Shown: positions 1 through 64,000, counted from the stretch's first letter. The stretch is DNA of 64,000 bases from Paramoeba atlantica (GCA_977017575.1 CDRNVI010000037.1:310001-374000), one strand, 5' to 3'. Translations and numbers: made by a program. The notes: generated by a model not told the origin, from the letters alone.

Positions 1-17
1 CACTTCCAGGAATTGTT

Positions 18-3000
18 TTGGAAAAACTTCCACAAACACTTTCGTGTTTGTTAATGAAGGAAAAAGGGCCACAAAATATATTTGCTACGCAAGAATTGCT
101 GCAAAAGAAAGAATTTCACACAAATACCTCCCGTCAGATTCACGTGCAGCGCTCGGGCACCGATTTAGAAAAATCTCTGAACTTGTGCGATTTTCTTGCT
201 CCACCCCCTGCCGTTCCTCTTCGCATTCTTGTGCAATCGTTGCGTTGGGCAGAGACCTCTGAGCTTCGTAAATCAGGTTACACAAATCTTCTCCCGTTCC
301 TAATTGATCACCCCGAAAGGTACACCCTACGTTTCTCTGAGCAAGATCGTCAGGTCACCCAAACAGCCGATGACACAAAAAAAGAGCTTGAAAGTACACA
401 AAGCTCTGTAGCAAAAACTGTTATAGCAGAAACATCTTTATCCCATTCGCACAATTCATTCTTTTCAGACGAAAAAGAGAGCGGAAAGTGTTTATCAAAA
501 AGGAGTTCTGAAAATCCTTCTTCCCACTCCGATTTACTATGTGTTGTGCAATCCACCCCGCTGCTAAGTTACCGTCGCACTTTGCTTCGAATGCTTGCGA
601 GAGGTCAACACTGGACTCCTATCCGAAGTTTTGTTCCCCTTTTTTGGGTTCCCTTGATTGCGGTCGAGAAAGCTCTTCCTTCGCATGTTTCAATGCTCTA
701 TCATCGATGTGATGGCATCAACGGATTGTTGCACGTCGGGAGTGGAGTACTGTTGGGAGAAATTCGAAGTGCGTGGCGTAAAAGAGCTCTTATTCTGATA
801 AGAAAGTTGGAGATGTCACCCACGAATGGGAATGAACGTGCGGAAAAGGAAGGTGAAAGCGTAAAGCACAAGGACATTAAAGAAATAAATGGAAAACGTC
901 TACATTCAGACGAACGCGTTAAAGAGCCTTTGGGAGATTCCTCGAGAAGACTTTCAAAGGTTGAGGAAGATTCTCAGTTCGCAGATTATCTTCTTACACC
1001 GAAACTTCTGAATTCTATCTCGTATCTTCTTCCGCCGAACGGCTTCATTACCATAGGTGCACTACGATATCAGTTACGTCAGAAAGGAATGAAATTTGGT
1101 GGAGATCGGACGTCAGCGAAGAACTCCGTTTCAATTCGCAAATACTCCGAACAAACCAAACCAATCAGTGACCCACAATCTTCAGTGTACAAGTCGGATG
1201 CATCCTGCTTTAGTCCTGCCCACTCCGCATGGCCACTCGATCTTATTCTTGCATTTCGCCCCGATTTATTCGAGTGTTGTCCTGCACAAGGAGTACGAAA
1301 GCGACACGCTCTTGTGGAGAAAAATAACATAAAATCACGGGAAAATACGAAAAACGCAGAATTGGCATTTTTTCGTCCACCTGTAGGGGAACGTATTACG
1401 GCTACACTTTCTCATGTAAACCCGTGCATTCGCGTTGCATTTTCAAAAACGTTGAAACGTCAAGAATATAAAGCCATTGCGCTTCGACATGGGGCACATT
1501 ACAGCGAGAACGACATTGTAGAAAAAGTGTACAGCTTACTTCCTTCGAACTCAGCGCAGGATGGGATTAACTCTTCCTTTTCAAGGGCAAGTAACTCCTC
1601 TGCCAAAGCGGATTCTCGTTTCTTTCATGAAAGTTCCGACTTAAATGAGGCTGTACCCCTTGCCGTTATTTCGTCTCGTCTGCAAGGGCTTGCTCCTGGC
1701 ATGCTGGAACAGGTCTTGTTCCGCCACGATTCCCTTCGCGAATTCTTGAAAAGGTTTCCAACCAAATTTGCCTGGAAAAAAGTTCCCTCCTTAACTCCTG
1801 GAGTCGACATCTACGGAGTGCAACGCTATCGTAAACTTCCTTCGTCTCCTTCCACGTCGATCGAGAGCGTCCCGAATCCCTACTTCTGTGAAGAAAAAAT
1901 GTACCAAGCAGTGTACCAAACGTTTCCCCGACATTATGTTGGCAATCTTTCCGGTGGAACACCGAGTAATGCCGTAACCTCCGAAAACAACTCTCCTGAA
2001 GATAAGGCCTCCCCTTCACTCCACGATGCATTCGTCATGCAGAACGGACTGTCTCGCTCACATTCTCCCTCTAAAGAAGCTAAAAACGGCTCCATTTCCT
2101 GCCACGAATCCCGCAAAGGTCTTCCCCTACCTCAACTCATGGAGCGGCTCCCCGAGTTAGCCCGTGAGGCCCTGCATGGGTACTATGGTGGCGCCCAACG
2201 TTATTTCTCCAATCGCCCTCGCGACTATCGCATCGTAGAGACCCATCCCAGCCAGGCCTCTCTACGCAGTGAGTCTCAGACACAGAAATTAGGTAAAATC
2301 CGTCCCTCGGCCATGTTTGTCTACGTGGTTTATTTGAGAAATGTGAACCGAGGATTGCAGGAATCTGCGGTTCCCCCCTCACGCCATAAAACCCGGATAA
2401 AGACAAATGACGATGTTCATGTGGAGCCAAAGGAGGCCGAGAACAGGGGAAAACAGAATGTTTTGATGGACAAGGCTTCCAAAAGGAGGAATGAGGCGGC
2501 GGTTAATTTGAATTTGCTTGAAAGTCGCCCGGTAAAACCTAAAGCTTGCGATAAAAATCATTTTGAAAATCGCGATCACGGGTCCTCTGAAACGAAAACT
2601 GGTGTTTCTGAAACAAACGGGAGCTCAAAAAAATTAACAGCAAGTCCGCCCTTATTTCACATTTCTGATATTCTAAAGGGAAGCATGTCAGAGGATAATA
2701 CTTCTAGGGTCTTGTCTGAGCTTCTATTTCCGTCTTCTGTTGAGCAATTTGCTGAACAATATGTTATGCTTCATAAAATGTCACCAAATCTTCAACGTAA
2801 CACGTGTCCAAGAAAGGATATGCTGCGCACTGACTCTTGTGAGAATGATAAATTACCCGATACACGACTCGAAAATGCTACGAAAAGCGACTTCATAGAA
2901 GTAAAAACCGAAAACGTAGTGCACCGGAAGGAAGAAATGAACGTTTCGACCACACTGCATAACCCCTCTACGAATCCGTCTAGTGTAGAGGTAAATGGCA

Positions 3001-3368
3001 CAAGCTCAAATTCCTCAGTTGAAAACTTGAATATCAACTCCAATAAGAAAGTGTTGTCCCCTGTTTTGAGTTCTCCGAGCGCGAATTCTGGTTCGGGTGT
3101 TGCGCATAACTCAGCACCAGAACTCTATGCGACGGACTTTAGCTTAAGTAAAGCAACCAAAAGCATTTCAGGCTTACCCGTTCAATCTCATTTATCCAGG
3201 AATTCACAACACTTGTCGGCTACGCTGTCCCCGTATCTCAATGACACGTGGAGGTGTGAGTACGACCGGTACGTACGCCACACATTGCGCGGAGTGCTCA
3301 AGCCTAAGGGTGAGGAAGATATCGATTTGGATGATGACCTCGCCGAGGAAGGGGGAGATCTTCTGTAG
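18..3368 (+). CDS. Large hypothetical protein (frame open to the window start, probably 5'-truncated) with several LOTUS/OST-HTH-like winged-helix repeats; possible RNA-binding protein
   Basis: 1116-aa ORF. It has repeated segments such as VPLRILVQSL..LRKSGYTNLLPFLIDHPERYTL, VPLAVISSRL..DSLREFLKRFPTKF and LPLPQLMERL..YGGAQRYFSNRPRDYRIV, separated by S/N-rich linkers. Confidence 0.6.
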   Translation: MEKLPQTLSCLLMKEKGPQNIFATQELLQKKEFHTNTSRQIHVQRSGTDLEKSLNLCDFLAPPPAVPLRILVQSLRWAETSELRKSGYTNLLPFLIDHPERYTLRFSEQDRQVTQTADDTKKELESTQSSVAKTVIAETSLSHSHNSFFSDEKESGKCLSKRSSENPSSHSDLLCVVQSTPLLSYRRTLLRMLARGQHWTPIRSFVPLFWVPLIAVEKALPSHVSMLYHRCDGINGLLHVGSGVLLGEIRSAWRKRALILIRKLEMSPTNGNERAEKEGESVKHKDIKEINGKRLHSDERVKEPLGDSSRRLSKVEEDSQFADYLLTPKLLNSISYLLPPNGFITIGALRYQLRQKGMKFGGDRTSAKNSVSIRKYSEQTKPISDPQSSVYKSDASCFSPAHSAWPLDLILAFRPDLFECCPAQGVRKRHALVEKNNIKSRENTKNAELAFFRPPVGERITATLSHVNPCIRVAFSKTLKRQEYKAIALRHGAHYSENDIVEKVYSLLPSNSAQDGINSSFSRASNSSAKADSRFFHESSDLNEAVPLAVISSRLQGLAPGMLEQVLFRHDSLREFLKRFPTKFAWKKVPSLTPGVDIYGVQRYRKLPSSPSTSIESVPNPYFCEEKMYQAVYQTFPRHYVGNLSGGTPSNAVTSENNSPEDKASPSLHDAFVMQNGLSRSHSPSKEAKNGSISCHESRKGLPLPQLMERLPELAREALHGYYGGAQRYFSNRPRDYRIVETHPSQASLRSESQTQKLGKIRPSAMFVYVVYLRNVNRGLQESAVPPSRHKTRIKTNDDVHVEPKEAENRGKQNVLMDKASKRRNEAAVNLNLLESRPVKPKACDKNHFENRDHGSSETKTGVSETNGSSKKLTASPPLFHISDILKGSMSEDNTSRVLSELLFPSSVEQFAEQYVMLHKMSPNLQRNTCPRKDMLRTDSCENDKLPDTRLENATKSDFIEVKTENVVHRKEEMNVSTTLHNPSTNPSSVEVNGTSSNSSVENLNINSNKKVLSPVLSSPSANSGSGVAHNSAPELYATDFSLSKATKSISGLPVQSHLSRNSQHLSATLSPYLNDTWRCEYDRYVRHTLRGVLKPKGEEDIDLDDDLAEEGGDLL

Positions 3369-3666
3369 AATAGCTACTGTATTCTTAGCTCTACATGTTG
3401 CGATGCCTTAAGGTCTGCGACGGACTACCGTTGGAGATCACTGGAGATCATTTTCGAGCATACGAAGCGCCTGCATGTGAAGCATTCGAAGCAGCTTCTA
3501 GTGTTGAAAATGGATTAAGTGAGACATTCGATTTTTTTTGAATTCAAAAAATTTGTCTAATTTTATTGTGAATCAATTTGACGAAATGCACCCGTTCTTG
3601 CAATCACTATACCTACAACTTCAGAAAACACAGTTTAGATTTTGTGTCTAACGATCTACTTTTAGC

Positions 3667-5078
3667 ATGATGGGCTCCATTATACTAACAAACAGCAGTG
3701 ATCTACCTGCTAGTTCTCGCCTGGGGAAAGTACGAGGGGCAATGCTTTCTCCTGATATACAAATGAACAATTTTGTCTCACGTGTTCGCTCCACTAAACA
3801 GCCTGACATGTTCAAAGAAACTTCCGTGTGTTCATGGTCAAGAGTTACTTGTGACGAACAGTCACAAGTCAAATCAATCAAATGGGATTTTCTAACGTTG
3901 AGCGGAAACCTTACATGGGAGTTTTTACCTTCCACAGTCACATGGCTTAAACTAGGTAATAATAATCTCACAGGTGTTCTTCCAACGGCACTCTTACCCG
4001 CAGAAATGTCCTACTTAAGCCTCCAGTATAATGCTTTTCATGGACGTTTTGATGCTACATGTCTACCCGTAGCACTAGAAATGCTCTGGTCAGCACACAA
4101 TTTTTTTTCTGGGGTACTTGATCTTACAGCGCTGCCTCCCGTGGCAAACACAATTTCTCTAATGCGAAATCAGTTTGAAGGCAAACTCGATTTAACGCTT
4201 CTACCCTCATCCTTGTTAGAGCTCTGTACCTTGTTGTTTCTGTACCTTGTTGGTACTTTTTCCTTAGTTCATCCTTTCTTTCCCCGGCAACGGGCATACT
4301 CTTACTGTATTTTCATGCCCGTTGCCGGCCGGCACTAAGGTCGGAACTGTCCCTCTTGTCGCTGAAGCAGGGGACGCGCTTTCACCACTTCACCCCTCCC
4401 CGACTCACTCCCCTGGAGTGAGTGTGCTTCCCCCTCTCGGCTTTTTTTCGACTTGTCTTTTTCCTCTCCGAGAGGGTCATGCGTCACGGTGGCCTCCCTT
4501 GAGGACCACTAGACGTGTCCTCCGCCGACGAGACTCGGCTCTCTGCACCTGGCGGTCGCCCAGCTCTCCGCACCTCGGCTCTGTCGCAGCTCTCTGCACC
4601 CGGATTGCCCCCGAAACTGTAATATGGGGATTACGCATCCGGCTCTCTGCACCTGCACATGACAACCGAGCTCTCTGCACCTGGGACGCCAGCTCTCCGC
4701 ACCCGCACACCTCCGGCGAGGACGAAACCTCACATGATCCACCCGTCGTATGCGGGATAAGGACATGGTGAGCAAATCTCTGCACTATAAGTGCATGATA
4801 AAACCTTGCATCACAATCAATTTTCAGGTGAGGTTGATCTGACGCATCTCCCCCCTCGGTTAAAAACCCTATACTTGATGCAAAATTTGTTGAGCGGTGA
4901 ATTAATTCTACAGAATCTTCCAAACTCTCTTCAGAACGTTCACGTCGGATCAAACAGTTTTGTTGGGGAAGTACAACTCAAAGATTTGCCTCCTCGTCTA
5001 CATACGTTGAATATTTCGAACAACAGCAAACCTTTGGAGATAAAAGGTGCACCGTCATCCGTCCGTGTTGTGCGTTGA
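3667..5078 (+). pseudogene. LRR-family gene split by a ~570-bp insertion (halves 3667-4233 and 4803-5078)
   Basis: The N-half has the SRLGKV motif, a CSWSRVTC cap and LPxxLxxLxLxxNxFxG repeats. The LRRs resume at 4803 (TLHHNQFSGEVDLTHLPPRL). Removing the insert restores one reading frame. Confidence 0.8.
4234..4802. mobile_element. Unclassified insertion inside the LRR gene
   Basis: Flanked by the direct repeat ACCTTG (4228-4233 and 4803-4808). GC-rich, with at least 6 copies of GCTCTC(T/C)GCACC. Confidence 0.6.
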
Positions 5079-5341
5079 AAAGCGTAACCTTGTTAAAAAC
5101 TTATTTAAAAAAAGATATTTTTCATTATTCACTAAAATGATTCATGACTACTGTGCATAATATTCCTTTCAAGCAATACCGTAGAAACGGAAATTAAGAT
5201 ATTCCATTCAACAGCGAATACACAATTAAACATTTTTCTCAATTCGAGAGAATTGTATTGCTATATCCGAAAAACAAATACAATATCTGATCTATCCCTC
5301 TAGATCATCTATAGTGGGGTTAAAACTCCTCCTCCATAGTA

Positions 5342-5707
5342 AACGGGGTCCGGTTTAGCATACCTCTGGCCTGGTGCCATACCGGGGGGTATGGTATCGT
5401 GACCCAGGGTCGATAGCATACCCCCCCCCTGGTTTTTCAGGCAGACAACATGTGATGTCGACTTCTTGTTCGAGGTGGCCCACGTAGATCATAACCCTAC
5501 AGAGCATTATTCGTTTATTTTCTTTACTATTTATCGCGTTTTTCACTTCTATGACTTTTATTGGTGATATTATTAACATCCACTGGTAACTTTTGCTGGT
5601 AATCACTTTTTTACAAATTTAGCGAAACCACTTACCATACCTGTGACCTGCTACCATACCTGTGACCTCGTACCATGCTGGGGGGGATGCTAAACCGGAC
5701 CCCCGTT
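5342..5707. mobile_element. MITE, Tc1/mariner-type (TA target)
   Basis: TIR AACGGGG(G)TCCGGTTTAGCAT at both ends, with TA on both flanks. Internal ACCATACCTGTGACC repeats are related to the element at 34856-38080. Confidence 0.8.
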
Positions 5708-5827
5708 TAATCTTTTAGTTGATTTCCGGAAATAAAGATTTTACAAACGAAATAATAAATTTTTTACATACGAAATAAAGATTTATAACAAGATTTAAAA
5801 AAACAATCGTAAAAAAAATTATTTTAA

Positions 5828-7708
<1,881 letters not shown>

Positions 7709-8178
7709 AAAATAGATAGTAAAGGGTGTGTGGAATAAAAGGTGTCCTTTTGTTGCTATTTTTAGTCAAAAAATATGAAATTAACATAGTGAATCGTGTT
7801 GAATTATTGTCATGATTGTCAAATTTGAGAAAGGATCAAAAGGGAAAAAACGTAAAATTAGCGAACATGCTGTGACTGCATGTGTTTTTGTTTATTTGCC
7901 AATTCTTTCAACTAAAGTTGAGTTTCACTATCTTTTGCTTGTTTTACATTTCGTATCTCCATTTTCATGAAGATATTAAAACCTGAGCTTTTTTATTATG
8001 CGTCTATCGTAAAACATTCATTCTTACACCATGTACCACCGTTTCAATGATTTATTATGTAAAACTATTTTTATCTCATTAGGCGCTTCCTGTAAATCTC
8101 GCTATGGACATCATTACAGGCTCATTGCAGTTTTAAAAGGAATACTACAAGTACATTATTTACAGCTACAACTTTACC

Positions 8179-8817
8179 ATGCTTATTCCTTGTGCTGACA
8201 CATCTATCTCTCGCAGCCGAGTTGCCCGAGTACGCATCCAATCACTTCCTCCCTCATTCCAACTTGCGCGCTTCATAAAAAACATATCGAACCCCTTAAT
8301 ATCATGGCATGCGGATAACGAACTAGGCAAGTGGGAAGGAGTTCAACGCCATCCTTTGAATTATTTATGTCAATGGCAAATTCTCTGGTCTGGTCGAAAG
8401 TTACAGGGAACATTTCCTGATTGGAGTTGTCTTCCGGAGACGGTGACGACACTGCACCTCGGAATGCGCACTACAATAGGGCTTACACATTACAACTACC
8501 TAACGGGGTCCGTAAACTTTGGAGCCTTACATCATAAACTTGAATATCTTTCCCTTTCTGGGAATTCATTTTATGGTACTTTCGACGCAGAACATCTCCC
8601 TTCTTCTTTGCACTGTCTTGAATTGGAGGATAACGATTTTGAGGGAATTCTATGTTTGGCCGCTTTACCCCGGAATATGTACAAAATTACCTTGCAAGGA
8701 AATCAGTTCTCTGGAAAAGTGTCGTTTGAGGCTCTTCCAAAGACATTACATAGACTTACGATTTCCACAGGAATGGATATTCAAGGCTCCATTCCTAGCT
8801 GTGTAGATTTTGCGTAG
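8179..8817 (+). CDS. LRR-family protein, 212 aa
   Basis: SRVARV motif, W.GV cap and LPxxLxxLxLxxNxFxG repeats. Confidence 0.85.
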   Translation: MLIPCADTSISRSRVARVRIQSLPPSFQLARFIKNISNPLISWHADNELGKWEGVQRHPLNYLCQWQILWSGRKLQGTFPDWSCLPETVTTLHLGMRTTIGLTHYNYLTGSVNFGALHHKLEYLSLSGNSFYGTFDAEHLPSSLHCLELEDNDFEGILCLAALPRNMYKITLQGNQFSGKVSFEALPKTLHRLTISTGMDIQGSIPSCVDFA

Positions 8818-8870
8818 ATTTTTATTTTGCCACGCTAAACAATTGTTTCTCACCTCTTTTTTTCTACCTA

Positions 8871-8915
8871 CTCCCCTGTTCAAAAAGAAGGAAAATGTAT
8901 TTTGATTGTTATTTT
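8871..8915. repeat. Stowaway-like terminal sequence TA|CTCCCCTG(T/A)TCAAAAA; second copy at 23186
   Basis: A ~45-bp similar sequence lies just downstream of two different LRR genes; the partner end was not identified. Confidence 0.4.
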
Positions 8916-9232
8916 CCTTTCTCCTTTTTTTGTACTTTCTTCATCTTTATCGGTCGTTTAAGTTCTTCTTCTCTTATACAATGGAGGGTTATTCCTTCCA
9001 ATGTAACCAAACTCAAGAGATCACAAAGTTCTGGGCCAGTGAGTATGCTACTCGCAAATCAAGCAAAACATACAGTCAGCTAAAAAACCTTTCGAATGTT
9101 TTGAATTTTTTTGTACACATCTATTGACTAAATAACACCGTTGCACTGGTAACTTGTTCTAGTAGTGTAGGCATGATTGTTACCTAATAGTACCCATAGA
9201 TAGTTCATCTCAGTTCGTTCTACCAAAGAAAT

Positions 9233-10126
9233 AATTTTCTTTTTTAGGCTCTTCGTTAAACGCGGTGGTTGCTTTCAACTTAGAAGTCACTCATGCTGCG
9301 CGCTTCGCGTTGAAAACTACCGCCGCGTTTAACGAAGAGCCTAAAAAAGAAAATTTAGCCTGGAAAACGGAAAGATTATAGCCAAAAATAGCCGAATTTC
9401 GGGTACAAATGGGGTCATTTTCGCATATTTTTGCTCTCAGAGAACTAAATCCGACATTTGCGCGTGGGAAATCACTCGCAGGCATGAATGAAAGCCTACC
9501 GAACGTATTGGGTAGAGAATGCGACTCCAACCATACCATTCTTTCGACACAAAAATGCCCCTTTAGGTCCGAAAAATACTTTTTCACCTTTTTTAGTCAA
9601 AAATGGGTCATTTTGGGGGGCGCACCACATTTCGAAGAAGTGATACCTTGCGAAAACAACTGCGGAGAAAGCTAGTGTAGGTCCCAAACTATCAAAATAC
9701 AACAGGGGAAACGATTTTGGAAAAATATTTTTTTTGTCATTTTTTTCGCCAAGTTGAAATTTTTTTCAAAATTTTTTTTCCGAAAAAATCCGAAATTGGC
9801 GGACCCGTCCTGCGGATACGCGGGGGGGTCACCCCCGGGTAGGGGGGTGGAAAATGCGCGCCAAGACCCCGGCTACCCTTTCTGCGGTTTTTTTTCGAAA
9901 AGTAATTTTTTCGAAAAAATTTGCTCGACCATGCCCCCCCCCCCTGGCCCCCCCCATGGACCCCCCATTTTTTTCAAAATTTTTTTTCAGTTTTGGACCA
10001 CCGGAGCCCCCTTTTATATTTTTTTCTTCTATTATATTACTGTGTTCCTCTTTATATTTTCACTGTTTTTGTTCACTTTTTTTTCAATAATCGAGTGTAG
10101 AGCGGTAGTTTTACAACCACCGCAAT
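9233..10126. mobile_element. Dispersed repeat family with a terminal hairpin (copy 1)
   Basis: 33-bp perfect stem at 9233-9355. The 9930-10126 segment is nearly identical to 17225-17420; other homologous parts lie at 30150-30240 and 50495-50790. Confidence 0.75.
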
Positions 10127-10445
10127 AATGAATATATACTCCCCCTCTCATTAATTTTAATAAATGACCTTCGGTATTTTTTTGCAAAAATTTATATTTC
10201 TACAAAAATTTTGTTCAATACAATTTTGTTCAGAGTCATATCCTTTTAAGTTTTTCTAAAGTACATTATTTCTATATCCCCGAAACGTTTGGACCGCACT
10301 TCGGACAACGGGCTTGGCTTTTATTTTTCCCCGCAGCGCATCGCTGATCACGAAGGAATTCGTAGAAATCAGCGCACAATCACGTTTGTGGAGACGAAAG
10401 GAAAGGAAGAATTTTCTCCAGAAAGTACAGATGTGCCTTTTGTAC

Positions 10446-13247
10446 CAGGGGTCCGAATAACTATAAAACTTTATTATAGGTACTTTAAAGTAACTATATT
10501 TATTTTTCCCTACCTTTATCTACCTTTATTTTTTTGTCAATGATTTACGCTGTAATCGTACTATTTTTGTGAAATTTTTCAATGCCTAGACCCTCAGATA
10601 GCAACCCAGAAAGTCGCGCTGAATTTGTTGAGTCTCACTATAAGGAGGTGGAGGCTGGAAAGCGGGTATATGAATGTCAACTCTGCAATGCACCGGACAA
10701 GCGGAAATTTTTTTGCGAAAAAGGTATTCGCACGTCATACTCTTCTGCCCTGAGCCATATAGAAAAGATTCATGAAAAAACATTCGAAGCATGGCTGCAG
10801 GAGAAGCGAGCCAGAAAGCGCGAGACGGAAAATACTGTTGACAGCTTGATGTCAAGTCCAATAAAGCTTTCGAAGGTGTTCGAAAAGATGATCAAATGGA
10901 AGTGTGATCATGGAGTGTCGAACGCGGCCATTCAGGATCCACTTTTCAAATGGTTGATGAACGTGGGTTCGTCCTTTGTACCTTGTGATAAAACAATAAA
11001 CAGTTTCACGCTCCAAGTAAAAGACAACTGCCGTGCTGAAATGAGCGCTCTCCTTCGTAATAAATTTGTAACAATTGCTGCAGACACTGGTACTTCCCAT
11101 GGTCGAACAACGTGTTCAGTATGCGTTCTGAGTTCTGGAAATGCCACAAGCTGGAGTCTGGCGGTAGTGGAAAACTTGGAAGCAGAAACGTTCAGACAAC
11201 TGTTCAACAATGTAATCGTTGAGCTTAAGAAATATCAAGTTAAAGTGGCTCACATCGTTACTGATGCCTTTTCCGCGATAAAGAAGGGCGCTCGCGAATC
11301 TGCTAAAGAATACAACGCGTCATACAGTGTGTGCTCTGTACATTCTTTGCAATTATGTATGGAATCAATTTTTAAAATAGAGAACAAAGAGCGCATAATA
11401 AGCATTGCACAGGATTGTCCCGGGTGGAAGGCACCCTGCATGACTCGCTGGTGGTCTACGTTAATTGAAGTAGAGAAGGTTTTGAAATGTGCATCATGGG
11501 AAGAGCACGCCAAAAAGGGTGAGCTGAAGGAATGGTTGGACCTTTTCAAGCCTTACCGCGCAATTGGTCGCATTATGGAGCGTGACCATTGTTCAGTTGC
11601 TTCAGGACTCCGCATGTGGCTAGCAGTTCAAAGTCAGGCTAAGCCATCCCACCGACTCATTTTATATGACCGCTTGATTCGTGTTTTGCGGGTAGAGCAC
11701 GTGATTATAGGAATACTATCTCCGCTGATAGAGTGGTCGTCAATGCACATTCGAAATATCCGAAACCTACGGGGGATTTGTCTCCCCCTTTTGTGCTCAT
11801 TGTCAGGCGACGTAAGCGGCAACTCCGAATACAAAGTGATCGATGAGGTGAATAAATGGTGTTGTGGTGATCATCAAAACGATGAAGTAGAAACTATCCG
11901 TCTATATAACGACAAAAGCTCTTTTCAATCATTTTGGTCGGATCTTGTGACCCGACATACGTTTCCCCTTCTGTCACACGTTGCTCGAAAATTGTCGGTC
12001 GCAGTTACTTCTGAAGCAGCCTGCGAGCGCATATTTAGCTCAGTAGGCTTTGTGCACTCCGATCTTCGCTCAAGACTGAAGCCTGAACTTGAGGCTGAAA
12101 CTGCCATTCGATGTCATGAAAAGCAACCTGTAGACGTCACAAATTGTGATGTGAGCAATTCTTCTACTATTTCTGAGGAACAGCCAGCTTCTATTGACAA
12201 TTGTCGCTTTGAAGACTTTATCAGTCACGATATGCTATCTACGAACGAGTTGCTTCTTGTAGAGTCACTCTTTGACGCTGGAGACCTCTGCGGAAGAATT
12301 CAAAATAAAACAAACCGATACCGAGTTGTGCACCGAAATACGAGATACTATCATCCCAAGATGGGGACGTGTGAAATTAACGGTATTAAACAAATAAAGT
12401 GCAAAAGCTCGACTGCTGAGATGGCGCGTGAAATTGTGCTGGATGTGGCAGCAATTCACTCGGACTTTCGTCTAGAAAGTGCGCAGTAAAAAGAACGAGC
12501 CGTGGCAGAGCCTTCTTTGGTAAAAAACTACGTAACCTGAGATTTTGAGTCTGTGCGTATTTTCTTTCGTTTTATTTTTAGCTTCTGACATTGTTGCATT
12601 CTGACTTTCGCCTAGAAAGCGAACAGTAAAATGAGCGAGCTGTGCGCAGAGCCTTCTTTGATAAAAATATTGCAACCTGAGATGTTGCGTTTCAATAAAT
12701 TTCGTCATTCATCCATACAACAAGAGGTAAACGTATAAACTATTTATACCTGTTTTTAACCTTATCGTGAGCAAATAAATGTATCTTTGCTTATGGTAAA
12801 ATGCTGTTGTTTTAGATGACCAGTCAATAATAATAAATTTCTTACTCTTCCTTTTGATAACATTGACTAATCTCTTCTTACACCTTCTCATTACTTTTGA
12901 TGCGCATGGCTTGTCAACGATGATTAGAGCAGGCCTGGAACGCCTGAAGTGTTTTCCACATCTGATGCTGATGAAACTTGATCGTCATGTTCTGCCTGAA
13001 AACTATAGCTCTGCAAGATTTTTTCTATATATATTTTAGGTAAGCAGAAAAACCATTCCCTCCAACAAGGCATACTCTCCCCGATCCGAGCACCCAGATT
13101 GCACAGATTTCCCACCGAAATTTCACAAAAAGTCGACCTCTAAAAATATAGGTACATAAAGCTTTAAAGGTACTATAGGTACTTTATAGTAACTATATTT
13201 ATTTTTTCTACCTATATATAAACTATATAAAGTTATTCGGACCCCTG
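10446..13247 (+). mobile_element. Complete autonomous hAT DNA transposon, 2802 bp
   Basis: 17-bp perfect TIR CAGGGGTCCGAATAACT; 8-bp TSD TTTTGTAC at 10438-10445 and 13248-13255; intact transposase inside. Confidence 0.95.
10582..12489 (+). CDS. hAT transposase, 635 aa
   Basis: BED finger (CQLC...HIEKIH), DDE motifs (IAADT, IVTDA, EAACERIFSS), CxxH (CSVHSLQL), TRWWS and a C-terminal dimerisation domain (FWS..FPLLSHVARK). Confidence 0.95.
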   Translation: MPRPSDSNPESRAEFVESHYKEVEAGKRVYECQLCNAPDKRKFFCEKGIRTSYSSALSHIEKIHEKTFEAWLQEKRARKRETENTVDSLMSSPIKLSKVFEKMIKWKCDHGVSNAAIQDPLFKWLMNVGSSFVPCDKTINSFTLQVKDNCRAEMSALLRNKFVTIAADTGTSHGRTTCSVCVLSSGNATSWSLAVVENLEAETFRQLFNNVIVELKKYQVKVAHIVTDAFSAIKKGARESAKEYNASYSVCSVHSLQLCMESIFKIENKERIISIAQDCPGWKAPCMTRWWSTLIEVEKVLKCASWEEHAKKGELKEWLDLFKPYRAIGRIMERDHCSVASGLRMWLAVQSQAKPSHRLILYDRLIRVLRVEHVIIGILSPLIEWSSMHIRNIRNLRGICLPLLCSLSGDVSGNSEYKVIDEVNKWCCGDHQNDEVETIRLYNDKSSFQSFWSDLVTRHTFPLLSHVARKLSVAVTSEAACERIFSSVGFVHSDLRSRLKPELEAETAIRCHEKQPVDVTNCDVSNSSTISEEQPASIDNCRFEDFISHDMLSTNELLLVESLFDAGDLCGRIQNKTNRYRVVHRNTRYYHPKMGTCEINGIKQIKCKSSTAEMAREIVLDVAAIHSDFRLESAQ

Positions 13248-13706
13248 TTTTGTACATTAGCCCTCCCTTCATTACTCTATGGGCGCTTAAGCAAATATTT
13301 ATAGTTAACATCTCATAATTATCATCCTCGCTTACCCGCAATCTATCCTTACAGCGAAACAAATTGGTTCATCCTATCATCTAAAGTGTTGTATATCACC
13401 CTCCTTCCACCTACCCTCTCTCATTAATTTTTATAATTATAAATATAAATATATATTTTTATTTTTGTTATAATTTATACTCATAAAAATTAATGAGAGG
13501 GGGAGTAAAAAATTGTATTCGAAATTTTTTTGCTACCTATTATAGAGAAAACCCAAAAATTAGATGAAAAGCAATTCCCTACTAACTAACCAATTCGTTA
13601 GTTACTCAACCTCCGCAATTCATCTACTCTTTTCTAAAACTCATTTCCAAAAACCAATACACACAAAACGATCCCTACACCTTTTTTTCCTTCCTTTTTT
13701 CCTCCC

Positions 13707-14468
13707 ATGCCTTTCCCCTTTCCCTCCCCCTTTCCCTCCCTTCTTGTCCTCACCAAGGACACCTCCCCCTCCCCTCCCTCCTCCTCCTCCTCCTCCCATT
13801 CCCGTCTCGGGAAACTCCGCGCGGCCTCCGCGCCCCCGGAGTACCAACTCACCCTTCTCATCGCGGATCTCCAACACAACCAATCCACCTGGGTCACCGA
13901 GACCCCCGCCGCCTCCTGGCGCGGCATCACGCTCCACGAAGCCAACCCCGGGGAGATTGTCGAGATCCAGTGGGAGGGGTTCGGTCTCCGCGGGTCGCTT
14001 AACTGGGCCCACCTCCCCAAAACCTTAACCAAGTTGGATCTCTCCCTCAACAGTATTGAGGGCTGTGTGGAGACCTCACTGCTGCCACCCCCGCTGGTGG
14101 AGCTGGATCTGAAACGGAATTACTTTTTCCGTAGTCTGGATCTAACCGTGCTCCCCGGGGGGCTACGCACGGCAGAGTTTGGGGTGAATAATTTATCCGG
14201 ACCGGTCGCGTTGCACGCGCTTCCGCGTGCGATGCGGTTCTTGTCGTTGGAGGGGAATAAGTTAAACGGGGAGGTGAGTTTGCGAGGGCTTCCGCATCAT
14301 TTGCGGACGCTCTTGCTGCGGGATAATTTGTTTACGGGGGAAGTGAATCTTGAGGAGATGCACGAGGGATTGGATGTTAATTTGTCCGGGAATCGGTTTA
14401 CGGGGTATCTTCCAAAAGGAGATCTTCCGAATGGTGTTGTGTGGGGAAAACAAGACGAAGTAGAGTGA
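13707..14468 (+). CDS. LRR-family protein, 253 aa
   Basis: SRLGKL motif, WRGI cap and six LRRs. Confidence 0.85.
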   Translation: MPFPFPSPFPSLLVLTKDTSPSPPSSSSSSHSRLGKLRAASAPPEYQLTLLIADLQHNQSTWVTETPAASWRGITLHEANPGEIVEIQWEGFGLRGSLNWAHLPKTLTKLDLSLNSIEGCVETSLLPPPLVELDLKRNYFFRSLDLTVLPGGLRTAEFGVNNLSGPVALHALPRAMRFLSLEGNKLNGEVSLRGLPHHLRTLLLRDNLFTGEVNLEEMHEGLDVNLSGNRFTGYLPKGDLPNGVVWGKQDEVE

Positions 14469-14762
14469 CACGAACGAAGCACTAAGAAATACTTTTCTTG
14501 AGATACGTTCTTTAATTTCAGTTTTTTGTACAGATCACGAAACAAAGACCCGGTTAAGGCTAACCCGTAGCTCGTTATTATATCAAGGGTACACTAAACC
14601 GGACGGTGGTTTAAGCTTTCAATAAGCTAATATTGTATTCGAACGCTTCACCTCAGCTTTTGTCAAATGAGAAATTGTGAATCAGTATTTTAAACAAATC
14701 TAATTTATTTCTCCCCTGTAGCTCTTAGCATAAAGGTTTTTAGATACGTAAATCTTCGCAGT

Positions 14763-15422
14763 ATGTGCATCTCACGCTTTTTGACTTCTGAATCTTCACC
14801 TCTTCCTCGTTTGGGGCGCGTCAGCCTCGTTTCGCAGCCGCATGAAATAATGCTTTCCATATTCGTCAAAGACTTAAGTACGATCCATGGGAGCTGGAAT
14901 ACCTCAAATCCGGCATGCAACTGGGATGGGGTAGATTGTGATGCCAAAGGAGATGTGACAGTCATACGGTGGTACCGTCGTAATTTACTCGGTTGTTTAC
15001 ATTGGTATTCTCTTCCTCGTACTCTACGAGAACTAGACTTATCTAACAATCATTTAAATGGTCTTGTTTCCTTGGGTGAGCTCCCACACCATTTACAGAA
15101 GTTGCGTTTGCATAATAATGAATTCACGGGGCAGCTTCATTTTGAAAAGTGTCCCCCGACGTTAACAATTCTGGACTTAGAGGGCAATCGGTTTCAAGGC
15201 GAAGTTAACCTTGAATCACTACCTGAAACACTGCAACATTTCGAAATTTCTAAAAACCCGAGCCTATATGGTTGGTATAGCGCAAGAAAGTTACCTCCGC
15301 TTTTAAATACGCGTAGATTTAGAGACACAGGCATTTGCCGAAGCCCCTCCACGGCAGAGTACGCAGCGATTACGTATGCAGTGTTGATGCTGTTATGTAT
15401 TGTGCACATGCATTTTACGTAG
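14763..15422 (+). CDS. LRR-family protein with a C-terminal hydrophobic tail, 219 aa
   Basis: PRLGRV motif, ACNWDGVDC cap, LRRs, and tail YAAITYAVLMLLCIV. Same subfamily as 33879, 39877 and 42066. Confidence 0.88.
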   Translation: MCISRFLTSESSPLPRLGRVSLVSQPHEIMLSIFVKDLSTIHGSWNTSNPACNWDGVDCDAKGDVTVIRWYRRNLLGCLHWYSLPRTLRELDLSNNHLNGLVSLGELPHHLQKLRLHNNEFTGQLHFEKCPPTLTILDLEGNRFQGEVNLESLPETLQHFEISKNPSLYGWYSARKLPPLLNTRRFRDTGICRSPSTAEYAAITYAVLMLLCIVHMHFT

Positions 15423-15868
15423 CAGAACCCCCCCTTTGCTCGCAACCCCCCTTTGCTTTATACCGTCGACGCACTTTATTTGAAAGCTTTGTTGGTGAAC
15501 ACATTGAATTTGAGAACATTAAATTGAATTTTTTTCTTCTTAAAACATTTTTTGGTACTGTCCCTTTCATAAATAATTATAAATTTGCCAGAATTTATAA
15601 CGCTGCCATATTTATATTTATTTATGATTTATAATTTCTTGACGCTATAATTATAATTTTTTTGGGGGTAAATTTGTCACTTTTTTTTTATTTTCCATGG
15701 ATTTCTTTTGCAGAAGTTGAGAAAAAGTCCAAAGTTATTCATAAAAAAATGGACAACATGGTAAAAAAAATGTAAAATCCGTAACTTTCGTATCATAAAT
15801 AATTATAATTATAAATATAATTATAAATCCAAAAGTTTTATATTTTATAATTATAATTATTTATGAAA

Positions 15869-16532
15869 GGGACAGTATCGTGGTAGTTCCGATGAGTACT
15901 CATCCAAAGTACCATTGCCTCCTAGAGGGATGTGGTAGTTTCGATGAGTACTCATCCAAACTACTATCACCGCCCTCCGACGAAAATGGAAGTACTCATC
16001 CAAACTACCACAGATCGCGTTGCAAAGGTAGTTTGGATGAGTGCTCATCGAAACGACCTCTTCACATGGTAGTTTGGATGGGTGCTCATCGAAACGACCT
16101 CTGCACATGGTACTTTGGATGAGTACTTTCTTCCGTGGCGCATCCGCGGTCACCAAAAAATATAATTATGTCCCAGGGCTACGCTCACAGTTGGGCCTTG
16201 CTCGCAAAAGGGGGCTTTTGCCTCTAGACGTGGGCTTCGCTCACAGTCGGGCCTGGCCTCCAGACAGGTAAACTGGGTGTCGCTGTCGTGGGCTACGCTC
16301 ACAGTTGGGCCTTAGGTGACGAAGCGTCGGAAAATACACAATCCTTCGGAAGGGTCAGACGTTCGTAATGTAGTGTCGTGGAAAAGTACTCATCCAAACT
16401 ACTATGTGCAGAGGTCGTTTCAATGAGTACTCATCCAAACTACCATGTGCAGAGGTCGCTTCGATGAGTACTTTTTTTCAGAAAACTAAAAATTCGTTTC
16501 GATGAGTATTCATCCAAACTACTGCAATGCCC
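15869..16532. mobile_element. Non-autonomous TIR/foldback element with many subterminal repeats
   Basis: About 10 copies of (GAG)TACTCATCCAAACTAC in both orientations; imperfect GGG(A)CA...TGCCC ends. The central 16176-16265 segment recurs at 39592-39662. Confidence 0.6.
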
Positions 16533-16695
16533 ATTTTTTTGGTGTATTTTGGACTTTTTACTTTTTTTGTATCTTTCCTCATTTTTTTGATATTTTCATA
16601 GTCTTGACATAGCTTTTGCAGATTTACTATTTCAGATTATTATGTTATTTATTATGTTATTTTTTAACATTAAAATGGGCTCATCAAACAGTAAA

Positions 16696-17420
16696 TTTCT
16701 TTTTTAGGCTCTTCGTTAAACGCGGTGGTCGTTTTCAACCTAGAAGTCACTCATGCTGCGCTCTTCGCGTAGAAAACTACCACCGCGTTTAACGAAGAGC
16801 CTAAAAAAGAAAAATCGCGAAAAGATCATGACTAATCTTTTTTTGGGGGAAAAAACCCGATTTTTCGGCGAAAAATGCGAAAATTTGGCCCAAATTTAAG
16901 CCGTTTTTGATGCCTTACCAGTAGAGTCAGGAGGCGAATCTGACGAAACAAACGTCGTAGAATGGTAGCTGGGGTCCCAAACTCCTAAAACACGTTTTAG
17001 GAGTCGATTTTGGAAAAATAATATTTTTACTTTTTTTTGGGTCAATTTTTTTTGGGGGTCACCCCAAAAATTTCGGAAATTTTGACCTTCCTCCTGCGCG
17101 TACCAGGGGATGGGGTACCCCCATGGGGGGGGGGGGGGGGGGGAATTATCGCCGCGGCCTACTCTACCACTTCCCTGCGCTCGATTTCGAAAAACAAAAA
17201 ATTCGAAAAAAAGAAATCGCGACGTATGCCCCCCCCCTGGACCCCCCCCATGGACCCCCCATTTTTTTCAATTTTGTTTTTCAGTTTTGGTCCACCGGAG
17301 CCCCCTTTTATATTTTTTTCTTCTATTATATTACTGTGTTCCTCTTTATATTTTCACTGTTTTTGTTCACTTTTTTTCTATAATCGAGGGTAGAGCGGTA
17401 GTTATACAACCACTGCAATA
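16696..17420. mobile_element. Dispersed repeat family with a terminal hairpin (copy 2)
   Basis: The hairpin at 16696-16812 is nearly identical to 9233-9355. The middle matches 50560-50790 and the 3' part matches 9930-10126. Confidence 0.75.
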
Positions 17421-17542
17421 TCAACAATATCATACATCGTTACTTAGAAAATGCAGTTATATTTCATAGGTTTACCATTTCATATTATTGTATTAGCTTT
17501 CTCATTACTATGGGCTCATCAAACAACAATTGAGCTGTCATA

Positions 17543-17909
17543 CAGTGGTTTCAAGATATCTTCCCCCCGGGGGAATTTTGAGTTTTTTTATTTGTTTTTT
17601 CTCATTTTTGCAGCATTGGATAGATCTCGTTTCTCTGGTGAAGCGCTTTGCTACCTTTTTATGTAGGGGCCCCCTGGTACCCCCTGGGTCCAAAACACAT
17701 GGTTTGGACTTCATTCCAAGGTTCGTATTTATCAAAAATCTTGTTTTGGCTGTTTTTCGGGTCACCATATGAGCACTACGGGGTCCCTGTGAAAAGAGAG
17801 GTGCCAAAGCGCTTCACTGGGGGAACGAGATCTCTCGTTTGCAACAAAAATGAGCAAAAACGGACACAAAGACTCAAAATTCGCAGGGGGGGTACAATTG
17901 AAACCATTG
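17543..17909. mobile_element. MITE, Tc1/mariner-type
   Basis: TA|CAGTGGTTTCAA ... TTGAAACCATTG|TA, with degenerate inverted arms of ~150 bp. Confidence 0.75.
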
Positions 17910-18160
17910 TATTTTGTACACAGAAATACTATGCACAGAAAAATAAATTCACTAAATTTTCGTAAAACGAATTCTCGTTCAATTTCCCCCAATAATTACT
18001 AAACCGCAATATTTACCTCCGCAATTCGAGGCTAAAGCAACCACCGCACTTTGTTCCCCCATCTCATTTTACCCCCTACTCTCCTAAAACCCGCATTTCA
18101 CCCTTCCTTTTTCATCAAACCCTTTTCTTCTCTCATCCCCCTTCCCCTCCTCCTCCCCCC

Positions 18161-19465
18161 ATGTCTTCTCTCCTCTTCACCCTCCTCCTCTCCCTTCTCC
18201 TCCCCATCCTCCCCACCCTCGACGACGCCTCCGACCTCCCCCACCCTCCTCCCTTCGACCGCGAAGCCGCCTACCGCCCTGACTCCTACCCACCATCGAC
18301 TGCATCTTCACCAGCGTCTTCTTCACCAGCGTCTTCTACTTCTTCACAAGCGTCTTCTTCTTCTTCACAAGCGTCCTCTTCTTCTTCTTCACAAACGTCT
18401 TCTTCTTCTTCACAAGCGTCTTTTTCTTCTCTATCTTCTTCTTCACAAGCGTCTTCTTCATCTCTATCACCATCTTCACCAGCTTCTTCTTCTTTATCCG
18501 CTCTATCGTCTTCTTCATCTTCACGACCCTCCTCTTCCTCCTCTTCCCTATCCCCGTCTTCCCTATCCCCGTCTCCCCGAGCGTCTTCTTCTTCCTCCTC
18601 TTCCCTATCCCCGTCATCCCTATCCCCGTCTTCCCTATCCCCGTCTCCCCGAGCGTCTTCTTCCTGTTCCTCCTCTTCCCGGCCCTCCCCCCGTCCCTCC
18701 CCCCGCCCCGGCCGCGTCTCCGCCTCCCTCCTCTCCCCCACCCACCAGCTCCTCCGCCTCACCGCCCCCCTCCACAACCCCCACCCCTCCTGGGTCCCCG
18801 AGACCCGCGCCTCCCCCTGGACCTGGTTCCTCTGGGGAACCCCCGACGCCGCGGCGGAGGTCGACGTCTGTGCCACCTGGTACGGCGTCGTGTGCAGCCC
18901 CGCCGGGGAGGTCCTGGAGCTGCGGTGGAACGACCTCGACCTCAAAGGGAACCTCTCCTGGGGCTACGTCCCCCGGGCGACCACCCAGCGGGTCTCGGTC
19001 TACCGCAACGACCTCACCGGGGGGCTCCCGCTCGGGGACCTCCCGGGGGGGCTGCGCTACCTGTGCGTGTCGAGTAACCAGATGGGCGGGGGGCTGGGGC
19101 TGGGGGGGATGCCCCACGGGATGACGGATGTGTACGCCCGGCATAACGGGTTTGAGGGGGGGGTGGAGCTGGAGAGGCTGCCGCAGACGCTGGGGTTTTT
19201 GTATTTGAGCTTTAACCGGTTGGGGGGGGAGGTGGGGTTGGGGGGGCTGCCGCAGGGGATGAAGAGGTTGCGGTTGGAGAATAATGAGTTCTCGGGGTGG
19301 TTGCGGGTGCCGAATCCGTTGCCGGAGGCGTTGGAGTATTTGGATGTCAGGCATAATCGGTTGCGGATTGCGCAGGAGGGTGGGGTGGTGTATCAACCCG
19401 GCGTGCAGGTGTATCTGTTTCCGCAAAAAGGGGATGACATGGATACTCCTTTTTTGGTGATATAA
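18161..19465 (+). CDS. LRR-family protein with a signal-peptide-like N-terminus and a Ser-rich mucin-like stalk, 434 aa
   Basis: Hydrophobic MSSLLFTLLLSLLLPIL, ~150 aa of S/P-rich repeats, then RPGRV, a CATWYGVVC cap and seven LRRs. Confidence 0.85.
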   Translation: MSSLLFTLLLSLLLPILPTLDDASDLPHPPPFDREAAYRPDSYPPSTASSPASSSPASSTSSQASSSSSQASSSSSSQTSSSSSQASFSSLSSSSQASSSSLSPSSPASSSLSALSSSSSSRPSSSSSSLSPSSLSPSPRASSSSSSSLSPSSLSPSSLSPSPRASSSCSSSSRPSPRPSPRPGRVSASLLSPTHQLLRLTAPLHNPHPSWVPETRASPWTWFLWGTPDAAAEVDVCATWYGVVCSPAGEVLELRWNDLDLKGNLSWGYVPRATTQRVSVYRNDLTGGLPLGDLPGGLRYLCVSSNQMGGGLGLGGMPHGMTDVYARHNGFEGGVELERLPQTLGFLYLSFNRLGGEVGLGGLPQGMKRLRLENNEFSGWLRVPNPLPEALEYLDVRHNRLRIAQEGGVVYQPGVQVYLFPQKGDDMDTPFLVI

Positions 19466-19872
19466 TGCCGAACAGAAGGAAGAGCGTCCATGGGCGTGTG
19501 GACAAGGTTGTCGTTCTTTGTTTTCCATTCGGTTTGTTGAACCACTACATTGCATGAATACGAGACTCTTTTGGCAAAAAGTAAAACCATGCGAAGGAGT
19601 CGGACAGAGGTGAATCTGATTCTTATCCAGGCATGCGGTCGTGTCAGTGAACAAAGGGGCAGATGTACCATGAAAGCTGTGTACAGCAGTAAAGTAGCAT
19701 CTGTGAAGCGACATGCCATGAATGTGCTTTTAATCTCGATCCCCACCTTTTTGTTAAACGACACATATCGTATAGAAATAAATCAGGTCTACTTTCGTTC
19801 AGGTTTCGCCCCAATAATTACAGCTTTGACTGAATAGATCCACTTTCATACCCTTTTTAACTCCTTATCATC

Positions 19873-20484
19873 ATGCTTGCAGATTTATCTACCAGGGGTC
19901 AGTATCTCAAGACGCCTTTGTTCCGCTCCAAGGATAGCTCTTCCCGTGCGGGCAAGGTCCGGGGCGCGTCTCTACCTCAGGAGTTTATTTTATCTCGTGT
20001 GCTGCAGGACGTGCACAACCCTTTACCCTCGTGGAACACTACAACCCCTGCTTGCGACTGGGAAGGCATGACGTGCTCTAAGGAACTGTTAGTTCGCATG
20101 GATTGTCGGAAAAGGGATCTTTCGGGGGAAATACGCTGGGAACACCTGCCCCGTACTCTTATCGGTTTTAATGTGTACAAGAATAAGCTGAGCGGGGTGT
20201 TGGATCTTTCTGATTTACCGCCTGAGTTGCGAGTATTCAATGTTTCATACAATTTCTTTACGGGGGAGTTGGACTTGTGTCATTTGCCTGCTTTTATGGA
20301 ACAAATTTTGTTTTCCACGAACCATTTCAGTGGTAAGGTTGATTTTTCACTATTGCCCCGTAAACTTATTGCCCTTGCTGTACGAAATAACGAAGAGCTT
20401 TGTGGAACGATGAATTTAAAAGAATTGCCACCCAACCTGTCCTATCATCCGGTTCGTGGTACGCAAATAAAAATTATTGAGTGA
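19873..20484 (+). CDS. LRR-family protein, 203 aa
   Basis: SRAGKVRGASLPQE motif, ACDWEGMTC cap and LRRs. Confidence 0.88.
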   Translation: MLADLSTRGQYLKTPLFRSKDSSSRAGKVRGASLPQEFILSRVLQDVHNPLPSWNTTTPACDWEGMTCSKELLVRMDCRKRDLSGEIRWEHLPRTLIGFNVYKNKLSGVLDLSDLPPELRVFNVSYNFFTGELDLCHLPAFMEQILFSTNHFSGKVDFSLLPRKLIALAVRNNEELCGTMNLKELPPNLSYHPVRGTQIKIIE

Positions 20485-20638
20485 GCATGCCTTTGTAAAT
20501 TATACGCTTGTGTACTGTCTTTTCTTGTTCGTATGCGCTTCGTTGATAATAATGAGGTGTCCGTAGAGAGATTTTTTACAAAACAAAACGTTTCCTTATA
20601 ATACAAGTGTGTATTCTTTTCGAAACTTGTCTCCGTTT

Positions 20639-22321
20639 ATGACTCGGTCACAGTGGAATATGAGTACGCGCCTATCACGAAAATTCCGAATGCTGACCTG
20701 TGGTGGTCAACCCTCCCTCTCTCCTATGTTCCCTCGGTTTTACCATTCCGCCCCTTCCTATCACCCTGAAAACTCCGTGACTTTCTCGGAGAGGGATTTA
20801 AAAAAGGGGGGTATGCAAACATCCTCCTCCTCCTTGTTGGGAGGCTTTCACGAGGATTCGATGGTTTCAAGTCTTTCTCCTTCTCTGCGTGGAGCGCACT
20901 TGGAACGAGGTCGAGCAAGTTCCCTTTTTGCTCAATGTCTGCATAGCCAAGTCCCTGTTCTTTCGTTTGGAAAAAATGCACGCCGGGAGAAAGAAAGAAA
21001 ACATTCATCCAGTACAATCGATGAAGATTCTTCAAATTTTCTGGACAATGAAGAAACGATTTCAGAGGATCAACAGGTTGCCGCAAAAGATCAGCGTCGT
21101 ATTGAATCTGATTTCGGAATGACTCACCAACGCCCTTCAGGCATTTTCTCTGATTCAGCGCATGAAGACTCGGAACCAAGCTGCACGCTCCATAGTTCTG
21201 ACGCACACAGACTCGTAGGAGAAGCGAAAAGGGAGAAAATGATAAAATGTTCTGTGACTGAAGGAGAAAAGTCGCTTGAGCGACGATCTCCGTATCGATC
21301 GTCTCTTTCCCATTCTCTACGACGACGTCGCGAAAGCTTACTAACGGTGGGAAAAAGTCAAGAACAGTCACGCAACTCATCAGGTTTAAAAATGGTTGCC
21401 GTCCCCTGTATTTCCTCTGCCATTACCCAAATGTGGCCCGGATCTGATCCCGAATTTACCACATTAAACGACAAAAATGCAAAGAAGCGTTTTGAGATAG
21501 ATCAGTCCAGTGACAAACGCGCATTCGAGCAACGCGAAGAATCTTGTTGGGAACACGTCCACAACAGCTACGGCTTCCTTACAAAGCCTCGTTACCTCTC
21601 CTGGGCCCAATTCCTTCGGGAACAGAAGCGCTTCCACCTCCGCTGGCGACTCCTGAGTTCCACCAGTCAATTTATGAGCTTTACCCTTTATGATCGGGAA
21701 AAAGACCGACCCAGAACCCAAACCCACCTCCACGAAACCACACCCTACCTCGAGGACGGGTCCGAATCCACCCAGGTCGCGCTCCATCTCCTCGCGGACT
21801 GTCCCCGAGCGCACTCCCTCTCTCACCTCCTCCATGCCACAGAGGAACACTGGCACATGAATGAGTTGACGCAATGCAGTACGATGCGTGCTCCTTCTTC
21901 GTCTTCTTCTTCTTCCTCCTCTTCCGCAGAGCCCATGGCCTCTGCGTTTACAAAACCACAAATCTCACAACAAAACAAAATCTCGCAAACCGCATCGCAC
22001 ACCAGCGCGATTCGTTTCTCCAATGATTTAGGAAAAACGACAGAACTTTTGTTTACCACCACAGCGGCTAAAAAGCTGATTTTATTTCACCCCTCTTCCG
22101 TTTCCAGCGGTCCAGTCGCGGAGATGTCGCTGCAGACCTTTACTCGACTGCTGCTGGAGAGTTGCGTCCGGGTGATCCGGGAGGCCCCGTTTGGGGTCTC
22201 GAACGCGACGTTTTGCACCGAACAGCATTTACGCGAGATGGAGGTGATGTGGGGCTCGTTAAGGGCAGCCGCGAGACTACGACAGGAGGCGTTTCCGTTG
22301 GGTGATAGGCTGCTGCGGTGA
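20639..22321 (+). CDS. Hypothetical protein with an Arg/Ser-rich N-terminus (possibly mitochondrial)
   Basis: Long ORF on the gene strand (first ATG at 20639); no family recognised. Confidence 0.65.
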   Translation: MTRSQWNMSTRLSRKFRMLTCGGQPSLSPMFPRFYHSAPSYHPENSVTFSERDLKKGGMQTSSSSLLGGFHEDSMVSSLSPSLRGAHLERGRASSLFAQCLHSQVPVLSFGKNARREKERKHSSSTIDEDSSNFLDNEETISEDQQVAAKDQRRIESDFGMTHQRPSGIFSDSAHEDSEPSCTLHSSDAHRLVGEAKREKMIKCSVTEGEKSLERRSPYRSSLSHSLRRRRESLLTVGKSQEQSRNSSGLKMVAVPCISSAITQMWPGSDPEFTTLNDKNAKKRFEIDQSSDKRAFEQREESCWEHVHNSYGFLTKPRYLSWAQFLREQKRFHLRWRLLSSTSQFMSFTLYDREKDRPRTQTHLHETTPYLEDGSESTQVALHLLADCPRAHSLSHLLHATEEHWHMNELTQCSTMRAPSSSSSSSSSSAEPMASAFTKPQISQQNKISQTASHTSAIRFSNDLGKTTELLFTTTAAKKLILFHPSSVSSGPVAEMSLQTFTRLLLESCVRVIREAPFGVSNATFCTEQHLREMEVMWGSLRAAARLRQEAFPLGDRLLR

Positions 22322-22501
22322 AGGGGGGAAATTTTCAAGTTCAAGGCACTTAAACTTGAAACCCTTTTCTTTCATAATAGAGGGAGGAGCAAATATTTTC
22401 GTTTTTTTTTGTATTTTCTCTTGTCTCATAAATCTAAATAAATACCCACATCAACAGCTCCTGTACTCTACATCGATTTTTTCTTGGGTTTATTTAAACC
22501 G

Positions 22502-23152
22502 ATGCTCCATCTCCTCTTTTCGGATGATGGCAATTCCGTCTCGTCTCACGCTTTAAGAGTTCGCGGAGCGTCATTACCCCAAGAAATCGAGCTCTCTCGT
22601 TGTTTACGGGATATTGAAAATCCTCACCCTACATGGACTTCAGCGCAGCACGCGTGTGCGTGGCATGGGGTAAAATGCGTGGACCAACTTGCAACGGTAA
22701 TCATTTGGGACTCACGACTATTATGTGGACGTATCGATTGGACTTCCTTACCCCACTCTCTAAAAGGTTTTGGAGTTCAGCAGAATGAACTAAGCGGTAA
22801 TGTCGTGCTTACCTCACTACCCCCTCAGCTGAAATCTCTCAATGGATGTTTGAATCAGTTTTCTGGAGAACTGGATTTTAACAGTCTGCCACATAACATG
22901 GAATATCTTTCTCTTATGAATAATAATTTTACAGGGTGCCTTAATCTTACCATGTTGCCTTCTAAGATGGTATTTCTTTTTCTGAATGACAATGCATTTG
23001 ACGGAACCATAGAAATACGCCATATTCCCTTGAATATGCAATATTTGATGTTATTCGACAATCCTGGTCTCTGCGGGGTCATTCATTTATCAGATTTTCC
23101 TTCAACGCTTCAGCAGTACGACTGGAAAAATACGAAAATAACATCCATATAA
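22502..23152 (+). CDS. LRR-family protein
   Basis: RVRGASLPQE motif, ACAWHGVKC cap and LRRs; first ATG at 22502. Confidence 0.88.
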   Translation: MLHLLFSDDGNSVSSHALRVRGASLPQEIELSRCLRDIENPHPTWTSAQHACAWHGVKCVDQLATVIIWDSRLLCGRIDWTSLPHSLKGFGVQQNELSGNVVLTSLPPQLKSLNGCLNQFSGELDFNSLPHNMEYLSLMNNNFTGCLNLTMLPSKMVFLFLNDNAFDGTIEIRHIPLNMQYLMLFDNPGLCGVIHLSDFPSTLQQYDWKNTKITSI

Positions 23153-23300
23153 AGCTATATAGAATTTATACGGAATTTTAGTCTACTCCCCTGATCAAAA
23201 ATAAAAGAAAATGTATCTTGATTGATATTTTGGCTAAACTGAAGCAAAATTCGGTTTTTTCACTTTTTTCATAAATCTGTTCAAAACATACATTGCCGCG

Positions 23301-23345
23301 TACGGTACTCGGGTACTCATAGCGAGTACGTACCCGAGTACCGTA
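23301..23345. repeat. 16-bp perfect hairpin built of GAGTAC/GTACTC motifs
   Basis: TACGGTACTCGGGTAC ... GTACCCGAGTACCGTA; probably a transposon-end relic. Confidence 0.55.
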
Positions 23346-24020
23346 CTCACGGTACTCGCTTTGCAATACTCACTAGCCCAAAACAATAGTAGCAGGTGGC
23401 AGTAAACAGGAGTATAGGAATAAAACCAGGATGGTATGAGATATGGTAAGAAGTGTTAGTCTCGGAGCCTAGTGTTCAGTGATGGTTCTAGAAAGCTGGG
23501 GCACGTCTGATTTCCTACGAAAGAAATTTCCTATTTCATAAAATGAATTTCTAAACAGAATAGAAAGGAAAAACGAACTCGGCAAAAGGAAAGTATGAGA
23601 TACAAAGGAATACGAAAACGAAAATCAATGACAGGTCAAACATTCAGTTTTTAAGTATGAAAAGTAATGCATAATGTACGAACAGTACCGAAGACATTCA
23701 AAAGGTAGCGTTGTTCGCATGACGAAGAAAAATTTAAGCCCGAGGATAAAGTGTAGCCCGGATGATTGTTAAGCACATTAAGTGAAACATCGAAAGCCCC
23801 ACAGAAAAATATGAATATCAATTCAAGTATGTAGAACGCTTTAACGAAATAGAACAAAATTTTCATAAGCTTTTTACCGAAACTGTGTGCTCACTAATCT
23901 TATCCACACCCCTTATCGCAGCACATAAACATGTTGAAAGAAACCTAGAATAGTAAACTAATGCGCACCGTAATCGTGCTCAGTCGAATATAAATTTTCG
24001 TCACTCTCACCCTCATCATC

Positions 24021-24476
24021 TCATTTTGCCGAAGGAAACAGACAATCAAGTTTTTCCTGGTTCCCACGAACAAATATTCGGTTCCATACTACTTGGGGAG
24101 AAATACGAGATTGTCTCGAATTACACGTATACATGTAAGACAATATTGATAACCAACCGTCACATCTAGTAACAACAGCGGGTATCCAAATGTAATGAAC
24201 GGCAGCTCGGAAAATGCTAGGAAACATGTCGCTTCCGACGCGTACCCACCATTCATACTCATTCTTCTGCACTTCAGGATTCCAATTGTAATTGCAACAG
24301 CTCCCCCATTCTTGCCATTCCCCTTCCGTGATATCAACTAGAGGGGCTAATTCTCTAGGATTCCCTACGTTGTCATCCAATAAATTGTTCGCCCGTGCAA
24401 CTGTAATTGGTGCAAGGCTACAGGATCGCGCGTACTGTAAGATAGAGTTTGGTCGAAACCACATGGTCGAAACCAC
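24021..24476 (-). pseudogene. Degenerate second hAT transposase, C-terminal dimerisation-domain fragment
   Basis: EWW..MFPSIFRAAVHYIWIPAVVTRCDGWLSIL..RQSRISP matches the hAT C-terminal pattern, with ERxFS decayed. Upstream frames contain stops. Confidence 0.7.
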
Positions 24477-25385
24477 ACAAAAAAATCTCCAACCTTCTAA
24501 TCATGACTTCAAGACTTCAAAATCAACTTTCACCTTTAAACGTCTTACGCACCTTGGTCAGAAATTTCAGTATCTGTTTCTCTTCTTTCTCCCCTTAAAA
24601 TAAACGCTCGATAAGCGCTTCGCTTTTTCTGCTGTGCTGAAAGATGCATACACCAGTCTCTTTTTTGATACAATTATTATGTATCCGATTTCACCATACA
24701 AAGAGTAATACCTTGTGATGTCTTCTTTTCCCGTAGAGAAGGGAAGGTGTTCAATGGTGATAGAGCGTTCGTCACGCTCTTCGTGCGCAGAGTGTAAAGC
24801 TTTGAGAGATTCAAACTAGTCGTCTCGTTTACGCTTTGCATCTCTTTCCTTGTCGGAAATACCGTTTCCTTTATTTGATTGACTTGCCGATTGATTCTGC
24901 CGACGTCTTAGTATATTCGAAGAAAGTTTTAAAAAAATGAAGGTGAGTCTAGAAACATCCAACTCAAAAAGCACTAGAGGGGGGACTCATTTATTGTTAA
25001 CAATCGATAAATTCATTTATTGAATGAAATTTAATGAATTATTTTCGGTTTTTTCGTGTGACTTGAATTTTTTGTTCCATATGGTCATGTTTTGTAGTGT
25101 TCAAGATAAGTAAAATGATGCGCTTAACGATATTGTGCGAAACAATATTATTGAAACAACGGACTTTCAGCCGCCCGACGATCGCAGTATACAAATTCAT
25201 ACAAAACATTTTGATAATCATTCGTTTGGATAAAAGTCAAAAAGTCCTTTTATCAAAATTAATCAGAGAGGGGGTATTATTGTTAAAATTCGATTATTGT
25301 TAGCAAAAACTTCTCAAAAAAATTGCTAAGAATAATCGACCCCCCCCTTTACATGAAATAAGATGTTTTTTGTTATACTTTTAAT

Positions 25386-28298
25386 ATGCACAGTTTTCCT
25401 ACACTACCCTTAACTACTGCTTCGATTGTTTTTTTCAACAGATGCGAAAACCTTTCACGTCGCATTTTCCCTATTCTTCTCTTCAAGCTTCACGCTTCCG
25501 AAGATACTGCCACTTTCTCTACCCCAGTACAACAAGAAACTCACAACAAAGTTCCTCGCGCTTCTTCTGCTTCTGCTTCCTCCCCGCTTCATTCCTCACA
25601 ACCTCTGCTGCGCTCTAAAGCTCGTGAGATTCATCTAACCCCAGGGAAGCACTTTCTTGAGCAGAAAAAAGCTTTTGATTCGCTCGAACACAAACTTCGA
25701 GACGTGTGGACGAGTGAGTTAACGGGTCTGTTTGACATCGATGCGCCCAATTCCGAAGTCAAAGATGATGTTTCGGTGTCGATTTTAGAAGCAAAAAGAG
25801 CTCCTGCTCAAGCGTTTTGGTGCGCCGTCCGCTCTGATTTAGAAATGTTTCATAGTATGCGCGAAGTGGATACGTTCTTCTCGTATATTACCTGCTACTT
25901 TGAAAATTGTCTAAGGTTAAGGAACCAACTAACTCCTATAAAAACTATAGACGTACCCGATACCACAGTTGGGCAGAATGGTTGTGAGGTCAAAGAAGAT
26001 CTTTCTTCGTCAACATCCCAAGTACAAGGTGAAAAGAATTCCAATCCGATATGTCCTTCGGCCTTTTATGATTTACTACCTCCGCAAAGCTTATGGCTCG
26101 AGTTGATTGATGTTTCATTGTTTTCGGATATTGAGATGCAATCGTTGGGATACGTAGTTCCCGTGTCTTCTCGTGTGCCTTTCGCTAATGGAGATTTCAC
26201 TTTGCGACTGGTTTCGTATTGGAATAATTTTTATATGGACATTTGGCGGCACAGGAATGCATCGAAGACCGTTGACAAACGCACAAATTCAAGCGAGATT
26301 TCCAAGCTTAAAAAAGAGATTCAAACTTCGCATTGCAAAGAATCAAAACAAGAATTTCCTCTTCCTAATGCAACAAAAAATTCTTCTATGCATCCTATTC
26401 GAGAATCTGATTTAAAGTCTGTTTTCAGCAAAGCAGTAGTCGTCTTAGCAAAGCTTTTCCAACCCGGTGCAGCTCGTAACCTTCTATTAGGAAATCCACA
26501 AGAAAAATCATTTTTTTCTGTTTCATTCTTCCCACAGTTCTCTCCGGATGTGCAGCACGAACTCTTATTCGTGTTTGCTCTCGGGTTTCTTAAATCAGGC
26601 CACCGACCTTTGTTAAAGCGGCTGGAAGCTCTTTCACTTTTTACGGATTTGATTCACTGTCTACCCAATGGGATGAAGTCTTTTCTCACTCCCTCCAGTT
26701 CTTCGGACGATACACTTCTAGCAGCCGAATCTGCTCGAGTCATTCTCCTTTGTTATGCAATAAAACAAATGGCAGAAATATTGCCCCCAACGCCGAGCGT
26801 AAAATTAGCTTTTTCAAATCTCGTTGAACACATTCACGACACGCTCTATGTTCCTCTTAATAACATTCTTCGTCAAATCGATTCCAACTGGTTTGATACT
26901 CATTTCCCTCGAGGCGGAATTCCAACCAATCGTTCGGACTTTGAATCTTTCTGTCACGTCCCAAGTTCCAAACTTTCAAACCGCAAGGAAACAGACAAAG
27001 CACCGGAATCCGACACTGAAACTAACGAAAACGCTGTGTCTTCCAGCTCTTCTTCTCTAAAGGACACCATTCTCCACGATCTCTCTATTTTCATGTTACA
27101 ACTTTACGCCCATCAGCGGCATGAAGTCACCACGACCTTCTTTCACACCCTCTCCGAGTCCCTGGGTGAGCTGTTGCCTCGTCACTGTCACGCTCTCATT
27201 CGTTTCTACCTTCTAGAGCATAACTTAGTGGCAGCTGTCGAAACCTTACGTGCCCTGGCCACCAAATACGGAAGATTGGGTTCTTCTTCGTCTTCTCCCA
27301 TATCCGATCTCGATAAAATCGCCTTTCAGATCGCCCATGACGAAGTGATTTGCGCGCTTACCTCACCTCGAGCTAAAATAGAGGGCAAAACGTTGGATCC
27401 AACCGATTCGAACAATGCAAACCTCTCGGCTTTAAAGGTAAAACAAAAGGAGGAGAAAAATACCATTTCATTTGGTTCTTCGGGGGTTATCTCATCAAAA
27501 GAAGAAGCTGAAAAGACTTTTGTGGACGCCAAATCCTTTTTTTCGAAAAAGGGGAATGAAAGCGATAGTCTTAAAATTTCACCCCCCGGAGTTCTGCCTT
27601 CTGCTCCCTACGGGGATGGTTGCGATGCTGCACCCCCGGAGGAGGTCGCGACGGGGTACCAGATATTTTTACTTCACCGCTCGTTTGGGTATCGCCCCTC
27701 TCGGGCCGCATTGGAGAGCTTAACTTCAGCGTTAAGTGTTCGGGGGGATGGGGCTGTGTTTCCGGCCGTCGATGTGGCGCTCTCCGGGGCTACGTTTCTG
27801 GAAACCCCCACGATGGCAGCTTTTTCTGTTATGACGAAGCATAACGCGGAGCGAAGCAACGACTTGGAGGTGGAAAAGAAACCCAGCGAGCAAGAAAATG
27901 ACGTGGAAGACGAATTGGGAATTAAAAAGGGTGCGGATTCGCTTAAATCCGTTTTTGATCTCCCGGATGATGACCATACGGCGGATTCTGAGGTTTTGGG
28001 CTCGTCTTCTCGAAGTGTTTTGTCTCTTTCTGTGATTGAACACTTGTTCGCGACGTGCTACTACCAGAATGACCGTTCTCGGGCCCGGCAGTTGTTTCGT
28101 TCGCTCTCGAGTGCGAATCCCGGAGTTGCGTTTCACCTTTCGGCTCAAACGCAGGAAATGTTACGGCGTCTGGAGGTTGCAGATTTTTGTCCAACTCATT
28201 TGTTTCATCCAGATGCTCGGGAAAAGGCTGAGGATAGAAATCTGTGTCATTTACCTCCGTTGAAATCGGAGAAAGGTTCATGTGAAGGCACGGCGTGA
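25386..28298 (+). CDS. Large helical-repeat (PPR-like) hypothetical protein, 970 aa
   Basis: Long ORF with helix-pair segments such as CHALIRFYLLEHNLVAAVETLRAL and VIEHLFATCYYQNDRSRARQLFRSL. Confidence 0.6.
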   Translation: MHSFPTLPLTTASIVFFNRCENLSRRIFPILLFKLHASEDTATFSTPVQQETHNKVPRASSASASSPLHSSQPLLRSKAREIHLTPGKHFLEQKKAFDSLEHKLRDVWTSELTGLFDIDAPNSEVKDDVSVSILEAKRAPAQAFWCAVRSDLEMFHSMREVDTFFSYITCYFENCLRLRNQLTPIKTIDVPDTTVGQNGCEVKEDLSSSTSQVQGEKNSNPICPSAFYDLLPPQSLWLELIDVSLFSDIEMQSLGYVVPVSSRVPFANGDFTLRLVSYWNNFYMDIWRHRNASKTVDKRTNSSEISKLKKEIQTSHCKESKQEFPLPNATKNSSMHPIRESDLKSVFSKAVVVLAKLFQPGAARNLLLGNPQEKSFFSVSFFPQFSPDVQHELLFVFALGFLKSGHRPLLKRLEALSLFTDLIHCLPNGMKSFLTPSSSSDDTLLAAESARVILLCYAIKQMAEILPPTPSVKLAFSNLVEHIHDTLYVPLNNILRQIDSNWFDTHFPRGGIPTNRSDFESFCHVPSSKLSNRKETDKAPESDTETNENAVSSSSSSLKDTILHDLSIFMLQLYAHQRHEVTTTFFHTLSESLGELLPRHCHALIRFYLLEHNLVAAVETLRALATKYGRLGSSSSSPISDLDKIAFQIAHDEVICALTSPRAKIEGKTLDPTDSNNANLSALKVKQKEEKNTISFGSSGVISSKEEAEKTFVDAKSFFSKKGNESDSLKISPPGVLPSAPYGDGCDAAPPEEVATGYQIFLLHRSFGYRPSRAALESLTSALSVRGDGAVFPAVDVALSGATFLETPTMAAFSVMTKHNAERSNDLEVEKKPSEQENDVEDELGIKKGADSLKSVFDLPDDDHTADSEVLGSSSRSVLSLSVIEHLFATCYYQNDRSRARQLFRSLSSANPGVAFHLSAQTQEMLRRLEVADFCPTHLFHPDAREKAEDRNLCHLPPLKSEKGSCEGTA

Positions 28299-28594
28299 GG
28301 GCTTCAAAGGCATGGGAATTCAATTTTTTCAAGTGATTCATCGATTGCGTAAACAGGCTGATAACGGAATCTTCGTTTGAGAACTTTAAATTTATCATGG
28401 TATAAATATGGTTTCTCTCACAATTTCAAAAAACACTTTAAAAACACTCACTGCTTCTAGAATTTAGAATGAAGCTTAGAATCACATGATCGATCAACCT
28501 GCATCATTACATCATCTCTTTACGACCACGCACAACTTTTGTGTTTGTGATTCACATTTACTTTTCACAACATTACAAACACGTTTTTCTTTTT

Positions 28595-29173
28595 ATGGAC
28601 GTTCCTCAAGCCCACAAAGTACGCGGTGTCTCTCTACCACAGGAATTTATGCTCATACGATTAATGGAGAATATTATCAATCCACTCCCCTCCTGGAACC
28701 CTGATACCCCAGCGTATGCATGGGAAGGGGTCAGTTGTGAGGATGAGACCATCCATTCGTTTATCTGTGAGAGCAGAAATATCACAGGCACGCTGCGCTG
28801 GGAAGAGTTGCCTCGTTCTCTGATCCATTTCAGTGTCTATCGTAACAAACTCACTGGGGAGGTTGATCTCAGTCGTCTACCCCCGGGGCTAAAATCATTG
28901 AATGGCTCCTACAATGATTTTACGGGGGGCGTGGATTTGTGTCATCTCCCCGACACACTTGTGGAATTGTTATTTTCTGGAAATTTGTTGAGCGGTCATA
29001 CGGACTTTGCACACCTCCCTCCTAATCTTCGAGCCATGTCTTTCCGAAATAATGTTAAAATGAGCGGTGTTTTACGGTTCACGGAACTCCCGCCGAGGCT
29101 CACCTATCGGCCCATACAAGGGACAGCGATTACAGACATTAACGACTGGGGTGGAGTTGAAGGCAATGAATGA
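28595..29173 (+). CDS. LRR-family protein
   Basis: HKVRGVSLPQE motif, WEGVSC cap and LRRs; closest to 19873. First ATG at 28595. Confidence 0.88.
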   Translation: MDVPQAHKVRGVSLPQEFMLIRLMENIINPLPSWNPDTPAYAWEGVSCEDETIHSFICESRNITGTLRWEELPRSLIHFSVYRNKLTGEVDLSRLPPGLKSLNGSYNDFTGGVDLCHLPDTLVELLFSGNLLSGHTDFAHLPPNLRAMSFRNNVKMSGVLRFTELPPRLTYRPIQGTAITDINDWGGVEGNE

Positions 29174-29467
29174 AAACGAAATGAAACCAAGTGCTGAGTA
29201 AATAACAAAAACTAGATACTAAACAGATCGCTCTTCTTTCTGAACGTTAAGTTGAAAAGCGTGATTTTCTTTGCGGTTTTTTTCGTTATTTTGGACTAAA
29301 AGGGGTAAAACCGTTCCAATTCTAGGTCGGTAAGCTCCCAACAAGGTCTGTTCATTATCATTTTACTCTCTTTGCAGGCTCTTTGCATCTTACATATTTA
29401 AAATGATGTGACAACGGTAGACTCTCCCTCAATACAGATGATACAACTATTTATGTTTGATTTTTCA

Positions 29468-29605
29468 CGCGGGCCTGAGCCATACGCGGCATTGTTGGTG
29501 GGAAACAATTTGCGAAACCCGAGGGGGTGGTATGGCGAGGGCCCGCGTGAGCGGGCCTGAGCCATACGCGGCGTTGTTAGAGGGAAACAATCTGCGAAGC
29601 CCGAT
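29468..29605. repeat. Two imperfect ~50-bp direct repeats (GGGCCTGAGCCATACGCGGC...)
   Basis: Copies start at ~29470 and ~29552. Confidence 0.6.
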
Positions 29606-29862
29606 GTACACGCACTAAAGCATCCGCTTTTTGCCTGATAAAAACAAATTTCTGGAAGACAAAAGTGTGGGCGGAGGGAAAAATAACCTGAGCGTGAAGA
29701 AAATTCTCTGAAAAAAGCGTCGAAAAGCGGAAGAATATCAGGAAAATATTTGGTGAAAGTCAAGCATTATTTCACGAAAAAAGCATAATATTCACATTTG
29801 ATCATATTTTACTTGCAAAGTCTTTTTTAGGGTATTTTTCGCATATATCTGCACTACTCTCG

Positions 29863-30135
29863 ATGGATTGCTCGTTTTGCTCCGATTTCGAGCGTACAGA
29901 TAGTATTAGCTATAGTGTGCTCGCCCGCGCCCCCGAAAATGATATTATCGAGTGGTTGAAAGGCCACAAATTTGTTTTCCAGAGCGTTACCTGTAGCAAG
30001 AGGCATGAAACTTTCATTTGCGCCCTGAAAGGAGATCACTGGGTCTGCACCGATCGTTTGTGTCGGAGTCGTACATGCCACATGCAGCCACTCCTAACTT
30101 CCTTCGGTGATGCTTTATTATTTCTAAAAGTGTGA
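29863..30135 (+). pseudogene. Probable N-terminal zinc-ribbon fragment of a Merlin/IS1595-like transposase
   Basis: IIEWLKGHKFVFQSVTCSKRH..WVCTDRLCRS pattern; truncated, with no DDE domain. Confidence 0.45.
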
Positions 30136-30360
30136 AATAATGCTTGACTTTGACCAAATATTTTTTTGTCATTTTTTCCGTCCAGTTGAATTTTTTTCAA
30201 TTTCTTTTTTCTTAAAAAATCCGAACTTGGCGGATTCTTCAATCCTTACGTCTTTAATATTATCTCCTCCTTTAGCTTTTTCTCCGAATCTCTCGATTAG
30301 TTTCCCTGCTTTCTTGTTCTTCTCCCATGCCTTTCCTATTTTCCCACCGCAACCCAAATT

Positions 30361-33300
30361 ATGCAGCTTGAACCTTTTGCCTCCGCGCTCCTAGTCAGTG
30401 AGGAGGGGTTCTACTGTGTTCTGCGTGTCCCACTCGACCCCTCCCGGGTGACCATCTCTACTCCTTTTGCTCTTCCCCAGACACTCCCCTCGCTGCACTA
30501 CACTGCCACCTCCCCGAATTTGCCTTTTACAGAGTCCAGCAAAACGCAAAAAGGACCGACATGGACGTTAGAACTCATTACAGCAGCTCCACCGCGTTTT
30601 TCTCCTGATTACCATCAAGATGTGGATACAAATAAACAAACTGCAAATCTCACTAACCCATCGAAAGTAAACACGGAAGTAAACGCTGAATTTGGTCAAG
30701 ATGTATTGTTATCCAACAAGAGGCACCAACACAACAAAATAAAGACGACTCACTCCAAGGAGGTGGGAGCAGGACTCTCTTCTACTTCTTCTTCCTCCTC
30801 CTCCTCTCTTTCTTCGAAATATGCTGAAAAAGACGAAAAAGAGCATCTCTCCTCCAGCCATCTTTCCTCCTCTCTTTCTTCAAAACGTGCTGAAAAAGAA
30901 GAAAAAGACCATCTCTCCTCCAGCCATCTTTCCTCCTCTCTTTCTTCAAAACGTGCCGAAAAAGACGAAAAAGACCATCTCTCCTCCACTCTTTCCTCCT
31001 CCTCTCCTTCTTCAAAACGTGCTGAAAAAGACGAAAAAGACCATCGCTCCTCCACCCTTTCCTCTTCTCCTTCTTCAAAACGTGCCGAAAAAGACGAAAA
31101 AGACCATCCCTCCTCCCCCCTTTTTTCCTCCTCTCTTTCTTCGAATACTGAAGAAAAACACGAAAAAGGGGATCCCTCCTCCACCTTTTCTTCCCCCCCT
31201 TCCCCCTCCTCCCCCCCTTCCCCCCTCCCCCCCTTCCCCCCCCTCGGCGACGTCCACTCCCGCAACGACTTCCTCACCGGACACCTCTCCCTTGCGAACG
31301 GCCCCCGGCACGTGCAGCTCAAGGCCACCCCGCGCCGGGTCCCCTCCAGCCCCCGACCCCTCGAGACCGACCTGGTCGCCACGCTGCAGCGGCTGATGAA
31401 CGACCCCGGGGTGAACCCGCGGAGGGGGGCGCTGCCGCTGGGGGTGCTGGGGGGACGCGCGCGGCAGGACAACGGTCCGGCCTATGTGGCTGTGCTGTGT
31501 GGGGGGGGGAAGGGGGAGGGGGAGGGGGAGGGGGGGAAGGAAAAGGGGGGGAAGGAAAAGGGCGTCATGGGGGAAGGGGGAGGGGAGGGGAAGGGGAAGA
31601 AAGGGGAAAGGGGGGAAAACGGGGAAAGGGGGGAAAACGGGGAAAGGGGGGAAAAGGGGGAAAACGGGGAGGAGAGGAAGGTTGTGAAAAGAGGGGAAGG
31701 AGGGAGGGTGGAGGAAAAGGAGGGGGGGGAAGGGATACGGGAGGGAGGAACATGTGTGGGGTTGTGCGATGATGAGATGGGCTCGGAGGGAACGTTTGAT
31801 GAAATGGCCTCGCTTTCGGCGCTTGCTTCTTTGCTTCGTTCCCATGATGATATTTTTACGGTTTTTACGCTTTCAAGGAAAGAGATTGCGGCGCGTGGGC
31901 TGCGTGGGGCGGACAGCACAGGGCTGCGTGTTGCTCTCAAAACAGGTGCGAAGCAAGGACAGAGTCTGGAGCTGGATTTAATGCCGGTAGGCGTGCGAGA
32001 AAAGCTGCTAGGTCGTCTCACGGATGTCCTACGCGGCCGTACGCATACGATCCATGAACTTCACCGCGTGGTGTGTTCGATTCAGCACCGTTCCCAGCGT
32101 AAATATTTAAGTCCCATGTTCTCGATGGTGATGAAAGTGTTGCAACGGTATAAAAAACAATATTGGTGGAGTACCGACCCGACAACCCCGATGCGAGTTG
32201 GATTGTTAAGTGGGAGAATGAAGAGCTTCTCTGGGGAGAGCGAAAAAACGGGAATGGGTTCGGAAAGGACGGCACGGACCGGGGAGGTACGGGGAAGGAG
32301 CACCGCACAAAGGCAGGACAGAGAGAGACAGGTAGGAGGACCGAGAAACGAGAAGGAAAGGGTAGAAGATGGTGTCACACAAGAGCAGATTTCTTCAACG
32401 AGACAACGCTCTTTTTCGGGTTTTCCTTCACGCGGACATTTCGTTTCGTCATCGGATGATCGGGAGAAACGGAACACCTCTCTGCACCCTTGGATGAGTT
32501 CATGGGAGTTAAGCGCAGTAGACAAATGCACATCCAGGAAACATAGACGAGGCACCGGAAGAAAGAGCATGGCACCCACTCCGCCTAGGGTTTTCGGTGA
32601 CGTTTTGCAAAAAGATTCCTCCGTCACCAGCACCCTCCCATCTCCCGGGACCACTCTTTTTACCGCGCAGCCCTTCAACGATCAGTTTTCATCCCCCTCT
32701 TCCTCTCCGAATCTACCCTCCACCCCTCCAGGCGTGACTCCAGTCTCTCATTTACCTTTACTCCCCAAGACACGGCCCACAACCTCGGAAACCTCTCCCT
32801 CTCTTCTACCCCACGATAGTGGGCTACTTCCCACAGAGAATTCACTAAATTCTCAAAAAGACTTACAAGGCAACAACAGTTCCTGGGGTTCCATGACGGC
32901 TTTAAATCCCCCTTTTTCTTCTCTGGTCTCCGATGCCCCAATCTGTGATTCTACTCCACATGAGAATCACTCGTTTGCGTCACAACAACCTGAGTTGTGG
33001 CTTTCCAGAGCTTCTGCTCTGGAATCTCAGAATCAAACCAAGAATTCACAAGAATCCCTTTTTTCCGGTTCTACCGAAAAGAACGACCACCCGAGTTTGT
33101 TTCAAAACTGGGGGAATTGGTCCTCTTCGTTCCTACCCTCTCATGAGGCAATTTCTCGGGAAAATGAGAGTGAGTTGCGCCTCCCACGGGAGAGTGAGAT
33201 GCAACGTTTGGGGGGAAAGGTCACAATGCACGCAAACCATGGCGTGTGGGCAGAGAATAACTCTTCCTCTGCTTCGTCCTCTTCTTCTACAATGATTGAA

Positions 33301-33414
33301 AGTTTGTTGGGTCGTCTTGAAACGCTGTTGCACAACCAGCGCCCTCAAGAGCGAGATGGTGCAGAGGTTGTGGATGGCTCCAATCCAGAAGAGGAGTATG
33401 AAACTACATCCTAG
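30361..33414 (+). CDS. Low-complexity hypothetical protein with internal tandem repeats and LOTUS/wHTH-like segments, 1017 aa
   Basis: About 5 copies of SSKRAEKDEKDH at 30800-31200, GENGERG repeats, and GALPLGVLGG...SLSALASLLRSHDDIFTVF. Confidence 0.6.
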   Translation: MQLEPFASALLVSEEGFYCVLRVPLDPSRVTISTPFALPQTLPSLHYTATSPNLPFTESSKTQKGPTWTLELITAAPPRFSPDYHQDVDTNKQTANLTNPSKVNTEVNAEFGQDVLLSNKRHQHNKIKTTHSKEVGAGLSSTSSSSSSSLSSKYAEKDEKEHLSSSHLSSSLSSKRAEKEEKDHLSSSHLSSSLSSKRAEKDEKDHLSSTLSSSSPSSKRAEKDEKDHRSSTLSSSPSSKRAEKDEKDHPSSPLFSSSLSSNTEEKHEKGDPSSTFSSPPSPSSPPSPLPPFPPLGDVHSRNDFLTGHLSLANGPRHVQLKATPRRVPSSPRPLETDLVATLQRLMNDPGVNPRRGALPLGVLGGRARQDNGPAYVAVLCGGGKGEGEGEGGKEKGGKEKGVMGEGGGEGKGKKGERGENGERGENGERGEKGENGEERKVVKRGEGGRVEEKEGGEGIREGGTCVGLCDDEMGSEGTFDEMASLSALASLLRSHDDIFTVFTLSRKEIAARGLRGADSTGLRVALKTGAKQGQSLELDLMPVGVREKLLGRLTDVLRGRTHTIHELHRVVCSIQHRSQRKYLSPMFSMVMKVLQRYKKQYWWSTDPTTPMRVGLLSGRMKSFSGESEKTGMGSERTARTGEVRGRSTAQRQDRERQVGGPRNEKERVEDGVTQEQISSTRQRSFSGFPSRGHFVSSSDDREKRNTSLHPWMSSWELSAVDKCTSRKHRRGTGRKSMAPTPPRVFGDVLQKDSSVTSTLPSPGTTLFTAQPFNDQFSSPSSSPNLPSTPPGVTPVSHLPLLPKTRPTTSETSPSLLPHDSGLLPTENSLNSQKDLQGNNSSWGSMTALNPPFSSLVSDAPICDSTPHENHSFASQQPELWLSRASALESQNQTKNSQESLFSGSTEKNDHPSLFQNWGNWSSSFLPSHEAISRENESELRLPRESEMQRLGGKVTMHANHGVWAENNSSSASSSSSTMIESLLGRLETLLHNQRPQERDGAEVVDGSNPEEEYETTS

Positions 33415-33850
33415 TTTAGGTAGCGAGCTACTCTTTTACGTTTGCATTTGTACATGCATTTATATAGAACATGAGATCCCCAAAAAATTGTAAAGAACTT
33501 GAGATCCCCATGATAAGAAAAACTCTTTTACGCTGCATGTTGCGGAGCGTGTTCGTTCCTCTTTTTAAATGCACCCCTTTAAAAAATACAATGGCTAAAA
33601 AATGATGTTGTGCACATAGAAAATCATTTCAAGTTCTTCATCTTTAAACGTTTTTGAGTCCCTCATTTTTTCTTGCCGTAGTGCGAATTGAAAGCAAGTT
33701 GGCAAAAGAATAAAGGGTATTAAAAAGTCTCATAAAATACGTGTATTATCTGATTTATTAGAATAATATATTTCGCGGATTTTTGCTTACATTACATGAA
33801 CAACGGGTCCTGAAACTACCCGTACATAAAGTAACAAATTGCAAGTAACA

Positions 33851-33859
33851 TTTTTTCAG
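33851..33859 (+). promoter_or_regulatory. Putative trans-splice acceptor TTTTTTCAG, conserved upstream of paralogues A, B (39857) and C (42046)
   Basis: The same GTAACA-T-run-CAG lies ~20 nt before each ATG. Confidence 0.4.
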
Positions 33860-33878
33860 ATACGAACTCTATTCCTTT

Positions 33879-34547
33879 ATGTTGAGGTTAAACGTTTTAA
33901 CCAGCGAATCCCTGTCGATTCGTAAATCTCGCTTAGGAAGAGTCGGTCTAAATTCTCAACCTGACGAAATTATGCTATTGATGTTCATACAAGAAATTGA
34001 AACTCATCATCGCAGTTGGAAATCTTCCTGTTCACCATGTAAATGGAGTGGGGTTGTCTGTAATCCCGAAGGGAATGTGCGCTCCATATATTGGAATAAC
34101 CACAATTTACGAGGATGCAATTTACGTTGGAGACACCTTCCTCAACAATTGGCATATCTAGACTTGTCGTCTAACAAACTAAGCGGTCCTGTATCACTCG
34201 ATGAATTCCCACGGGACATGCAGACAATAAGCTTATGCGACAATAAATTTACAGGGAACTTAAAGTTTTCTGAGTGCCCTCCAATGTTAAGATCGCTGTA
34301 TTTGCACGACAACAAGTTTCAAGGCATTGTAAATCTTCAAGACCTATCCGAGCGCGTACGTTGCATTAGCCTCTCAGGGAATTCAGGTCTTTACGGATGG
34401 TATGATTCAAAAAGGTTACCCGAGGATCTCAATGTCTTTTTGCTAGACGGCACATATATATTTGAAAAGCCTTCATCTTGGCAATATTTAACTTTAGTCT
34501 GTGCAATGGGTGCACTTGCTGGAGTCACTACACTATTACGTTTATGA
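33879..34547 (+). CDS. LRR-family protein, paralogue A, with a C-terminal hydrophobic tail
   Basis: SRLGRV motif, PCKWSGVVC cap, LRRs, and tail YLTLVCAMGALAGVTTLL. Confidence 0.9.
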   Translation: MLRLNVLTSESLSIRKSRLGRVGLNSQPDEIMLLMFIQEIETHHRSWKSSCSPCKWSGVVCNPEGNVRSIYWNNHNLRGCNLRWRHLPQQLAYLDLSSNKLSGPVSLDEFPRDMQTISLCDNKFTGNLKFSECPPMLRSLYLHDNKFQGIVNLQDLSERVRCISLSGNSGLYGWYDSKRLPEDLNVFLLDGTYIFEKPSSWQYLTLVCAMGALAGVTTLLRL

Positions 34548-34992
34548 CTCCATTCGTAATCGGCCACTGTACCCTCCCAGTAAGAGATATTTGGGGTACG
34601 TCTCTACTTCGTTGAATATTCAACGAACGGGATTTTAATTTTTTTTCGAGCGAGCGTTCGATTTTTTTAACATTTTAAATTGTCTCAACGGAGCAACAAA
34701 GGTAGCGCGTGGTACTAGAAACTCTTTTTCGGCAAGTCGATCTCATGTAGATTTTTGTTGTTGTTGTTTAACCCGTTTGGAGATTCCTGTGAACGAATGT
34801 GAAACGCACGGATGAAACATGGTGTTAGATACGTCGTGTATTATTAGAAAATATAAACGGGGGACCGGGAAAACATACCTGTAACACGATAACATACCGG
34901 GGGGTATGTTATCGTGAACAGGGGTGGATAACATACCCCCCCTCTGGATTTTGGAGTTGGGGGGACAATTTTTCTTAATTGAGACTTTTTTA

Positions 34993-36796
34993 CATATGAG
35001 GGGCTGCGGGTGGGGATTCGGTGCGGTCTCGGTGCGGCGTACGCACTTATCTCAGTGCAAGAACAGAAAGTGTGGAATGGGTAGGGGGTGGGGGCAGGGG
35101 CGTAGAAGGCGAAGGCGAGGCTACATGAATCCGGACATTGTTGAAGAGGAAATATTAACAAATATTTACAAATATTAACAAATCTGTACAGTTAGTAACA
35201 AATCTACTAAAAGGAATATACGCGTGAGTTTACCAAAGAAAGGGGTAACCCTGATACACTCATTTATAACTACAAATTAATCACGAGCCTTGAACGTAAA
35301 TCTTTTTCTTTTTGGTGTACACCCCCTAGTCCCACCGGAAGCCTACCCCCTCCCCCCGCCCATAAGTAAATATAATTACGTAGCACACTTACCGGTCGAG
35401 CAGAAAATTTGGTCCACTTTTATTTGGCCCCAACAAATTTGGTCCACATAAATTTTGGTCCGACTTTATTTTTCCTTCCGCGGCTGTCCAAAATACTTTT
35501 TGACTTTATTGTCAGTCGTTTTCAAAGTTTACTAAATTTAGAACTCCTCATTAGAAATTTTTGCTTCTTTCAATCGACACTTCTTTTTTTAGTCTTCGTG
35601 TAATGTCTCAGTCTGTTGAATGGGTGCAGAAAATCTTTGATCAAGAGATTTACTCTACGCATGTAGGGTCATCACTATAACACATATAGTGAGGCAGAAG
35701 TTATAGCAATTTGTGAATTGTGTGTGACACGAAAGGTTGCTAGTATTGTGAGCTACTGGAATAGCACACAAAGCAAAAACAAACTAAAAGTACGGTCCTT
35801 CATTTTCTGGAAAACGAAAAATCTAATAACGATATCAAGCCTCGAGGGAGGCCAGGAAAATATATCTTTTTTGTTTCAATGCACGAAAAATTTGGCCCCA
35901 ATAATTTTGGTCCACATAAATATTGGTCCGACTTTTTTTGCGAGCTCGAAGGACCAAATTAAAAAAATGTCAAATTTTTTGCTCGACCGGCATTTGATTT
36001 TTTAGGCTCATAGGCAACGCCATCTATATTTTCCCTAAGCCACTCTCTGCGGCTTTCGATACCATCAACTACACCGCACCCTTTACTACATAAACACTCA
36101 CCTTCATCGCTTGTAGATTTCGGTTAAAGTAAAGCAAAATTCGCCTTTTTTGCAAAAAAAAATGCTTTACACCCTATCTAGAAATCTACCCTTGCATTTC
36201 TTAATACAGTGCCACACACTATCCTCTAATTCCATTTCTTTTGGTGATGAGTGTGTCCTTTTTCCACAGAAAACCCTTCTCGTGACAAGCCCATGGCATT
36301 GAAGCCACTGCTCGCACTATGCTTCCGTCCGGCGTGATATACGGATGAGGGTGAACTTTCTTCGACAAGCGAACCCCCGACACCCCTGGCATACCATAGA
36401 AAATAACGGAAAAAGGGTATACAATAGTCATATACAATATTATGTACGTAGATAATGTCCTTTTGTCGAAAGGAAAAATGTCAAGCTAAAAAGTCATAAG
36501 AAAAGCGAATTTTCCTTTACTTTCACCTAGATTTCAAACTTAAATTTATAATCGAATCGAAATCATACTGCGGCTGAGTGGGAAACGAACCGAACTATTG
36601 TTAGTAGAAAGGATGAAAATGATTCAGACAAAGAAACAAAGGAAAATATAGCTAGAAGCGTACACCGAATCGGAAATTCCACATAAAAATAATAAACAAA
36701 TGTAAACTTTTTACTCTTTTTATATCTCTCCCCACCGAAAATACTAACCGCGGTCTCGGTGCGGTCTCGGTGGAAGTACCCGCAGCCCCTCATGTG
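34993..36796. mobile_element. Nested TA-flanked TIR element
   Basis: TIR CA(T/C)ATGAGGGGCTGCGGGT (18/19 match), with TA on both sides. Confidence 0.7.
35392..35990. mobile_element. Nested MITE
   Basis: TIR CCGGTCGAGCA(G/A)AAAATTTG and repeated TTGGTCCACATAAA..TTGGTCCGACTTT; no clear TSD. Confidence 0.55.
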
Positions 36797-36868
36797 TAGT
36801 ACTGATCATTTTTTTGTTTTCTTATCAACATGAGCATTCAAGTACAGAGTTGCACACAAGTTAACATA

Positions 36869-37972
36869 CTGTGCGCCCCCCACTTATTTGTCGTAGTCCC
36901 CCCCCCACTTAATTGTCCTTTTTGACGAGACTGGGCAGTAGTTTGGGGGGGGGAGCAATTTTTCCCTACGAACCTCATACATACAGTGTATCAGAACCCG
37001 ATGTCAGTAAGTAGTATTGTTTGTATATACTTTCTACTTCAAGTTTTTCATATCACAATACCTAGCTATGTTTTTTTTCTTTGAAACTTAGTCCACCTCT
37101 TCCACAGAGTTTTGACGCGTCTGTGGCAGTATAAAGAGTTACTCCTGTTGTGCGCGGTTCGCTGGCTTGGTTCCAGGTTCGGTCTATGGCCAATCGGAAA
37201 ATATCCGATTTTCCAGTGTTCCATTGCAAGAGAAGTACGCTAGATAATCTTGAATCCCAATTATGGGCATGCGCCTGACTTGTACATTCGAAGAGGAGTT
37301 CCAGAGCATAATCAACTTCATACAGCGGTTTGCGTGCGATTCTGAGTACCCAAAGGAGCCGTGCAATCCAGCGTACTGCCGTACGAACAGTAAAGTCATC
37401 ATAAGTAGACTTTGGTGTCACCCACGATGAGACCGTTTCACTACGAACTCGCCAAAAAAGAATGTCCTTCTTCCATTCGTATTCAACTCCCAAAAAAATG
37501 GCCTTCAGACTTTCGCAGAATGGTTTTGGTTCTTTCCAGTACGCCTGTAAAATTTTGGAATCCTCCCTGCGAACAACCATTCCCCACCACCACCACTCCC
37601 TTCTTCCCTCACTGCGAACAGTCATTTCCCACCACCATCCCGGTCGTCTCGCCCATGCCGCCTTGATGCTTGGGTTACAATATGGCCTCCTGCCCCACGA
37701 GTCGGTGCTCTATCAAACCCCATACCTTATAGCGGTTTGACAAAAGAAACTACTACTACTATAAACTTTACTAGTACAGGAAAGGTAGAAAAACTACTCA
37801 TACGATAAAGATACCGTTTCTGTAAAGCCAACTTTATCCGAACGCTTTGGAGATTCCGAAAATAATGAAAAAAGTTTGGGACTTTTGTTTCATCTAACCA
37901 AATAAATTGACCCCCCCACTTAATTGTCCTTTTTTTGAAAACGTGGTGACAAATAAGTAGGGGGGGGCACAG
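36869..37972. mobile_element. Nested TA-flanked TIR element carrying a retroelement fragment
   Basis: TA|CTGTGC(G)CCCCC..ACTTATTTGTC ... GACAAATAAGTAGGGGGGGGCACAG|TA. Confidence 0.7.
37062..37625 (-). pseudogene. RT-thumb/RNase H fragment of a DIRS-type (VIPER/TATE-like) retrotransposon
   Basis: AIFLGVEY (RT FLG motif) and LYTATDASKLCGRGG (RNase H TDAS..GxG motif); a stop codon lies upstream. Confidence 0.6.
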
Positions 37973-38289
37973 TACCTGTAACAGCATAACATACCTGTAA
38001 CAGCATAACATACCTGTAACAGCATAACATACCTGTAACACGATAACATACCGGTGGGTATGTTATCCTGTAACACCGTTTAGGTGCAAGATTTTTTGGG
38101 AAAAACAAAGTTTTGTTATTTAAGGGATAACACTTGTTTTGGTAACTTGCATTTAAAAAATCATTTGAAAGTAAATATATAATATAGCGCGCGTAGAATA
38201 ATACATACCTGGTCTGTACCTGGAGATGTACCCCAAGGCTTTACACGATACCGAGTAAAACCACCGAAAAACTCAGTTCGACCAAAGTA

Positions 38290-39057
38290 CACCCCTGGGC
38301 AGCTTCATTTACCCCCCCACAGGTCTTGTATTTTGTTCGATTTCGGAAATATTTGGTATGGGACTGTTTTTCGCTCCGATCGTCTCGAATCCGCGGTCGT
38401 TTTCACTCGAGCGACCTTGATTTGCTCCGAGACCTTAAAATTTTTGTCCAAAAAGTCAATTTTTTTTGCCCACCCTAGAAAAATCTACTTTTTTTCGGGT
38501 TTTTCCTCAATGGTCAAACGGTATCGGGCTTCTTCCCTCCCGAATCAGCGTATTTCACCAGAAAGGCGAACTCTCATCATAGCACGCTACAAGGAACTAA
38601 AATCCCTACGTGCTGTAGCTAATGAGCTCAAAATCTCCAGGAATGGAGTAAGATATTGGGTGCGGCACTTTGAAAAGATGTTTTATCAGGAGTACATGTC
38701 GATAAATTAAGAAATCTATTTAAAGACTTCCGCAAACGACTTAAATTGGTGGTAGAAAAGAAAGGTGATCACATTGGTTATTGAATACGTATTCAGCGTC
38801 TTTTTTGCGTTCTCTAAGCGTGATTTACATTTTTAAAAACGTAAAAAATTATTTAAAAGCAAGAAAAAAATTCAAAAAAAAAAGTGTACACCCTCAAAAA
38901 TTGTCTAGTCATTTTAGTAAAAAAAATATTATTCCAATCATGAAAAGGACCGCGGATTCGAGACGATCGCAGCGAAAAACAGTCCCATACCAAATATTTC
39001 CGAAATCGAACAAAATGCAAGACCTGTAGGGGGGGTAAATGAAGCTGCCCAGGGGTG
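38290..39057 (+). mobile_element. Internally deleted Tc1/mariner element, 768 bp
   Basis: TA|CACCCCTGGGCAGC with a ~115-bp TIR. The HTH N-terminus (MVKRY..SLRAVANELKISRNGVRYWV, from ~38510) is joined to a Tc1 C-terminus in another frame (KLRNLFKDFRKRLKLVVEKKGDHIGY*, ending ~38783). Confidence 0.9.
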
Positions 39058-39261
39058 TATAAAAAAACGTTGCTGTGGACGTAGCTCGGAAAGGTGGGGG
39101 TCGCTAAACCCCAACATTGTGAGATCACGAAAGTATACTGTATATCTAACAATGTCCCTGACCTATAATGTACAAAACACTATGCACAAACGGATCTATA
39201 TACATGTATAAAAGGAGTTAAAAATGAAAAAGAATAGACCAGGTATGACACGCAATTTTTT

Positions 39262-39591
39262 TTACTCTTCCTCACTGGAAAGAGTTTCTTGGCTAGCTTC
39301 AGAAAAGCTGCAGAAACTATCGCTGAGATCATTCATGATTTCAATGTCCTCGCATCCGTAGAAATCGCGGATGCACTCAAGTATATTAATAAAACGCACC
39401 TGCCGTGCTTCTTTGCGCTCTGATTTCCCATACCCGTACTTTACGCATTTCAAGGCCGCATTGCGGCGCAGATCCATTGAAGACATACCATAATTGTAGT
39501 GTTGTTGCTTTATCCAATGTTTGATTGTCCGGTGCGCAGCCTCCGCATGGTTTGTATGATGCCCTTTTAGGGTCACGAATTCTTTCTCCAG
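39262..39591 (-). pseudogene. C-terminal fragment of a Merlin/IS1595 (ISXO2-like) transposase
   Basis: KEFVTLKGHHTNHAEAAHRTIK matches FV...G.HTNxIE..W..LK; the end FINILECIRDFY is also typical. Confidence 0.75.
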
Positions 39592-39876
39592 AAGTGAGCT
39601 TCGCTCACAGTTGGGCCTTGCTCTCAGACGGGGGCTTTTGCCTCCAGAAGTGGGCTTCGCTGGCAGAATCCTAGAAAATTTCGGTGAAAAAAAATCAAAA
39701 CCCGTTCGTTGAATCGTTCAACGAAGTAGAGACATAGCCGATATTTGGCCTTTTTCGCTAAAAAACGATTCCCTTGTGATGGGGGACTATGGTATTTCAT
39801 TGCCAAAGGTCTTGAAACCACCCAAAGCAACAAATTACAAGTAACATTTTTTTTCAGTTTCAAACTCTATTCCTTT

Positions 39877-40545
39877 ATGTTGAGGTTAAACGTTTTAACC
39901 AGCGAATCCCTGTCGATTCGTAAATCTCGCTTAGGAAGAATCGGTCTAAATTCTCAACCTGACGAAATTATGCTATCGATGTTCATACAAGAAATTGAAA
40001 CTCATCATCGCAGTTGGAAATCTTCCTGTTCACCATGTAAATGGAGTGGGGTTGTCTGTAATCCCGAAGGGCAAGTGCGCTCTATGTTTTGGAATGACCA
40101 CAATTTACGAGGATGCAATTTGACTTGGAGGCACCTTCCTCAACAATTGGCATATCTAGACTTGTCGTCTAACAAACTAAGCGGTCCTGTATCACTCGAT
40201 GAATTCCCACGGGACATGCGGGCGATAACTTTATCCAACAATAAATTTACAGGGAACTTAAAGTTTTCTGAGTGCCCTCCAATGTTAAGATCGCTGTATT
40301 TAGACGGGAACAAGTTTCAAGGTATTGTATATATTCATGACCTATCCGAGCACTTATGTCGCATCAACCTCTCAGGGAATTCAGGTCTTTACGGATGGTA
40401 TGATTCAAAAAGGTTACCCGAGGATCTCAATGTCTTTTTGTTAGATGGCACATATATTTTTAAGAAGCCTTCATCTTGGCAATGTTTAACTTTAGTCTGT
40501 GCAATGGGTGCACTTGCTGGAGTCACTACACTATTACGTTTATGA
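39877..40545 (+). CDS. LRR-family protein, paralogue B (mosaic of A and C)
   Basis: 222 aa from the ATG at 39877; near-identical to A at both ends and to C in the middle. Confidence 0.9.
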   Translation: MLRLNVLTSESLSIRKSRLGRIGLNSQPDEIMLSMFIQEIETHHRSWKSSCSPCKWSGVVCNPEGQVRSMFWNDHNLRGCNLTWRHLPQQLAYLDLSSNKLSGPVSLDEFPRDMRAITLSNNKFTGNLKFSECPPMLRSLYLDGNKFQGIVYIHDLSEHLCRINLSGNSGLYGWYDSKRLPEDLNVFLLDGTYIFKKPSSWQCLTLVCAMGALAGVTTLLRL

Positions 40546-40585
40546 CTCCATTCGTAATCGGCTACTGTGCCCTCCCAGTAAGAGA

Positions 40586-41452
40586 TACAAGTTATCGTAA
40601 CAAAAGTCGTGGCAACAAAAGTTGTGTCAACAAAAGTCGTGTTAATGCAAAAAAGGTGGTGAGGAACAAAAGTATGTTAAAAAATAGATTTTGTTTTCTT
40701 TATTTATAAAATAGATGCATATTTGCTCACCCCCCTTGAAGCAAAGGTCTTGGGCGACCTAAATTCCATAGAGACCCCAAAGCAGTACCCTTCTTCCCTA
40801 GAGGAAAAGGTCATGGTGGCACAAATGGCGAAAAGCTTGGGTCCGAGCAAAGCTTCTCGCGAATCGGAAAGAGTTCATGGTACGTTTCATTCAGTTTCCC
40901 TTTTTTCAAAATACTTATCTCACTACAACGAAAGTAAACGTAAAGGTCTACCCGAAAACGAGCGCTACTTTAAATCAAAATCTATGGGAAGGTCCACAAT
41001 ACTCACTGACCTTGAGTAGAAGCTCGTAAGAAAGCGAAGAAAAAAAGTAAGAAAGTATCTCACCCAGAAATTGAAAAACTGAAGAAAATTTCTAGAAGTG
41101 CAACACTCTTAAAACGGTCACCTTTGATAGTCCGAGCGGCTAAAGAGCGCGAGTTCCGCTACAAAATGTCACTCGATTGATTGGTAATTGTCTTTTGTAA
41201 ATTATAATATATTTTTTGGAATCTTCTGTAAATGGGCCCGTGCTCTAATAAATATTTTACTGCGTTTGAAGTTTGCAATTTTCTTTGTGAAATGAGTGAC
41301 TAAATGAAACTTTTCTTCAATGGGCGTGTTTTTTTAGCAAACAGTAAGAATTGGCAAAGTTTTGTAAAAAAGTGAACATATGTTGTGGCAACATAAGTTG
41401 TGTCAACATAAGTCGTGTTAATTAACATGACTTTTGTTGACATAACTTAATT
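40586..41452 (+). mobile_element. Degenerate TIR element with a pogo/CENP-B-like HTH remnant (40723-41180)
   Basis: Ends share AAGTTAT..AACAAAAGTC(G/A)TG in inverted orientation. The ORF remnant MGRSTILTDLE*KLV contains a stop. Confidence 0.45.
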
Positions 41453-41480
41453 TCCCCCCTGTAGTTAATAGAAGAAAACT

Positions 41481-41572
41481 AAACCATGTTCCAGGACAGT
41501 ATACCCATGCCCACTTAGTATACCTACTAGGTATACTAGGTATACCTAGTAGGTATCCTGGAACATGGTTTA
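41481..41572. repeat. ~90-bp palindromic mini-element
   Basis: TAAACCATGTTCCAGGA ... TCCTGGAACATGGTTTA, with an internal TATACCTA(C)TAGGTATA palindrome. Confidence 0.7.
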
Positions 41573-41922
41573 CAGTGCGGAACATTATTACGGGACACCT
41601 TAATTAAGGGACACCCCCTTTCTGGTCAAAAGTGTCCAGTAATTAAGTGTCCCTTAGCTTTGACCTGTGAAATGATCTGTGAAATGTAGTGAGTGATTGT
41701 ACTAAAGGTTCTGTTGCTATATTTTTTGTTATTTTTATACACTGCTTATTTGGGCGTGTAAAACTGTTTTGCGGAGAATACGCCGGCCTAGCCCGATCCT
41801 ACACACTTCGTTCCAGGAAGTGGGAGCGAAACTCACTCCAAGACCCAAGTGTTCCGTAATTGAGTTGTCCCGTAATTAACGTGTCCCGTAATTAACGTGT
41901 CCCGTAACAAAATCCCGCACTG
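41573..41922. mobile_element. MITE, Tc1/mariner (pogo-like)
   Basis: TA|CAGTGCGG..TTACGGGACAC ... GTGTCCCGTAAC..CCGCACTG|TA, with subterminal GTGTCCCGTAATTAAC repeats. Confidence 0.8.
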
Positions 41923-42065
41923 TATATTTGGCCTTTTTCGCCCAAAACCGATTCCCTTACCGTGGGGGACTACGAGTATTTCATGGCCAAAGGTCTTGAA
42001 ACTACCTATACACAAGGCAACAAATTGCAAGTAACATTTTTTTCAGTTTCAAATTATATTCCTTT

Positions 42066-42734
42066 ATGTTGAGGTTTAACGTTTTAACCAGAGAATCCCC
42101 ACTGATTCGTAAATCTCGCTTAGGAAGAGTCGGTCTAAATTCTCAACCTGACGAAATTATACTATCGATGTTCATACAAAAAATACGAACCTACCATCAC
42201 AGTTGGAGCTCTTCCTGTCCACCGTGTAAATGGAGTGGGGTTGTCTGTAATCCCGAAGAGCAAGTGCGCTCTATGTTTTGGAATGACCACAATTTACGAG
42301 GATGCAATTTGACTTGGAGGCACCTTCCTCAACAATTGGCATATCTAGACTTGTCGTCTAACAAACTAAGCGGTCCTGTATCACTCGATGAATTCCCACG
42401 GGACATGCGGGCGATAACTTTATCCAACAATAAATTTACAGGGAACTTAAAGTTTTCTGAGTGCCCTCCAATGTTAAGATCGCTGTATTTAGACGGGAAC
42501 AAGTTTCAAGGTATTGTATATATTCATGACCTATCCGAGCACTTATGTCGCATCAACCTCTCAGGGAATTCAGGTCTTTACGGATGGTATGATTCAAAAA
42601 GGTTACCCGAGGATCTCAATGTCTTTTTGTTAGATGGCACATATATTTTTAAGAAGCCTTCATCTGAGCAATGTTTAACTTTTGCCTGTGCAATGGGTGC
42701 ACTTGCTGGAGTCACTACGCTATTACGTTTATAA
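42066..42734 (+). CDS. LRR-family protein, paralogue C
   Basis: 222 aa, with the same architecture as A and B. Confidence 0.9.
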   Translation: MLRFNVLTRESPLIRKSRLGRVGLNSQPDEIILSMFIQKIRTYHHSWSSSCPPCKWSGVVCNPEEQVRSMFWNDHNLRGCNLTWRHLPQQLAYLDLSSNKLSGPVSLDEFPRDMRAITLSNNKFTGNLKFSECPPMLRSLYLDGNKFQGIVYIHDLSEHLCRINLSGNSGLYGWYDSKRLPEDLNVFLLDGTYIFKKPSSEQCLTFACAMGALAGVTTLLRL

Positions 42735-43134
42735 CACCACATCCATTTTTGTTTTTTGATATGTTATCTAATTACTTCTCCGCTACTTAGGAGTGCGCCG
42801 ACTATGGACGCTTGGATTCTTAAATAGGGTGGAGGGGTCGAGCTAAGAAAAAAATATCTTTGATCTACAAAACCGAACCCATAAGTAAATAGGACTCTTA
42901 AGTAGGGGGCGAAGAGGGTCGAAATGATTTCGCAGATCAAGACGGTGATAATAGTGTGAACAATGAAAAGCGAAAGTGTCTTTGTGAAAGCTAACCGTCA
43001 GGGGAGTTTTTGATTTTAATACATGCAACTCTAATCTGTGACTCTTTAACCTGCTATCTCTCAATATTTTTAATATTGCTTCCGAATGTAACGGGATTTG
43101 TGGGCTTGTTCTTCAGATTATTTATTCGTACATT

Positions 43135-45939
43135 ATGTCTCACTCGGGACCTACAGTTGACTTTCTGATTCCCCCACGCCATGAGTTGCGTGTGCACTGC
43201 GACATCAATACTCTCCCATTAGGACCCCACTGTTTCTCATTCCACAAAAGCGAGACACATCAAAGCCATAATTCCTCTAAATCAATCGATCGTCCCGCAA
43301 ATGAAAGTGTTAAAACTTTATCACATCTCCAAAAGAACACGCCTGCCTCCGGAAGCACGGAGCTACGAGAGTATGCAGCTGATTACATTGCCCCTGCCTT
43401 ACATCTGACCATTCTAAAACCACGACGCAGTGCGCATTCATCCTCTATCGGAAACCCCCAAAAAACGACAGAAGATGATGACTACTCCTCCTGGGCGGAA
43501 AACGAAGACACTGTCTCTTCTCCACGCTGCGCAACCCAACAACAAACCAAAGCTGCTGGATTAAAAAAACGACCCCATGAAAAAGAAAGATCAGCCTCTG
43601 TTTCTTCTCTCCCCAAGACTTCGGTTTCTTCTTCTGTTTCTTCTTCTCCAGCCTCTCCCAGCTCTTCTTTATTCTCCACGGCCGAAATTTTCGGTGCCGA
43701 GCTGTTTCTCCAACACCGCTATCTTTTCTCCTGTGAGTGTTCCCACCTTGGGGTGTATTCCCCGACAGGGTGTGTGGCGCGTGTAGGGCTCACGACCCCC
43801 TACCCCACCCCGCGCTCCCTCTTTGGGGAAAAACAACAACGAGAGACCCACCCCTTAGATCCACGAAATTTTTGTGCCGTCCTCCCGCATTCCGACACGC
43901 CTGTGTTTGTGGATCTCCACAGTGTGTTGCACAGTGCCCGAAGACGCGCCCAGCAAGGGGAGGAAAAAGCAAAAGGGCTGGCTTCGCTGGCCTCGTTTGC
44001 GGTGGTGGGAAAGGAAAGGGAAAAACAAAAGGAAAAGGTACCCAGGAGGGAAAGGATGATCCAGGAGGATGAAGGAAATGAAGAAACTACACGAAAAAGT
44101 GTAACGCAAACGGTTTCATCAAGTTTTGGATCGATCTCCTCGAATGCGAATGTTTCTTCTATTTCTACAAATCTAACATCTTCATCCTCTGCTCCATTCT
44201 GTGGTCCACGCGTGATGATTTGTGGAAGTCCATGCAGCGGGAAACGAACCCTCTCACAAGCTTTACTCAACTACGGTGTTCGCGCGGGATATCCTTTGAC
44301 CTATGTCGACCTTGACCCCTCCCACCCGCTTTTAGGATTGCCCGAAAGCATGAGCGTAAGTCATCTTAACGCGACACTTCACCCCAGTCGTATTTTTACG
44401 CATTCTCCTGCATTTTCTGTTTTCTATGGATTTGCACATCCACAGGGAAATTGGTCGTTTTATGTGCAGTGTGTTCGTCGACTGGCATCCGTTACGCGGC
44501 AATATTTTGTAAAACATGCAAAAGAAAAGGAGAGATGGGGAGGTCTTGTGGTGCGCATTCCGTCATTGGATCTTTCCACTCCGTTAGAGGATGAGGAAAA
44601 GCATTCCTCTATTTCTGGATTGAGATCGGCAATTTCCGAAACAGAAGAGTCTCCTCCAGCAATTGACTTTTCTGCCCCCCTCACGGTGCGGTCATTTCTC
44701 TCGTTAGTCCTTCACAGTTTTGATATTGACACGGTTTTTTGTGTGGGCAATGAACAACTGATACATGAGGTAAAGCGATGCTCACCTAAACCCGTACGTA
44801 ACGTTCTGGACTCGGCAAACGCATCCAATGCCTCCGTGTCTTTACCTGAAACGGAAGAGGACTTTTCTCTCCAGAATATGCTCTATCAGGACCACTGCGT
44901 AAATCCCAACGGGATGACTGATATTTCGCTTTATGCCGTCGAGCCTCTTCGTGGACGTCATGTTCCTTGTGACGTTCGTGAAAAAACATCGGAGGGAGCG
45001 TATCCGCAAGAATCGGATCAAAACACATCTCTTTTTTCACCCTTTGTGTTGGAAGAGGGAAGGACAGCTTCATCTACTCCCCCCAGTCTTCCTCTTCTAC
45101 CCTCGGGGAAACCATCACAAGTCCTTCCGCTTTCTATTCTTAAACCTCATCTCTCTCGCATTTATGACACGATGGGACTCGTCACTGTCCCGACAGTGAA
45201 TGGAACACTTTACTATCCCAGTTCCATCATCTCGTTTCTTCGTAAATATTTTTACGGCACCTTACGATGGAGCAAAGAGAAAAAAATAGCAAAGGATACA
45301 ATCAAAGTGGAAAAGGACTCAAAAATAGAGGAACAATCACAACCACAGTTTATTTCTCAGGGAAAGCATGCGTTATCTAGGACAGAAAAGTCTCATCTGG
45401 ATTCTGATCGCCTTCTGTCGTGTATATTTTGTGCTCACTCTCATCTCCGTACCCTTTCGAGTTTTTCTCATCGATTGGTTCGAGTTGGAGCGTCTCATCG
45501 GTTAGATTCAATTGAGGGGATTCTTCCTCTTGGTGAGACCTCCTTGCTCGAGGCGATTGGAGTAGAAGAGATCTCGGCGTTTAGTGTAAATCTAATGGGA
45601 CGAATCCTCTCGTTTGTGCAGGTAAAACGGGAGGAAGGATCTTCCAAGCGAAAGAAACGTGAAAATATGGATAAACCATCATCTTCCGAGTTACAAAGTT
45701 CAGCCACGAAATCAGAGATTCGAACTGACACAGACCTCACCTTATGTGAAGACAGAGAAGACAAAATGGTCTCTCTCGAAGGTTTTTCTCAACGCCTGCG
45801 AAATTCCCGAGTGTTGGGGTATGGATACATCACAGGTGTTGATCTCTCAAGCCAGAGTTTGGAGATTATCACAGCTTTCCCAAGTTGGCCTGGATATTCG
45901 GACGTGTATTATTTGGTCGGGGAAAGGAATTATTTATAA
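43135..45939 (+). CDS. CLP1: CLP1 polyribonucleotide 5'-kinase / mRNA 3'-end cleavage factor, with long insertions
   Basis: AEIFGAEL N-domain, PRVMICGSPCSGKRTLSQALLNYGVRAG P-loop, TYVDLDP, and C-terminal VLGYGYITGVD. Confidence 0.88.
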   Translation: MSHSGPTVDFLIPPRHELRVHCDINTLPLGPHCFSFHKSETHQSHNSSKSIDRPANESVKTLSHLQKNTPASGSTELREYAADYIAPALHLTILKPRRSAHSSSIGNPQKTTEDDDYSSWAENEDTVSSPRCATQQQTKAAGLKKRPHEKERSASVSSLPKTSVSSSVSSSPASPSSSLFSTAEIFGAELFLQHRYLFSCECSHLGVYSPTGCVARVGLTTPYPTPRSLFGEKQQRETHPLDPRNFCAVLPHSDTPVFVDLHSVLHSARRRAQQGEEKAKGLASLASFAVVGKEREKQKEKVPRRERMIQEDEGNEETTRKSVTQTVSSSFGSISSNANVSSISTNLTSSSSAPFCGPRVMICGSPCSGKRTLSQALLNYGVRAGYPLTYVDLDPSHPLLGLPESMSVSHLNATLHPSRIFTHSPAFSVFYGFAHPQGNWSFYVQCVRRLASVTRQYFVKHAKEKERWGGLVVRIPSLDLSTPLEDEEKHSSISGLRSAISETEESPPAIDFSAPLTVRSFLSLVLHSFDIDTVFCVGNEQLIHEVKRCSPKPVRNVLDSANASNASVSLPETEEDFSLQNMLYQDHCVNPNGMTDISLYAVEPLRGRHVPCDVREKTSEGAYPQESDQNTSLFSPFVLEEGRTASSTPPSLPLLPSGKPSQVLPLSILKPHLSRIYDTMGLVTVPTVNGTLYYPSSIISFLRKYFYGTLRWSKEKKIAKDTIKVEKDSKIEEQSQPQFISQGKHALSRTEKSHLDSDRLLSCIFCAHSHLRTLSSFSHRLVRVGASHRLDSIEGILPLGETSLLEAIGVEEISAFSVNLMGRILSFVQVKREEGSSKRKKRENMDKPSSSELQSSATKSEIRTDTDLTLCEDREDKMVSLEGFSQRLRNSRVLGYGYITGVDLSSQSLEIITAFPSWPGYSDVYYLVGERNYL

Positions 45940-46248
45940 ACTTGCCGCCATTTCTTGTGAAAATACTTCCGTTGGAGCTTTCCACCAAAGTCATTTGGTG
46001 AATTTATCTGTCATGCGTAGAAACATTCGACAAGCCGTCTGGCTTGAGGTCCACAATCAGGCGATTTGAATGTCTTATTCTCCATATTTGCTTATCATTT
46101 TTTCTGCCCAATTCAACATCACTTTCTTTTCATAATTCCAGAACGAACCGCGTAAACTTCAAACGTATCCAAAGTACAGACTCACGCAACTATTTTCAAC
46201 ATCAAATCAAGCCTATTTTCTCCTCCTCTACCTCTCCCCTCCTTCCCC

Positions 46249-48129
46249 ATGTCGGTTCCCTCCCACTCCACCTACCGGTACCTTATGCCGGGCCGATCTC
46301 GATTCGAGAACTGGCGAGGGGTTTTCTACCCTTGTCGTATGTCGCCTCGAGCTCGACTGGAACATCACATCCGTACCACGCGGAGCACGAACGAAAAAAT
46401 CAAAGCCTTCGAGGCGCAACGATCCGCGATCGAGTCCCGAGAAAAACAACACTGGTGGGAAAACGACATGGTCGATGAGACACCCCCTCCATCCGTATCC
46501 CATGAGGAGAAAACCAAAAAAGCCTGGCAGCATTACATTTCCCTATGCGAGTGCAATGATTACGGGTTCCCGGGGTACGCCATGAACCATTTCGATGCGA
46601 TTCTATCGCTCCATGGTGATTTCATGCCCCTACGCAACGGGGGGGATGCCCCTCCGTCTTCTCTACTCCCTCTAACCGCGTTCCCCAGCCTCGTGGAAAG
46701 TTTTCGCGCACGAAAACTCGAGACCTACCTTTGTGAGACCCAGTGCCACTACGACACCACGGAGGCGATTAAAAAAATGGGGGAGTATCAAGGCACCGAA
46801 CGTGTCGACCACGCCAGCTATGTCGTGGAGTGTTGTATGGATTTACTTCGTAGGGAGAGAGGAAGCGGTACTCTCCCCACTCGCTCTACTACCTCGAAAC
46901 TACAAGCTTCACAAGCTTCAAAAACGGAGCTTTCCACCTCTTTTTCTTCTTCTTCTTCCCTGCAAAACAGTAACAACAAAACCCTGCTGCTCCATCTCTT
47001 CAACGCGCTCATGTCGGTGATGCTCTCCGGGGGCTTTGCCAACTGCCAGCGTGTGTTTGCCCAAACCTACGACGCGCTGGGGGTCCAAAAGGTCTGCCCG
47101 AATCTCACTACTTATCTTCACACCATCCGGGCCCTCAGCCTGTGTGGGGAACTCACCCAGGCCCAGTCTCTGTTCCACTGGCTGCGCTCGAAATGCCCCG
47201 AAAATTTATCGTTTACTCTTTTTACTTTAATGTTTGAATGTTACCGGGAGAATAGAAATCCCGAGGCCGCGGATGCGCTGTGGGCGGATTGCGTGGCCTC
47301 GAACGCGTCCTCGAGGCTTTCGTTAGAGGCCGCGGAGCTGTATCTACGGGATATTGTCGATCGGGCCTATACCCCGTTGGCCGGGGATATGGCTTATTAC
47401 GGTCAACCGAATCATGCGGAGATGAAGAAAATTCCGCTTTTGGTGGATACGCTTCGGGAAAATGGTCTTCCTCCGGAATTCCTCTCTCCGGTGGTTAAAT
47501 TTCATATCAACGACGCGTTGATTTGTTACCGTATCCCGGAGGGGAGGAAGTACGCCTGGGCGCGATCAAAGTCTCAGTTTTCGTTTTTAAACATGAGGCG
47601 CGCGGAGCAGTATGTGGATGACCTTCTGGAGCTCACCAGTGGGGGCGGGATGCGCGGGTTGCCGCAGGAAAAGGACCAAAAAGGGAGTAGCGGGATTGGA
47701 CCGTATTATGGCCGTCATGGGGGAAAGAAGACCTGGGAGAGTACCCCGGCGGATTCGTTGTTTTACCAGTTTAAGGTGGAGGAACAAAAGAAGGACACCC
47801 GGATGGAGAGTAAGAATACGATTTCCCGGACGGATTTGTATGAGAGGGGTGCGCATTGGATGGCGGAGAGCCCGCAGACACGGTACGATCATTTGTATGC
47901 GCAACATAAGGTTGATTTTCGTCGTCTAGGGGTGAGAAGGCATTTGGACCCGAATGCGGCAGGCTCTGAGGAGGATATGGCCCGGGATGCGGCTGTGGTG
48001 GCCTCGGTGACGAAAATGGGGCAGCGCTTACGCCGGCAAAACCCTCGGATGCGGTCTGAGGGGGGAGGGGGGAGAGGAGATAGGGGAGAAGGGATGAGTG
48101 TGTCCTATTTGGAATTCGAAAAGGATTGA
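46249..48129 (+). CDS. PPR-containing, probably mitochondrial RNA-binding protein, 626 aa
   Basis: Tandem PPR-like units LFNALMSVML.., PNLTTYLHTIRALSLCGELTQAQSLF and LFTLMFECYRENRNPEAADALW. Confidence 0.7.
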   Translation: MSVPSHSTYRYLMPGRSRFENWRGVFYPCRMSPRARLEHHIRTTRSTNEKIKAFEAQRSAIESREKQHWWENDMVDETPPPSVSHEEKTKKAWQHYISLCECNDYGFPGYAMNHFDAILSLHGDFMPLRNGGDAPPSSLLPLTAFPSLVESFRARKLETYLCETQCHYDTTEAIKKMGEYQGTERVDHASYVVECCMDLLRRERGSGTLPTRSTTSKLQASQASKTELSTSFSSSSSLQNSNNKTLLLHLFNALMSVMLSGGFANCQRVFAQTYDALGVQKVCPNLTTYLHTIRALSLCGELTQAQSLFHWLRSKCPENLSFTLFTLMFECYRENRNPEAADALWADCVASNASSRLSLEAAELYLRDIVDRAYTPLAGDMAYYGQPNHAEMKKIPLLVDTLRENGLPPEFLSPVVKFHINDALICYRIPEGRKYAWARSKSQFSFLNMRRAEQYVDDLLELTSGGGMRGLPQEKDQKGSSGIGPYYGRHGGKKTWESTPADSLFYQFKVEEQKKDTRMESKNTISRTDLYERGAHWMAESPQTRYDHLYAQHKVDFRRLGVRRHLDPNAAGSEEDMARDAAVVASVTKMGQRLRRQNPRMRSEGGGGRGDRGEGMSVSYLEFEKD

Positions 48130-48380
48130 AAGAGCGGTGGGGAGGTTAACGACAAGGACTTCGGTTTCGGTGTGTAAAGGTGGCTCATTCTTTTGTTTTT
48201 AATATTTGTCTTTATAATCACTTTCTTTGCGTATTCTGGTTCACTCTTTACACGTTTTGTTTGGCTTCTATCGGTATCATTATCTCCCGTAAATACCATA
48301 AGAAAGACATTTTGTTTATCTGTTACATTTTCTTCCTCTTCCTCTACCCTTGAATAGCGGGTAGGGTTTCACACATTCAT

Positions 48381-48851
48381 ATGTCGGAAGATCCGAAAAA
48401 AACGTCCCACATTGCCAAGCGCAGCCAGCGTGAGCTCACACGAATTCATACCCCTTACTCTGTTGACTTGGCCATTAACACAGACATTCCTTACGTTATT
48501 GTGATTCGCTTTGGTCGTGAAAACACGTCGGACTGCGCAGAAATGGACGAAACACTGCGCCGAATTGTTCATCTAGTACGTAATTTTGCAGAAATTTACG
48601 CCGTTGATATGGATGTCATTTCGGATTTCACTGAGATGTATGAGCTTGAGGATGACGTGAACGTCATGTTTTTTTATCAGAACCGTCACATCCAAGTTGA
48701 TTGCGGCAGTGGGGTACACTCTCGAATTCATTTCCCTATCCATGAGCCACAAGAAATGGTAGATTTGATTGAGATCGTGTTCCGCGGAGCGCAAAAAGGT
48801 CTTGCAAAGGTGGAAAGTGTTCAGCAGTATGCTACACGACATCGCTTTTAG
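48381..48851 (+). CDS. DIM1: DIM1/TXNL4A-like U5 snRNP thioredoxin-fold protein
   Basis: VIRFGRE..CAEMDETL..VRNFAEIYAVD..DFTEMYEL..MFFYQNRHIQVDCGSG..EIVFRGAQKG. Confidence 0.92.
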   Translation: MSEDPKKTSHIAKRSQRELTRIHTPYSVDLAINTDIPYVIVIRFGRENTSDCAEMDETLRRIVHLVRNFAEIYAVDMDVISDFTEMYELEDDVNVMFFYQNRHIQVDCGSGVHSRIHFPIHEPQEMVDLIEIVFRGAQKGLAKVESVQQYATRHRF

Positions 48852-49041
48852 GACTTTCTTCTTTATTTCTTTACCGCGCGACATTTCTCCGCACTTCAAC
48901 ACTGTTCTCCATCTTTCCACGCAACGATTTTTAGAAATCTTTAAAAAACTCATTTTGCTGCACAGTGCACAAATACCTTCCATACAAAATCTAAACGTGC
49001 TAATCTTTCTTTCATATCGTATCTTCTTTTCTTAGTCTTCC

Positions 49042-50226
49042 ATGAGCGGGGTGGGACGCCATCACCATGCCCGACACGTAGTGCAGCAAATGAACGAAAA
49101 GCAGGTCCCCTTACTTCATTCCTCCACAGAGTGCCTTGCTCGGTGTCTCGAGTGCCGCGGAAACAATCTCTGGAAAGTGGAGTACTGGCGCCCAAACGCA
49201 ACAAAGGAAACCAAAAAAACACATTTCTCACCAGATGACGAGGAATATGAAAAAAATAATGATGCATTATTTCCCATCGCGCTCGCAAAGCTTTCTCGAC
49301 GACTGCACAAAGTGATTTGGTTACAACGGGGGGACTTAGTTGTGTTGGAAAGTGTATCGGATGATATTTCACAATCCGGGGTCTCTGCTGAGTGTTGTTC
49401 TGAGGCTCTGAAAGAAACACCCATCTCTGTGAGATCTCGCAATACGAATGTTACATTAGATGCCTCGAATTTTCACTTAAATGGGTCTTCCTTCCATCCT
49501 CCATTCAGTACACAAAGCTGTCATGTTGAAACCGAGTGCAACTCTGAACAAGTAGATGTAGTACGGGAATCTTACTCCAATTCGGATGCAGATCGTTCTA
49601 ATAAGGACAGCAGCAGCGGAAAAAAGCGACGCGCCCGTAACTTTGGTGACTCTGGATTCACATCGAGTTTCGCTGAAACATCTCAGGCTCGCTCTTGTTC
49701 AGTTCTAGCAGAGCATAAACATGATGCGTCGCAGGTTGAGTGTGCATTCTCGAACGGATCTAAGTTCTCCTTTTTTATTACACGCAAGCTTTCGCTTGTT
49801 CAGCGTAAAACATTGCGCAAAGAAGCTATATCCTACCGTACTGACGTGTCTTCTGAAATAAGAGGTTCGGAAGGACAAACAACTTTAAAATACACCTCTT
49901 CTCCGTTCTTGTTGCAGATACAAAAACAAACGCACGCTGTCCCACCTCCATGTGCAGATACACTACCCCATAGTAAATTTATAAGCGCTAGTGCAAATAT
50001 TAACACTTCGCATGACACCGATCTTGGCGTCACATCATTGCTACATTTTCTCAGCCTTGGTTGCTTTGATAATTGTGATAGTCGGACCTTATCACAGGAC
50101 CCTAAGTATCCAACCACGACGCACAATATGTCTTTGCAAATGGGAAACAGGTCCATGGGATGGGATCTGGACACATCATCCTCACCTTCTGAAAATGAAG
50201 AAGAGGACAAAGTGTTTCTTGATTAA
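49042..50226 (+). CDS. eIF1A/EIF1AD-like S1(IF1)-domain protein with long insertions
   Basis: ARCLECRGNNLWKVE...LAKLSRRLHKVIWLQRGDLVVLE. Confidence 0.75.
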   Translation: MSGVGRHHHARHVVQQMNEKQVPLLHSSTECLARCLECRGNNLWKVEYWRPNATKETKKTHFSPDDEEYEKNNDALFPIALAKLSRRLHKVIWLQRGDLVVLESVSDDISQSGVSAECCSEALKETPISVRSRNTNVTLDASNFHLNGSSFHPPFSTQSCHVETECNSEQVDVVRESYSNSDADRSNKDSSSGKKRRARNFGDSGFTSSFAETSQARSCSVLAEHKHDASQVECAFSNGSKFSFFITRKLSLVQRKTLRKEAISYRTDVSSEIRGSEGQTTLKYTSSPFLLQIQKQTHAVPPPCADTLPHSKFISASANINTSHDTDLGVTSLLHFLSLGCFDNCDSRTLSQDPKYPTTTHNMSLQMGNRSMGWDLDTSSSPSENEEEDKVFLD

Positions 50227-50494
50227 TTTAACTGCAACAATGCAATATAAACCCCCCACAGCGAATAAGTCACCCCCCACTTTTTTTTGTACAACGAGGC
50301 TTAGGGGGGTTTCGGCACCACTTTTTGGTTCAAAATTCTAAGATCTCCAAGTTCCTGCTATTTTGAGGTCTCTAAAAATACATCCAATCCAAAAAATATG
50401 ATCGCTAAAATTCATAAACCCCCCCGCGCACATTAGTTACATAGGATTTTGGTAACTAATAGGTCATATGTAACTAATAAGTGATTTTTCAATT

Positions 50495-50790
50495 TTAGGC
50501 TCTTCGTTAAACACGGTCGTAGTTTTCAACGCGAAGCGCGCAGCATGAATGACTTCGCCAAAAGATCATAAATATTCTAAATTTATTCTTTTGGGTGACA
50601 AAGCGCGATTTTTCGGCACAAATTGCGAACTTTTTATCCGACTTTGGGCCGTTTTTGATGCCTTACTAGTAGTGGTAGGAAGCCAATCTTTCGTAAAAAA
50701 CGTCGTAGAATGGTAGCTGAGGTCCCAAACTCTCGAAATACGTTTTAGGAGTCCATTTCGGAAAAACAATATTTTTACTTTTTTTGGCGC
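50495..50790. mobile_element. Dispersed repeat family (copy 3, single hairpin arm), abutting the satellite
   Basis: Starts TTTTAGGCTCTTCGTTAAAC; 50560-50790 aligns with 16820-17045. Confidence 0.7.
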
Positions 50791-50794
50791 AAAC

Positions 50795-53700
50795 TTTTTT
50801 GTAAAGATCGAGTTTTATGTAAAGATCGAGTTTTTTGTAAAGATCGAGTTTTTAGCAAAGATCGAGTGTCTTGTAAAGATCGAGTGTTTCATAAATATCT
50901 TGATTTTAGTAAAGATCGAGTGTTTTGTAAAGATCGAGTTTTTTGTAAAGATCGAGTGTTTTGTAAAGATCGAGTGTTTCGTAAATATCGAGTTTTTAGT
51001 AAAGATCGAGTGTTTTGTAAAGATCGAGTTTTTTGTAAATATCGAGTTTTTTGTAAAGATCGAGTGTTTTGTAAAGATCGAGTTGTTTGTAAAGAGCGAG
51101 TTTTTTGTAAAGATCCAGTTTTATGTAAAGATCGAGTGCTTTGTAAATATCGAGTGTTTCGTAAATATCGAGTTTTTTGTAAAGATCGAGTGTTTTGTAA
51201 AGATCGAATTTTTTGTAAAGATCGAGTTTTTTGTAAAGATCGAGTTTTTAGCAAAGATCGAGTTTTTTGTAAAGATCGAGTTTTTTGTAAAGATCGAATC
51301 ATTTGTAAATATCGAGTGTTTCGTAAATATCGAGTTTTTTGTAAAGATCGAGTGTTTTGTAAAGATCGAGTGTTTTGTAAAGATCGAGTTGTTTGTAAAG
51401 ATCGAGTGTTTTGTAAAGATCCAGTTTTATGTAAAGATCGAATCTTTTGTAAATATCGAGTGTTTCGTAAATATCGAGTTTTTTGTAAAGATCGAGTGTT
51501 TTGTAAAGATCGAATTTTTTGTAAAGATCGAGTGTTTTGTAAAGATCGAGTGTTTTGTAAAGATCGAATCATTTGTAAATATCGAGTGTTTCGTAAATAT
51601 CGAGTTTTTAGTAAAGATGGACCTTTTTGTAGAGATCGAGTTTTTTGTAAAGATCGAGTGTTTTGTAAAGATCGAGTTGTTTGTAAAGATCGAGTTTTTT
51701 GTAAAGATCCAGTTTTATGTAAAGATCGAATCTTTTGTAAATATCGAGTGTTTCGTAAATATCGAGTTTTTTGTAAAGATCGAGTGTTTTGTAAAGATCG
51801 AGTGTTTTGTAAAGATCGAGTTGTTTGTAAAGAGCGAGTTTTTTGTAAAGATCCAGTTTTATGTAAAGATCGAGTGCTTTGTAAATATCGAGTGTTTCGT
51901 AAATATCGAGTTTTTTGTAAAGATCGAGTGTTTTGTAAAGATCGAATTTTTTGTAAAGATCGAGTTTTTTGTAAAGATCGAGTTTTTAGCAAAGATCGAG
52001 TTTTTTGTAAAGATCGAGTTTTTTGTAAAGATCGAATCATTTGTAAATATCGAGTGTTTCGTAAATATCGAGTTTTTTGTAAAGATCGAGTGTTTTGTAA
52101 AGATCGAGTGTTTTGTAAATATCGAGTTTTTTGTAAAGATCGAGTGTTTTGTAAAGATCGAGTGTTTTGTAAAGATCGAATTTTTTGTAAAGATCGAGTG
52201 TTTTGTAAAGATCGAGTGTTTTGTAAAGATCGAATCATTTGTAAATATCGAGTGTTTCGTAAATATCGAGTTTTTAGTAAAGATGGACCCTTTTGTAGAG
52301 ATCGAGTTTTTTGTAAAGATCGAGTGTTTTGTAAAGATCGAGTTGTTTGTAAAGATCGAGTTTTTTGTAAAGATCCAGTTTTATGTAAAGATCGAATCTT
52401 TTGTAAATATCGAGTGTTTCGTAAATATCGAGTTTTTTGTAAAGATCGAGTGTTTTGTAAAGGTCGAATTTTTTTTTAAAGATCGAGTGTTTTGTAAAGA
52501 TCGAGTGTTTTGTAAAGATCGAGTTTTTTGTAAAGATCGAGTTTTTTGTAAAGATCGAATCATTTGTAAATATCGAGTTTTTCGTAAATATCGAGTTTTT
52601 TGTAAAGATCGAGTGTTTTGTAAAGATCGAGTTTTTTGTAAAGATCGAGTTATTTTTTGAAGATCGAGTTTTTAGTAAAGATCGAGTGTTTTGTAAAGAT
52701 CGAGTTGTTTGTAAAGATCGAGTTTTTTGTAAAGATCCAGTTTTATGTAAAGATCGAGTGCTTTGTAAATATCGAGTGTTTTGTAAAGATCGAATTTTTT
52801 GTAAAGATCGAGTTTTTTGTAAAGATCGAGTTTTTAGCAAAGATCGAGTTTTTTGTAAAGATCGAGTTTTTTGTAAAGATCGAATCATTTGTAAATATCG
52901 AGTGTTTCGTAAATATCGAGTTTTTTGTAAAGATCGAGTGTTTTGTAAAGATCGAGTGTTTTGTAAAGATCGAGTTGTTTGTAAAGATCGAGTGTTTTGT
53001 AAAGATCCAGTTTTATGTAAAGATCGAATCTTTTGTAAATATCGAGTGTTTCGTAAATATCGAGTTTTTTGTAAAGATCGAGTGTTTTGTAAAGCTCGAA
53101 TTTTTTGTAAAGATCGAGTGTTTTGTAAAGATCGAATTTTTTGTAAAGATCGAGTGTTTTGTAAAGATCGAGTGTTTTGTAAAGATCGAATCATTTGTAA
53201 ATATCGAGTGTTTCGTAAATATCGAGTTTTTTGTAAAGATCGAGTGTTTTGTAAAGATCGAGTTGTTTGTAAAGATCGAGTTTTTTGTAAAGATCCAGTT
53301 TTATGTAAAGATCGAATCTTTTGTAAATATCGAGTGTTTCGTAAATATCGAGTTTTTTGTAAAGATCGAGTGTTTTGTAAAGGTCGAATTTTTTTTTAAA
53401 GATCGAGTGTTCTGTAATGATCGAGTGTTTTGTAAAGATCGAGTGTTTTGTAAATATCGAGTGTTTTGTAAAGATCGAGTTTTTTGTAAAGATCGAGTTT
53501 TTTGTAAAGATCGAATCATTTGTAAATATCGAGTGTTTCGTAAATATCGAGTTTTTTGTAAAGATCGAGTGTTTTGTAAAGATCGAGTTTTTTGTAAAGA
53601 TCGAGTTATTTTTTGAAGATCGAGTGTTTTGTAAAGATCGAGTGTTTTGTAAAGATCGAGTTGTTTGTAAAGATCGAGTTTTTTGTAAAGATCCAGTTTT

Positions 53701-56700
53701 ATGTAAAGATCGAGTGCTTTGTAAATATCGAGTGTTTCGTAAATATCGAGTGTTTTGTAAAGATCGAATTTTTTGTAAAGATCGAGTTTTTTGTAAAGAT
53801 CGAGTTTTTAGCAAAGATCGAGTTTTTTGTAAAGATCGAGTTTTTTGTAAAGATCGAGTTGTTTGTAAAGATCGAGTTTTTTGTAAAGATCCAGTTTTAT
53901 GTAAAGATCGAATCTTTTGTAAATATCGAGTGTTTCGTAAATATCGAGTTTTTTGTAAAGATCGAGTGTTTTGTAAAGATCGAGTTGTTTGTAAAGATCG
54001 AGTTTTTTGTAAAGATCCAGTTTTATGTAAAGATCGAATCTTTTGTAAATATCGAGTGTTTCGTAAATATCGAGTTTTTTGTAAAGATCGAGTGTTCTGT
54101 AATGATCGAGTGTTTTGTAAAGATCGAGTGTTTTGTAAAGATCGAGTTTTTTGTAAAGATCGAGTTTTTTGTAAAGATCGAATCATTTGTAAATATCGAG
54201 TGTTTCGTAAATATCGAGTTTTTTGTAAAGATCGAGTGTTTTGTAAAGATCGAGTTTTTTGTAAAGATCGAGTTTTTTGTAAAGATCGAATCTTTTGTAA
54301 ATATCGAGTGTTTCGTAAATATCGAGTTTTTTGTAAAGATCGAGTGTTTTGTAAAGATCCAGTTTTATGTAAAGATCGAGTTTTTTGTAAAGATCGAGTG
54401 TTTTGTAAAGATCAAGTTTTTAGTAAAGATCGAGTTTTATGTAAAGATCGAATTTTTAGTAAAGATCGAGTTTTTAGCAAAGATCGAGTTTTTTGTAAAG
54501 ATCGAGTGTTTTGTAAAGATCGAGTGTTTCGTAAATATCGAGTTTTTCGTAAAGATCGAGTTTTTCGTAGAGATCGAGTTTTTAGCAATGATCGAGTTTT
54601 TTGTAAAGATCGAGTGTATTATAAAGATCGAGTTTTTAGCAAAGATCGAGTTTTTTCTAAAGATCGAGTTGTTTGTAAAGATCGAGTGTTTTGTAAAGAT
54701 CCAGTTTTATGTAAAGATCGAGTGTTTTCTAAATATCGAGTGTTTCGTAAATATCGAGTTTTTTGTAAAGATCGAGTGTTTTGTAAAGATCGAGTGTTTT
54801 GTAAAGATCGAGTGTTTTGTAAAGATCGAGTGTTTTGTAAAGATCGAGTGTTTTGTAAAGATCGAGTTTTTTGTAAAGATCGAGTGTTTTGTAAAGCTTG
54901 AATTTTTTGGAAAGCTCGAATTTTCTGGAAAGATCGAGTGTTTTGTAAAGATCGAATCATTTGTAAATATCGAGTGTTTCGTAAATATCGAGTTTTTTGT
55001 AAAGATCATGTGTTTTGTAAAGATCGAGTGTTTTGTAAAGATCGAGTTTTTTGTAAAGATCGAGTGTTTTGTAAAGATCCAGTTTTATGTAAAGATCGAA
55101 TCTTTTGTAAATATCGAGTGTTTCGTAAATATCGAGTTTTTGTAAAGATCGAGTGTTTTGTAAAGCTCGAATTTTTTGTAAAGATCGAGTGTTTTGTAAA
55201 GATCGAATTTTTTGTAAAGATCGAGTGTTTTGTAAAGATCGAGTGTTTTGTAAAGATCGAGTGTTTTGTAAAGATCGAGTTTTTTGTAAAGATCGAATCA
55301 TTTGTAAATATCGAGTGTTTGGTAAATATCGAGTTTTTTGTAAAGATCGAGTGTTTTGTAAAGATCGAGTTTTTTGTAAAGATCGACTTGTTTGTAAAGA
55401 TCGAGTGTTTTGTAAAGATCCAGTTTTATGTAAAGATCGAATCTTTAGTAAATATCGAGTGTTTCGTAAATATCGAGTTTTTAGTAAAGATCGAGTGTTT
55501 TTTAAAGGTCGAATTTTTTGTAAAGATCGAGTGTTTTGTAAAGATCGAGTGTTTTGTAAAGATCGAATTTTTTGTAAAGATCGAGTTTTTTGTTAAGATC
55601 GAGTGTTTTGTAAAGATCGAGTGTTTTGTAAAGATCGAGTTTTTTGTAAATATCGAGTTTTTAGCAAAGATCGAGTTTTTTGTAAAGATCGAGTGTTTTG
55701 TAAAGATCGAGTTTTTAGCAAAGATCGAGTTTTTTGTAAAGATCGAGTTTTTAGCAAAGATCGAGTTTTTTGTAAAGATCGAGTGTTTTATAAAGATCGA
55801 GTTTTTAGCAAAGATCGTGTTTTTTGTAAAGATCGAGTTGTTTGTAAAGATCGAGTGTTTTGTAAAGATCGAGTTTTTTGTAAAGATCGAATCATTTGTA
55901 AATATCGAGTGTTTCGTAAATATCGAGTTTTTTGTAAAGATCGAGTGTTTTGTAAAGATCGAGTTGTTTGTCAAGATCGAGTTTTTTGTAAAGATCCAGT
56001 TTTATGTAAAGATCGAGTGTTTTGTAAATATCGAGTGTTTCGTAAATATCGAGTTTTTTGTAAAGATCGAGTGTTTTGTAAAGATCGAGTTTTTAGCAAA
56101 GATCGAGTTTTTTGTAAAGATCGAGTGTTTAGCAAAGATCGAGTTTTTTGTAAAGATCGAGTGTTTTATAAAGATCGAGTTTTTAGCAAAGATCGAGTTT
56201 TTTGTAAAGATCGAGTGTTTTGTAAAGATCGAGTGTTTCGTAAATATCGAGTTTTTCGTAAAGATCGAGTGTTTTGTAAAGATCGAGTTTTTTGTAAAGA
56301 TCGAGTTTTTAGCAAAGATCGACTTTTTAGCAAAGATCGAGTTTTTTGTAAAGATCGAGTGTTTTGTAAAGATCGAGTGTTTCGTAAATATCGAGTTTTT
56401 CGTAAAGATCGAGTTTTTTGTAGAGATCGAGTTTTTTGTAAAGATCCAGTTTTTAGCAAAGATCGAGTGTTTTGTAAAGATCGAGTTGTTTGTAACGATC
56501 GAGTGTTTTGTAAAGATCCAGTTTTATGTAAAGATCAAATCTTTTTTTTAAATATTGAGTGTTTCGTAAATATCGAGTTTTTTGTAAAGATCGAGTTTTT
56601 AGCAAAGATCGAGTCTTTAGCAAAGATCGAGTTTTTTGTAAAGATCGAGTGTTTTGTAAAGATCGAGTGTTTTGTAAAGGTCGAGTGTTTCGTAAATATC

Positions 56701-59700
56701 GAGTTTTTCGTAAAGATCGAGTTTTTTGTAGAGATCGAGTTTTTTGTAAAGATCCAGTTTTTAGCAAGGTCGAGTGTTTTGTAAAGATCGAGTTGTTTGT
56801 AAAGATCGAGTGTTTTGTAAAGATCGAGTTTTTAGTAAAGATCGAGTTTTATGTAAAGATCGAGTTTTATGTAAAGATCGACTTTTTAGCAAAGATCGAC
56901 TTTTTAGCAAAGATCGAGTTTTTTGTAAAGATCGAGTGTTTTGTAAAGGTCGAGTGTTTCGTAAATATCGAGTTTTTCGTAAAGATCGAGTTTTTTGTAG
57001 AGATCGAGTTTTTTGTAAAGATCCAGTTTTTAGCAAGGTCGAGTGTTTTGTAAAGATCGAGTTGTTTGTAAAGATCGAGTGTTTTGTAAAGATCCAGTTT
57101 TATGTAAAGATCAAATCTTTTTTTTAAATATCGAGTGTTTCGTAAATATCGAGTTTTTTGTAAAGATCGAGTTTTTAGCAAAGATCGAGTCTTTAGCAAA
57201 GATCGTGTTTTTTGTAAAGATCGAGTTTTTAGCAAAGATCGAGTTTTTTGTAAAGATCGAGTTTTTAGTAAAGATCGAGTGTTTTGTAAAGATCGAGTTT
57301 TTAGTAAAGATCGAGTTTTATGTAAAGATCGAGTTTTATGTAAAGATCAAGTTTTTAGCAAAGATCGAGTGTTTTGTAAAGATCGAGTGTTCCGTAAATA
57401 TCGAGTTTTTCGTAAAGATCGAGTTTTTAGCAATGATCGAGTTTTTTGTAAAGATCGAGTTTTTTGTAAAGATCGAGTGTTTTGTAAATATCGAGTTTTT
57501 TGTAAAGATCGAGTTGTTTGTAAAGATCGAGTGTTTTGTAAAGATCGAGTTTTTTGTAAAGATCGAATCATTTGTAAATATCGAGTGTTTCGTAAATATC
57601 GAGTTTTTTGTAAAGATCGAGTGTTTTGTAAAGATCGAGTGTTTTGTAAAGATCCAGTTTTATGTAAAGATCGAGTTTTTTGTAAAGATCGAGTGTTTTG
57701 TAAAGATCGAGTTTTTAGTAAAGATCGAGTTTTTTGTAAAGATCGAGTTTTATGTAAAGATCGAATTTTTAGTAAAGATCGAGTTTTTAGCAAAGATCGA
57801 CTTTTTAGCAAAGATCGAGTTTTTTGTAAAGATCGAGTGTTTTGTAAAGATCGAGTGTTTCGTAAATATCGAGTTTTTCGTAAAGATCGAGTTTTTTGTA
57901 GAGATCGAGTTTTTTGTAAAGATCCAGTTTTTAGCAAAGATCGAGTGTTTTGTAAAGATCGAGTTGTTTGTAAAGATCGAGTGTTTTGTAAAGATCCAGT
58001 TTTATGTAAAGATCAAATCTTTTTTTTAAATATCGAGTGTTTCGTAAATATCGAGTTTTTTGTAAAGATCGAGTTTTTAGTAAAGATCGAGTTTTTTGTA
58101 AAGATCGAGTTTTATGTAAAGATCGAATTTTTAGTAAAGATCGAGTTTTTAGCAAAGATCGACTTTTTAGCAAAGATCGAGTTTTTTGTAAAGATCGAGT
58201 GTTTTGTAAAGATCGAGTGTTTCGTAAATATCGAGTTTTTCGTAAAGATCGAGTTTTTTGTAGAGATCGAGTTTTTTGTAAAGATCCAGTTTTTAGCAAA
58301 GATCGAGTGTTTTGTAAAGATCGAGTGTTTTGTAAAGATCGAGTGTTTTGTAAATATCGAGTTTTTAGTAAAGATCGAGTGTTTTGTAAAGATCGAGTTT
58401 TTAGTAAAGATCGAGTTTTATGTAAAGATCGAGTTTTTAGCAAAGATCGAGTGTTTTGTAAAGATCGAGTGTTTCGTAAATATCGAGTTTTTCGTAAAGA
58501 TCGAGTTTTTAGCAATGATCGAGTTTTTTGTAAAGATCGAGTTTTTTGTAAAGATCGAGTGTTTTGTAAATATCGAGTTTTTTGTAAAGATCGAGTTTTT
58601 AGCAACGATCGAGTTTTTTGTAAAGATCGAGTGTTTTGTAAAGATCGAATCTTTTGTAAATATCGAGTGTTTCGTAAATATCGAGTTTTTTGTAAAGATC
58701 GAGTGTTTTGTAAAGATCGAGTTTTTTGTAAAGATCGAGTTTTTAGCAAAGATCGAGTTTTTTGTAAAGATCGAGTTGTTTGTAAAGATCGAGTGTTTTG
58801 TAAAGATCCAGTTTTATGTAAAGATCGAGTGTTTTGTAAATATCGAGTGTTTCGTAAATATCGAGTTTTTTGTAAAGATCGAGTGTTTTGTAAAGATCGA
58901 ATTTTTTCTAAAGATCGAGTGTTTTGTAAAGATCGAGTGTTTTGTAAAGATCGAGTTTTTTGTGAAGATCGAGTGTTTTGTAAAGCTCGAATTTTTTGGA
59001 AAGCTCGAATTTTCTGGAAAGATCGAGTGTTTTGTAAAGATCGAATTATTTGTAAATATCGAGTGTTTCGTAAATATCGAGTTTTTTGTAAAGATCAAGT
59101 GTTTTGTAAAGATCGACCTGTTTGTAAAGATCGAGTGTTTTGTAAAGATCCAGTTTTATGTAAAGATCGAATCTTTAGTAAATATCGAGTGTTTCGTAAA
59201 TATCGAGTTTTTTGTAAAGATCGAGTGTTTTGTAAAGATCGAGTGTTTTGTAAAGATCGAATTTTTTGTAAATATCGAGTTTTTAGCAAAGATCGAGTTT
59301 TTTGTAAAGATCGAGTGTTTTGTAAATATCGAGTTTTTTGTTAAGATCGAGTGTTTTGTAAAGATCGAGTTTTTTGTAAAGATCGAGTTTTTAGCAATGA
59401 TCGAGTTTTTTGTAAAGATCGAGTGTTTTGTAAAGATCGAGTGTTTTGTAAAGATCGAATCTTTTGTAAATATCGAGTGTTTCGTAAATATCGAGTTTTT
59501 TGTAAAGATCGAGTGTTTTGTAAAGATCGAGTTTTTTGTAAAGATCGAGTTTTATGTAAAGATCGAGTTTTTAGCAAAGATCGAGTTTTTTGTAAAGATC
59601 GAGTGTTTTATAAAGATCGAGTTTTTTGTAAAGATCGAGTTGTTTGTAACGATCGAGTGTTTTGTAAAGATCGAGTTTTTTGTAAAGATCGAATCATTTG

Positions 59701-62700
59701 TAAATATCGAGTGTTTCGTAAATATCGAGTTTTTTGTAAAGATCGAGTGTTTTGTAAAGATCGAGTTGTTTGTCAAGATCGAGTTTTTTGTAAAGATCCA
59801 GTTTTATGTAAAGATCGAATCTTTTGTAAATGTCGAGTGTTTCGTAAATATCGAGTTTTTTGTAAAGATCGAGTGTTTTGTAAAGGTCGAATTTTTTTTT
59901 AAAGATCGAGTGTTTTGTAAAGATCGAGTGTTTTGTAAAGATCGAGTGTTTTGTAAAGATCGAGTGTTTTGTAAAGATCGAGTGTTTTGTAAAGATCGAA
60001 TCATTTGTAAATATCGAGTGTTTCGTAAATATCGAGTTTTTTGTAAAGATCGAGTGTTTTGTAAAGATCGAGTGTTTTGTAAAGATCGAGTTTTTTGTAA
60101 AGATCGAGTTTTTTTTTGAAGATCGAGTTTTTTGTAAAGATCGAGTTTTTTGTAAAGATCGAATCATTTGTAAATATCGAGTGTTTCGTAAATATCGAGT
60201 TTTTTGTAAAGATCGAGTGTTTTGTAAAGATCGAGTTTTTTGTAAAGATCGAGTTTTTTTTGAAGATCGAGTTTTTTGTAAAGATCGAGTTTTTTGTAAA
60301 GATCGAATCTTTTGTAAATATCGAGTGTTTCGTAAATATCGAGTTTTTTGTAAAGATCGAGTGTTTTGTAAAGATCCAGTTTTATGTAAAGATCGAGTTT
60401 TTTGTAAAGATCGAGTGTTTTGTAAAGATCGAGTTTTTAGTAAAGATCGAGTTTTTTGTAAAGATCGAGTTTTATGTAAAGATCGAATTTTTAGTAAAGA
60501 TCGAGTTTTTAGCAAAGATCGAGTTTTTAGCAAAGATCGAGTTTTTTGTAAAGATCGAGTGTTTTGTAAAGATCGAGTGTTTCGTAAATATCGAGTTTTT
60601 CGTAAAGATCGAGTTTTTTGTAGAGATCGAGTTTTTTGTAAAGATCCAGTTTTTAGCAAAGATCGAGTGTTTTGTAAAGATCGAGTTTTTTGTAAAGATC
60701 GAATCATTTGTAAATATCGAGTGTTTCGTAAATATCGAGTGTTTTGTAAAGCTCGAATTTTTTGGAAAGCTCGAATTTTCTGGAAAGATCGAGTGTTTTG
60801 TAAAGATCGAATCATTTGTAAATATCGAGTGTTTCGTAAATATCGAGTTTTTTGTAAAGATCAAGTGTTTTGTAAAGATCGAGTTTTTTGTAAAGATCGA
60901 ATCATTTGTAAATATCGAGTGTTTCGTAAATATCGAGTTTTTTGTAAAGATCGAGTGTTTTGTAAAGATCGAGTGTTTTGTAAAGATCCAGTTTTATGTA
61001 AAGATCGAGTTTTTTGTAAAGATCGAGTGTTTTGTAAAGATCGAGTTTTTAGTAAAGATCGAGTTTTTTGTAAAGATCGAGTTTTATGTAAAGATCGAAT
61101 TTTTAGTGAAGATCGAGTTTTTAGCAAAGATCGACTTTTTAGCAAAGATCGAGTTTTTTGTAAAGATCGAGTGTTTTGTAAAGATCGAGTGTTTCGTAAA
61201 TATCGAGTTTTTAGTAAAGATCGAGTTTTTTGTAAAGATCGAGTTTTTAGTAAAGATCGAGTTTTTTGTAAAGATCGAGTTTTATGTAAACATCGAGTTT
61301 TTAGCAAAGATCGAGTGTTTTGTAAAGATCGAGTGTTTCGTAAATATCGAGTTTTTTGTAAAGATCGAGTTTTTAGCAAAGATCGAGTCTTTAGCAAAGA
61401 TCGAGTTTTTTGTAAAGATCGAGTGTTTTGTAAAGATCGAGTGTTTTGTAAATATCGAGTTTTTAGTAAAGATCGAGTTTTTTGTAAAGATCGAGTTTTT
61501 AGTAAAGATCGAGTTTTTTGTAAAGATCGAGTTTTATGTAAACATCGAGTTTTTAGCAAAGATCGAGTGTTTTGTAAAGATCGAGTGTTTCGTAAATATC
61601 GAGTTTTTCGTAAAGATCGAGTTTTTAGCAATGATCGAGTTTTTTGTAAAGATCGAGTTTTTTGTAAAGATCGAGTGTTTTGTAAATATCGAGTTTTTTG
61701 TAAAGATCGAGTTTTTAGCAACGATCGAGTTTTTTGTAAAGATCGAGTGTTTTGTAAAGATCGAATCTTTTGTAAATATCGAGTGTTTCGTAAATATCGA
61801 GTTTTTTGTAAAGATCGAGTGTTTTGTAAAGATCGAGTTTTTTGTAAAGATCGAGTTTTTAGCAATGATCGAGTTTTTTGTAAAGATCGAGTGTTTTATA
61901 AAGATCGAGTTTTTAGCAAAGATCGAGTTTTTTGTAAAGATCGAGTTGTTTGTAAAGATCGAGTGTTTTGTAAAGATCCAGTTTTATGTAAAGATCGAGT
62001 GTTTTGTAAATATCGAGTGTTTCGTAAATATCGAGTTTTTGGTAAAGATCGAGTGTTTTGTAAAGATCGAATTTTTTGTAAAGATCGAGTGTTTTGTAAA
62101 GATCGAGTGTTTTGTAAAGATCGAGTTTTTTGTGAAGATCGAGTGTTTTGTAAAGCTCGAATTTTTTGGAAAGCTCGAATTTTCTAGCGAATCAAGTGTT
62201 TTGTAAAGATCGACCTGTTTGTAAAGATCGAGTGTTTTGTAAAGATCCAGTTTTATGTAAAGATCGAATCTTTAGTAAATATCGAGTGTTTCGTAAATAT
62301 CGAGTTTTTTGTAAAGATCGAGTGTTTTGTAAAGATCGAGTGTTTTGTAAAGATCGAATTTTTTGTAAAGATCGAGTTTTTTGTTAAGATCGAGTGTTTT
62401 GTAAAGATCGAGTGTTTTGTAAAGATCGAGTTTTTTGTAAATATCGAGTTTTTAGCAAAGATCGAGTTTTTTGTAAAGATCGAGTGTTTTGTAAATATCG
62501 AGTTTTTTGTAAAGATCGAGTTTTTAGCAATGATCGAGTTTTTTGTAAAGATCGAGTGTTTTGTAAAGATCGAGTGTTTTATAAAGATCGAGTTTTTAGC
62601 AAGGATCGAGTTTTTTGTAAAGATCGAGTTGTTTGTAAAGATCGAGTGTTTTGTAAAGATCGAGTTTTTTGTAAAGATCGAATCATTTGTAAATATCGAG

Positions 62701-64000
62701 TGTTTCGTAAATATCGAGTTTTTTGTAAAGATCGAGTGTTTTGTAAAGATCGAGTTGTTTGTCAAGATAGAGTTTTTTGTAAAGATCGAGTTTTTTGTAA
62801 AGATCGAATCATTTGTAAATATCGAGTGTTTCGTAAATATCGAGTTTTTTGTAAAGATCGAGTGTTTTGTAAAGATCGAGTTTTTTGTAAAGATCGAATC
62901 TTTTGTAAATATCGAGTGTTTCGTAAATATCGAGTTGTTTGTAAAGATCGAGTGTTTTGTAAAGATCCAGTTTTATGTAAAGATCGAGTTTTTTGTAAAG
63001 ATCGAGTGTTTTGTAAAGATCGAGTTTTTAGTAAAGATCGAGTTTTTTGTAAAGATCGAGTTTTATGTAAAGATCGAATTTTTAGCAAAGAACGAGTGTT
63101 TTGTAAAGATCGAGTGTTTCGTAAATATCGAGTTTTTCGTAAAGATCGAGTTTTTAGCAATGATCGAGTTTTTTGTAAAGATCGAGTTTTTTGTAAAGAT
63201 CGAGTGTTTTGTAAATATCGAGTTTTTTGTAAAGATCGAGTTTTTAGCAATGATCGAGTTTTTTGTAAAGATCGAGTGTTTTGTAAAGATCGAATCTTTT
63301 GTAAATATCGAGTGTTTCGTAAATATCGAGTTTCTTGTAAAGATCGAGTGTTTTGTAAAGATCGAGTTTTTTGTAAAGATCGAGTTTTTAGCAATGATCG
63401 AGTTTTTTGTCAAGATCGAGTGTTTTATAAAGATCGAGTTTTTAGCAAAGATCGAGTTTTTTGTAAAGATCGAGTTTTTTGTAAAGATCGAGTGTTTTGT
63501 AAATATCGAGTTTTTTGTAAAGATCGAGTTTTTAGCAATGATCGAGTTTTTTGTAAAGATCGAGTGTTTTGTAAAGATCGAGTGTTTTGTAAAGATCGAA
63601 TCTTTTGTAAATATCGAGTGTTTCGTAAATATCGAGTTTTTTGTAAAGATCGTGTGTTTTGTAAAGATCGAGTTTTTTGTAAAGATCGAGTTTTTAGCAA
63701 TGATCGAGTTTTTTGTAAAGATCGAGTGTTTTATAAAGATCGAGTTTTTAGCAAAGATCGAGTTTTTTGTAAAGATCGAGTTTTTTGTAAAGATCGAGTT
63801 TTTTGTAAAGATCGAGTTTTTTGTAAAGATCGAGTTTTTTTAGCAAAGATCGAGTGTTTTGTAAAGATCGAGTGTTTCGTAAATATCGAGTTTTTTGTAA
63901 AGATCGAGTGTTTTGTAAATATCGAGTTTTTTGTAAAGATCGAGTTTTTAGCAATGATCGAGTTTTTTGTAAAGATCGAGTGTTTTGTAAAGATCGAATC
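50795..64000. repeat. 18-bp satellite (consensus GATCGAGT(T/G)TTTTGTAAA), >13 kb, over 700 monomers, with higher-order repeats; runs off the window end
   Basis: Continuous 18-nt periodicity with recurring ordered blocks of variant monomers. Confidence 0.99.

What the first reader, a model, noticed from the sequence alone, without database searches (positions are those of the whole stretch)
33879..42734. Three LRR paralogues differ mainly at the exposed beta-strand positions, like variable receptors
Seen: A versus B/C differ in clusters on the LxxLxLxxN strands (RSIYWNN/RSMFWND, QTISLCD/RAITLSN, SLYLHD/SLYLDG, RCISLSG/CRINLSG), while the intervening scaffold is mostly identical. Known: these positions form the concave ligand-binding face that diversifies in plant LRR receptors and lamprey VLRs. 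Inference: a membrane-anchored recognition repertoire under diversifying selection in a kinetoplastid, possibly at a host-symbiont or pathogen interface.
Basis: partly seen in the sequence, partly recalled or inferred. Interest (0 to 1): 0.78.

Follow-up and report, generated by a model that had tools for sequence, protein, structure and literature searches.

The report
Tandem LRR genes patched by gene conversion
Three neighbouring genes for small leucine-rich-repeat proteins in a kinetoplastid do differ mostly on their likely binding face, but the pattern fits ordinary repeat-protein constraint plus copying between the genes, and positive selection is not shown.

Summary
Genes A (33879-34547), B (39877-40545) and C (42066-42734) each encode a 222-residue plant-type LRR protein. 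In the LRR domain, A differs from B/C at 12 of 30 concave-face x positions against 9 of 108 other positions (P=1e-4).

The inferred diversifying selection is not supported.
- dN/dS at the strand positions is 0.8-1.4 depending on the method, and never significantly above 1.
- Silent differences cluster with the replacements.
- The 77 codons between the patches have no differences at all, silent sites included, so scaffold identity reflects recent gene conversion.
- Every variable site has two states, arranged in blocks. B is an A-C-A mosaic. The second haplotype's allele of C carries A's first-strand patch.
- C differs from A/B mainly in the non-LRR N-terminus, with a similar dN/dS.
- Other young clusters of the family give 0.4-0.7 at concave positions, and alleles are conserved there.

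The genes belong to a family of at least 200 small SERK-like LRR proteins. An earlier report of this scan described the family on other DNA of this genome. None of the three has a signal peptide. They end in a hydrophobic helix, so they may be tail-anchored with the LRR facing the cytosol.

The parts
33879..34547 (+). Gene A. It encodes 222 aa: a low-confidence N-terminus (1-17), a cap helix and LRRNT_2-like CxCxWxGVxC motif (29-61), six 23-24-residue LRRs (67-196) and a C-terminal hydrophobic helix (200-221).
   Evidence: ORF and translation. Pfam LRRNT_2 25.6 bits and LRR_1 21 bits. AlphaFold2 mean pLDDT 88. Foldseek best hits are SERK2/BIR3 ectodomains.
39877..40545 (+). Gene B, an A-C-A mosaic. 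Codons 1-64 and about 201-222 are A-like; nt 195-600 of the CDS are identical to C.
   Evidence: Nucleotide differences. Test on the longest identical runs, 0 of 20000 simulations reached the observed value.
42066..42734 (+). Gene C. It differs from A/B mainly in codons 4-53 and 201-207. Its allele on haplotig C91 carries A's LRR1 patch.
40071..40476 (+). A 406-nt tract of B that is identical to C (42260-42665). It is a recent gene-conversion tract, not shared in full by the second haplotype's C allele.
   Evidence: B and C differ at CDS index 193 and 600 only at the tract borders. C' carries 13 differences from C. Logan contig depth is about 4-5 times single-copy depth for the B/C-type middle.
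34071..34133 (+). Diverged patch 1 in A (codons 65-85): the LRR1 strand and following loop.
   Evidence: Two-state table. The second haplotype's C allele shares A's state for codons 65-74, which implies a conversion tract of 27-86 nt.
34221..34241 (+). Diverged patch 2 in A (codons 115-121). All five concave x positions of LRR3 differ, with 7 nt changes within 18 nt.
   Evidence: In run X3 a contig carries A-type LRR1 and codons 82-85 together with B-type LRR3, a third mosaic.
34302..34370 (+). Diverged patch 3 in A (codons 142-164): LRR4 positions 7-8, convex positions 152-154 and the LRR5 strand.
34443..34487 (+). Diverged patch 4 in A (codons 189-203). The differences are mostly silent, plus E196K and Y203C.
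34476..34541 (+). The C-terminal hydrophobic helix of A (residues 200-221), a candidate tail anchor. B and C have the same helix. The 47%-identical paralogue at 14763-15422 also ends in a hydrophobic tail of different sequence.
   Evidence: AlphaFold2 helix 200-221. Kyte-Doolittle 16-residue window 1.7-2.2. Family alignment.
33806..33878 (+). Conserved 5' flank of A. The equivalents are 39741-39876 for B and 41924-42065 for C. It holds a poly-T tract followed by CAG about 20 nt before the ATG, a likely trans-splice acceptor. Homology between the copies ends about 75-140 nt upstream and at most 45 nt downstream of the CDS.
   Evidence: Alignments. BLAST spans.
34481..34700 (+). The only part of A present on the second-haplotype contig C91, at 100% identity. 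Upstream of it C91 carries dispersed repeats and ends after 3.1 kb.

Best explanation
A, B and C are a young tandem triplet within a very large, lineage-restricted family of about 200-residue, single-domain, plant-type (SERK-like) LRR proteins of a non-trypanosomatid kinetoplastid.

Each protein is an LRR solenoid whose concave beta-sheet is the probable partner-binding surface. The three have no signal peptide and end in a hydrophobic helix. I infer that they are tail-anchored with the LRR domain on the cytosolic side; this is about even odds against another topology.

The pattern of differences is a gene-conversion mosaic. Long and short conversion tracts (406 nt between B and C; 27-86 nt from A into the second haplotype's C allele) keep most of the coding sequence identical, silent sites included. 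Older divergence survives in a few patches. The patches coincide with the strand codons because those x positions are the least constrained in any LRR, so they diverge fastest. Diverged stretches may also be poorer substrates for conversion, or be kept by selection.

Inside the patches the replacement-to-silent ratio is below or near 1. That indicates weak constraint at exposed positions, not demonstrable positive selection.

Shown: the mosaic, the enrichment on the concave face, the dN/dS values and the fold. Inferred: topology, binding function and why the patches persist.
For: Mosaic structure:
- All variable sites among A, B, C and the haplotig alleles B' and C' have two states, arranged in blocks: codons 1-53 {A,B,B'}|{C,C'}; 65-74 {A,C'}|{B,C,B'}; 82-203 {A}|{the rest}; 201-223 {A,B,B'}|{C,C'}.
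- B and C share an identical 406-nt run. The three longest identical runs sum to 476 nt against a simulated mean of 223, and 0 of 20000 simulations reached that.
- Between the patches, 77 codons (51 silent sites) have no differences. Within the patches pS=0.31 and pN=0.155.
- Silent-only differences lie within 3 codons of a replacement in 7 of 9 cases, against 3.6 expected (P=0.02). For A vs C it is 10 of 13 (P=0.007).

dN/dS values:
- Concave positions: 0.77 (NG86), 1.06 (LWL85), 1.40 (ML).
- Rest of the LRR domain: 0.35-0.52.
- N-terminus, A vs C: 0.72-1.05.
- The Fisher test of concave replacements against domain-wide silent changes gives P=0.33.

Family context:
- Concave dN/dS is 0.42, 0.72 and 0.65 in three other young clusters.
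- Twelve allelic pairs pooled show 2 replacements against 8 silent changes at concave codons.
- By register position no value exceeds 1.04.
- Long identical runs also occur in other tandem arrays of the family.
- The family gives at least 204 matches, and all 150 scored candidates of 3198 matched.

Protein features:
- The fold model has pLDDT 88, and the best structural matches are SERK2/BIR3/SOBIR1 ectodomains.
- No N-terminal hydrophobic segment; a C-terminal helix is present.
- The first ATG follows a conserved poly-T/AG site.
Against: - Power is low. The A/B/C clade offers in effect two independent sequence states, 30 concave codons and about 17 substitutions. A true dN/dS of 2 or more at a few sites cannot be excluded, and the ML point estimate at concave codons is 1.4.
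- The coincidence of surviving patches with binding-face codons is also what selection against homogenising the binding face would produce.
- Whole-gene dN/dS (0.6-0.9) is higher than in the other family clusters (0.25-0.5).
- Patch limits were drawn after seeing the data.
- The concave class was assigned from the motif register and the model's strands, not from computed solvent exposure.
- The cytosolic topology rests only on the absence of a recognisable signal peptide, and kinetoplastid signal peptides can be atypical.
Confidence: 0.64

Rival explanations
1. The concave-face residues of a membrane-anchored receptor repertoire are under diversifying selection. Gene conversion homogenises everything except the strand patches, because variants that lose binding-face diversity are selected against. 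Short-tract conversion additionally shuffles alternative strand cassettes into new combinations.
For: - Replacements are enriched 7-fold in odds on concave positions.
- All five x positions of LRR3 differ, and many changes alter charge (Q115R, D121N, H143D, R161C/C162R).
- The ML dN/dS at concave codons is 1.40 against 0.49 for the rest.
- The patches occur in at least three combinations across haplotypes and samples.
- Silent divergence is raised at concave codons (0.265 against 0.127), as expected for linked sites around maintained differences.
Against: - No estimate is significantly above 1.
- Measured against the local (patch) silent divergence, the ratio is about 0.5-0.8.
- The N-terminal non-LRR block has the same ratio.
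- LRR2 and LRR6 strands carry no replacements.
- Other young clusters give 0.42-0.72, and alleles of a dozen family genes are conserved at concave positions.
- There is no signal peptide, and most family members have no membrane anchor.
Confidence: 0.17
2. Relaxed constraint on redundant copies. After tandem duplication the three genes are partly dispensable and drift. Exposed positions and the N-terminus accumulate changes nearly neutrally, and one copy (A) is already being lost in one haplotype.
For: - Whole-gene dN/dS is 0.6-0.9, against 0.25-0.5 elsewhere in the family.
- The C vs C' allelic comparison gives 0.95, with replacements such as W174L and P135S.
- On the second-haplotype contig only the last 67 nt of A are found, next to dispersed repeats. 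No other copy of A's 5' part exists in the assembly.
Against: - All five copies keep intact 222-codon frames without stops or indels despite 26-64 differences.
- Non-concave LRR positions have dN/dS of 0.35-0.5, significantly below 1 (P=0.004).
- B and B' differ by one silent change only.
- The C91 contig ends inside repeats, so the missing part of A' may be an assembly gap.
Confidence: 0.15
3. Assembly or polishing artefact. The identity of B and C, and the mosaic blocks, arise from collapsed or cross-polished repeats rather than from biology.
For: The three copies are 88-95% identical at the DNA level. The alternative haplotype assembly breaks in this region. The ENA assembly of the locus is 99.93% identical to the window, so it is not independent.
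Against: - Contigs built independently from short-read runs contain the B/C-type middle at about 4-5 times single-copy depth, and the A-type segment at about single-copy depth.
- The haplotig carries B' differing from B by a single silent change, and a distinct C'.
- The flanks of each copy are unique.
Confidence: 0.02

Closest known systems
Plant SERK/BAK1, BIR and SOBIR1 ectodomains (short plant-specific LRR domains with an LRRNT_2 cap)
   Same: The size and fold match: an N-terminal cap helix with a CxWxGVxC-type motif, followed by five to six 23-24-residue repeats of the form LxxLxLxxNxFxGxh. Foldseek gives E=1.7e-8 to 1e-6, TM 0.62-0.76 and 21-28% identity. Pfam LRRNT_2 and LRR_1 are above their cut-offs for A and B.
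   Different: There is no signal peptide and no kinase domain. The membrane helix is the very C-terminus. The cap cysteines are often replaced in other family members. The family is expanded to hundreds of copies in a kinetoplastid. Similarity to plant proteins is at the generic LRR level, so common descent of this particular architecture is not shown.
Plant LRR resistance-gene clusters (receptor-like proteins and NLRs) that evolve by duplication and sequence exchange
   Same: Both are tandem paralogues with patchwork sequence exchange and variation concentrated at the x positions of LxxLxLxx.
   Different: In the plant cases dN/dS above 1 at those positions has been reported; this is from my own knowledge and was not checked here. 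In this locus it is not shown. These proteins are also far smaller and lack the other domains.
Lamprey variable lymphocyte receptors
   Same: Both are small LRR-only proteins with membrane attachment and diversity on the concave sheet, and the variants look like cassettes.
   Different: VLR diversity is assembled somatically from flanking donor cassettes and the proteins are secreted or GPI-linked (from my own knowledge). Here the variants are germline alleles and paralogues. No donor cassettes for the A-type patches were found in the genome. There is no LRRCT cap and no signal peptide.
Leishmania PSA-2/GP46 and other kinetoplastid surface LRR proteins (and the PSA-like part of bodonin in Bodo saltans; PMC4728078)
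   Same: These are also LRR multigene families of kinetoplastids, with plant-like repeats.
   Different: PSA has a signal peptide and a GPI anchor (PMC4728078). The genes here have no signal peptide. The word-based profile search found no named kinetoplastid homologue, only unnamed ENA contigs and plant LRR kinases. No direct sequence comparison with PSA was run.
The small-LRR family already reported by this scan on other DNA of the same genome (s1-396162)
   Same: It is the same family: about 200 aa, a conserved SRLG[KR]VR..SLP.E leader before the cap helix, and no secretory signal.
   Different: This report concerns one young tandem triplet that has a C-terminal hydrophobic tail, and its conversion mosaic.

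Membership tests
Leucine-rich repeat proteins, plant-specific type with LRRNT_2 cap | Tandem LxxLxLxxN(x)L repeats of 23-25 residues that form a solenoid with a parallel beta-sheet on the concave side | tested here: met
   Six repeats are read from the sequence. AlphaFold2 places strands at 67-71, 93-95, 116-118, 139-141, 162-164 and 186-188, with pLDDT 88. Pfam LRR_1 scores 21-26.4 bits against a cut-off of 20.6.
Leucine-rich repeat proteins, plant-specific type with LRRNT_2 cap | An N-terminal cap matching Pfam LRRNT_2 | tested here: met
   A scores 25.6 bits and B 22.7 bits against a cut-off of 20.7. C, at 19.3, is just below.
Plant-type LRR receptor-like protein or co-receptor (extracellular LRR) | An N-terminal signal peptide that places the LRR domain outside the cell | tested here: not met
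   The N-terminus MLRLNVLTSESLSIRKSRLGR has a maximum 10-residue hydropathy of 0.2-0.6. The first ATG follows a conserved poly-T/AG site, and the upstream frame holds no other ATG. No dedicated signal-peptide predictor was available.
Plant-type LRR receptor kinase | A cytoplasmic kinase domain after the transmembrane helix | tested here: not met
   The protein ends 1-2 residues after the hydrophobic helix. There is no kinase hit in Pfam.
Tail-anchored membrane proteins | A single hydrophobic helix at the extreme C-terminus and no signal peptide | tested here: met
   The helix spans 200-221 of 222 residues, with hydropathy 1.7-1.9 over 16 residues. Actual membrane insertion and the target membrane cannot be tested with these tools.
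Lamprey VLR-like assembled receptors | Donor cassettes elsewhere in the genome that supply the variable LRR segments | tested here: not met
   A whole-genome DNA search with gene A found only A, B, C, B', C' and the A' 3' fragment. All other matches fall in a dispersed repeat downstream of the CDS. Very short donors could be missed.
Gene family under diversifying selection at the ligand-binding face | dN/dS significantly above 1 at concave x positions | tested here: not met
   The values are 0.77, 1.06 and 1.40 by three methods, with Fisher P=0.33. Pooled by register position across four clusters, the maximum is 1.04. Power is low, and no site-model likelihood test could be run.
Gene-conversion mosaic among tandem paralogues | Identical tracts, silent sites included, longer than chance allows, and block-wise switches in which copies share each state | tested here: met
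   The evidence is the 406-nt identical B/C tract, the zero differences in 77 inter-patch codons and the two-state block pattern. For the sum of the three longest identical runs, 0 of 20000 simulations reached the observed value.

The most novel reading that the evidence does not exclude
Short-tract gene conversion works as a germline cassette shuffler. Each LRR strand exists in two alternative versions. These are exchanged among the three tandem genes and between haplotypes; at least three combinations are seen in the assembly and in other samples. This would create combinatorial binding surfaces kept by balancing or diversifying selection. That would be a resistance-gene-cluster-like recognition system in an early-branching kinetoplastid, possibly acting inside the cell, since the proteins have no signal peptide.
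Probability: 0.15. Interest if true: 0.7.

Novelty: new member of a known kind. Interest (0 to 1): 0.33.

Why it matters
The case shows how a pattern that looks like receptor diversification can arise without demonstrable positive selection. Here the identical scaffold and variable strand positions come from gene conversion plus the ordinary constraint architecture of LRRs. Silent sites are what tell the two explanations apart.

The wider family is more interesting than the triplet. It comprises hundreds of SERK-like, mostly anchor-less and signal-less LRR proteins in a kinetoplastid far from the trypanosomatids. No function is described for it in the literature I could search. If the patch shuffling proved to be selected, it would be a protist example of germline combinatorial diversification of an LRR binding face.

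Tried and rejected
- **Collecting all paralogues.** The family analysis therefore rests on 55 members from 66 short loci and the window, not the whole family.
- **Site-model likelihood tests (M7/M8, MEME).** No such program was available. I used Nei-Gojobori, LWL85 and pairwise ML estimates, plus parsimony counts pooled by site class. YN00 failed on most subsets.
- **Single-sequence protein search.** It found only the window's own gene B. The profile search found seven unnamed ENA proteins and then generic plant LRR kinases. The ENA contig that holds the locus is the same haplotype at 99.93% identity, so it adds nothing.
- **Donor cassettes for the A-type patches.** None was found.
- **Reads.** Only Logan contigs were available, fragmented at the repeats. 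They cannot show absence, expression or transcript ends. The run guessed to be RNA (X5) gave one B/C-like 525-nt contig and may in fact be DNA.
- **Literature.** Searches for this family in kinetoplastids, bodonids, Perkinsela and Prokinetoplastina found nothing specific.
- **Ideas considered but not supported by any test.** The conserved SRLG[KR]VRG|AS leader could be a mitochondrial presequence or processing site, or a PEXEL/RxLR-like export motif. An earlier report of this scan reads most of it as the cap helix. In the model, residues 1-17 have pLDDT below 50 and 18-28 are of intermediate confidence.
- **Complex prediction.** Not used, because no partner is proposed.
Full report
**What is there**

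The region holds three intact 222-codon ORFs on the + strand: A at 33879-34547, B at 39877-40545 and C at 42066-42734. The ORF listed from 39745 for B starts at a TTG. The first ATG is at 39877, and it aligns with the ATGs of A and C.

Homology between the copies covers the coding sequence, about 75-140 nt upstream and at most 45 nt downstream. The shared upstream stretch ends in a poly-T run and CAG about 20 nt before the ATG, which looks like a trans-splice acceptor.

The proteins are 89% (A/B) and 83% (A/C) identical. Pfam finds LRRNT_2 and LRR_1 above their cut-offs.

An AlphaFold2 model built on 45 family members has mean pLDDT 88. It shows a cap helix (29-37), six concave strands (67-71, 93-95, 116-118, 139-141, 162-164, 186-188) and a terminal helix (200-221). 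The best structural matches are the short plant LRR ectodomains SERK2, BIR3, BIR2 and SOBIR1 (E down to 1.7e-8, TM 0.62-0.76).

All four quoted strand pairs are present. In the LRR domain, A and B differ at 12 of the 30 concave x positions and at 9 of the 108 other residues (Fisher P=1.1e-4).

This holds only for A against B/C. B and C are identical over 406 nt of the LRR domain. C differs from A/B mainly in codons 4-53, which lie before the repeats, and in the tail.

**Mosaic structure**

The assembly is diploid-like. Contig C91 is collinear with window 34481-52000 at 98.3% identity and carries the alleles B' and C'.

Across A, B, C, B' and C' every variable site has exactly two states, and the states switch partners in blocks:

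| Codons | Copies sharing one state | Copies sharing the other state |
|---|---|---|
| 1-53 | A, B, B' | C, C' |
| 65-74 | A, C' | B, C, B' |
| 82-203 | A | B, C, B', C' |
| 201-223 | A, B, B' | C, C' |

So B is an A-C-A mosaic, as another note on this window also says (s1-389666). C' has received A's LRR1 patch through a tract of 27-86 nt.

The conversions are recent enough to differ between haplotypes. C' keeps six private differences inside the tract that C shares exactly with B.

Contigs built from other public runs of the same organism add more evidence:
- The B/C-type middle stands at about 4-5 times single-copy depth.
- An A-type segment stands at about single-copy depth.
- In run X3 a third combination appears: A-type LRR1 and codons 82-85 together with B-type LRR3.
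- These are contigs, so they show presence only.

Long identical runs also occur between tandem neighbours elsewhere in the family.

**Selection tests**

| Comparison | Region | dN/dS |
|---|---|---|
| A vs B, A vs C | whole gene | 0.58-0.63 (NG86), 0.83-0.90 (ML) |
| A vs B | 30 concave codons | 0.77 (NG86), 1.06 (LWL85), 1.40 (ML) |
| A vs B | rest of the LRR domain | 0.35-0.52 |
| A vs C | N-terminal 61 codons | 0.72-1.05 |

Concave replacements per site, measured against domain-wide silent changes per site, give a ratio of 1.3. This is not significant (P=0.33). The rest of the domain is significantly below 1 (P=0.004).

The silent sites decide the matter:
- The 77 codons between the four patches have no differences at all, including about 51 silent sites.
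- Within the patches pS is 0.31 and pN is 0.155.
- Silent-only differences lie within three codons of a replacement in 7 of 9 cases, against 3.6 expected (P=0.02). For A vs C it is 10 of 13 (P=0.007).

Scaffold identity is therefore due to recent homogenisation, not to purifying selection alone. The patches look like older divergence under weak constraint. The patch limits were drawn after seeing the data, so pS inside them is inflated, but the ratio is hardly affected.

**Family context**

The genome holds at least 204 matches to a profile of these proteins. All 150 scored candidates of 3198 matched. The window alone contains about eleven members, all on the + strand.

I recovered 55 members from the loci that could be fetched.
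- Across 33 non-redundant members, column entropy peaks at positions 2, 3, 5, 7, 8, 10 and 23 of the repeat. This is the usual LRR pattern.
- In three other young clusters, concave dN/dS is 0.42, 0.72 and 0.65, against 1.34 by the same counting method for A/B/C.
- Twelve allelic pairs show 2 replacements against 8 silent changes at concave codons, a ratio of about 0.07.
- Pooled by register position, the highest values are 1.02 (position 8) and 1.04 (position 10).

So concave positions are the least constrained in the family, but nothing shows positive selection. Within a locus they are conserved.

**Localisation**

A, B and C have no hydrophobic N-terminus. Of the 55 members, 8 (three gene lineages) have a C-terminal hydrophobic tail, 4 have a hydrophobic N-terminus, 2 begin with MGC, and the rest have none of these.

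The 47%-identical neighbour at 14763-15422 keeps a hydrophobic tail of different sequence. This suggests the tail is functional in this subfamily.

The simplest reading is a tail-anchored protein with the LRR domain in the cytosol. This is inference only. The cap cysteines are often replaced in other members, which fits a domain that does not depend on disulfides.

**Organism and relatives**

- All genes in the window lie on one strand.
- HSP60 is at most 69% identical to anything in the database. The best named hits are trypanosomatid HSP60 at about 62%.
- The nearest clusters in the ESM Atlas are small LRR proteins labelled Euglenozoa and Discosea.
- An earlier report of this scan calls the organism Perkinsela-related (s1-396162). 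I did not test that.
- A second ENA assembly holds a tandem array of longer relatives of 350-500 aa.
- I found no paper describing the family.

**Verdict**

This is an LRR recognition-type domain with variation on its concave face, in a kinetoplastid, with a likely membrane anchor. A surface location is doubtful, and nothing links the genes to a host or symbiont interface.

The best explanation is a gene-conversion mosaic laid over ordinary LRR constraint. Power is low, so selected shuffling of strand cassettes remains possible at roughly 15%.

Noticed in passing
window 34481 (codon 201 of A); contig C91 end, L035/L036: The second-haplotype contig matches the window only from 34481 onward. Upstream of that point it carries about 3.1 kb of dispersed repeats and then ends; these include a roughly 910-nt element that also occurs at window 9231-10126. 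No second copy of A's first 200 codons exists in the assembly. A may therefore be hemizygous or interrupted in one haplotype, or the haplotig may simply break there.
   Followed up: partly
window 4234-4252, inside the LRR gene 3667-4338: A spliced-leader-like motif (TTGTTTCTGTACCTTGTTG) sits where this gene's reading frame departs from its allele on contig C103, which continues as an LRR protein of 277 aa. The near-identical motif CAGTTTCTGTACCTTGTTG occurs about 790 times on both strands of the genome. This fits the earlier report of retroelements that insert into LRR codons (s1-403548).
   Followed up: partly
window 50795-63997: There is an 18-bp satellite (consensus TTTTTTGTAAAGATCGAG) of about 733 copies at 86% matches, with 30% G+C and strong GC skew. 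It runs to the end of the window. The haplotig C91 carries the same array.
   Followed up: partly
window 38288-39059: A pair of 118-bp inverted repeats (38288-38405 and 38941-39059, about 96% identical) flanks an ORF with a weak HTH_23/HTH_28 match (38333-38710). This is probably a small Tc1/mariner-like remnant, and it contributes to the longer A-B spacer.
   Followed up: partly
window 10582-12489: A 635-aa ORF matches the hAT dimerisation domain (E=1.1e-6).
   Followed up: partly
family-wide; e.g. window 19873-20484, L055:1495-2319: Nearly all family members share the motif S-R-L-G-[KR]-V-R-[GA]-x-S-L-P-x-E-[FY] just before the cap helix, after a short variable leader. Two members begin with MGC, a possible dual-acylation signal. 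The role of the motif is unknown.
   Followed up: partly
L072 (ENA ERZ25071330, 1.06-Mb contig): A different assembly holds a tandem array of at least seven longer relatives (350-500 aa) of the same LRR family. The family therefore exists in at least one other organism.
   Followed up: no
Read-laying table, run X2 against window 34304-34362: In the deepest run only B/C-type contigs cover the LRR4-5 patch, at about 5 times single-copy depth, and no A-type contig is laid. The A-type patch may therefore be absent in that sample. Contigs cannot prove absence.
   Followed up: no
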